Notes: a model not told the origin generated them from the sequence alone. Counted from the first letter of the stretch, positions 1 to 32,000 are shown. The stretch is 32,000 nt of DNA from Cupriavidus necator (GCF_016127575.1 NZ_CP066019.1:870001-902000); one strand, 5' to 3'. Made by a program: numbers and translations.

Positions 1-1
1 T

Positions 2-1906
<1,905 letters not shown>

Positions 1907-2019
1907 AGATGCGGCGCGACTATGCCCGATTCAGACAAGGTCGGCAATTGTGCAGTGCCGCCGAGCGCTGGCCCAAGGTGACCGCAGCCCCTTGAGCTTT
2001 CCAGACTTGACGCGCGGGA

Positions 2020-2135
2020 TCATTCCGCAATGGTCTCGATCGTCAGGGTGACCTCGCCGCCCATCGCGGCCAGCATGGCCGGACCGCCGCCCTTGTAGGC
2101 GACATGGGTCATGTTGAGCTTGGCCTGGGACTTGC
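2020..2135 (-). pseudogene. Short remnant of a Bug/TctC-family periplasmic binding protein gene
   Basis: The minus-strand frame ending at 2020 reads ...KSQAKLNMTHVAYKGGGPAMLAAMGGEVTLTIETIAE*. This matches the conserved internal (V/H)-P-Y-K-G-G-G-P-A...L-L-G-G-(Q/E)-V block of Bug proteins (compare HVPYKGVAQILTDMQGGVV in the intact copy at 12474-13499). No N-terminal or C-terminal remainder is present. The fragment overlaps the 3' end of the transporter gene in another frame. Confidence 0.35.
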
Positions 2136-3788
2136 GTGCGGCGTGCCGTGGTTGCCGGCAGCCAGGAACGAAGGGTCTTCGCGCAGGGCGCCAGGCATGC
2201 CTGCCGGCGCGGCGCACAGCAGCGCGTTCATCTGGGACAGCTCGCGCAGGGTGTCCAGGTGCAATGCGCTGGTTTCCACGCTCGCGGTGCGGCGCTGCGC
2301 GACGCGGGCAATGTGGCGGGCGGTGAAGCGCTCGGCGCGCGCCTGGAAGTCGCCGGCGCATTCGAGAAGCAATGCCGAAGCTGCGCGGTCGTTGGCAACA
2401 AAGAGCGACATCCTGGTACGCAGGTTGGCCACCAGCATGTCGCATAGTTCCAGCAGTTCGGCGCTGCCCTCGGCCGAGAAGCAGTAGTTGCGGGTGAGCT
2501 TGCGCTGGTCCAGGTCGACCAGGATCCGTTCGACGATATCGCCCGCGTACTCCAGGTTGATATTGACCAGCATGATCGCATCCCAGCGTTCCGCATCCTC
2601 ACCGTCGAGGCTGCCGGCGTCGACGTCGGTCAGGTACATCTTGACGGACGAATAGAGGTCGTCGATGCGGTCGTCCAGCGCGCGGCAGCGGGCGTTAGCG
2701 GCGCGGTCGTTGCCCACGATCGAGAGCTTCATGCCATCGAGCATTTCCTCGATCACGTCGCCGATGCGCACGACCTCGCGCGTGGCATTGCCCAGCGCGA
2801 CGGACGGGTGCCGCAGGTCGCCCTGGCTCAGGTAGCGCGCGCCGCCGGGCGCTGCGTCGTCGTGCGCATCAGGCAGCCATCGGGTGCAGAGGGCCGCCAC
2901 CGGGTTGACAAACCAGATCAGCGTTGCGGCCAGGGTCAGGTTGAAGGCCATGTGGAAGTCGATGGCCATGGTGCCGGCACTGCTGCCCAGGCGCGCCAGC
3001 AGCCAGGGGATGGCGTCCAGCAGCGGCAGGAATGCCAGTATCCCCGCGAACCGGAAGATCAGGTTCGCGAGCGATACCCGTCGCGCGGCAGGCGAACTGC
3101 CGGAATTGGCCAGGCAGGCAATCAGGCCACTGCCCAGATTGGCGCCAAGCACCAGCGGCAAGGCGGTGGCAGGTCCGATGACGCCGCCCATGGCCAGCGT
3201 TGCGGTGAGCAATACTGCGGCCAGGCTGGAGTAGGCCAGCAAGGTCACGAAGGCGCCGATCACCAGGGCCAGCAGTGCGTCGTTACCAAGCGAGGTGAAG
3301 ATGGCGCGCACGATCTCGGCGTGCAGCAGCGGCGCGGCGTAGAGGCGGATCAGCTGCAAGGCCAGCGTGATCAACCCCAGTCCCACGATGACTTCGCCGG
3401 CCTGTCCGCGCAGGCTGGCCTTGCCGGACAGGCGCAGTGCGATGCCGATCACCAGCAGCAGTGGCGAGAGCCAGGAGATATCGACCGTCAGCAGGCGCGC
3501 CATCAGGCTGGTGCCGACGTCGGCACCGAGCACGATCGGCAGTGCCGCCGGCAACGACACCAGGCCCCCTGCAACGAAGGCGCTGGTCATCAGCGCCGTG
3601 GCGCTGCTGCTCTGGATCAGTGCGGTCACGCCAAGCCCGGCCAGGAAGCCACGCGCGGGACTGGCCGTGCCCGCGGCCAGCACCAGCCGCAAGCGCGGCC
3701 CCAACAGCTCCAGCATGCCGTGGCGCGTCACATGCGCGCCCCAGATCAGTAGTGCGACCCCGGACATCAGGGAAAGCAGGATTTGCAT
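2109..3788 (-). CDS. Na/Pi-cotransporter family permease with a PhoU-like C-terminal domain (YjbB/NptA-like)
   Basis: 559 aa. The N-terminal 340 aa are polytopic and hydrophobic, with the duplicated Na/Pi-cotransporter motifs GLGVTALIQSSSATALM and VLGANLGSGL. The C-terminal soluble part resembles PhoU repeats (REVVRIGDVIEEML..., DDRIDDLYSSVKMYL). It is co-directional with and 88 nt downstream of phnA. Confidence 0.85.
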   Translation of the reverse strand: MQILLSLMSGVALLIWGAHVTRHGMLELLGPRLRLVLAAGTASPARGFLAGLGVTALIQSSSATALMTSAFVAGGLVSLPAALPIVLGADVGTSLMARLLTVDISWLSPLLLVIGIALRLSGKASLRGQAGEVIVGLGLITLALQLIRLYAAPLLHAEIVRAIFTSLGNDALLALVIGAFVTLLAYSSLAAVLLTATLAMGGVIGPATALPLVLGANLGSGLIACLANSGSSPAARRVSLANLIFRFAGILAFLPLLDAIPWLLARLGSSAGTMAIDFHMAFNLTLAATLIWFVNPVAALCTRWLPDAHDDAAPGGARYLSQGDLRHPSVALGNATREVVRIGDVIEEMLDGMKLSIVGNDRAANARCRALDDRIDDLYSSVKMYLTDVDAGSLDGEDAERWDAIMLVNINLEYAGDIVERILVDLDQRKLTRNYCFSAEGSAELLELCDMLVANLRTRMSLFVANDRAASALLLECAGDFQARAERFTARHIARVAQRRTASVETSALHLDTLRELSQMNALLCAAPAGMPGALREDPSFLAAGNHGTPHASPRPSST

Positions 3789-3876
3789 GGCGCCGCCCCC
3801 TGGTGGTGGCTGTCTTCGCGGCCACCTTTATCTGCTTGTTGAGGAAGCGTGCCGGCCAGGCCGGCACGCACCGGAC

Positions 3877-5145
<1,269 letters not shown>

Positions 5146-5157
5146 CTAAGTTAGGCG

Positions 5158-5181
5158 ATAAACTCTCACAATCGAGTTTAT
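5158..5181. promoter_or_regulatory. Candidate LysR operator in the phnA/phnR divergent intergenic region
   Basis: Perfect 8-bp inverted repeat ATAAACTC-N8-GAGTTTAT, which is compatible with the T-N11-A LysR box. It lies in the 112-nt AT-richer spacer between the two start codons. A 9-bp direct repeat TCTCACAAT occurs at 5164-5172 and 5203-5211. Confidence 0.4.
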
Positions 5182-5209
5182 TTTCCAGATTCTGTCAGGA
5201 AATCTCACA

Positions 5210-6106
5210 ATGCCGCACAAGCTGCCTCCGCTCAACGCCCTGCGCATCTTCGAGGTTGCCGCCCGCGCCGGCAGCTATTCGGCGGCCGCGCGCGAGCTGC
5301 ACCTGACCCATGGCGCGGTCAGCCGGCAGATCGAGATCCTGGAGCAATGGCTGGGGCAGCCGCTGTTTATCCGCCAGGGCCAGCGCATGGTGCCGACTGT
5401 CCACGCGCAGGCGTTCGCGCGCGAGATCAGCACGGCGTTCGACCAGATCAGCGCCGCTTCCGAGCGCTATGGCCGCATCGCCACGCGCAAGGTGGTGCGC
5501 GTCAATGCCCCGGCAACCTTTGCCATGCGCTGGCTGATTCCGCGGCTGGATGACTTCCGGCACCGGCAGCCCGAGGTCGACGTGCGTGTGTCGACCGCCT
5601 TCAGCAACGAGGCAGGATTCAATGGCACCTTTGACGTGGCGATACGGCGCACCCTCGAACGTGGCGAACAGTTCGAGTCAGTGCCGATCTTTTCGGAGTA
5701 CCAGACGGTGATCGCCAGTCCGGCGATGCTGGAGCAGGTGCCGTTGCAAGGTGTAGAGGACCTGGTGGAGGGCGTCTTCCTCTATACGGAGACCCGGCCG
5801 GGAAGCTGGGAATCGTGGCTGCAGCAGGCGGGACATGCCTCGCTGCTGCCGGTGCGAACGCTGCGCTTCGACCATTTCTTTGTCACGCTGCAGGCGGTGG
5901 TGGACAGCCTTGGCTTTGCCATCGGCACCTTTCCGACCCTGGAAACGGACCGCGCGGACGGGCGCATTGCGACGCCGTTTGCCGCCATCCGCGCACCGGG
6001 CAATACCTATCATGCGCTGGTGCCGCGCGATGCCGACAAGCCGCTGCATCTGCGCGCGTTCCTGGAGTGGCTGCAGCAGCAGGGGCAGACGGCCGCAGCG
6101 ACCTGA
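5210..6106 (+). CDS. LysR-family transcriptional regulator (PhnR-like, GcvA subgroup)
   Basis: 298 aa. It has an N-terminal wHTH (LPPLNALRIFEVAARAGSYSAAARELHLTHGAVSRQIEILEQWLGQPLF) followed by a LysR substrate-binding domain. It is divergent from phnA. Confidence 0.85.
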   Translation: MPHKLPPLNALRIFEVAARAGSYSAAARELHLTHGAVSRQIEILEQWLGQPLFIRQGQRMVPTVHAQAFAREISTAFDQISAASERYGRIATRKVVRVNAPATFAMRWLIPRLDDFRHRQPEVDVRVSTAFSNEAGFNGTFDVAIRRTLERGEQFESVPIFSEYQTVIASPAMLEQVPLQGVEDLVEGVFLYTETRPGSWESWLQQAGHASLLPVRTLRFDHFFVTLQAVVDSLGFAIGTFPTLETDRADGRIATPFAAIRAPGNTYHALVPRDADKPLHLRAFLEWLQQQGQTAAAT

Positions 6107-6181
6107 AGCGGCGCGAGCCGGGGAAGCGGGGCGAGTGTGGCGCGCGGCCCGCGCGATGCGGGCCTGCGCTGAGACGGGAGC

Positions 6182-6577
6182 TCAGGCCCCGTCGAGGAAC
6201 GCGCTGCGCTGGCCCAGGCGCGAGCCGAGCGCATCGGGGGCCAGGCTCATGCTGGCGGGGTCCACGGCCGAGGCGGGGCTGCCTGCCATGGTCGGGTCGG
6301 CGGCTGCCGGCGCCATGCCCGGCTGGGCCGCCTGTACGGGAGCCTGGGCATAGCTGCCGCCCGCTGCGGGTGCCACCTGGGCCGACGGCGCTGCCGACGG
6401 CATGGCTTGCACGGGCTGGGCGGACTGCACCGGCTGACTGGATTGCATCGGCTGCATCGGCTGCGTCATTGGCATCGGCTGGCTCGGCTGCAGGGGCTGA
6501 GCCTGCTGCGCAAACAGCGGGTAGGACGCGATCATCGCGCCAGCCACGACCAGGGATTTCGCCAGATGTTGCTTCAT
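6182..6577 (-). CDS. Small secreted low-complexity Gln/Pro/Ala/Met-rich protein
   Basis: The start was trimmed to the ATG at 6575-6577, which is preceded by GGAGG (complement of 6584-6588). It has a signal-peptide-like N-terminus (MKQHLAKSLVVAGAMIASYPLFAQQ) followed by reiterated QP(M/V)Q units (QPLQPSQPMPMTQPMQPMQSSQPVQSAQPVQ). I recognise no family. Confidence 0.55.
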   Translation of the reverse strand: MKQHLAKSLVVAGAMIASYPLFAQQAQPLQPSQPMPMTQPMQPMQSSQPVQSAQPVQAMPSAAPSAQVAPAAGGSYAQAPVQAAQPGMAPAAADPTMAGSPASAVDPASMSLAPDALGSRLGQRSAFLDGA

Positions 6578-6734
6578 TCGTGTACCTCCTAGAACGCCTA
6601 CAGGCAAGGGAACAGTCACTGTAGCGCCGCAGCACCTGACATTCTGTTTGATTTTGCAACGGTCGTTAACCAGCCTTGCCATTGCGGCCAGGGCAGGTTA
6701 ATTGCGCGCGCGGCCTGCAAATCTTGCGCGGCCG

Positions 6735-7511
6735 TCAACGCCGGGCCAATCGCTTGAGCGCCGCGGGGTCCAGCAGTTCGATCTGGCGGTACTCGCGGCG
6801 GATCAGGCCCGCGTCTTCCCACGCCTGCAGGTACTTGGCCACGGTCTGGCGCGAGCGGTTGACCATGTCGCCAAGGTCCTCAGCGCTGATGCGCACGACA
6901 TGGTCGGTGCGGTCGGCCAGTTCCAGCAGGCGCGCCGCCATGCGCGCGTCGATGGGCGCCTGCGCCGCGCTTTGCGCGTGGTCGAACGCTACGCGCAGGC
7001 GCGCGCAGATCTGCTGCACGATCAGCTGCATGCCTTCCGGATGCGCGGCCAGGATGCGGTGGAAGTCGCGCTGGCTCAGCACCATCAGTTCCGTATTGCC
7101 TACGGCGAAGGCGTCGTGCGTGCGCGGCTTGCCGTCCAGCAGCGAGATCTCGCCGAACCAGCGGCCACGCCCGATCACCGAGTACACCGACTCGCGCCCG
7201 CCCGTGCTGACCCGGCTCATGCGCACCCGGCCCGACAGCACCATGCAGAAGTAGGTGGGCGGATCGCCGCGCGCGAAGATCATCTCGCCGTCGCCAAAGC
7301 GCAGGCGGCGTGCGGCGTTCGCCACGGCATCGAGCACGCCCGGCGGCGCATTGCGCAGCCAGCCGCTGGCCAGCACGCTGCGCGGCAGCGTGCGCGCCGG
7401 CTCCACCGCTCTCGATCCACTCTTCACATCAGCCTTCACATTGCTCCCCTGCTGGAGCCGAGATTGTCCAATACTTAACAGACTTTGGCGCGGTGCGCCC
7501 GGACAATGCAT
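6735..7511 (-). CDS. Crp/Fnr-family transcriptional regulator
   Basis: It has a cNMP-binding-like beta-roll (FARGDPPTYFCMVLSGRVRMSRVS...GRWFGEISLLDG) and a C-terminal HTH (ISAEDLGDMVNRSRQTVAKYLQAWEDAGLI). The start is uncertain. The ATG at 7511 leaves only 37 nt to the divergent aldolase start, so an internal GTG start about 24 codons downstream is possible. Confidence 0.8.
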   Translation of the reverse strand: MHCPGAPRQSLLSIGQSRLQQGSNVKADVKSGSRAVEPARTLPRSVLASGWLRNAPPGVLDAVANAARRLRFGDGEMIFARGDPPTYFCMVLSGRVRMSRVSTGGRESVYSVIGRGRWFGEISLLDGKPRTHDAFAVGNTELMVLSQRDFHRILAAHPEGMQLIVQQICARLRVAFDHAQSAAQAPIDARMAARLLELADRTDHVVRISAEDLGDMVNRSRQTVAKYLQAWEDAGLIRREYRQIELLDPAALKRLARR

Positions 7512-7548
7512 CGATTCAATGACTCACATGCCCCCGGGAGGTACGCAT

Positions 7549-8319
7549 ATGGCGCAAATCCAGCTCGTCGATTCAATCAGGGACCGCGTCTCCGACGCCG
7601 AATGGCAGATGCGCGTGGACCTGGCGGCCGCGTACCGCCTGGTCGCCCACTTCGGCTGGGACGACCTGATCTTCACCCATATCTCGGCACGCGTGCCCGA
7701 TGCACCGGACCAGTTCCTGATCAACCCGTACGGGATGATGTTCGACGAGATCACGGCATCGAGCCTGGTCAAGGTCGACCACGAAGGGCAGCCCGTGCTG
7801 GAAACGCCGTATGACGTCAACCCGGCCGGCTTCATCATCCACAGCGCCGTGCACGAGGCGCGCCCCGAAGTCGGCTGCGTGATGCACACGCATACCTCGC
7901 ACGGCGTCGCCGTCTCGGCGCAGCAGGCGGGCCTGCTGCCGATTTCGCAGCAGTCGATGTTCGCGCTGACCGGGCTGGCGTACCACGACTATGAAGGCGT
8001 GGCGCTGCGCGAGGACGAAAAGGCGCGGCTGGTGGCAGACCTGGGCCGCTGCAAGCAGATGATCCTGCGCAACCATGGCCTGCTGACGTGCGGGCGCACG
8101 GTATCCGATGCTTTCCTGACCATGTACACGCTCGAGTCCGCCTGCCGCATCCAGATCCTGGCGCAAAGCGGCGGCACGCCGCTGACCATGGTGCCCGAAG
8201 CCGCCAGCGCCAACATGGGCCAGCAGGCGCGCCAGGCCACCAAGGGCAAGGGCTCCAACCTGGCCTGGCCGGGCCTGCTGCGCCGCCTCGACCGCATCAA
8301 CCCTGACTACCGCAACTGA
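7549..8319 (+). CDS. Class II aldolase/adducin-domain protein
   Basis: The start was trimmed to the ATG at 7549, preceded by GGGAGG (7536-7541). The sequence includes VDLAAAYRLVAHFGWDDLIFTHISARVP, INPYGMMFDEITASSLVKVD, and the His cluster HSAVHEARPEVGCVMHTHT typical of the class II aldolase/adducin N-terminal domain. Confidence 0.85.
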   Translation: MAQIQLVDSIRDRVSDAEWQMRVDLAAAYRLVAHFGWDDLIFTHISARVPDAPDQFLINPYGMMFDEITASSLVKVDHEGQPVLETPYDVNPAGFIIHSAVHEARPEVGCVMHTHTSHGVAVSAQQAGLLPISQQSMFALTGLAYHDYEGVALREDEKARLVADLGRCKQMILRNHGLLTCGRTVSDAFLTMYTLESACRIQILAQSGGTPLTMVPEAASANMGQQARQATKGKGSNLAWPGLLRRLDRINPDYRN

Positions 8320-8321
8320 CC

Positions 8322-9251
8322 ATGGCCATCCTCGTTCACCTGCCGTCGTTCATGGCGGTTCCCATCACTGCCGCGCTGCGCGAAGCCGCGCCGGACATCA
8401 CCGTGTGGAACGGCCGCGAGGCCGCCGTCGCGGAACAGGTCGAAGCCATCATCGCCTGGGGCCTGAAGCCCGGCGTGCTGCCGGCCTACCCGAAGCTGCG
8501 GCTGGTCTGCGCTGCCACCGCGGGCGTCGACAAGCTGCTGGCGGCGCCGGACCTGCCGCCTGGCATGCCGGTCACGCGCATCGTCGATCCCGGCCAGCAG
8601 GCCGGCATCGCCCACTACGTGCTGGCGATGGCGCTGCGCCATACCCGCGCGCTCGGCCGGTACGCCGAACAGCAGCGCCGCGGCGAATGGAAGCGCCACC
8701 CGGGGCGCGATGTGTCGCGCTGCCGCGTGGGTGTGCTGGGGCTGGGCGAGATCGGCAGCGAGGTGGCGCGCATGTTTGCCGCCATCGGCTACCCGGTCAG
8801 CGGCTGGAGCCGCAGCGCCAAGCATCTGCCCGGCGTGACCGACTTCACCGGCGACGACGGGCTGGATGCCATGCTCGCGCACAGCGACATCCTGGTCTGC
8901 ACGCTGCCGCTGACGCCGCGCACCGAGGGCATGCTGAACCGCCAGACGCTGTCGCGGCTGCCCAAGGGGGCGTTCCTGATCAACGTCGGGCGTGGCGAGC
9001 ATGTGGTCGAGCCAGACCTGGTCGCACTGATCGACGAAGGCCACCTTGCCGGCGCGGCGCTTGATGTGTTCGCCAAGGAGCCGCCCTCGGCGGACGATCC
9101 GGTCTGGAACCATCCCCGCATCGAGGCCACGCCGCATATCGCGGCCGACCCCTCGTACGAACTGGTGGCGCGGCAATGCATCGAGAACCTGCGGCGCGCG
9201 CGCGACGGGCGTGAACTGTTGAACCAGGTGGACCGGCAAGCGGGCTACTGA
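8322..9251 (+). CDS. D-isomer-specific 2-hydroxyacid dehydrogenase (glyoxylate/hydroxypyruvate reductase A-like)
   Basis: 309 aa. It has the NAD-binding motif VGVLGLGEIGSEVAR and the catalytic-region motifs LINVGRGEHVVEPDL and HPRIEATPHIAA. It starts 2 nt after the aldolase stop, so the two probably form an operon. Confidence 0.85.
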   Translation: MAILVHLPSFMAVPITAALREAAPDITVWNGREAAVAEQVEAIIAWGLKPGVLPAYPKLRLVCAATAGVDKLLAAPDLPPGMPVTRIVDPGQQAGIAHYVLAMALRHTRALGRYAEQQRRGEWKRHPGRDVSRCRVGVLGLGEIGSEVARMFAAIGYPVSGWSRSAKHLPGVTDFTGDDGLDAMLAHSDILVCTLPLTPRTEGMLNRQTLSRLPKGAFLINVGRGEHVVEPDLVALIDEGHLAGAALDVFAKEPPSADDPVWNHPRIEATPHIAADPSYELVARQCIENLRRARDGRELLNQVDRQAGY

Positions 9252-9280
9252 GCGCCCGGCGTGCCGGTCCGTCCGGGTGG

Positions 9281-11290
9281 CTATGTCACGCTTACATCCG
9301 CGGTTCCCGCCGCCACCTCCAGCAGCCGCGTGCTCGCCGTGGCAGGTAGCGCCGGCGCCGTGCCGCCCTCGAGCGGCTTGAGCGTATGGAAGGTGCAGCT
9401 CAGCTTCTCGGGCGTCAGGGTGACCAGCGTGTAGCCCTCGGCGTTGGAGTCGGCATGGCGCAGCCACGCGTTGAAGGTGCGCAAGGTGGTGTCGAAGGTG
9501 TTCACCACCGTGCTGCCCACGTCGCTGTAGACCAGTTCACGCAGTGCGGCGAAGGCCTGGTCGTTGTCGACGATCGAGCGGAATGAACTGAGCAGGGAGT
9601 TGCTCGACAGGCCGGCCGTGACCAGGTCCACCATCACCGGCGCTGGCGTCGCCGCATCGTAGTCGTCCATCACCTGGCCGGCAAAGAATGCGTGGATATC
9701 GCCGCTCAGCGCCACCACATTGCGCACGCCGTTGTTCTTCAGGAACGCCATCAGGTTCTTGCGCTCGGCGTTGTAGCCATCCCACTGGTCGGCATTGAGG
9801 ATAAAGCGGTCGAGCAGCGCGATGGCCGGCAACCGGCTTTCGATCAGCGGCTTGATGTTGGCATCGAACGTGGCGCTGTCGATGCCGACCTGCGCCAGTA
9901 CATTGCGCAGCGCCGTGTAGGCCAGGTTGGCATAGGTGCCGGCGGTCTTGGCCGCGCGCAGGTCGTCGGCCAGCGCATTGGCAATGGCGCTCTCCAGCGA
10001 GGACAGGGAATTGTTGGCCAGCACCAGCGCCCTGGCGATCAGCCGTGCCACCGCCTGGATCACATCCACCTGCATGCGCAACAGCGACAACTGGTTGGCC
10101 CACAGCTTCCACGCGGTGGCGTCGGCGCCGACGCGGTCCTGCCACCACGCGCGCTGCGCATCGCCCAGCATCGACACCGGTGTCAGCGTGCCGCCGGCGG
10201 CGGCAATCTTCTGCGCTTCGGCCGCAGCCAGTGTCTCGGCCGGGACGAAGTACAGGGCGCCGACTGCGCGGCCGGTGGCTTGCTCGGAGATGATGTGGTC
10301 GGCGCGGTACAGGCGCTCGTCGGTCATCAGCAGGGTGGCGAGATTGCCGAAGGTGAACGAGCGATAGATCTGGATGTTCTGGAACGACGGGTTGTTGACG
10401 TCCAGGCTGACATCGGCCGGCATGAACTCGAACCACGCCTGGTTGGCAGCGCGCCGGCGCGCGGTGCGCGGCGTCAGGTCGTCGTCGGAGTCGTAGGTCT
10501 GCCGGTCCTGCCAGCAATTGTCCGAGAATTCATGGTCGTCCCAGATCGCAATCATCGGGAACGCGGCATGCAGGGCCTGCAGGCGCGCGTCGGTGCGATA
10601 GCTGCGGTACAGGTAGCGATAGTCGTCCAGCGTGGTGGCGTAGACGCTGCCGTCCGGCAGCGCGGTGCCATTGGGCAGTTGCAGCACGCCGTGGCGATCC
10701 TCCACATTGCCGGCGCGCGAGCCGCCCGGGACGGCCTCGTAGATGTAGTCGCCGACATGGACGATGAAGTCCAGGTCCTGCTGCGCCAGTTCTTCCATGC
10801 CGGCCCAGTGGTTGGCATTCCAGTCCTGGCAGCTGACAAAGGCGAAACGCAGCTGTGACAAGGGCGTGCCGGCCGCTGCCGCGGTGCGGGTGCGGCCGAC
10901 GGTGCTGGGGCGGTTGCCCAGCAGGAAGCGGTAGTAGTAGCGGGTGCCGGGGCTCAGGCCCGTGACCTTGTTGCGGATGGTGTAGTCCCAGTCCGGCAGG
11001 GCCATCAGCGGTTGATTGACCAGCAGGCTCGGCGGCGGGAAGTCAGGCTGCGCCGACACCTGCAGCCGCACCACCACCGGCCGCTTGCCATTGCTGCCTT
11101 CCAGCCGCGTCCATACCACCACGCTGTCGGGCTTGGGGTCGCCCGAGGCGACGCCATGGACGAAATTGAAATTTTCCGGATTGCCGGTGTCGGGTTCCGG
11201 GTCGTCGCCGCCGCCGCAGGCGCTCAGCCCGCCGGTGGCAACGGTGACGGTCAGGAAACTTCCCCACTTGAGAAACTGTCGGCGGTCCAT
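9281..11290 (-). CDS. PhoD-like alkaline phosphatase/phosphodiesterase, Tat-exported lipoprotein
   Basis: The start was trimmed to the ATG at 11288-11290 with AGGAGG upstream. It has a twin-arginine motif MDRRQFLKWG and a lipobox LSAC. The PhoD N-terminal domain (FVHGVASGDPKPDSVVVWTRL) and metallophosphatase motifs (FVSCQDW, VHVGDYIYE, WDDHEF) are present. Confidence 0.85.
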   Translation of the reverse strand: MDRRQFLKWGSFLTVTVATGGLSACGGGDDPEPDTGNPENFNFVHGVASGDPKPDSVVVWTRLEGSNGKRPVVVRLQVSAQPDFPPPSLLVNQPLMALPDWDYTIRNKVTGLSPGTRYYYRFLLGNRPSTVGRTRTAAAAGTPLSQLRFAFVSCQDWNANHWAGMEELAQQDLDFIVHVGDYIYEAVPGGSRAGNVEDRHGVLQLPNGTALPDGSVYATTLDDYRYLYRSYRTDARLQALHAAFPMIAIWDDHEFSDNCWQDRQTYDSDDDLTPRTARRRAANQAWFEFMPADVSLDVNNPSFQNIQIYRSFTFGNLATLLMTDERLYRADHIISEQATGRAVGALYFVPAETLAAAEAQKIAAAGGTLTPVSMLGDAQRAWWQDRVGADATAWKLWANQLSLLRMQVDVIQAVARLIARALVLANNSLSSLESAIANALADDLRAAKTAGTYANLAYTALRNVLAQVGIDSATFDANIKPLIESRLPAIALLDRFILNADQWDGYNAERKNLMAFLKNNGVRNVVALSGDIHAFFAGQVMDDYDAATPAPVMVDLVTAGLSSNSLLSSFRSIVDNDQAFAALRELVYSDVGSTVVNTFDTTLRTFNAWLRHADSNAEGYTLVTLTPEKLSCTFHTLKPLEGGTAPALPATASTRLLEVAAGTADVSVT

Positions 11291-11581
11291 GGCGCTCCTC
11301 CTGTGCTTGCGGTCTCGGTCCACGCAGCGCGCAGCCGCGGCCACGATGCCGCTTGCGGCACCAGGATTCGTGGGGGCGTGCTGGTTGCTGAATGCATACT
11401 AGTGGCTGGCCTGCACGCTCGCCGTCGGTGAGGTTCCGACATCGATATAGGAGGAAGTCGACTGGTTCGTGCCGGCGCTGGCGCACCGCGCACCACCGTT
11501 GCTGGCGCGATCGGCAAGTCGGCATGCATTGCCTGCGACGCGGCCTAGACTGGAAGCAAAAGATTCGGACGCGAGGGCATC

Positions 11582-12415
11582 ATGGCGTACGACAGCATCC
11601 TGGTCCATCTCGACGGCAACCGGCAGGCCATGCAGCGCTTGCAGGTTGCGGCACGCCTTGCCACCGCCAGCCAGTGTCCGCTGATCGGCCTGCTGGCCGG
11701 GCGCGTGCCAGACCCCAGCTGGTTCTACCGCATGAACAATGCCCAGCGCTGCCTGGCCGAAGACCAGGAGCGGCGCCGGCTGCAGCGCGAGAACATGCGT
11801 TGTGCCTTCGCGGCCGCCACGCGCGAGCTGGCGGTTGCCTGCGACTGGCGCACCGTCGAGCGCGATCCGGTGCCACTGGCGCTGCGCGAGGCGCGCGAGG
11901 CCGGCCTGATCGTCTCCGGCCAGTATGACGCCGACAACGCTGAAGGCCCGGTGGCGCGGCAGCTGTTGGAGGCGCTGCTGCTTGAGAGCGGCCGGCCGGC
12001 GCTGGTGGTGCCCTGTTCCGGCGCTTTCGCCACCGTGGGCACACGCGTGCTGGTGGCCTGGAACGGCAGCCGCGAGGCCGCGCGTGCCTTGCACGACGCG
12101 CTGCCGCTGATGGCCGGGGCACGCGCGCGGGTGCTGGGCGCCCATGCCGCCAGGGAGCCGCGTGCCGATGCCACTCCGGTCAGCCATGCCGTGCACGTGC
12201 TGGAGCGACAGGGTGTGGCAGTTGAGGTGGAGCACGGCCCGGGCGGTGGCGACCTGGCCATCGGTGAGCTGATCCTGTCGCGAGCGTCGGACTTTGGTGC
12301 CGACCTGATCGTGATGGGCGCCTACGGCCACGGCCGGCTGCGCGAGCTGGTGCTGGGCGGCGTGACCAGGGTGGTGCTGGAGTCGATGACGGTGCCGGTG
12401 CTGTTCTCGCACTGA
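11582..12415 (+). CDS. Universal stress protein family (two Usp domains)
   Basis: 277 aa. It starts ILVHLDG and ends with a typical UspA signature (DLIVMGAYGHGRLRELVLGGVTRVVLESMTVPVLFSH). Its length is consistent with a tandem Usp. Confidence 0.8.
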   Translation: MAYDSILVHLDGNRQAMQRLQVAARLATASQCPLIGLLAGRVPDPSWFYRMNNAQRCLAEDQERRRLQRENMRCAFAAATRELAVACDWRTVERDPVPLALREAREAGLIVSGQYDADNAEGPVARQLLEALLLESGRPALVVPCSGAFATVGTRVLVAWNGSREAARALHDALPLMAGARARVLGAHAAREPRADATPVSHAVHVLERQGVAVEVEHGPGGGDLAIGELILSRASDFGADLIVMGAYGHGRLRELVLGGVTRVVLESMTVPVLFSH

Positions 12416-12473
12416 AGCGCAGCGCCAGGGTTCATGCGGCAAGCCCCTCCAGCGCGGCGCCCCCCGGTGGTCT

Positions 12474-13499
12474 TCAGTCGACCGTGATGTGGTTGGCCTG
12501 GATCACCTTGCCCCACACGCCCACGTCGTCGCGCACGGTCTGCGCGAACTGCTCGGCACTCCTGGCGGGCGCCATGCCCATGTTCAGCTGCAGGAAGCGC
12601 TCGCGCATGGGCGCGTCAGCCAGCAGGCGGGTCACTTCCGCATTGAGCCGCTGCACGATGGCGGCACTGGTGCCGGCCGGCGCGAACAGGCCATACCAGC
12701 TGTCGGTATCGAACCGGTAGCCCTGTTCAGTCATGGTCGGCACGTCCGGCGTGGCCGGCGCGCGGCGCGTGCCGCTGATGGCCAGCGCGCGCAGCTTGCC
12801 GGCGCGGATCAGCGGCAGCGACGACGAGGTATCGACAAAGGCCACCTTGACCACGCCGCCCTGCATGTCGGTCAGGATCTGCGCCACGCCCTTGTACGGC
12901 ACGTGGCGCAGCTTCATGCCGGTCTGCATCTTGAGGGCTTCCATGGTCAGGTGGCCGCCCGAGCCGATGCCCCATGAGCCGTAGTCGTATGCATCCGGGC
13001 GCTTGAGCACGTGGGCGACGAGCTCCTTGAGCGTGCGCGCCGGGAAGTCCGGCGTCACCACCAGGAAATTGCCGCCCGCGCCGACCTGCGCCACCGGCAA
13101 CAGGTCGCGCAGGCCGTCATAGGGCAGCCTGGGCTGCAGGGTCTGGTTGATCACCACCGTGGCGGCATAGGTGAACAGAAGCGTGTAGCCGTCGGGGCTG
13201 GCCTTGGCCACGGTATCGTTGCCGATGATGCCGGTCGCGCCGGGCTTGTTGTCGACCACGATGGTCTGGCCCAGCGCCTTGCCGAGCGATGCGGCCAGCG
13301 CGCGCGCGAACAGGTCGGTGCCGCCGCCGGGCGGGGCCGGCACCACCAGCCGGATGGGCTTGGCGGGCCAGGCATTGCTGGCGCATAGCGGGCCGGCCGC
13401 AGCACCAAGACCAAGTGCGGCAAGCGCGCGCAGCACGTCGCGCCGGCGCGCGGCGTTGCCAGGCAGTTCCGTCGGAGCCGGGTTCATTGCTCGGGGCAT
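12474..13499 (-). CDS. Bug-family (TctC-like) tripartite tricarboxylate transporter substrate-binding protein
   Basis: It has a Tat-like signal (RRRDVLRALAALGLGAAA) and Bug hallmarks (PIRLVVPAPPGGGTDLFAR, VVDNKPGATGIIG, PDGYTLLF, HVPYKG). It lies immediately downstream of the MBL-fold gene, with GGAGAC as its RBS. Confidence 0.9.
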   Translation of the reverse strand: MPRAMNPAPTELPGNAARRRDVLRALAALGLGAAAGPLCASNAWPAKPIRLVVPAPPGGGTDLFARALAASLGKALGQTIVVDNKPGATGIIGNDTVAKASPDGYTLLFTYAATVVINQTLQPRLPYDGLRDLLPVAQVGAGGNFLVVTPDFPARTLKELVAHVLKRPDAYDYGSWGIGSGGHLTMEALKMQTGMKLRHVPYKGVAQILTDMQGGVVKVAFVDTSSSLPLIRAGKLRALAISGTRRAPATPDVPTMTEQGYRFDTDSWYGLFAPAGTSAAIVQRLNAEVTRLLADAPMRERFLQLNMGMAPARSAEQFAQTVRDDVGVWGKVIQANHITVD

Positions 13500-13508
13500 G
13501 GCGTCTCC

Positions 13509-14762
13509 CTAGTGCATGCCGAAGTTGTCCGCCGCGTCGCTTTCCAGCGCGTCGGCGGCCGCGCCGTACAGGCTGCGCGACACATAGCTGCGGATCTGCG
13601 TGGCGCGCTGGCGCAGCCAGGCGGCCTTGAGTTGGCGGGCCTCGCGCACGGTGGGCGTTTCATCGGGCGCCAGCGCCAGCACGTCGATCACGTGCAGCGC
13701 CAGCTGCGTGTCGCCGCGCGCGGCCAGGGCCTGCGCGTGGCGGATCAGTGCGCCATGGTCGGCCACGGCCGCGGCGATCTCGGCGGCCGCCTGTTGAGGC
13801 GCGGCTGGATGCAGCGTGGTGGCATTGCGGTCCCACCAGCCGTTCTCAGAGCGGTAGATGTCGCGCGCGATGTAGCTGGGGTCGCCATAGGTGGGGCGCA
13901 TCCAGGGCTGGTCGAACAGGTCCGCCGGCGGCTTGAGCGCGGCCAGCACCTGGCGTTCGTTGCAGCCGGCGTTCATCAGCCGCACCACCTCCGCGCGCAG
14001 CCAGCGCAGGGCCCTGGCGGTCTGGCACAGCACGCGCTGGCATTCTTCCTCGCCCTGCAGCGTGGCGCCGAACTCTTGCACCACGGTGCGCGGCTGCAGG
14101 CCGGCCAAGCGTTCCAGCGTATCGGCCCAGCGCACGGTGTCGCGCATCGTGCGGAAGGGGGTGCCGATGTTCGGGATCGAATCGATCACCGCGGGGCCGC
14201 CGTACAGCAGGCGCCGGCCCGGCAGCCAGACCGCCACGGCGTCGTCGGTCTCGGACGGTGCCCACAGGATTTCCGCGCGGCGCTCGCCCCGGCCCAGGGT
14301 CAGGCCATCGGCGAAGGTCTCGGTGGGTTCGATGTGGACCAGCTTTCCCGCCAGCGCGCCGGCCGGCTGGCGGAACTGGATCTCTGCCATGCGCTCCTGC
14401 ATGCGCTGGGTCTCGCGGTAGCGCGCCTGCCGCGCCAGCACGTTGACGTGGGCCAGCACCCGTGGCGCGGGCTCGCCGCGCGCGGCGGCGTGGTCCAGCC
14501 ATTGCTGCAGGCCGGCGTTGTAGCCCATATGGCCGTGGCTGTAGCAGACTGCCAGCACCGGCAGCCCGGTCTGCGTGCGCAGCGCCTCGATCATGCCGCG
14601 CGTGACGCGCCCGCCGGGGCCGCTGTCGACCACCAGCAGGCCGCCGCCCACGTCGGCGACAAAGCTCTGCCCTTGTCCGTGCAGCAGCCACACGCCGTCG
14701 CTGACGCTTTCGATGCCGGTGCCAGTGACCAGTGCGGCCGGCCGGTCCTCAATGTCCTGCAT
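13509..14762 (-). CDS. MBL-fold / alkyl-sulfatase-like protein (MBL domain plus alkyl-sulfatase dimerisation-like domain, no SCP2 tail)
   Basis: The start was trimmed to the ATG at 14760-14762 with GAGGAGG upstream. Its architecture and several blocks (GGLLVVDSGPG, PVLAVCYSHGHMGY, YGDPSYIARDIYRSENGWWD, and the C-terminal helical part ALAARGDTQLALHVIDVLALAP) resemble SdsA1/YjcS-type alkylsulfatases. The metal motif is degenerate (see findings). Confidence 0.65.
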   Translation of the reverse strand: MQDIEDRPAALVTGTGIESVSDGVWLLHGQGQSFVADVGGGLLVVDSGPGGRVTRGMIEALRTQTGLPVLAVCYSHGHMGYNAGLQQWLDHAAARGEPAPRVLAHVNVLARQARYRETQRMQERMAEIQFRQPAGALAGKLVHIEPTETFADGLTLGRGERRAEILWAPSETDDAVAVWLPGRRLLYGGPAVIDSIPNIGTPFRTMRDTVRWADTLERLAGLQPRTVVQEFGATLQGEEECQRVLCQTARALRWLRAEVVRLMNAGCNERQVLAALKPPADLFDQPWMRPTYGDPSYIARDIYRSENGWWDRNATTLHPAAPQQAAAEIAAAVADHGALIRHAQALAARGDTQLALHVIDVLALAPDETPTVREARQLKAAWLRQRATQIRSYVSRSLYGAAADALESDAADNFGMH

Positions 14763-14817
14763 GCTTGCCTCCTCTGCGAACCAGGTCGCGTCCAGCGCAA
14801 CTGTCACGCAAGAAGGG

Positions 14818-14853
14818 GCATCCCGGGGATTGGGGAAAATCCCGCCGGGATGC
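14818..14853 (-). terminator. Strong hairpin between the LysR stop and the MBL-fold gene start (possible terminator or attenuator)
   Basis: GCATCCCGG-GGATT-(loop GGGGAA)-AATCC-CG-CCGGGATGC forms a 9+5 bp stem with a 2-nt bulge. On the minus strand it is followed by CCCTTCTTGCG, which is only a weak U-tract. Confidence 0.3.
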
Positions 14854-14984
14854 GGCGAACCGGCCGCAAACCAAGCGCCGGTGCGGCCCGGCGGAGGTTT
14901 TGGAATTTCATGTGTAAACCGCTGGTTAGCACCGCGCGGGTGCAGGGAGTTCCCCGCCGGCACGCGCTGCGGTAGCGGCTGCCT

Positions 14985-15917
14985 TCAGTCAAGTCGGCGC
15001 AGCGGACTGTCAGGCAGGTTGGACAGATAGTGGACTTCACGCCGCAGCAAGGTGGCGAACTGCGCCGCCACCGGCGTCATCGGCGAATCGGCGCGGTAGA
15101 TCAGGCTGACGGTGTGGCTGGGCAGCTTGTCCTCGATCGGCAACGGCACCAGGCCATTGGCGGCCAGCCGGCCTGCCACCATCTGGCGCGGCAGCATGCA
15201 CAGCAGGTGGCGGTCCTGCATCAGGTGCTCGATCATGCCGATGGTGTCGCAGCGCACTGCCACGCGCGGCAATGGCAGATCGCGTTCACGGAAGGCATCG
15301 AGGATGGCGGCGCCCGGGCCGTGCATGCGCTGGCCGGTCAGGATCCAGTCCGAGCCGATCAGTTCGCGCAGGCTGCGGGCGTTGCGCAGCGGATGCTCGC
15401 GGTGCGCCATCACGACCGAGTCGTTGTTGTAGAGCGGCTCGCAGGTGAATTCGCGCTCGATGCCCTCATCCGGGACCGGGCTGACTGCCATGTCCATCAC
15501 GCCCGAGCGCAGTTCGTCCAGGTGGGTCGGGTAGCCCCAGCTGTCGATGCACACCAGCACGTCGGGGTGCTGGACGCGAAAGCGCTTGACCACCGCGGGC
15601 AGCAGCACATGCGCCGGGCCGCGGGTGGTGCCGACGCGCACCACGCCGTTGCGCGCGCCCAGCATCTGCGCCATTTCCTCGCTGGCCTTGCGGGCCTCGG
15701 TGGCGATCAGCCGCGCGCGCCGCAGGAAGGCATCGCCGTAGCGCGACAGCACCACGCCGCGGGTGGTGCGGGTCAGCAGCGGCACATGCAGCTCCTCTTC
15801 CAGCTGGCGGATGCTCTTGGTCAGTGCCGGTGCCGACACGTCGCGCGCACGGGCCCCGGCGCGGATGCTGCCGTGCTCGGCCACGGCGATGAAGTCCTGG
15901 ACTTGGCTCAGACGCAT
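14985..15917 (-). CDS. LysR-family transcriptional regulator
   Basis: The start was trimmed to the ATG at 15915-15917. It has a wHTH (MRLSQVQDFIAVAEHGSIRAGARARDVSAPALTKSIRQLEEELHVPLLTR) plus a LysR substrate-binding domain. It is divergent from the CoA-transferase operon. Confidence 0.9.
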   Translation of the reverse strand: MRLSQVQDFIAVAEHGSIRAGARARDVSAPALTKSIRQLEEELHVPLLTRTTRGVVLSRYGDAFLRRARLIATEARKASEEMAQMLGARNGVVRVGTTRGPAHVLLPAVVKRFRVQHPDVLVCIDSWGYPTHLDELRSGVMDMAVSPVPDEGIEREFTCEPLYNNDSVVMAHREHPLRNARSLRELIGSDWILTGQRMHGPGAAILDAFRERDLPLPRVAVRCDTIGMIEHLMQDRHLLCMLPRQMVAGRLAANGLVPLPIEDKLPSHTVSLIYRADSPMTPVAAQFATLLRREVHYLSNLPDSPLRRLD

Positions 15918-15991
15918 GGATTTGGCTCCACTCAAACGACGCACTGGGCGCACAGCATAGCGGCATTCCGGCGGGTTCGGGATAACCCCAG

Positions 15992-16014
15992 GGTGCTAAC
16001 CATTGGTTTGCACC
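15992..16014. promoter_or_regulatory. Near-perfect 23-bp palindrome in the LysR/CoA-transferase divergent region (candidate operator)
   Basis: GGTGC-T-AACCA-T-TGGTT-T-GCACC. Both arm pairs are perfectly complementary. It lies about 75 nt from the LysR start and about 100 nt from the CoA-transferase start. Confidence 0.35.
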
Positions 16015-16117
16015 GAGGCAGTTTTAGCATCTGCCGTGATGCGCCGTGCCAACGCATGATCGCTCCACATCGTCGCAAACCGCCGGCCGCGCCGGCATCT
16101 TCGAGGAGTGGCATCGC

Positions 16118-17341
16118 ATGACGAACCGGCAAGACCTGCCGCTGGCAGGCATACGCGTGGCGGAGTTCGGGCAGTTCATCGCGGCGCCGGGCGCGGCCAT
16201 GATGCTGGCCGACCTGGGCGCCGACGTGGTCAAGGTGGAGGCCTTGCGCGGCGACAGCGCGCGGCGCTTTGACGGCACCAGCCCGCAGAGCCCGATGTAC
16301 CTGGCCTACAACCGCGGCAAGCGCGGCATAGCGCTGGACCTGCGCACGCCCGGCGGGCTGGACGCCGCACGGCGGCTGGCGCTGGCCAGCGACGTGGTGC
16401 TGCACAACACCCGCGCCGGCGTGATGGAAGCGCTGGGGCTGGACGCCGCCACGCTGCGCGCGGCGCGTCCCGACCTGATCCATGCCTCCATCAGCGGCTT
16501 CGGCACGCGTGGGCCGTCGCGCACGCGCCCCGGGCTGGATATTGCCGCGCAGGCCGAGAGCGGCATGATGTCCGTCACCGGCGAGGCCGGCGGGCAGCCG
16601 CTGAAGGCCGGTTTTGCGCTGATCGACGCGGCCACCGCGCTGGCGACCGGCAACGCCATCCTGGCGGCGCTGTTCCGGCGCGAGCGCACCGGCGCCGGCG
16701 AGACCATCGAGACCTCGCTGCTGTCGGTCGGCGTGCAGATGCAGGCCCAGCTGTGGGCCGAGTACCAGTGCTCCGGCGCGCTGCCGGTGCGCAGCGGCAA
16801 CAGCCAGCCCAAGGCCGCGCCGGCCGCGGATGTGATCGCGGTGGCGGACGGGCATATCGTGCTGTCGGCCTATCTCGACGAGCACTGGACGCGCCTGTGC
16901 GAGGCCATCGGCCAGCCGGCGCTGGCGCACGATCCGCGCTTTGCCTGCAACGCGCTGCGCGTGCAGAACCGCCCGGCGCTGCTGGCCATCCTGCACGACG
17001 CCATGCGCCACCTCAGCGGCGACGCCGCGCGCACGCTGCTGGAGCGCCACCAGGTGGTGGTGGGCGTGGTGCGCGACTACCACCAGGTCAACGCGAGCCC
17101 CGACGTGCGCGCCAGTGGCGTGCTGCAAGCCGTTGACGACGGCGAGGGCGGCCAGCTGGAGCTGCCGGGACTGCCCTTCACCATGGCCAGCATGCCGGCA
17201 GGCGCGATGCCCGCGGTGCCGCGCCTCGGCCAGCATACGACCGAGGTGCTGGCCGAGCTCGGCTTCAGCGCCGCGGAGATTCACACCATGGCCCGCGCCG
17301 GCGCGATCGGCGTGGAACAAGCCCGGCAGGAGCCCGCATGA
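16118..17341 (+). CDS. Family III CoA-transferase (CaiB/BaiF/Frc type)
   Basis: The start was trimmed to the ATG at 16118 with GAGGAG upstream. It begins LPLAGIRVAEFGQFIAAPGAAMMLADLGADVVKVE, then YLAYNRGKRGIALDL, which is typical of family III CoA-transferases. Confidence 0.9.
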   Translation: MTNRQDLPLAGIRVAEFGQFIAAPGAAMMLADLGADVVKVEALRGDSARRFDGTSPQSPMYLAYNRGKRGIALDLRTPGGLDAARRLALASDVVLHNTRAGVMEALGLDAATLRAARPDLIHASISGFGTRGPSRTRPGLDIAAQAESGMMSVTGEAGGQPLKAGFALIDAATALATGNAILAALFRRERTGAGETIETSLLSVGVQMQAQLWAEYQCSGALPVRSGNSQPKAAPAADVIAVADGHIVLSAYLDEHWTRLCEAIGQPALAHDPRFACNALRVQNRPALLAILHDAMRHLSGDAARTLLERHQVVVGVVRDYHQVNASPDVRASGVLQAVDDGEGGQLELPGLPFTMASMPAGAMPAVPRLGQHTTEVLAELGFSAAEIHTMARAGAIGVEQARQEPA

Positions 17342-18027
17342 ACACCCCCCAATCCCCTGTACTGCTGCAGCGCCATGCCGGCTGGGCCGAGGTGGTGCTG
17401 AACCGCCCGGCCCGCCGCAATGCCGTCGACATGTCGCTGGCACGCGCGCTGGGCGACGCCATCGAGACCCTGGCCGCCGACGACAGCGTGCGCGCCGTGC
17501 TGCTGCGCGGCGCCGACGGCGCCTTCTGTTCCGGCCTGGACCTGCAGGCACTGCAGGCGGAGCGCGGCGGGCTGGCCGCGTTTGCGCCGCTCTGGGAGCG
17601 CGTCCACCTGGGCCTGCTGCAAAGCAGCAAGGCATGGATCGTGGCGCTGGAGCGCCATGCCATCAACGGCGGCGCGGCGCTGGCGCTGGCCGGCGACCTG
17701 CTGGTGTGCGGCGCCGGGGCCTTCCTGCAGATCGGCGAGATCCGCCTGGGCATGGCCGCGCCGCGCAATGCCGACTGGCTGGCGCTGCGCCATTCCGAGG
17801 CCGTGGCCGCGCGCCTGTGCCTGCTTGGCGACCGCGTGCCCGCGCCGGAGCTGCTGCGCCTGGGCATTGCCACCGAACTGGTCGAAGACGCCGAGGTGCT
17901 GGACCGCGCGCGCGGCCTGGCCGCCACCATCGGGGGTTTTCCGGCTGATGGCGTGGCTGCGATCAAGGGCGGCATGCGCGCCGCGACGAGGCGCATGGCA
18001 TCTGCTGCGCGCGACAAGAATTCCTGA
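17338..18027 (+). CDS. Enoyl-CoA hydratase/isomerase (crotonase) family protein
   Basis: 229 aa. It reads VVLNRPARRNAVDMSLARAL...LRGADGAFCSGLDL...AINGGAALALAGDLLVCG. Its ATG overlaps the TGA of the upstream gene (ATGA at 17338-17341). Confidence 0.85.
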   Translation: MNTPQSPVLLQRHAGWAEVVLNRPARRNAVDMSLARALGDAIETLAADDSVRAVLLRGADGAFCSGLDLQALQAERGGLAAFAPLWERVHLGLLQSSKAWIVALERHAINGGAALALAGDLLVCGAGAFLQIGEIRLGMAAPRNADWLALRHSEAVAARLCLLGDRVPAPELLRLGIATELVEDAEVLDRARGLAATIGGFPADGVAAIKGGMRAATRRMASAARDKNS

Positions 18028-18041
18028 GGACCGATATTTCC

Positions 18042-19265
18042 ATGACAGATTCCATCACCACCGACGACGACGCGTCGCTGCAGGACTTCCGCCGCGAGGT
18101 GCGCGAGTTCGTCGCCCGGTCGCTGCCCCATGCCGTGCGCGAGAAAGTCCGCCTCGGACTGGAACTCAGCAAGCCAGAGCTGGTCGACTGGCAGCGCCGG
18201 CTGGCCGAACGCGGCTGGCTGGCGCCGCACTGGCCGGCTGAATGGCAGGGCTGCAACTGGAGCGCCGAGCGCCGCGCCGCATTCCAGGAAGAACTGGTGC
18301 TGGCGCACGCGCCCGAGAGCGGCGGCATCACCTTCGAGATGATCGGCCCGATCCTGATCCGCTACGGCACGCCGGCGCAGCAGCAGTACTTCCTGCCGCG
18401 CATCCTGAACCAGGAGCACTGGTGGTGCCAGGGCTATTCCGAACCGAACTCCGGCTCCGACCTGGCTTCGCTGAAGACGCGTGCGGTGCGCAAGACGCGG
18501 CCCGACGGCACCGAGGTCTACGTGGTCAGCGGCAGCAAGATCTGGACCTCCTACGCGCAGTACGCGGACTGGGTCTTCTGCCTGGTGCGCACCGATACCG
18601 AGGCGCGCGCGCAGCGGGGCATCAGCTTCCTGCTGATCGACATGCGCAGCCCCGGCGTCAGCGTGCGGCCGCTGGTGGGCATCCATGGCTGGCACCTGTT
18701 CAACCAGGTGTTCTTCGACGAGGTGGAAGTGCCGGTGCAGAACCTCGTCGGCGAGGAGAACGCCGGCTGGACCATCGCCAAGTCCCTGCTCGAGCATGAG
18801 CGGCTGAACCTGGCGCGCGTGGCGGAGAACCGCCGCCGCCTGGCCAAGGTGCGCGCCATCGGCAACGAGCTGGAGGAGGGCGGCCAGCCGCTGTCGCAGC
18901 GCCCGTGGTTTGCACGCCGGATGCGCGCGCTGGAGGTGCGGCTCGAAGCGCTGGCTGCAACCGTGCTGCGCTTTCGCAAGCGGGCGCGCGCCGGCGAAAC
19001 GCTGGGGCCGGAGACCGGCATGCTCAAGCTGCTGGGCAGCCGGCTGATCCAGGACATCGAGAACCTGGCGGTCGATGCGCTGGGGCCGGACACGCTGGCC
19101 TATGACCGCGCCGCGCACTTCGAGCCCGCCGTGCCGCAAGCGGGACAGTCGGCGTACGCCGCGGCGGCATCGGCGCGCCGCTTCGTCACCCGCGGCTACT
19201 CCATTGCCGGCGGCTCCAGCGAGATCCAGCACGAACTGCTGGCCAAGCAGGTGCTGGGCCTGTAG
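18042..19265 (+). CDS. Acyl-CoA dehydrogenase family protein (large subunit-like)
   Basis: 407 aa. Motifs include WCQGYSEPNSGSDLASLKT, SGSKIWTSYAQYADW, and a C-terminal IAGGSSEIQHELLAK. Confidence 0.9.
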   Translation: MTDSITTDDDASLQDFRREVREFVARSLPHAVREKVRLGLELSKPELVDWQRRLAERGWLAPHWPAEWQGCNWSAERRAAFQEELVLAHAPESGGITFEMIGPILIRYGTPAQQQYFLPRILNQEHWWCQGYSEPNSGSDLASLKTRAVRKTRPDGTEVYVVSGSKIWTSYAQYADWVFCLVRTDTEARAQRGISFLLIDMRSPGVSVRPLVGIHGWHLFNQVFFDEVEVPVQNLVGEENAGWTIAKSLLEHERLNLARVAENRRRLAKVRAIGNELEEGGQPLSQRPWFARRMRALEVRLEALAATVLRFRKRARAGETLGPETGMLKLLGSRLIQDIENLAVDALGPDTLAYDRAAHFEPAVPQAGQSAYAAAASARRFVTRGYSIAGGSSEIQHELLAKQVLGL

Positions 19266-19308
19266 TGGCTCCAATCGTGCCCGCAACCCAGGACAAGGAA
19301 CTGAACAC

Positions 19309-20454
19309 ATGAGCGATCCAACGGACGATCGCCGCATGCTGCAGGAAAGCGTGCGGCGCTATGTCGAACGCGGCTACGGCTTCGAGCAGCGCCGCGCGGC
19401 GCTGGCCGAGCCCGATGGCTTCTCGCGCAAGCACTGGCAGGCGTTTGCCGAAATGGGCTGGCTGGCCGTGGGGCTGCCCGAAGCCTGCGGCGGCCTGGGC
19501 GATGCCGCGGACCAGGCCCTGCTGGCCGAGGAACTGGGCCGCGCCCAGCCTGCCGAGCCCTGGCTGGCCAATGCCGCGCTGTGCGCGCCGCTGCTGGCCG
19601 CCTGCGGCGATCCCGCCCACGCCGCGATCGCGGCGGCGATGGCCGAGGGTGGCGCGATGCTGGCGCTGGCCGCATGGGAAACGCAGGGACGCTATGACGC
19701 CTTCGATATCAGCACCACCGCGCAACAGCATGAGCCGGGGCAATGGACGCTGGACGGCCGCAAGACCCTGGTGCTGGGCGGCGGCAGCGCCGCGGTGCTG
19801 CTGGTGCTGGCGCGTAGCGGCGGCCAGCGCCGCGACCGCGACGGCCTGACACTGTTCGCGGTGCCGGCCGACATGCGCGGCATCAGCGTCGATGCGCTGC
19901 CGACCTACGACGGCCGCCAGACCGCCAGCGTGACGCTGCGCCGCGCGACCGTGCCGGACAGCGCGCGCATCGGCCCGGTGGACGGCGCCTGGCCGCTGGT
20001 GGAAGCCGCCATCGACCAGGCCACGGTGATGGCCTGCGCCGAAGCCGTGGGCACCATGTCGCGCGCGTTCGACCTGACCCGCGACTACCTGGTGACGCGC
20101 GAGCAGTTCGGCCGCGCGCTGACGGCCAACCAGGTGATCCGGCACCGGCTGGTGGACCTCTATGTCAGCGTCGAGCAGGCACGCGCCATCACCGAGCTGG
20201 CGGCCAACGCCCTGCATGGCGATGCGGTGGCGCGCATGCGCGCGGTATCCCATGCCAAGGCCTTTGTCTCGGATGCCGGGCGCGCGCTCGGCGAAGACGT
20301 GGTGCAGCTGCACGGTGCGGTGGGCATGACCGACGAGATGGAAATCGGCCACTGCTACAAGCGCCTGGCAGCCCACGCCAACCTGTTCGGCGATGCCGAC
20401 TGGCACTACGAACGGCTGGCGGCACTCGATCACGCGGCGCAGGCGCAAGCCTGA
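19309..20454 (+). CDS. Acyl-CoA dehydrogenase family protein (second, more divergent copy)
   Basis: The start was trimmed to the ATG at 19309 with AAGGA upstream. 381 aa with ACAD-fold blocks (LDGRKTLVLGG, REQFGRALTANQVIRHRLVDL, LHGAVGMTDEMEIGHCYKR). Confidence 0.85.
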   Translation: MSDPTDDRRMLQESVRRYVERGYGFEQRRAALAEPDGFSRKHWQAFAEMGWLAVGLPEACGGLGDAADQALLAEELGRAQPAEPWLANAALCAPLLAACGDPAHAAIAAAMAEGGAMLALAAWETQGRYDAFDISTTAQQHEPGQWTLDGRKTLVLGGGSAAVLLVLARSGGQRRDRDGLTLFAVPADMRGISVDALPTYDGRQTASVTLRRATVPDSARIGPVDGAWPLVEAAIDQATVMACAEAVGTMSRAFDLTRDYLVTREQFGRALTANQVIRHRLVDLYVSVEQARAITELAANALHGDAVARMRAVSHAKAFVSDAGRALGEDVVQLHGAVGMTDEMEIGHCYKRLAAHANLFGDADWHYERLAALDHAAQAQA

Positions 20455-20559
20455 GCCGGTTCAGCCAGGGCGCCCGGGCCGCTGCCCGGTGCGCCCACCC
20501 ATGACACGCCGGCAACGCACCGGCATGCGCGGCCAATGCGCCGCAACGGAGACAGCAAT

Positions 20560-21567
20560 ATGAGCAGCCAGCACACTGGCGCCCGCAGGGCTTGTGCCAC
20601 GCGCACAGCAGCCCTGGCCGCGGCGCTGGCCCTGGCGGGCGCCGCCAGCGCGCACGCCGAGGCCCCGTACCCCAGCAAGCCCATCCGCATGGTGCTGCCC
20701 TCGGGCGCGGGCACCGTCACCGACCAGACGGCACGGCTGGTGGCCGAGCGCCTGACCGCCGCGCTCAGGCAGCCGGTGGTGGTCGACAACCGCCCCGGCG
20801 CCAACGGCATCATCGCCAACGAGACCGTGGCGCGCGCCGCGCCCGACGGCTACACGTTGCTGTTCACCTATGCCGCGACCATGACGGTGAACCCGTGGAC
20901 CACGCCGTCGCTGCCCTATGACCCGATCAAGGACTTCACCCCCATCGCACGCCCCAGCCAGCCCGGCGGCAACCTGCTCGCGGTCAGCGCCAATGTGCCG
21001 GTGCACAGCCTGCAGGAGCTGATTGCCTACGCCAGGTCCAGCAAGACGGAACTGGCGTACTGCTCTTGGGGCGTGGGCTCGGGCGGCCACCTGGCCATGG
21101 AATACCTGAAGGCCAAGACCGGCATCCACCTGCGCCATATCCCCTACAAGACCGCCACCCAGTGCAGCAACGACCTGGCCGCGGGCCACGTCACCGTCGG
21201 CATCACCGACGCCATCTCGTCGGTCCCGCACCTGAAGTCCGGCCGCATACGGGGCATTGCGATCTCCGGACCGGAGCGCCTGCTGACGGCTCCGGACGTG
21301 CCGACCATGTCGCAGCAGGGCGTGCCCTTCCAGCAAGCCAGCTGGGTCGCGATCTTCGGCCCCAGGGGCCTGCCCGCGCCGATCGTCAACCGGCTCAACG
21401 CCGAGGTGAATCGCATCCTGCAGACACCGGGCGACCGCGAGAAATTCACTGCCATGAACCTGCAGCCGGCCGCGCCGTCGAGCCCGGCCGACCTGGGCAA
21501 GCTGGTCAGCGCCGACCTGGCCGCGTGGGGCGAGGTGGTGAAGGTGGCGGGGCTGCAGGCGAAGTAA
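20560..21567 (+). CDS. Bug-family (TctC-like) substrate-binding protein
   Basis: The start was trimmed to the ATG at 20560. It has a signal peptide ending ASAHA, then PIRMVLPSGAGTVTDQTAR, VVDNRPGANGIIA, PDGYTLLF and HIPYK. Confidence 0.9.
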   Translation: MSSQHTGARRACATRTAALAAALALAGAASAHAEAPYPSKPIRMVLPSGAGTVTDQTARLVAERLTAALRQPVVVDNRPGANGIIANETVARAAPDGYTLLFTYAATMTVNPWTTPSLPYDPIKDFTPIARPSQPGGNLLAVSANVPVHSLQELIAYARSSKTELAYCSWGVGSGGHLAMEYLKAKTGIHLRHIPYKTATQCSNDLAAGHVTVGITDAISSVPHLKSGRIRGIAISGPERLLTAPDVPTMSQQGVPFQQASWVAIFGPRGLPAPIVNRLNAEVNRILQTPGDREKFTAMNLQPAAPSSPADLGKLVSADLAAWGEVVKVAGLQAK

Positions 21568-21601
21568 GGCTGGACCACAACAACAACGGGAGACAGGCAG
21601 C

Positions 21602-22645
21602 GTGAAGGTAAGACAGTGGATGGTGATGGGTGCGGCGCTGGCCGCGGGCAATGCCGTGGCGGGCACGATGCAGTTGTTCGGGGTGGTCGATGCATCGATC
21701 GAATACGCCAGGGGCTCGGAAAGCGTGGTGCGCATGCGCGAAGGCCAGCAGGCCGCGTCGCGCTGGGGCATCCGCGGCATCGAGGACCTGGGCGGCGGGC
21801 TCAAGGCCAACTTCCTGGTCGAGTCGGGCTTCAATATCGACAACGGCACCGAGTTCTTCGGCAACAACCGGCTGTTCGGGCGGCAGGCCTATCTGGGCCT
21901 GTCGGGCAACTGGGGCGAGTTCCGGCTGGGGCGGCAGTACACGCCGTCGTTCTATGCGCTGCTGCGGCTGGATCCGTTCCTGCTCAATGGCGCGGTGTCG
22001 CCGTTCAACCTGCTGAGCGCGACCGCATCACAGGGCACCGGGCACGTGGCCTACGGCGCCCGCTTCGACAACGCGGTGCAGTATTTCTCGCCCAAGTGGG
22101 GCGGCTTTTCCTTCGGCGCAGCGGTGGCGCCGGGCGAGGTGCCGGGGTCGGCGCGCTCAGGGCTGAACTTCGGCATGAATGCGACCTACGAGGCCGGCAA
22201 CGTCTACGCGTTCTACTCCTACCAGGGGATGTATTCGGGCGCCAACGTGCCGGTGGAACCGACGCTGACTTCCAACCATTTCGTCGGCGGCTCCTATCGC
22301 TTCAAGCCGGTGGAAATCGGCCTGCTGTACAGCGCCGCCAGCAGCGACCGGCCCGAGACCCGCTCGGCACGCCACTACGGCGTGACCTTCAGCTGGAACG
22401 TGACGCAGCGCGACACCTTCAAGGCCGCCGCACTCAAGCGCCAGATCCTGGGCGGCGGCCAGCGGCCGCTGGCGGTGACGCTGGGGTGGGACCATGACCT
22501 GAGCAAGCGCACCACCGCCTATGTGCGGGCGGTGCTGGTGCATAACAGCCCTGGCGGCAGCGTGAGCAACAACAGCATCGTGATCGATCCGGGTAGCGGG
22601 GATGATGCGAAGTCGGTGAGCGTGGGGTTGCGGCATCGGTTCTGA
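21602..22645 (+). CDS. Outer-membrane general porin (Burkholderiales OmpC/Omp38-like)
   Basis: GTG start. It has a signal peptide ending NAVAG, then the typical N-terminus TMQLFGVVDASIEY...SRWGIRGIEDLGGGLKANFLVESGFNIDNG...GRQAYLGLSG.WGEFRLGRQYTP and a C-terminal aromatic residue (..GLRHRF). Confidence 0.85.
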   Translation: MKVRQWMVMGAALAAGNAVAGTMQLFGVVDASIEYARGSESVVRMREGQQAASRWGIRGIEDLGGGLKANFLVESGFNIDNGTEFFGNNRLFGRQAYLGLSGNWGEFRLGRQYTPSFYALLRLDPFLLNGAVSPFNLLSATASQGTGHVAYGARFDNAVQYFSPKWGGFSFGAAVAPGEVPGSARSGLNFGMNATYEAGNVYAFYSYQGMYSGANVPVEPTLTSNHFVGGSYRFKPVEIGLLYSAASSDRPETRSARHYGVTFSWNVTQRDTFKAAALKRQILGGGQRPLAVTLGWDHDLSKRTTAYVRAVLVHNSPGGSVSNNSIVIDPGSGDDAKSVSVGLRHRF

Positions 22646-23053
22646 AACGGACTGCTGCCCGTTCATGCGGCGCTGAGGCCAAGCGGCTGAGGCTACGGAG
22701 ACCCGGGGCGGGCTGCCACCTGTCCCGTGGCGCTCCCCGCAAACTGGGGGAGGGCGCCAATCTCTAGAACGCATCCCGGGCTGTCGCTCGTGTCGGGTCA
22801 TTTTCCTTTGTGCTTACTCTTCGCGCTTCACAAGGCGAACGAAATCGCACGGAACGACCCTATAGATCATGGCGATACGAGATTGATATAGGACATCCCT
22901 TAATTTCTATTGGAATTCTCATTCAATCGAAAACAATGGCGATATCTGAATAATCCACCTTCCTTCCTCAACGCATAACGGCTACCGTACGCGACGAACG
23001 CATCTTCTTGACGGTCATGCAAATGACGCGAGAAGCAAAGCACCGGAACACTG

Positions 23054-25126
23054 GTGCTTCTGCGGCAAGAGAAAGTTCAACGCTACGGAGTGCTGCACTT
23101 GGATAACCGACCGCCGTTCCTTTCCTCCCGCACCGTCACCGTGTCTGGTCCGGCGTTGCCGGAACTCTTCGGACAGTCCCCCTTTACCTTCGTACGCCTG
23201 GATGGCAAGGAAGGCGTCTGCGGCCTGTTCGAATACGACATCGAACTGAAGACGCCGGACAAGGCCTACAACTTCCACGGCCCGGAAGGCAACTTCGACT
23301 TGCGCGAGATGAACGGGCGCGAGCTGACCGTTCGCATCGAACTGGATGGCATGGGCACCGGGATGGCAGGCGGCGTGGGTGCCGGCACGCGTGAGATCAG
23401 CGGCATAGTGGACCGCGCCCGCTACCTGCGCGCCGAAGGGCGGCACTTTGTCTACGGACTGACCCTGCGTCCCTGGCTGTGGATCGCCTCCCAGAACCGG
23501 AACAGCCGCGTCTTCGAGAACCGCACCGACATCGAGATCATCGAAGAGGTCCTGTCTGCATACTCCTTTCCGGTTGAGCGCAGGCTCGACGTGGCGAAAT
23601 ACCCCAGGCGGGTCTACCGCACCCAGTGCGACGAGAGCGACTACACCTTCATCGCCCGCCTCATGCAGCACTGGGGCATATCGTGGTTCTTCGAACATTC
23701 TGACGGCAAGCACCGCCTGGTTCTGGTCGATCACGTCGGTGGCTATTTCAGCATGCCGAGCGAGGCGTACCAGGTGCTGGAAATCCATCCGCCTGGCGTC
23801 AGGGTCGACCAGGAACACCTCGATGCGTTCTCGGTTGTCGATGCCGTGGTCGCAGGCAAGTACACGACCAATGCCTACAGCTTCACCCAGCCGCGCGGCA
23901 ACCTGAGCGCCAGCAGTTCGGACCCGCGGGACACGGGCCTGAACACTGGCGCGCTGCACCAGGAGGTGTACGACTTCCCCAGCGAGCATGCCCAGCCGGC
24001 CACGGACAACCGCCCGTGGGACGAAGGCGACATGATCGCCCGCATCCGCATGGAGGAAATCCGTTCGCGTGGCCTGCGCTGCTTTGGCACCGGCAACCTG
24101 CGCGCGGTGGTGCCAGGCTGCACCATGAATGTGAAGGGACACCCCCAGCAGGCGGCCAACCGCGAGTACGTGGTGCTTGGCGCCAACCTCAGGCTGGAAG
24201 ACGTGGCCGAGGCCTCCGGCGAGGGCCAGCGCTGGCATTGCCGCGTCGAGTTCGAGTGCCACCCCACCCATGAGGTCTTCCGTCCGGCGCTGAGCATCCC
24301 GTGGCCGGTGGTCGCTGGGCCGCAAAGCGCGACCGTGGTCGGGCCGGAAGACAGCCATGTCGTGTGGCCGGATCAGTATGGGCGCGTCCGCGTCCAGTTT
24401 CCGTGGGACCGCTTCAACAAGATGTCCTGCTGGGTGCGCGTGGCCACGCCGTGGGCGGGCTCACAGTACGGCCAGATCAGCATCCCGCGTATCGGCAGCG
24501 AAGTTCTGGTGATGTTCCTGGACGGCGGCGATCCGGACAAGCCCATTGTGATGGGGGCGGTGCCGAACAGCCTCAACATGCCGCCATGGCAGCTGCCGGA
24601 CCAGCTCGCTCTCACCGGCATTCGCAGCCGCGAGCACGATGGTGGTCGTAGTAACCACCTGGTGCTGGACGACACCAAGGGAAAAATCCAGGCGCAGCTC
24701 GCATCGGACCACCTGCAGTCGCAGATCAGCATGGGGTACATCACCGGCATTCCTGACGTGCAGGGACGCCGCGACAAGCGTGGTGAGGGGCTGGAGGCGC
24801 GCACCGATGGACATGCCGCGCTACGCGCGGCGTTGGGCATGCTGCTAACCACCTACCCCCGATCCCGCGCACGCGACGCGTGTCTGGTACGCCTATTCGC
24901 ATGTGGCCTGGACCAAGGCCCAACTGAACGACAACAAGCACAAAGTCGATGTGCGCAGGGCTCATATGCAATGCCTCGACGTGGCCGCCTGGATGGGCAA
25001 CCAGAACCAGCCACACGCCGGCCGCGCGACGGAAATCAACAAGCGCGTGGCATCGTTCGCCATGACGCCCGAAGCGCAGCAACAAGCATTCCGGCATCTG
25101 AGCGCCACACCACCCGGAACCATTAA
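23054..25126 (+). CDS. vgrG: T6SS VgrG spike protein; VgrG-like only to about codon 602 (nt about 24859), then an out-of-frame tail (probable truncation or pseudogene)
   Basis: gp27-like and gp5-like hallmarks are present: FEYDIELKT, RFFVYGLTLRPWLW-type block (RHFVYGLTLRPWLWIA), QCDESDYTFIARLMQHWGISWFFEH, GPQSATVVGPE...VWPDQYGRVRVQFPWDR, SCWVRVATPWAG.QYG.ISIPRIGSEVLVMFLDGGDPDKPIVMGAV, NHLVLDDTKGKIQAQL, and GLEARTDGHAALRAALGMLLTT. After ..TTYP the frame gives 88 Arg-rich residues that overlap the next ORF. The start codon is uncertain: a GTG at 23054, or a TTG at 23099 preceded by GGAG. Confidence 0.85.
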   Translation: MLLRQEKVQRYGVLHLDNRPPFLSSRTVTVSGPALPELFGQSPFTFVRLDGKEGVCGLFEYDIELKTPDKAYNFHGPEGNFDLREMNGRELTVRIELDGMGTGMAGGVGAGTREISGIVDRARYLRAEGRHFVYGLTLRPWLWIASQNRNSRVFENRTDIEIIEEVLSAYSFPVERRLDVAKYPRRVYRTQCDESDYTFIARLMQHWGISWFFEHSDGKHRLVLVDHVGGYFSMPSEAYQVLEIHPPGVRVDQEHLDAFSVVDAVVAGKYTTNAYSFTQPRGNLSASSSDPRDTGLNTGALHQEVYDFPSEHAQPATDNRPWDEGDMIARIRMEEIRSRGLRCFGTGNLRAVVPGCTMNVKGHPQQAANREYVVLGANLRLEDVAEASGEGQRWHCRVEFECHPTHEVFRPALSIPWPVVAGPQSATVVGPEDSHVVWPDQYGRVRVQFPWDRFNKMSCWVRVATPWAGSQYGQISIPRIGSEVLVMFLDGGDPDKPIVMGAVPNSLNMPPWQLPDQLALTGIRSREHDGGRSNHLVLDDTKGKIQAQLASDHLQSQISMGYITGIPDVQGRRDKRGEGLEARTDGHAALRAALGMLLTTYPRSRARDACLVRLFACGLDQGPTERQQAQSRCAQGSYAMPRRGRLDGQPEPATRRPRDGNQQARGIVRHDARSAATSIPASERHTTRNH

Positions 25127-27062
25127 CCTGGGCGAGATTGCTCCGATTGGCCCCATAAGCGGTTCGATGCTTGCGGATCGGATGGAGATCGTGTCCCCCG
25201 GCAAGGCGATGATGCTGGCGTTCAATGATCCGCTCGCAATCACTGAAGACCTGGGCATCCTGACCAATCCCAAGCTGCACGCTAAGGCAAACAACGGCGT
25301 CATCTGGGACAAGGCAACAGATCTGTTCCTGGATACGCTCGAAAAGAACATCCGGGCCAACGCCGAGGCGCAGCACACGAAAGAGGCGGAGGCCGCGGCG
25401 GCCGAGGCTGAGCGCATGAAGACCACGCCGGATGGATTTCCGGCTTACGAACTCATGTCGGTTCTGTTTAATGGAAAAGCGACGGCCGAGCGATGGAAGC
25501 GCGAAGATGCGGAGCGTGAAGCCACGCGACTTGCCCGCAAGAAAGCCGCCAGTGACGCCGCCTGGAAACCCTACGAAGACGAACTCACGCCAGGCAAGCG
25601 CCACCAGGACCTGAGTCCCAGACTGAAGGCCCTCAACGAGGACGTGCTGGCACCCATTGCGACCTCGCTCGCACAGTGGCTCATGAGTCCTCAGCTTGCT
25701 TCCTACATGCAATACCGGCATGACAAGATGGACCTGCCGCACGGCTATGTCTACAACGAATCCCTGACGCGCTGCCTGGAGAACGCGCTCGACACCGTGG
25801 AATGCCGTCGGGTCATCCAGCGTTGGTTCAACGAGGCGAATCCGGAGAACCACAGCAATCTGCTTGCGCGCGCCCTGTTGCTGGACCACAAGCCCATCAT
25901 CGACACGGTGCCGGACCCGACCGACCAGGGCTATGCTGCCATCTTCGGCATCCTGAAGAGCGGTCTCGACAAGATGGACTCCATGGCAAAGGGCCTCACT
26001 CTTCCCGAAGCCCTAGCGAAGATGGGCCTGGTACCGCGCCTGACCTGGATACTGGCCGACCAGATCATCCCGACCCTTGCAAACAGCTTCAGTTCGGCAT
26101 CGGCCAGGCTCGCCTTGTACGGGATGAGCCTGCTAGGCGGCGTGCGCCTGATCGCCCCGACGGCCAGCGTCATGCAAATCCGCGCGGTCGTGCTGAACGA
26201 TCTCTCCACAGTGAATCCGGAGTTGTACAAGCAACTGGACCGCACCCGACGGCGCGAGGACGCCGTGGCACTCGGACGCGCGGCCAAGCGCATGGCTCAA
26301 ACCGCCAGATTGGTGTGGTTCAAGACAGAGGACCTGGAGCGCATTCCGGAACTGAGCGCCCTCAAGCTGCGTACCGCCAATGACGTGCCTGGGGTGCGGC
26401 AAGTCAAGGCGGTCCTGGGTTCACGCTTCGTGAATGTCGGGGCGGTCGCCTGCATCCTGCAGGGACTGGCACTCTATCACGCCACGCAATCGTTCCGCGC
26501 AGCGGGCGAGTTCGACGAACCCGAAAGAGGAATCAAGCTGGTCGGCGGCCTGGTGTCCATGGCCGGGACCCTTGCCGAGCAGACTGGCGTCGTGCTGGAG
26601 AAGGCGCCGACGCACGTAATTGTCCGGCGCATCATGCGCTCGCCGCCGAAGGCGGAATGGCTGGAAATGGGCAAGAAGCTGGCTGTCAGAGGGCGTTGGA
26701 TTGGTTTTGCCGGGGCTGCAGTTGGGGTGGGATGGGATGCGTACCATGCCTACGATGAAGGCATGAGGGGAAACCGGACAGTCTCAATACTATATTTTGG
26801 CTCTGCGATGTCCGGAGGCGCAGCAGCCGTCCTCCCGCTGGCGACTGAAGAATTCCTGGCCTTCCTCGTTGGGGTGCCTAGCTGGCCGTTCCTAGTCGTG
26901 TTGCTCGCGGTGAACATCGGCATCCTGATACTAGACGACCCGGCGACGCTCAAGTGGGCCAAGCGTTGCCGTTTCAGCAAGGGACCCGCCAGCGAACGCT
27001 ACACCAGCCTGGAGACCGAGTCGTTCGAGTTCGTGCAACTGGGCCTCAAGGACGTCAAATAG
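24903..27062 (+). CDS. VasX / BTH_I2691-family-like T6SS membrane-targeting toxin, apparently lacking its N-terminal region
   Basis: The frame is open from 24849 (after a TAA at 24846-24848) and has no ATG or SD. The track start is a GTG. The motifs YAYSHVAWTKAQL and GKAMMLAFNDPLAITEDLG match blocks I recall from the middle of the VasX_N/BTH_I2691 effector family. A charged coiled-coil-like segment is present (EAEAAAAEAERMK...REDAEREATRLARKKAA). The C-terminal 330 aa or so hold several long hydrophobic helices (FVNVGAVACILQGLALY, IKLVGGLVSMAGTLA, WIGFAGAAVGVGW, ILYFGSAMSGGAAAVLPLA, FLVGVPSWPFLVVLLAVNIGILIL), as in colicin-like pore formers. Confidence 0.6.
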   Translation: MAWTKAQLNDNKHKVDVRRAHMQCLDVAAWMGNQNQPHAGRATEINKRVASFAMTPEAQQQAFRHLSATPPGTINLGEIAPIGPISGSMLADRMEIVSPGKAMMLAFNDPLAITEDLGILTNPKLHAKANNGVIWDKATDLFLDTLEKNIRANAEAQHTKEAEAAAAEAERMKTTPDGFPAYELMSVLFNGKATAERWKREDAEREATRLARKKAASDAAWKPYEDELTPGKRHQDLSPRLKALNEDVLAPIATSLAQWLMSPQLASYMQYRHDKMDLPHGYVYNESLTRCLENALDTVECRRVIQRWFNEANPENHSNLLARALLLDHKPIIDTVPDPTDQGYAAIFGILKSGLDKMDSMAKGLTLPEALAKMGLVPRLTWILADQIIPTLANSFSSASARLALYGMSLLGGVRLIAPTASVMQIRAVVLNDLSTVNPELYKQLDRTRRREDAVALGRAAKRMAQTARLVWFKTEDLERIPELSALKLRTANDVPGVRQVKAVLGSRFVNVGAVACILQGLALYHATQSFRAAGEFDEPERGIKLVGGLVSMAGTLAEQTGVVLEKAPTHVIVRRIMRSPPKAEWLEMGKKLAVRGRWIGFAGAAVGVGWDAYHAYDEGMRGNRTVSILYFGSAMSGGAAAVLPLATEEFLAFLVGVPSWPFLVVLLAVNIGILILDDPATLKWAKRCRFSKGPASERYTSLETESFEFVQLGLKDVK

Positions 27063-27071
27063 GACTCTTCG

Positions 27072-28187
27072 ATGAAATTCCCGACCAAGGATGAACGCAC
27101 GCCTTTCTACTTCCGCCAACAGGGCAAACCGCTGGGCAAGTGGGAGCAAGAACACCGGCTCCATGTCGGCCAGCCTGCCAGCGAGCATGTGCTGGAGAGC
27201 GGCAATGTCTACCGCATTGATTCGACCTGCCTGGAGATCACCGATGAGTCGCAGGCTCGGATGCAGAACGTTGGTCTGCTTTGGATTATCTGTTCAGCAT
27301 TTGCGTCGTTTTCTCTCTTTTACGGATTATTGCTTGCAACTAGCCCATTCAGAGACTCTGAGGAAATGATGGCGAAGAACGGGTATTGGTTCGGTACGAT
27401 CGTCGGCATATTACTTGGCTTTAGTTCTGCAGGCTTCTTCGGTCTGCTTGCCTTCGATCCGATGCGTCGCAACATGTTCACGCTGAAGCGCCGCCCCATC
27501 CGCCTGAACCGGAAGACCCGTCGTATCTATGCCATTCGCACCAAGGACCCGGGCGGCATCTGGGAAGTGCCATGGAACCATGACGAATTCTTCTGTGTGG
27601 GCCATCGGCGCATGGGCGGATTTTCACGCGCCTATGACATGTACGACATCCGCCATTACCAGCTCGACGCGAGTGGCAACGTCGTCCGCGCATTCGTGCT
27701 CGGCCAGTTCGTCTTCACCCTGGAAGAAGCCTACGCGCAGTGGGAATACTACCGCCGCTACATGCAGGACGGGCCGGCTGGGCTGCCCGAGCCATATCGC
27801 TTCTGGGCGCCGCGGGAAACGTTCTGGGAAGGCTACAAGATCTGCAGAGGGGGTAAATTCTCCGGAGCGTTCTTCACCTTGACCGACGTCATCTTTGCAC
27901 CGTTCGCACTGCTGGATGCGATCGCCCGCTGGCTCGTGCTCGTCACGTGCAGTGATCCCGTGTGGCCGCCGGAGATCGAGGCGGCGTGCAAGCCCATGCC
28001 CAATGACCCGTACGCGCGCCCGTACGCCGACGACTACATCGGCGTGCCGAGCGGCCCGGATGCCAGGCCCTCCCGCGAGGATCTGGCGCGAATGCTCGAC
28101 CAGCAGCAGGAGCGACGCAAGCGTGGCGCGCTGACCCGCGCGGAAGCGGAAGCCCTGCTTCGAAGCACTACGGAACAGACCACATGA
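27072..28187 (+). CDS. Predicted inner-membrane protein; candidate cognate immunity protein
   Basis: 371 aa. It starts 9 nt after the toxin stop, with AGGA upstream. It has a hydrophobic hairpin (about aa 67-91 VGLLWIICSAFASFSLFYGLLLATS and about aa 105-128 YWFGTIVGILLGFSSAGFFGLLAF) and a third hydrophobic stretch (FFTLTDVIFAPFALLDAIARWLVLV). Codon usage is lower in GC. The position is the one typical of immunity genes. Confidence 0.5.
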   Translation: MKFPTKDERTPFYFRQQGKPLGKWEQEHRLHVGQPASEHVLESGNVYRIDSTCLEITDESQARMQNVGLLWIICSAFASFSLFYGLLLATSPFRDSEEMMAKNGYWFGTIVGILLGFSSAGFFGLLAFDPMRRNMFTLKRRPIRLNRKTRRIYAIRTKDPGGIWEVPWNHDEFFCVGHRRMGGFSRAYDMYDIRHYQLDASGNVVRAFVLGQFVFTLEEAYAQWEYYRRYMQDGPAGLPEPYRFWAPRETFWEGYKICRGGKFSGAFFTLTDVIFAPFALLDAIARWLVLVTCSDPVWPPEIEAACKPMPNDPYARPYADDYIGVPSGPDARPSREDLARMLDQQQERRKRGALTRAEAEALLRSTTEQTT

Positions 28188-28870
28188 CCGCCACTTCGCC
28201 GCTACCAGCGCCTCACGTTATCTTGATAGAGCAACCTTCCAAGGTACCGGGCAAGCGCGGAATGGAAGGATTCTGGGGCATGCGCTACGGGAACAAGACG
28301 GTCCTGACTGCCTACCTGTCGCCGATCGACCTGCTGTTGGACTCAATGCGGGGCAGCGCCCCCAATCAAGCCTTCAAGTTTCCATCCCTTGACCGGCTGC
28401 CCGCAGCCCGCGTGAAGCAAACCTTCCCGACCGGCGTGGAGTTGGACATTGCCTGCGGCTTTCTCGCCCGCGACGGACAGCTCCTGCTCAGCCCAAGCGG
28501 CAAGTGGCGGCGCAACGTCTTGGTGCATGACGTGCGCGCGCCATTGCGGATGGGAATTCTTATGCCTGAATACACCACCGATGGCCGACGCGAGATCAGC
28601 CGTCTCTTTGAGGGCGCAGGTCTCTTTGCCTGGCAGGACACACTGCAGTCGCTAGCCAGGATCTGGAAGGGCGACCGCATGAAGCACGCAATAGACAGCG
28701 CGCTGGCAACCGCAAGTACGGTAGTGCATTCGGCTGGCCAGGTCGTGAACCAGATCGCCGTATTCGATCCGGAGGCGGAACAATGGCATTTTGTCCCTTG
28801 CCAGACGATGGACGATGTGCCGGAGAACAATCACCCACATGGAGGCGGCGACAGCGCCACGGTAGGCTGA
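28184..28870 (+). CDS. Hypothetical soluble protein of unknown family, translationally coupled to the membrane protein gene
   Basis: 228 aa. ATGA start/stop overlap at 28184-28187. It has no signal peptide or TM segment and no motif I recognise. The coding-like composition continues from the preceding ORFs. Confidence 0.5.
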   Translation: MTATSPLPAPHVILIEQPSKVPGKRGMEGFWGMRYGNKTVLTAYLSPIDLLLDSMRGSAPNQAFKFPSLDRLPAARVKQTFPTGVELDIACGFLARDGQLLLSPSGKWRRNVLVHDVRAPLRMGILMPEYTTDGRREISRLFEGAGLFAWQDTLQSLARIWKGDRMKHAIDSALATASTVVHSAGQVVNQIAVFDPEAEQWHFVPCQTMDDVPENNHPHGGGDSATVG

Positions 28871-28986
28871 CGTTGATTCGGAGCGTCTCGGCCAGACGAC
28901 ACGTTGTTCAATTCAGCCTTTCCTTGAGGCCATGTAATTTGAGACCCTCACCTCACCATGCAGACCGGCGAAATATCAAGGAAGTC

Positions 28987-29014
28987 GCGCCGGCACGGTA
29001 TCCCGTGCCGGCGC
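28987..29014 (-). terminator. Rho-independent-type terminator hairpin between convergent genes
   Basis: Perfect 12-bp stem GCGCCGGCACGG / CCGTGCCGGCGC with loop TATC, 19 nt downstream of the SRPBCC stop (29033). The minus-strand trailing sequence is GACTTCCTTGATATTTC, which is moderately T-rich. It could also stop the + strand island transcript. Confidence 0.6.
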
Positions 29015-29032
29015 CATTCACTTGCCGCAGCC

Positions 29033-29518
29033 CTACTTCAACTGCTGCGCAAACTCATCCAGCTGCGTAATGCAGATGCCCCAGCCTTCATAGAACCCCA
29101 GCTCCTCATGCTGCTTGCGCGTGGCCTCGTCCGGATGCATCACGCGCGCAATGTAGCGGGTGCCGTCACCCTCGTCGGCCATGGTGATGACCGCGGTCAT
29201 CGACAGCCACGGCTTGTTGGGCCGGTACCCGGCCACCAGGGCCGAGGTGGAGACGATCTTCTCCATCGGCACGATCTCGAGGAAGCATCCCGGGTTGTCG
29301 CTGACGCCGCCGTCCGGGCCTTTCATGAGGGTATGGAAGGCGCCGCCGGGGCGCATGTCGAAGGCCAGGACCTCGGTGGTCCAGGGTTTGGGGCACCACC
29401 ATTCCTTGAGCAGCTTGGGATCGCTCCATGCACGCCAGACCTTGGCACGCGGGGCCTTGAGCAGGCGCGAGATGACCAGGTCCTGGCTTTCAGGGCTGGC
29501 GGCGTTTTCATTCGGCAT
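29033..29518 (-). CDS. SRPBCC-superfamily protein (AHSA1/Aha1-like START fold)
   Basis: The start was trimmed to the ATG at 29516-29518. It reads LVISRLLKAPRAKVWRAWSDPKLLKEWWCPKPW....MRPGGAF...G.YEGWGICITQLDEF, typical of the ArsR-associated SRPBCC proteins. Confidence 0.8.
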   Translation of the reverse strand: MPNENAASPESQDLVISRLLKAPRAKVWRAWSDPKLLKEWWCPKPWTTEVLAFDMRPGGAFHTLMKGPDGGVSDNPGCFLEIVPMEKIVSTSALVAGYRPNKPWLSMTAVITMADEGDGTRYIARVMHPDEATRKQHEELGFYEGWGICITQLDEFAQQLK

Positions 29519-29894
29519 CTGACTGTTCCTCCTGATGAAGGGCTTCGACAAGAGCGGCCAGGCGGTCGGTACGGGCCTCCCACATGGCGCGCTGGTCGGC
29601 CAGCCATTGCTGCGCGTCTGACAGCGGTTGCGGTACCAGTTCGCAAGTGCGCACGCGCCCCGTCTTGCGCGAGCGGATCAGGCCGCTGCGCTCCAGCACC
29701 TGCAGGTGCTTCATGAACGAGGGCAGTGCCATCGTGAACGGTGCCGCCAGCGCCGAGACCGTTTCCGGCCCGCGGCCGAGCACGCTGACGATGGCGCGGC
29801 GGGTCGGGTCCGCCAGCGCGTAGAACACGTCGGAAAGCGGGGAAATATCGACAGCCTGGGACACGTCAGCAAACTCGGCACAATGGTTAGCCAT
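29508..29894 (-). CDS. ArsR/SmtB-family transcriptional regulator
   Basis: The start was trimmed to the ATG at 29892-29894. The wHTH reads VFYALADPTRRAIVSVLGRGPETVSALAAPFTMALPSFMKHLQVLERSGLIRSRKTGRVR. Its 3' end overlaps the SRPBCC start by 11 nt. Confidence 0.85.
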   Translation of the reverse strand: MANHCAEFADVSQAVDISPLSDVFYALADPTRRAIVSVLGRGPETVSALAAPFTMALPSFMKHLQVLERSGLIRSRKTGRVRTCELVPQPLSDAQQWLADQRAMWEARTDRLAALVEALHQEEQSDAE

Positions 29895-29939
29895 GGGGCT
29901 AAGTATAGGGAAGCAAGCGGAAACTGCAAGCGCGAAATG

Positions 29940-29969
29940 CAAGACGCCCCGGCATCAGCCGGGGCGTCT
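29940..29969 (-). terminator. Rho-independent-type terminator downstream of the sorB-like gene
   Basis: Perfect 13-bp stem AAGACGCCCCGGC / GCCGGGGCGTCTT with loop ATCA, 26 nt after the cytochrome stop (29995). The minus-strand trailer is GCATTTCGCGCTTGCAGTTTCC. Confidence 0.6.
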
Positions 29970-29994
29970 TGTGATCGGGGAAGCGGGGCGCAGG

Positions 29995-30657
29995 CTATTG
30001 CTGCCGCACGTACGCCGCCAGCGCCTTGACCTCATCCGCCTTCAAGCCGGCAAACGGCGGCATCGGCACCGATCCCCATTTGCCGCTGCTGCCGCCGCGG
30101 ATGCTGGCTTCCAGCTTGGCCTGTGCCTGCGCATCGCCCTTGTAGCGGGTGGCGACTTCGTGATAAGCCGGGCCGACCACCTTCTGCGTCACGCTGTGGC
30201 AGCTCAGGCAGGCGTTCCTGGCCAGCAGGCCCTGCACGTCCACCGCGGCGGCGGCAGGCGCCGAGGCGGCCGCGGGTGTGGCCGGCGCGGGCTTGCCCGC
30301 CTTCTGCGCGATCGCCACGATCTCCGGGTCCTTGATCCTGGCGGAGCCGTAGGCCACCGCGAGGTAGGCGCCGAGCTGCTCGACCTCGCCATCGTCGATC
30401 GGCGCACCATAGGCCTGCTGCATTTTCTTCATCTCGGCGGTCCACTGCGTCAGGCTCAGGCCGGGCGGCTGGTAGGAGACGTAGTCGGCCGAATGGCAGA
30501 TCGCGCATTTCTGCATGGCGATGCCGTAGCCGGGCAGCTTGGCGGGTTTGAGCTTGACGTTCTCCGCCGGCAGCTTGATGTCCTGGGGGGCCGCGGACGC
30601 GCTGCCCGCGCCCAGCAGGGCGAGCGCGAGCAGCACTGGGGTGATGGATCGATGCAT
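29995..30657 (-). CDS. Periplasmic di-haem c-type cytochrome (SorB-like electron acceptor fused to a c551/c552-like domain)
   Basis: The start was trimmed to the ATG at 30655-30657. It has a signal peptide ending SASA and two CxxCH motifs (CAICH and CLSCH) separated by an Ala/Pro-rich linker (KPAPATPAAASAPAAAAV). The second domain ends with GKWGSVPMPP, typical of small class I cytochromes c. Confidence 0.85.
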   Translation of the reverse strand: MHRSITPVLLALALLGAGSASAAPQDIKLPAENVKLKPAKLPGYGIAMQKCAICHSADYVSYQPPGLSLTQWTAEMKKMQQAYGAPIDDGEVEQLGAYLAVAYGSARIKDPEIVAIAQKAGKPAPATPAAASAPAAAAVDVQGLLARNACLSCHSVTQKVVGPAYHEVATRYKGDAQAQAKLEASIRGGSSGKWGSVPMPPFAGLKADEVKALAAYVRQQ

Positions 30658-30667
30658 GGTGCGCTCC

Positions 30668-31930
30668 TCAGGCGATGGTGACCGGCGTGGATTCAATGAC
30701 GTTGCGGCGATAGCCGGCCGGGTTCCAGTTGGCCTTGGCGGGCTGCACCTCGCCCTGGACGCTGGTGGCGCGCACCATCAGCACCGCCGGGCCCTTGCGC
30801 GCGAACTTCACCGGCAGTTGCCAGGCGCGGAACGAGAAGCGCCCCAGGTCCTGGCCCAGCGTCGCGGCCTGCCAGCTCTGCCCGCCGTCCACCGAGACCT
30901 CGACGCCGCGGATGCCGGAGCCGCCATCGAAGGCAATGCCTTTCAGCTCCACCGTGCGCCCGGCGGGCAGCACGCCGCCGGCGCCCACGCTGGTGATGAA
31001 GCTGCGTACCGCCAGCGTCGAGATCGGTCGCGTCTTGCTGGCGGGGGTGCCCGGCGCCACGCATTGGCAGTCGTTATCCGGTACGCGATAGCCCTTGGTC
31101 ATGAAGAACGCATCATGGCCTTCGAACGGGTGGTCCAGCACCTCGATCTCGGACAGGTGTTTGATCCAGTAGGTGCCGAAGTAGCCCGGCACCACCAGCT
31201 TGACGGGGTAGCCGTTGAGCAGCGGCAGGTCTTCGCCGTTCATGCCCCAGGCCAGCATCGGCTCGCCGTTCATGGCATGGGCGATATCGAGCGACTTGCG
31301 GAAGTCCGGCGTGCTCGGCAACACCGGCGTATCCATCCCGTTGAACGTGACCACCTTGGCGCCGGCCTTGACGCCCGCGTGCTCCAGCACCTTGCGCAGC
31401 GGCACGCCGGTCCAGCGCGCATTGCCCATTGCGCCGTTGGCAAGTTGGGCACCGAACACGCGCGGCTCGGAGAAGCCGCGGCTGTTGCCTGAACACTGGT
31501 TCACGGCGACGATGTCCACCGGATCGGCCAGCCGCTTCAGTTCATCGAGCGACAGCTTCAGCGGCTTGTTGACGTGGCCGCCGACCGTCAGGCGGAAGGT
31601 GGCAAGGTCTACAGACAGCGGAATGTTGGCCAGGTGGTAGCGCACGAAGAAGGCGTCGTTGGCGGTGATCGGCCCCTCGTTGAACGCGGAGAAGGGCGTC
31701 TCAAGGTGTGGCGGCCGGGTGCTGACGCGCACCAGCGGGCGCTTGCCCGGATAGCGCACCAGCGGGCGGGGGCCGTCGGCCAGCGTGACGCCGTCGCTGA
31801 TGCGCGCGGCCAGTGCGCCGAGCGGGGTGGCGCCGAGGGCGAGCAGGCCCGCGCCCTGGACGATGCGGCGCCGGGCCGGCAGCGGCTGGGCGGGGTCGGC
31901 AGATTCCGCCGGACTGTTCTTGTCTCGCAT
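30668..31930 (-). CDS. sorA: Molybdopterin-dependent sulfite dehydrogenase / sulfite oxidase-family catalytic subunit (SorA-like)
   Basis: 420 aa. It has a Tat signal (RRRIVQGAGLLALGA) and Mo-co domain blocks (FFVRYH, VAVNQCSGNSRG with the conserved Cys ligand context, NGEDLPLLNGYPVKLVVPGYFGTYWIKHLSEIEV) plus a C-terminal dimerisation domain. A cytochrome c gene follows 10 nt downstream. Confidence 0.85.
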   Translation of the reverse strand: MRDKNSPAESADPAQPLPARRRIVQGAGLLALGATPLGALAARISDGVTLADGPRPLVRYPGKRPLVRVSTRPPHLETPFSAFNEGPITANDAFFVRYHLANIPLSVDLATFRLTVGGHVNKPLKLSLDELKRLADPVDIVAVNQCSGNSRGFSEPRVFGAQLANGAMGNARWTGVPLRKVLEHAGVKAGAKVVTFNGMDTPVLPSTPDFRKSLDIAHAMNGEPMLAWGMNGEDLPLLNGYPVKLVVPGYFGTYWIKHLSEIEVLDHPFEGHDAFFMTKGYRVPDNDCQCVAPGTPASKTRPISTLAVRSFITSVGAGGVLPAGRTVELKGIAFDGGSGIRGVEVSVDGGQSWQAATLGQDLGRFSFRAWQLPVKFARKGPAVLMVRATSVQGEVQPAKANWNPAGYRRNVIESTPVTIA

Positions 31931-32000
31931 GGGGCGTCTCCTTCAGGGGCTTGTTGTGTCTCGCAAGGCGCTATGGCGGGTACTTTGAGGCCGCGGCATC

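What the first reader, a model, noticed from the sequence alone, without database searches (positions are those of the whole stretch)
22800..28900. Orphan, compositionally foreign T6SS module (vgrG, VasX/BTH_I2691-like toxin and two small ORFs) wedged between a porin gene and an arsR operon
At about 22800 the sequence changes character. A leader of about 250 nt is AT-rich (for example ttaatttctattggaattctcattcaatcgaaaacaatgg). The four co-directional ORFs at 23054-28870 use visibly less GC3-biased codons than the genes on either side. They have no functional link to the acyl-CoA/porin operon on the left or the arsR/sorAB genes on the right. ORF1 carries unmistakable VgrG blocks. ORF2 has motifs and a multi-helix hydrophobic C-terminus like colicin-type pore-forming T6SS effectors. 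ORF3 is a membrane protein in the immunity position. ORF4 is unassignable. No hcp, PAAR, tss core, DUF4123/DUF2169/DUF1795 adaptor, integrase, transposase or tRNA is in the window, and I found no flanking direct repeats. It therefore looks like an auxiliary (orphan) vgrG island whose mode of acquisition is unclear. This is the best candidate in the window for an uncharacterised toxin/immunity system.
Basis: partly seen in the sequence, partly recalled or inferred. Interest (0 to 1): 0.75.

Follow-up and report, generated by a model that had tools for sequence, protein, structure and literature searches.

The report
Decayed T6SS toxin-immunity island remnant
This is a horizontally exchanged bacterial weapon cassette (spike, pore-forming toxin, antidote) in Cupriavidus necator H16 that two deletions have disarmed while leaving the antidote genes intact; it is an ordinary, degraded member of a well-studied toxin family.

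Summary
Window 22812-29032 has 61% GC against 68-69% in the flanks, and GC3 of 0.73-0.83 against 0.85-0.93. The block sits between a porin gene and AHSA1-arsR, which are directly adjacent in six related Cupriavidus species.

The window is C. necator H16-type chromosome 2 (H16_B0853-B0856). The module belongs to a characterised kind: vgrG, DUF4123 adaptor, BTH_I2691/VasX/Tke5-family MIX pore-forming toxin, DUF6708 membrane immunity, PAAR.

- A 2,027-bp deletion (junction at 24858) is visible against a 99.7-99.8% identical C. necator strain. It removed the vgrG 3' end (DUF2345), the whole adaptor gene and toxin codons 1-134 (most of the MIX loading domain). ORF1 therefore ends in 89 out-of-frame codons.
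- A second, 240-bp deletion (junction 28843|28844) removed PAAR. Its last 8 codons are fused to ORF4.

This explains why no adaptor or PAAR is present.

Acquisition also has an explanation. The block is 98.6-99.4% identical to C. taiwanensis, whereas the flanks are 85-92% identical, and the tract begins inside the porin gene. That pattern indicates homologous recombination through the flanks.

DUF6708 is intact, so H16 most likely keeps defence only. ORF4 belongs to a small, undescribed family linked to T6SS cargo loci, with a confident predicted fold and no structural match.

The parts
21800..22645 (+). 3' part of the porin gene. It lies inside the high-identity tract shared with C. taiwanensis, so the left recombination crossover is at about 21650-21800.
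   Evidence: Sliding identity of L003 against L034 rises from 0.88-0.90 to at least 0.97 here. The porin gene as a whole is 96.5% identical, against 90-91% for the genes further left.
22646..22811 (.). GC-rich spacer (GC 0.67) between the porin stop codon and the island leader. It is present in C. necator and C. taiwanensis but absent from the L036 version of the island.
   Evidence: Homology with empty-site relatives ends at 22645-22649.
22812..23098 (+). AT-rich leader of the module (GC 0.48). It is conserved in the L036/L037 version of the island and contains one sigma-70-like hexamer pair at 22927-22954.
   Evidence: The promoter scan found no more sites than chance would give, so promoter function is not shown.
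23099..24858 (+). vgrG remnant (H16_B0853): native codons 1-586 of 824. It keeps the gp27-like and gp5 OB domains and the first 82 of 108 positions of the T6SS_Vgr beta-helix, and has lost DUF2345 and the C-terminus.
   Evidence: Pfam and NCBIfam hits. The intact 824-aa orthologue in L003 has DUF2345 at residues 645-794.
24858..24858 (.). Junction of the 2,027-bp deletion (L003 5761-7786 plus one ambiguous base). There is only 1-2 bp of microhomology (C/CC), and the length is not a multiple of 3.
   Evidence: The same junction is present in AM260480.1, CP196536.1 and BCZN01000012.1.
24859..25126 (+). Out-of-frame tail of the vgrG remnant: 89 nonsense codons read from toxin-gene DNA, ending at TAA 25124-25126.
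   Evidence: Three-frame translation and the stop codon. The 675-aa product matches cluster member P0033.
24858..27062 (+). Toxin remnant (H16_B0854): codons 135-868 of a BTH_I2691/VasX-family MIX pore-forming effector. The first two MIX motifs are lost and the third (VWYAYSHVAWT) is kept. The whole alpha-helical region and the C-terminal hydrophobic helices are retained. The frame is open from 24849, the first start codon is GTG 24903, and no start codon has a good Shine-Dalgarno sequence.
   Evidence: NF041559 matches profile positions 129-853 of 858. VasX_N maps to residues 20-181 of the intact protein only. Alignment to the Tke5 structure 9r8g_A is, hydrophobic segments and the start-codon scan.
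27072..28187 (+). DUF6708 inner-membrane protein (by gene order H16_B0855), the predicted immunity protein for the toxin. It is intact and 100% identical to the copy in the strain with the intact module.
   Evidence: Pfam PF20455 at 8e-20. Three hydrophobic segments. It lies immediately downstream of the effector in every module examined. There are no SNPs against L003. S. rhizophila Tsi3a precedent: PMC13340143.
28184..28843 (+). ORF4 native part (220 codons; by gene order H16_B0856). It belongs to an undescribed, probably cytoplasmic family associated with T6SS cargo loci, and its start overlaps the ORF3 stop by 4 bp (ATGA).
28844..28870 (+). PAAR gene remnant: the last 8 codons (GGDSATVG) plus the stop codon, fused in frame to ORF4 by a 240-bp deletion (junction 28843|28844).
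   Evidence: Alignment with C. taiwanensis L034, where ORF4 ends in TAA and an 85-aa PAAR gene follows. That gene matches the PAAR_motif family at 1.3e-25.
28871..29032 (.). Right-hand intergenic region, carried with the island (97.5% identical to C. taiwanensis). It contains a hairpin at 28977-29024. Homology with empty-site relatives resumes at 29032-29035, the AHSA1 stop codon.
   Evidence: (inverted repeat I2).

Best explanation
Region 22812-29032 is an auxiliary type VI secretion cargo module lying in the convergent intergenic region between a porin gene and AHSA1-arsR on chromosome 2 of Cupriavidus necator H16.

Ancestral form (seen intact in related strains): vgrG, tap (DUF4123 adaptor), a MIX-domain BTH_I2691/VasX-family pore-forming toxin, a DUF6708 membrane immunity protein, ORF4 and PAAR.

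How the intact module works, inferred from the characterised homologues Tke5, Ptx2 and VasX. The adaptor binds the toxin's N-terminal MIX domain and tethers it to the VgrG spike. The T6SS encoded on chromosome 1 fires the spike. The toxin's alpha-helical region inserts into the target's inner membrane and dissipates the membrane potential. The DUF6708 protein neutralises the toxin in the producer's membrane.

In H16 the offensive half is destroyed.
- One 2,027-bp deletion removed the VgrG C-terminal beta-helix/DUF2345 region, the whole adaptor gene and toxin codons 1-134. It also frameshifted vgrG into the toxin gene.
- An older 240-bp deletion, shared with other C. necator strains, removed PAAR.
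- The toxin remnant has no evident ribosome-binding site.

The immunity gene and ORF4 are intact. The locus in H16 therefore most likely works only as a defensive orphan-immunity locus, protecting against sibling Cupriavidus that still fire the roughly 99% identical toxin.

The module moves between Cupriavidus species by homologous recombination through the conserved flanks, not by its own mobility genes.

Shown directly: gene content, both deletions, the empty sites and the recombination tract. Inferred: toxin mechanism, immunity function, loss of delivery and the defensive role.
For: Identity of the window:
- It is 100% identical to CP196536.1 and 99.993% identical to AM260480.1 (H16 chromosome 2).

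Family assignments:
- See for the window's proteins.
- The intact orthologues in L003 give DUF2345 at 2e-44, DUF4123 at 3.7e-9 and VasX_N at 1.2e-35.

The 2,027-bp deletion:
- Alignment to L003 breaks at window 24858, with 99.7-99.8% identity on both sides.
- The L003 gene map is vgrG 824 aa, DUF4123 304 aa, effector 868 aa, DUF6708 371 aa, ORF4 228 aa.
- The truncated form is in at least 11 contigs, including independent assemblies. Intact forms occur in other C. necator strains, strain GA3-3, C. taiwanensis and a strain labelled C. nantongensis.

Loss of the MIX domain:
- The intact effector aligns to the Tke5 structure 9r8g_A (residues 29-204 against 19-195), and the junction falls at residue 134/135.
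- MIX binds the DUF4123 adaptor and is required for export (PMC12909789; bioRxiv 10.1101/2025.04.30.651342).

The PAAR deletion.

Conserved gene order elsewhere.

Insertion and transfer:
- Empty sites in six species.
- The island is 98.6-99.4% identical between C. necator and C. taiwanensis, against 85.6-92% for distal flanks, and the tract starts inside the porin gene.

Immunity gene:
- It has no differences from L003.
- DUF6708 has been assigned as BTH_I2691 immunity in S. rhizophila, where it forms an array with 12 further homologous genes.
- Tandem and orphan DUF6708 genes occur in other loci.

T6SS core elsewhere in the genome.
Against: - No expression, secretion or competition data exist for H16_B0853-B0856; none of the four locus tags appears in the searchable literature.
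- The toxin remnant keeps an uninterrupted 734-codon frame. Its four H16-specific substitutions are all synonymous. That fits a very recent deletion but does not exclude residual function.
- In Tke5 the alpha-helical region alone is toxic when expressed in cells, so a translated remnant could still matter.
- The 'intact' C. necator strain also lacks PAAR, so that deletion alone is not proof of inactivity.
- The immunity role of this DUF6708 protein rests on position, topology and one positional precedent. Whether the validated immunity proteins Tki5, TsiV2 and Pti2 are DUF6708 members was not tested.
- Because the deletion may be very recent, an intact immunity gene is not evidence of selection.
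Confidence: 0.85

Rival explanations
1. One reading: an intact, functional orphan vgrG-toxin-immunity island that works without an adaptor or PAAR and encodes an uncharacterised toxin/immunity pair.
For: All four ORFs are open. VgrG and BTH_I2691 HMM scores are above their cut-offs. Some VasX-family toxins are loaded without a Tap adaptor, through clade I MIX domains that bind VgrG directly.
Against: A near-identical strain shows that 2,027 bp are missing. The lost material comprises DUF2345 and the VgrG C-terminus, the whole adaptor gene and 134 toxin codons, including the first two MIX motifs. ORF1's last 89 codons are out-of-frame toxin DNA. This toxin's orthologues always sit next to a DUF4123 gene. 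The toxin family is well characterised.
Confidence: 0.04
2. The toxin remnant is still translated from an internal start, or by re-initiation after the vgrG-remnant stop at 25126. It would then act as a cis-toxic membrane protein that makes the DUF6708 gene indispensable (an addiction module), or the truncated VgrG would still join the spike.
For: The 734-codon frame is uninterrupted and the H16-specific changes are four synonymous and none non-synonymous. [quoted passage not shown] Annotators-, 631- and 626-aa proteins here.
Against: No in-frame start between 24849 and 25212 has better than a 4-of-6 Shine-Dalgarno match. In the intact locus the toxin start overlaps the adaptor gene end, suggesting translational coupling, and that arrangement is lost. 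Four substitutions are too few to show constraint. There are no expression data.
Confidence: 0.1
3. The block is ancestral to the necator/taiwanensis/nantongensis clade at this site and was inherited vertically. The empty sites would then be repeated precise losses, not a sign of acquisition.
For: The module occupies the same porin|AHSA1 site in three named lineages. In L036 its divergence from C. necator (vgrG 94.8%, tap 95.8%, toxin 90.4%, DUF6708 84.6%) is comparable to that of the flanks at 90-92%.
Against: Between C. necator and C. taiwanensis the island is about 99% identical against about 90% for the flanks, with a sharp boundary inside the porin gene. That pattern requires recent exchange. 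Empty sites carry REP-type intergenic regions with no trace of island sequence. Junctions differ between the L036 version (20-bp direct repeat of the porin 3' end) and the necator/taiwanensis version. GC3 is below the genome norm. Both histories can be partly true: old residence in the clade plus recent allelic exchange.
Confidence: 0.25
4. The short form is an assembly artefact, or it is the ancestral state and the 2-kb segment is an insertion in other strains.
For: None beyond the formal possibility.
Against: The same junction is present in the 2006 H16 record AM260480.1, in CP196536.1, in a draft assembly (BCZN01000012.1) and in at least 11 contigs. The long form restores three complete, family-typical domains and genes and matches the modules of other species.
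Confidence: 0.01

Closest known systems
Pseudomonas putida KT2440 K3-T6SS cargo genes vgrG3-tap3-tke5-tki5-tsp5 (Tke5 is a BTH_I2691-family pore-forming toxin; PMC12909789, PMC13133200)
   Same: The ancestral Cupriavidus module has the same gene order (VgrG, DUF4123 adaptor, MIX-BTH_I2691 toxin, membrane immunity, PAAR). The N-terminus aligns to the MIX domain of the Tke5 structure 9r8g_A. The toxin matches the NF041559 family. It has hydrophobic C-terminal helices.
   Different: - The toxin is 868 aa against 996 aa for Tke5, and sequence similarity is detectable only in the MIX region with a single-sequence search (E = 4e-4).
- The module is orphan, on a different replicon from the T6SS core.
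- An extra gene (ORF4) lies between the immunity gene and PAAR.
- In H16 the adaptor, PAAR, the VgrG C-terminus and half of the MIX domain are deleted.
- Whether Tki5 is a DUF6708 protein was not tested.
Vibrio cholerae auxiliary cluster 2 (hcp2-vgrG2-vasW-vasX-tsiV2). Gene order is from my own knowledge; the VasX/TsiV2 pair is as cited in PMC13133200.
   Same: It is an auxiliary (non-core) cluster in which a DUF4123-type adaptor loads a VasX-family membrane-depolarising toxin onto VgrG, with the immunity gene downstream.
   Different: There is no hcp gene here. The proteins are distantly related, and the H16 copy is degraded.
Stenotrophomonas rhizophila vgrG3-tap3-tse3-tsi3a followed by further homologous tsi3 genes (PMC13340143)
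   Same: A BTH_I2691 toxin with a MIX domain is followed by a DUF6708 protein assigned as its immunity. Extra immunity copies without toxins resemble the tandem and orphan DUF6708 genes seen in L038 and L031.
   Different: Immunity in S. rhizophila is assigned by position and proteomics, not, in the passages I read, by a protection assay. H16 has a single copy.
Orphan immunity genes and degenerate effector loci in T6SS-bearing species (for example V. cholerae orphan immunity arrays and Bacteroidales acquired interbacterial defence islands; from my own knowledge)
   Same: The immunity gene is retained after the cognate effector or its delivery genes have been lost or disabled, which predicts defence against kin.
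   Different: Here the toxin body is still present as an open frame next to the immunity gene, and the disarming event is a single identifiable deletion.

Membership tests
VgrG / TssI spike protein | gp27-like hub domain (Phage_GPD) and gp5-like OB domain (Phage_base_V) | tested here: met
   PF05954 at 1.1e-79, PF04717 at 1.6e-15 and TIGR03361 at 403 bits against a cut-off of 186.
VgrG / TssI spike protein | Complete C-terminal beta-helix (T6SS_Vgr plus DUF2345), which forms the tip that carries PAAR and the adaptor-cargo complex | tested here: not met
   T6SS_Vgr matches only profile positions 1-82 of 108 and DUF2345 is absent. The last 89 codons are out of frame. The L003 orthologue has both domains complete.
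BTH_I2691 / VasX family T6SS pore-forming effector (NF041559) | Whole-protein match above the curated cut-off | tested here: met
   303.4 bits against a cut-off of 150, covering profile positions 129-853 of 858.
BTH_I2691 / VasX family T6SS pore-forming effector (NF041559) | N-terminal MIX / VasX_N domain, needed for adaptor binding and export | tested here: not met
   ORF2 gives no VasX_N hit. The intact orthologue has VasX_N at residues 20-181 (1.2e-35). The junction at residue 134/135 leaves only the third motif.
BTH_I2691 / VasX family T6SS pore-forming effector (NF041559) | Hydrophobic helices in the C-terminal part of the alpha-helical region | tested here: met
   Kyte-Doolittle segments at residues 640-658 and 659-677 of the 719-aa ORF. 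This is a crude scan, not a topology predictor.
BTH_I2691 / VasX family T6SS pore-forming effector (NF041559) | Membrane depolarisation / pore formation | not testable with these tools
   Inferred from Tke5, Ptx2 and VasX.
DUF4123 (Tap/TEC) adaptor-dependent cargo module | A DUF4123 gene between vgrG and the effector gene | tested here: not met
   Absent from the window (tblastn). Present in L003, L028, L030, L034 and L036. It lies entirely within the deleted 2,027 bp.
DUF6708 (putative immunity to BTH_I2691 toxins) | Pfam match above the gathering score, membrane segments and a position immediately downstream of the toxin gene | tested here: met
   PF20455 at 71.9 bits against a cut-off of 27. 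Three hydrophobic segments. The position is conserved in all eight module versions examined.
DUF6708 (putative immunity to BTH_I2691 toxins) | Protection against the cognate toxin | not testable with these tools
   Only a positional and proteomic assignment exists, for S. rhizophila Tsi3a.
PAAR spike-tip protein | PAAR_motif domain | tested here: not met
   Only the last 8 codons survive, fused to ORF4. The C. taiwanensis orthologue matches PF05488 at 1.3e-25.
Horizontally acquired genomic island | Atypical composition and an empty site in relatives | tested here: met
   GC and GC3. Six empty sites. None of 21 species-representative loci carries the block.
Horizontally acquired genomic island | Own mobility machinery (integrase or transposase), a tRNA target, or flanking repeats | tested here: not met
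   No tRNA, no mobility gene found in the window and no flanking repeat. A 20-bp direct repeat of the porin 3' end flanks the island only in L036/L037.

The most novel reading that the evidence does not exclude
ORF4 (28184-28843) represents an undescribed protein family tied to T6SS cargo loci. A search of 1.84 billion representative proteins found 82 hits at E <= 1e-3, most of about 200-230 aa. No member matches a Pfam family and only one gives a marginal NCBIfam hit. The AlphaFold model is confident (pLDDT 88, pTM 0.83) but has no match in PDB or BFVD (best TM-score 0.28). In the loci examined it occurs once per locus, translationally coupled either to a DUF6708 immunity gene or to a Tle1-like effector gene, often just upstream of PAAR. 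It could be a new cytoplasmic immunity-type or cargo-loading factor with a new fold.
Probability: 0.35. Interest if true: 0.45.

Novelty: new member of a known kind. Interest (0 to 1): 0.25.

Why it matters
C. necator H16 is a major industrial and model hydrogen-oxidising bacterium.

- **Annotation.** H16_B0853 and H16_B0854 are annotated as ordinary proteins (hypothetical, VgrG, T6SS effector). They are two stumps of one deletion and should be flagged as remnants.
- **Co-culture and safety.** H16 is predicted to be unable to deliver this toxin but still immune to it. That is relevant to co-culture behaviour and to safety dossiers that list its T6SS.
- **A natural experiment.** The locus provides an isogenic-like pair of armed and disarmed strains (99.7-99.8% identical across the locus). 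This pair could be used to test DUF6708 immunity and the role of the MIX, Tap and VgrG C-terminal contacts.
- **How cargo spreads.** It is a clean example of T6SS cargo moving between species by flank-mediated homologous recombination rather than by mobile-element machinery.

None of this is conceptually new for T6SS biology.

Tried and rejected
- **Flanking repeats.** The best pair in the window (D7: 22760-22786 and 29274-29300, 85% over 27 nt) has its second copy inside the conserved AHSA1 gene. I treated it as chance.
- **Plasmid origin.** Megablast of the whole block against 72,556 plasmids found no match.
- **PAAR or adaptor remnants by tblastn.** Nothing was found in the window. The PAAR tail only became visible in a DNA alignment with C. 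taiwanensis.
- **ORF4 structure from a 6-sequence alignment.** The model was unusable (pLDDT 47.7). It was repeated with 44 sequences.
- **ORF4 and Kelch proteins.** The E-values of 1e-11 to designed Kelch proteins come from one 21-residue hairpin motif (FDPExxxWHFVP) matching each blade of a symmetric design. No single stretch is significant, so I rejected it as homology.
- **ORF4 fold searches.** Searches against PDB and viral structures found nothing.
- **Microhomology at the 2,027-bp deletion.** There is only 1-2 bp. A nearby CCCGCGC repeat does not fit the junction.
- **Presence/absence within one species.** The strain labelled C. nantongensis that carries the island (L036) is only about 93% identical to strain HB4B5 (L010) in the flanks. 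I therefore dropped the claim of a within-species polymorphism.
- **Literature on the H16 genes.** None of the four locus tags is mentioned.
- **Promoter scan.** One sigma-70-like site was found in the leader, no more than shuffled sequence gives.
- **The window's own species.** Its representative genome did not appear in the genome scan (best porin identity 95%). I cannot say why.

Full report

Yes. GC falls from 0.67-0.74 to 0.58-0.66 in 1-kb windows between 22501 and 29500. Region 22812-29032 has GC 0.614, against 0.689 to the left and 0.676 to the right.

GC3 is 0.83 for vgrG, 0.76 for the toxin gene, 0.74 for ORF3 and 0.725 for ORF4. Correctly framed flank genes give 0.83-0.93, with arsR an outlier at 0.775.

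The four co-directional ORFs are at the stated coordinates.

HMM searches support the assignments.
- ORF1 is VgrG (TIGR03361 at 1.4e-120, plus Phage_GPD, Phage_base_V and T6SS_Vgr).
- ORF2 matches NF041559 BTH_I2691_fam (4.6e-90; 303 bits against a cut-off of 150).
- ORF3 is DUF6708 (8e-20).
- ORF4 matches nothing.

To the left lie CoA-transferase, enoyl-CoA hydratase, two acyl-CoA dehydrogenases, TctC and a porin. To the right, on the minus strand, lie AHSA1, ArsR-type HTH, cytochrome c and a molybdopterin oxidoreductase.

There is no tRNA and no convincing flanking repeat.

**2. Where the window comes from**

An exact-protein look-up of ORF3 placed the window on chromosome 2 of Cupriavidus necator H16. 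It is 100% identical to CP196536.1. It is 99.993% identical to AM260480.1, with a single 1-bp indel at window 19349.

ORF1 is H16_B0853 and ORF2 is H16_B0854. By gene order, ORF3 and ORF4 are then H16_B0855 and H16_B0856.

The literature places H16's only T6SS core cluster on chromosome 1, at H16_A0645-A0657 (PMC2907695). A 2026 preprint reports a single T6SSi in H16. The module is therefore truly auxiliary, or 'orphan'.

**3.

The HMM hits are truncated in a telling way.
- VgrG stops at position 82 of 108 of the T6SS_Vgr profile and has no DUF2345.
- The toxin match starts at position 129 of 858 of the family profile and has no VasX_N hit.
- ORF1's last roughly 90 residues look like nonsense, and ORF2's frame is open back to 24849.

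A second C. necator genome (CP196451.1, locus L003) is 99.7-99.8% identical on both sides. It carries vgrG (824 aa, with DUF2345), a DUF4123 adaptor gene (304 aa), an 868-aa toxin gene with VasX_N, and then an identical DUF6708 gene and ORF4.

The alignment breaks at window 24858. H16 lacks 2,027 bp (L003 5761-7786 plus one ambiguous base). There is only 1-2 bp of microhomology at the junction.

The deletion has four consequences.
- It removes VgrG codons 587-824.
- It removes the whole adaptor gene.
- It removes toxin codons 1-134.
- Because 2,027 is not a multiple of 3, vgrG runs on for 89 out-of-frame codons, to TAA at 25124-25126.

The same junction is present in the 2006 H16 record, in newer complete genomes and in a draft assembly. 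It is therefore not an assembly artefact. The long form is clearly ancestral, because it restores three complete family-typical domains and matches the modules of other species.

The intact toxin's N-terminus aligns with the MIX domain of the Tke5 cryo-EM structure 9r8g_A (residues 29-204 against 19-195). The junction removes the motifs LPVRYAV and RPGFLYVF and keeps VWYAYSHVAWT.

**4. A second, older deletion**

Against C. taiwanensis (L034), both C. necator versions lack 240 bp. These cover the ORF4 stop codon, a short spacer and codons 1-77 of an 85-aa PAAR gene. The last 8 PAAR codons (GGDSATVG) are fused in frame to ORF4, with the junction at 28843|28844.

In C. taiwanensis ORF4 itself carries a 1-bp frameshift. 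In L036 ORF4 is absent. ORF4 therefore appears dispensable for the module.

**5. What kind of system it is**

The ancestral order is vgrG, DUF4123, MIX-BTH_I2691 toxin, DUF6708, ORF4 (optional) and PAAR. This order recurs in C. taiwanensis, a strain labelled C. nantongensis, C. basilensis and metagenomes. It matches P. putida vgrG3-tap3-tke5-tki5-tsp5 (PMC12909789).

For this family the literature shows the following.
- The MIX domain binds the DUF4123 adaptor, which tethers the toxin to VgrG, and MIX is needed for export.
- The alpha-helical region forms ion-selective pores that depolarise the inner membrane.
- A membrane immunity protein binds that region.

DUF6708 proteins have been assigned as the immunity of a BTH_I2691 toxin in S. 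rhizophila, where the first copy is followed by 12 further homologous genes (PMC13340143).

I therefore infer the same mechanism for the intact Cupriavidus module.

In H16 the adaptor is gone entirely, and the VgrG C-terminus and the first 134 residues of the MIX domain are deleted. The toxin remnant has no start codon with a decent Shine-Dalgarno sequence. Delivery is almost certainly lost.

The immunity gene has no differences from the armed strain. The most likely present function is defence against kin that still carry the roughly 99% identical toxin. This last step is inference.

The remnant's four H16-specific substitutions are all synonymous. That fits a recent deletion. It leaves a small chance that a cis-toxic product is still made.

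**6. How it got there**

In six Cupriavidus species the porin gene abuts AHSA1-arsR-sorBA directly. These are C. phytorum, C. alkaliphilus, a MAG, C. nantongensis HB4B5, 'C. necator' SHC 2-3 and C. neocaledonicus.

In those genomes a 107-232-bp intergenic region full of REP-like palindromes separates the two genes. Homology to the window stops at the porin stop codon (22645-22649) and resumes at the AHSA1 stop codon (29032-35).

None of 21 porin-orthologous loci from species-representative genomes has the block.

The module does occupy the same site in C. taiwanensis and in L036/L037. Between C. necator and C. taiwanensis the identities are as follows.

| Segment | Identity |
|---|---|
| Island, including both intergenic regions | 98.6-99.4% |
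| Porin gene | 96.5% |
| AHSA1 / arsR | about 93% |
| Distal flank genes | 85.6-92% |

A sliding window puts the left edge of the high-identity tract inside the porin gene (about 21650-21800). The right edge is at the AHSA1 stop codon.

This is the signature of recent inter-species exchange by homologous recombination through the flanks. It explains why the island has no integrase, transposase or tRNA.

An older origin is hinted at in L036/L037. There the island starts immediately after the porin stop codon and is flanked by a 20-bp direct repeat of the porin 3' end (19 of 20 identical). The repeat is followed by the native REP-containing intergenic region. The necator/taiwanensis version lacks this repeat. 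It has 166 extra GC-rich bases (22646-22811) on the left instead.

In L036 the island's divergence from C. necator is comparable to that of the flanks. Long residence in part of the clade, together with recent allelic exchange, is the most economical history.

**7. ORF4**

The word-indexed search found only six clusters. An exhaustive HMMER search of 1.84 billion representatives found 82 at E <= 1e-3, mostly of 200-230 aa. The conserved motifs are AGLFAW(R/Q)(D/E)T and FDPExxxWHFVP.

No member matches Pfam, and one gives a marginal NCBIfam hit. The hydrophobicity scan finds no membrane segment, and I see no signal-peptide-like N-terminus.

With a 44-sequence alignment AlphaFold gives a confident alpha/beta model (pLDDT 88.3, pTM 0.83). 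It has no Foldseek match in PDB (best E = 0.039, TM 0.12) or BFVD.

The apparent hits to designed Kelch proteins are a repeated short-motif artefact.

The family occurs once per locus in T6SS cargo neighbourhoods.
- After DUF6708 and before PAAR (L028, L038).
- As an orphan DUF6708-ORF4 pair overlapping by 4 bp (L031/L032).
- Overlapping by 4 bp with the end of a Tle1-like effector gene (L040/L041).
- Downstream of a PAAR-toxin gene (L042).

My best guess is an immunity-type neutralising protein (about 40%). It persists without cargo, is translationally coupled and diverges fast. A cargo- or PAAR-loading factor is the alternative (about 30%). Neither was tested.

**8. Verdict**

It needs two corrections.
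- The module is a deletion-disarmed remnant, not an intact system.
- Its toxin/immunity family is already characterised.

It is a new, degraded member of a known kind, of modest interest. The only potentially new element is the ORF4 family.

Noticed in passing
L036 6322-6341 and 14105-14124 (also L037 4063 and 11846): In the strain labelled C. nantongensis that carries the island, the island is bracketed by a 20-bp direct repeat of the porin gene's 3' end (GCGTGGGGTTGCGGCATCGG / GCGTGGGATTGCGGCATCGG). The native REP-containing intergenic region is preserved to its right. This looks like an att-like or target-duplication scar. It is absent from the window, L003 and L034.
   Followed up: partly
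window 19349: This is the only difference between the window and the 2006 H16 record AM260480.1: one extra A in a GGAAA(A)G run at the 5' end of the second acyl-CoA dehydrogenase gene. It probably explains the different start calls (367 aa against 381 aa).
   Followed up: partly
L007-L013 intergenic regions after the porin gene (for example L010 11045-11238): Empty-site intergenic regions carry one or two REP-like palindromes (CTCTCCCGCnnGCGGGAGAG type). The copy number varies between species.
   Followed up: no
L029 6720-10959; L028 4211-7087: Related modules show independent decay. In another C. necator strain the toxin is cut to 571 aa, no vgrG was called next to the adaptor gene and the ORF after the immunity gene is 40 aa. 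In C. basilensis the called vgrG product is only 506 aa (Phage_GPD match faint), and an IS-associated TnpC_reg fragment lies about 1.2 kb upstream. In both, the DUF6708 gene stays at full length (371 aa).
   Followed up: partly
L038 1981-4144: A different locus in a C. necator MAG carries two tandem DUF6708 genes, followed by an ORF4-family gene and PAAR. The C. necator pangenome therefore holds more than one module of this type.
   Followed up: no
L034 13833: In C. taiwanensis the ORF4 orthologue has a 1-bp deletion that frameshifts it, so a 166-aa internal ORF is called, while PAAR is intact. This is the reverse of the C. necator state.
   Followed up: partly
window 22760-22786 and 29274-29300: A 27-nt direct repeat at 85% identity, with one copy in the left intergenic region and the other inside the AHSA1 coding region. 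I judged it to be chance but did not test that statistically.
   Followed up: no
Genome-contig scan: The species-representative scan returned no locus more than 95% identical to the window's porin, although H16-type genomes are public. The window's own species representative seems to be missing or masked in that collection.
   Followed up: no

Follow-up and report, generated by a model that had tools for sequence, protein, structure and literature searches.

Organization of the vgrG/toxin junction

The locus described here raises the question of how a vgrG gene and a toxin gene of a type VI secretion system (T6SS) module came to meet out of frame, each apparently broken within a conserved region. 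It lies within a stretch of 32,000 nucleotides (the window, with all positions counted from its first letter), of which positions 17072–32000 were found to be 100% identical to chromosome 2 of Cupriavidus necator H16 (CP196536.1). Comparison of the window with AM260480.1 showed one single-base indel, at ~19345.

On the plus strand, the reading frames of vgrG and the toxin gene converge, with an offset of one base, at a run of five C residues (C5) spanning exactly 24856–24860. The ORF at 23054–25126 (+) is VgrG-like until ...GMLLTTYP, which corresponds to codon 602 from GTG 23054 and to nt 24859. The VgrG-like translation from this GTG ends with ...ALRAALGMLLTTYP and is followed by an Arg-rich tail of 88 residues, with the stop codon located at 25124–25126. 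The toxin frame, which reads PPTPDPAHATRVWYAYSHVAWTK..., is open only from 24849, being preceded by a TAA at 24846–24848, and comprises 737 codons with its end at 27062. When one C was taken out of the run in silico, an uninterrupted ORF of 1,335 codons was obtained. These features had been described in an initial annotation of the sequence and were all reproduced by translation. The same annotation took the tail (24859–25126 (+), 88 codons and a stop) for an out-of-frame reading of the toxin gene; this proved correct, as the matching nucleotides encode toxin residues in related strains, the tail being a wrong-frame reading of toxin codons 135 to ~223. In the public annotation of H16, the locus is given as one protein of 675/678 aa and another of 719 aa.

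Comparison with intact modules in related strains

The arrangement of vgrG, adaptor and full-length toxin, which the initial annotation had proposed looking for in related strains, was found in two loci at the same site as the H16 junction, L004 (CP196451.1) and L001 (strain PHE3-6; sequence record, PMC4777769), and these were used as the intact comparison loci. The complete module in both consists, in order, of vgrG (824 aa, with DUF2345), a DUF4123 adaptor gene (304 aa), a toxin gene of the BTH_I2691/VasX family (868 aa, with VasX_N), a DUF6708 gene (371 aa) and a gene for a 228-aa protein, with the ATG of the toxin overlapping the end of the adaptor gene. The flanks are common to H16, L004 and L001, with acyl-CoA dehydrogenases, TctC and a porin upstream and AHSA1, an HTH regulator, a cytochrome c and a molybdenum oxidoreductase downstream.

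Comparison of the window with each relative by blastn gave two blocks, which meet in the window at 24858 but are separated by 2,027 bp in each of L004 and L001. Against L004, window positions 19099–24858 show 99.8% identity and positions 24858–32000 show 99.7% identity, and base-by-base extension placed the breakpoints at the same positions as blastn. The homology on the left stops at 24858, where the relative goes on from ...TACCC with GCGCGAACGG, and the homology on the right begins at 24858, where the relative has ...CACCATT ahead of CCCGATCCCGCG, one C being common to both breakpoint sides. Codon 587 of vgrG is in this way joined to codon 135 of the effector with an overlap of 1 nt. By sequence comparison, H16 has lost vgrG codons 588–824 (237 residues, numbered as in the annotated homologue of 824 aa), the entire 304-aa DUF4123 adaptor gene, whose removal had been suspected, and toxin codons 1–134 including the ATG. 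The number of missing N-terminal toxin residues had earlier been put at 200–300, which alignment to full-length homologues corrected to 134.

It could be argued that this is an ordinary gene boundary, with the VgrG of this clade ending near residue 600 and the toxin starting near YAYSHVAWT, and the two separate proteins in the public annotations of H16 would agree with this. However, the syntenic relatives carry the 824-aa VgrG, the adaptor gene and the 868-aa toxin, and all seven homologues of 860–868 aa possess an N-terminus ~130 residues longer than that of the H16 stump. Domain models of Pfam and NCBIfam are cut midway on both sides, with T6SS_Vgr matched over positions 1–82 of 108 and VasX_N over positions 113–156 of 156, in keeping with the earlier observation that both genes are truncated mid-domain. 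Furthermore, the two annotated H16 ORFs overlap by 224 nt, and no in-frame ATG or GTG within 24849–25400 is accompanied by a well-placed Shine-Dalgarno-like sequence, including the annotated GTG at 24903, the initial annotation having already noted the lack of a Shine-Dalgarno sequence. The sole Shine-Dalgarno core match in this interval lies 4 nt ahead of GTG 25191. Full-length alignment, the comparison by which an ordinary boundary was to have been recognized, instead showed VgrG without residues 588–824 and the toxin without residues 1–134, and this explanation can be given next to no credence.

The reverse explanation, in which the H16 arrangement is ancestral and the relatives have acquired an insertion, finds support only in the formal symmetry of any indel. 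A 2,027-bp insertion would have had to supply the missing parts of three reading frames and, at the same time, of four domain models (T6SS_Vgr, DUF2345, DUF4123 and VasX_N/MIX). The complete arrangement is also found outside the closest relatives, as Cupriavidus basilensis and a contig from sequencing run SRR2018068 both carry more distant, full-length toxins (860–868 aa) within an identically ordered module, followed in each by a PAAR gene. An insertion is accordingly barely conceivable. Since these homologues are full length and in the same order, the intact state is ancestral, and the original order was vgrG, tap (the DUF4123 adaptor), the BTH_I2691/VasX-family pore-forming effector, the DUF6708 immunity gene and the 228-aa gene. 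The intact loci in L004 and PHE3-6 bear out the reading preferred in the initial annotation, that of a deletion scar leaving pseudogenes with retained immunity genes, and the junction very probably represents the scar of a single 2,027-bp deletion in the C. necator H16 lineage, within an auxiliary type VI secretion module.

Origin of the C5 run and age of the deletion

The C5 run (24856–24860 (+)) is located where left homology ends and right homology begins, both at 24858 (1-nt overlap). It is composed of the CCC of vgrG (end of codon 586 and codon 587; TAC CCg) and the CCC of toxin codon 135, with one C shared, and is as such a product of the junction rather than a pre-existing homopolymer. 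The frames are offset by one base because 2,027 (3 × 675 + 2) is not a multiple of three, and a second mutation is not needed to explain the offset. The mechanism of the deletion may have been recombination of an illegitimate or end-joining type, acting on minimal microhomology. Two routes by clean slippage were also considered, one involving the imperfect repeats CACCTACCCG and CACCATTCCCG and the other the CCCGCGC heptamers found near both breakpoints; each of these predicts a C3 run or another junction, as opposed to the C5 observed.

Over 2.2 kb, the toxin stump differs from the L004 toxin by eight substitutions (three of them non-synonymous), without stops or frameshifts, which is similar to the divergence of the flanks. 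The open state of the stump ORF over this length fits a recent event, and is not in itself proof of decay. The deletion is recent, with further decay yet to accumulate.

The 719-aa stump ORF is recorded in 11 public contigs, including AM260480.1, CP196536.1 and BCZN01000012.1, and the exact 675-aa product consisting of VgrG and tail in five contigs larger than 1 Mb. As an in-frame junction would absorb the 719-aa stump ORF into a longer call, the 11 contigs with the stump represent out-of-frame junctions. The 41-mer spanning the junction is identical across the H16-type loci L002, L003, L005 and L008, these being every H16-type locus that was fetched. A megablast search of positions 23054–27062 against a plasmid collection gave no matches.

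In-frame fusion and recoding at the junction

The initial annotation had also considered that a homopolymer indel could hide an in-frame fusion. In such a case the true run would be C4 or C7, owing to sequencing error or phase-variable slippage, and the product would be a 1,335-aa specialized VgrG with a VasX-like toxin domain. The uninterrupted ORF of 1,335 codons obtained on removal of one C is compatible with this, as is the existence of an in-frame vgrG::toxin ORF of 789 aa in Ralstonia condita. Nevertheless, C5 is precisely the run which the parental sequences predict for one event (TACCC, followed by g in the relative, joined to CCCGAT, preceded there by tt), the length of the deletion accounts for the offset, and the junction is missing from relatives with 99.8% identity. 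Out-of-frame products are found in the 11 public contigs, among them AM260480.1 and later complete assemblies. Since these contigs share the out-of-frame junction, sequencing error is very unlikely as the source of the offset. Five C residues are short for phase variation, and no support for phase variation at the C5 run was found.

The fusion would also be without the VgrG beta-helix tip and would possess only a partial MIX region, unlike known specialized VgrGs; the two frames are offset, the spike is truncated and the corresponding parts belong to three separate genes in the relatives. When metagenomes were scanned for junctions in which any 3–7 bases replaced the C run (C3–C7 included), no matches were obtained, which is weak evidence against a hidden fusion. 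A protein search for in-frame fusions with a 100-aa junction-spanning fusion peptide gave two candidates and no matches, and as known homologues were likewise not recovered by it, this search is uninformative. A hidden fusion is considered extremely unlikely.

A further suggestion, that of recoding, would involve a +1 ribosomal shift at CCC-C, with CCC 24857–24859 in the P-site followed by the rare codon CGA, giving some VgrG-toxin chimera. A CCC-C sequence lets tRNA-Pro re-pair in the +1 frame, and it is thus a context in which such a shift is permitted, and CGA is rare in local genes (2.6 per 1,000 codons). Against this, the shift site was made by the deletion and is without evolutionary history; the run occurs only in the deletion genotype and is absent from all relatives. 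An upstream stimulatory Shine-Dalgarno-like element was not found, and the product would in any case fuse two broken domains. Programmed recoding is for these reasons judged very unlikely, and recoding would amount at most to background-level slippage. As a rarer possibility, such background +1 slippage at CCC-CGA could in principle yield traces of a VgrG-toxin chimera. It should also be noted that the junction-spanning peptide of a +1-shift chimera would read ..LLTTYPDPAHATR...

The truncated VgrG

The remaining 5′ part of vgrG (23099–24858 (+)) comprises codons 1–587 of 824, and its nucleotide sequence is 99.8% identical to that of L004 as far as 24858. It encodes the gp27-like domain (Phage_GPD; Pfam, E = 1e-79) and the gp5 OB-fold (Phage_base_V; Pfam, E = 2e-15), and it is recognized by the NCBIfam models TIGR03361 (403 bits) and TIGR01646. 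The Pfam match to T6SS_Vgr extends no further than profile position 82 of 108. No DUF2345 was detected in the stump by Pfam, in contrast to the syntenic 824-aa homologues, which carry full T6SS_Vgr and DUF2345. The N-terminal domains that define VgrG/TssI are thus present, and the complete beta-helical C-terminal region and the native C-terminus are missing. DUF4123 adaptors connect effectors of this kind to VgrG, as with Tap6, which does so via a C-terminal motif of VgrG6 (PMC12909789). The VgrG of H16 would lack the beta-helical C-terminus, including the region bound by DUF4123 adaptors.

Upstream of vgrG lies an AT-rich spacer of 453 bp, within which a candidate operon promoter was found at 22927–22954 (+). 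This was the sole sigma-70-like match in positions 22400–29200 (6.8 kb), and is a weak prediction, with one match found in the consensus scan against 1.5 expected by chance. The sequence has been kept after the deletion.

The truncated effector

The toxin stump (24858–27062 (+)) comprises codons 135–868 of a pore-forming effector of the BTH_I2691/VasX family, as assigned by alignment, Pfam, NCBIfam and a check for motifs. It aligns without gaps to residues 135–868 of the full-length homologue P0001 with 96% identity. Only the last 44 positions of VasX_N (113–156 of 156) are matched by Pfam. The NCBIfam BTH_I2691 model (NF041559) is matched over positions 113–853 of 858, compared with 2–853 in the intact homologue. 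The score of the stump against this model is 332 bits (cut-off 150), and the central alpha-helical and C-terminal regions are both present.

The MIX motif consists of three segments, shhPhR, hRxGhhYhh and hh[F/Y]SxxxW[S/T] (PMC12909789). In the intact Cupriavidus toxin these correspond to AVLPVR (residues 30–35), MRPGFLYVF (74–82) and YAYSHVAWT (145–153). The first two fall within the 134 deleted codons, leaving H16 without a complete N-terminal MIX domain, and the third is kept, together with the alpha-helical region and the C-terminal hydrophobic segments. The deletion also took away the translation start of the toxin and the DUF4123 adaptor gene next to it. The effector would no longer be produced from its native start, because translation from there was coupled to the adaptor gene that has been lost.

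In Tke5, an effector of Pseudomonas putida, the DUF4123 adaptor Tap3 binds to the surface of the MIX domain (PMC12909789). Loading of the H16 effector on VgrG would depend on MIX segments and an adaptor that are no longer present. The region of Tke5 equivalent to the stump is its toxic core, which is active only from the periplasmic side of the membrane, and Tke5 without MIX is still toxic once artificially directed to the periplasm (PMC12909789). Based on this, the H16 stump would keep a potentially active toxic core, if translated and exported. It is presumed that H16 has lost the secretion and toxicity of this module, its weapon arm being dead, and both stumps are best treated as probable pseudogenes.

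The presumed immunity gene and the downstream gene

The DUF6708 gene (27072–28187 (+)) starts 9 nt past the toxin stop and encodes a protein of 371 aa with ~3 hydrophobic segments, presumed from Pfam and position to be the cognate immunity protein. The Tki5-like immunity proteins of this toxin family are membrane proteins encoded directly downstream (PMC13133200), and the DUF6708 protein is from its position the obvious candidate. The gene is intact and its product is identical to that of L004, in which the toxin is intact. H16 hence has an intact presumed immunity gene beside a broken effector, with intact pairs in the relatives. A further gene, encoding 228 aa (28184–28870 (+)), has its start overlapping the DUF6708 stop and is conserved in position in the intact modules; no family matches to it were obtained with Pfam or NCBIfam.

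The presumed immunity gene, untouched by the deletion, remains downstream of the vgrG promoter region, from which its expression may continue. It is probable that H16 is still protected against relatives firing this toxin.

Relationship to known systems

The ancestral Cupriavidus order is the same as that of the vgrG3-tap3-tke5-tki5 module of the P. putida K3-T6SS, namely VgrG, a DUF4123 adaptor, a MIX-containing toxin of the BTH_I2691 family and a membrane immunity protein (PMC12909789; PMC13133200). Tke5 itself is a pore-forming effector of this family (PMC12909789; PMC13133200), and the intact Cupriavidus homologue matches NF041559 end to end. In contrast to the P. putida module, H16 is without the adaptor, its MIX domain is bisected and its VgrG C-terminus is gone. 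The N-terminus of the intact homologue also matches PDB 9r8g_A (996 aa, 'Toxin VasX N-terminal region domain-containing protein'), a match which is marginal (E = 3e-4) and confined to the N-terminal region.

The vgrG-2, vasW, vasX and tsiV2 genes of Vibrio cholerae (PMC3857813) represent the same effector superfamily (Pfam VasX_N), likewise dependent on a DUF4123 adaptor. H16 also resembles cases of orphan immunity and effector displacement, such as the immunity arrays of V. cholerae (PMC5361080), in that it has lost the effector, kept the immunity gene and left a 3′ fragment of the effector. It differs from these arrays in that the loss is a simple internal deletion, with no incoming effector-immunity module and no effector gained. 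The resemblance to the specialized VgrG-1 and VgrG-3 of V. cholerae (PMC5361080) is superficial, consisting of VgrG sequence followed by toxin sequence, whereas the ORF of H16 is discontinuous, its spike is incomplete, the junction is unconserved and the toxin part starts partway through its loading domain.

A single T6SS cluster has been reported elsewhere in the H16 genome (bioRxiv 10.64898/2026.04.04.716520; PMC8356804), and the vgrG/toxin locus is an auxiliary module of this otherwise present machine. A literature search on the H16 locus tags with Vgr found nothing. Papers on the T6SS of 'C. necator' concern JMP134 (C. pinatubonensis), not H16. The H16 scar is a new instance of a known phenomenon, the loss of an effector with retention of immunity, and shows deletion as an ordinary bacterial route by which to drop the weapon and keep the shield. 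For annotation, it means that the 675/678-aa 'VgrG' and the 719-aa 'hypothetical / BTH_I2691 family' ORF of H16 are two stumps of one deletion. H16 is most likely unable to deliver this pore-forming effector and should stay immune to relatives that can, which is relevant to the design of co-cultures and to competition experiments with this widely used strain.

Related scars in Ralstonia

Scars extending from vgrG into the toxin were also found in Ralstonia. In R. condita LMG 7141 (L011), vgrG residues 1–373 and toxin residues 474–865 are kept in frame in one ORF of 789 aa. In R. mannitolilytica LMG 6866 (L012), vgrG residues 1–202 and toxin residues 705–865 remain, out of frame. In an R. mannitolilytica-type contig from run ERR11711521 (L009), vgrG residues 1–38 and toxin residues ~420–864 are joined in frame (P0010, 488 aa). 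The scar is followed by a full-length DUF6708 gene in every case. As L009 is not derivable from L011 or L012, nor the reverse, at least three independent events are represented, including that of H16. A profile search of genome contigs with the toxin alignment returned two Ralstonia loci only and did not recover the Cupriavidus genomes, making it unfit for frequency estimates.

It could be speculated that the H16 scar is one case of a convergent, selected 'disarmed but immune' route in Cupriavidus and Ralstonia, in which deletions repeatedly begin within vgrG and end within the toxin gene, the 5′ region of vgrG and no fewer than ~160 codons at the toxin 3′ end being left in every case, possibly as both regions carry promoters for the immunity gene. 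This is considered rather unlikely. In V. cholerae, tsiV2 is expressed from a promoter located within the 3′ third of vasX (PMC3857813), which suggests a possible reason for the scars sparing the toxin 3′ ends. However, the V. cholerae module is intact and has this internal immunity promoter, while the consensus promoter scan in Cupriavidus found none in the toxin 3′ region. The recurrence in Ralstonia provides a small data point for T6SS effectors being lost more readily than immunity genes.

Strain PHE3-6 carries a second locus (L010), in which an adaptor gene is followed by a toxin gene with an internal deletion, residues 2–115 and 323–868 of the toxin remaining.

Deletion of vgrG and toxin sequence at other loci

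Deletion junctions joining vgrG to the gene of the BTH_I2691 toxin were present at three Ralstonia loci, each with different breakpoints. Two of the three junctions are in frame: in Ralstonia condita LMG 7141 (L011, 5834–8203), vgrG residue 373 is followed by toxin residue 474, and in a Ralstonia mannitolilytica-type contig (L009, 472–1938) residue 38 is followed by toxin residue about 420. The junction of R. mannitolilytica LMG 6866 (L012, 6324–7507) joins residue 202 to toxin residue 705 out of frame. A full-length DUF6708 gene and then a PAAR gene lie downstream of the junction at all three loci. The number of independent vgrG::toxin deletion events, that of H16 included, is at least three.

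A small PAAR gene, positioned after the second post-toxin gene, closes the modules of Ralstonia, of Cupriavidus basilensis (L014, 12399–12677) and of a contig from sequencing run SRR2018068 (L013, 9204–9470). No PAAR gene was found after the 228-aa gene in H16 (window 28871–28960), PHE3-6 or CP196451.1. The vgrG of the C. basilensis module (region 4211–7087, SUQM01000001.1) encodes just 506 aa with a faint Phage_GPD match, the remainder of the module being intact. This gene may have been truncated at its 5′ end by a mobile element; a small TnpC_reg ORF lies approximately 1.2 kb upstream.

Comparison of H16 and PHE3-6

Besides its intact module, the genome of C. necator PHE3-6 carries a second BTH_I2691 locus (L010, contig LMVF01000026.1, 6720–10840) with the order DUF4123 gene, internally deleted toxin gene and DUF6708 gene, and with no vgrG upstream. 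The toxin stump (P0004, 571 aa) keeps residues 2–115 and 323–868, the part between being deleted.

The intact PHE3-6 module (L001, 12200–13100) was compared with window 26650–27550, toxin identity being calculated per 50-residue window. Identity was 80–86% per 50-residue window over the last ~130 toxin residues and 76–82% over the first ~150 residues of the DUF6708 protein, as against 98–100% outside these two parts. From these sequences, it looks as though a cassette of toxin tip and immunity gene has been swapped, which would represent a different compatibility type.

Between H16 records, a single-base indel was observed at window position ~19345, where AM260480.1 has one A more and CP196536.1 is identical to the window. 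As a result, the start called for one gene, that of an acyl-CoA dehydrogenase, is different (367 aa versus 381 aa).
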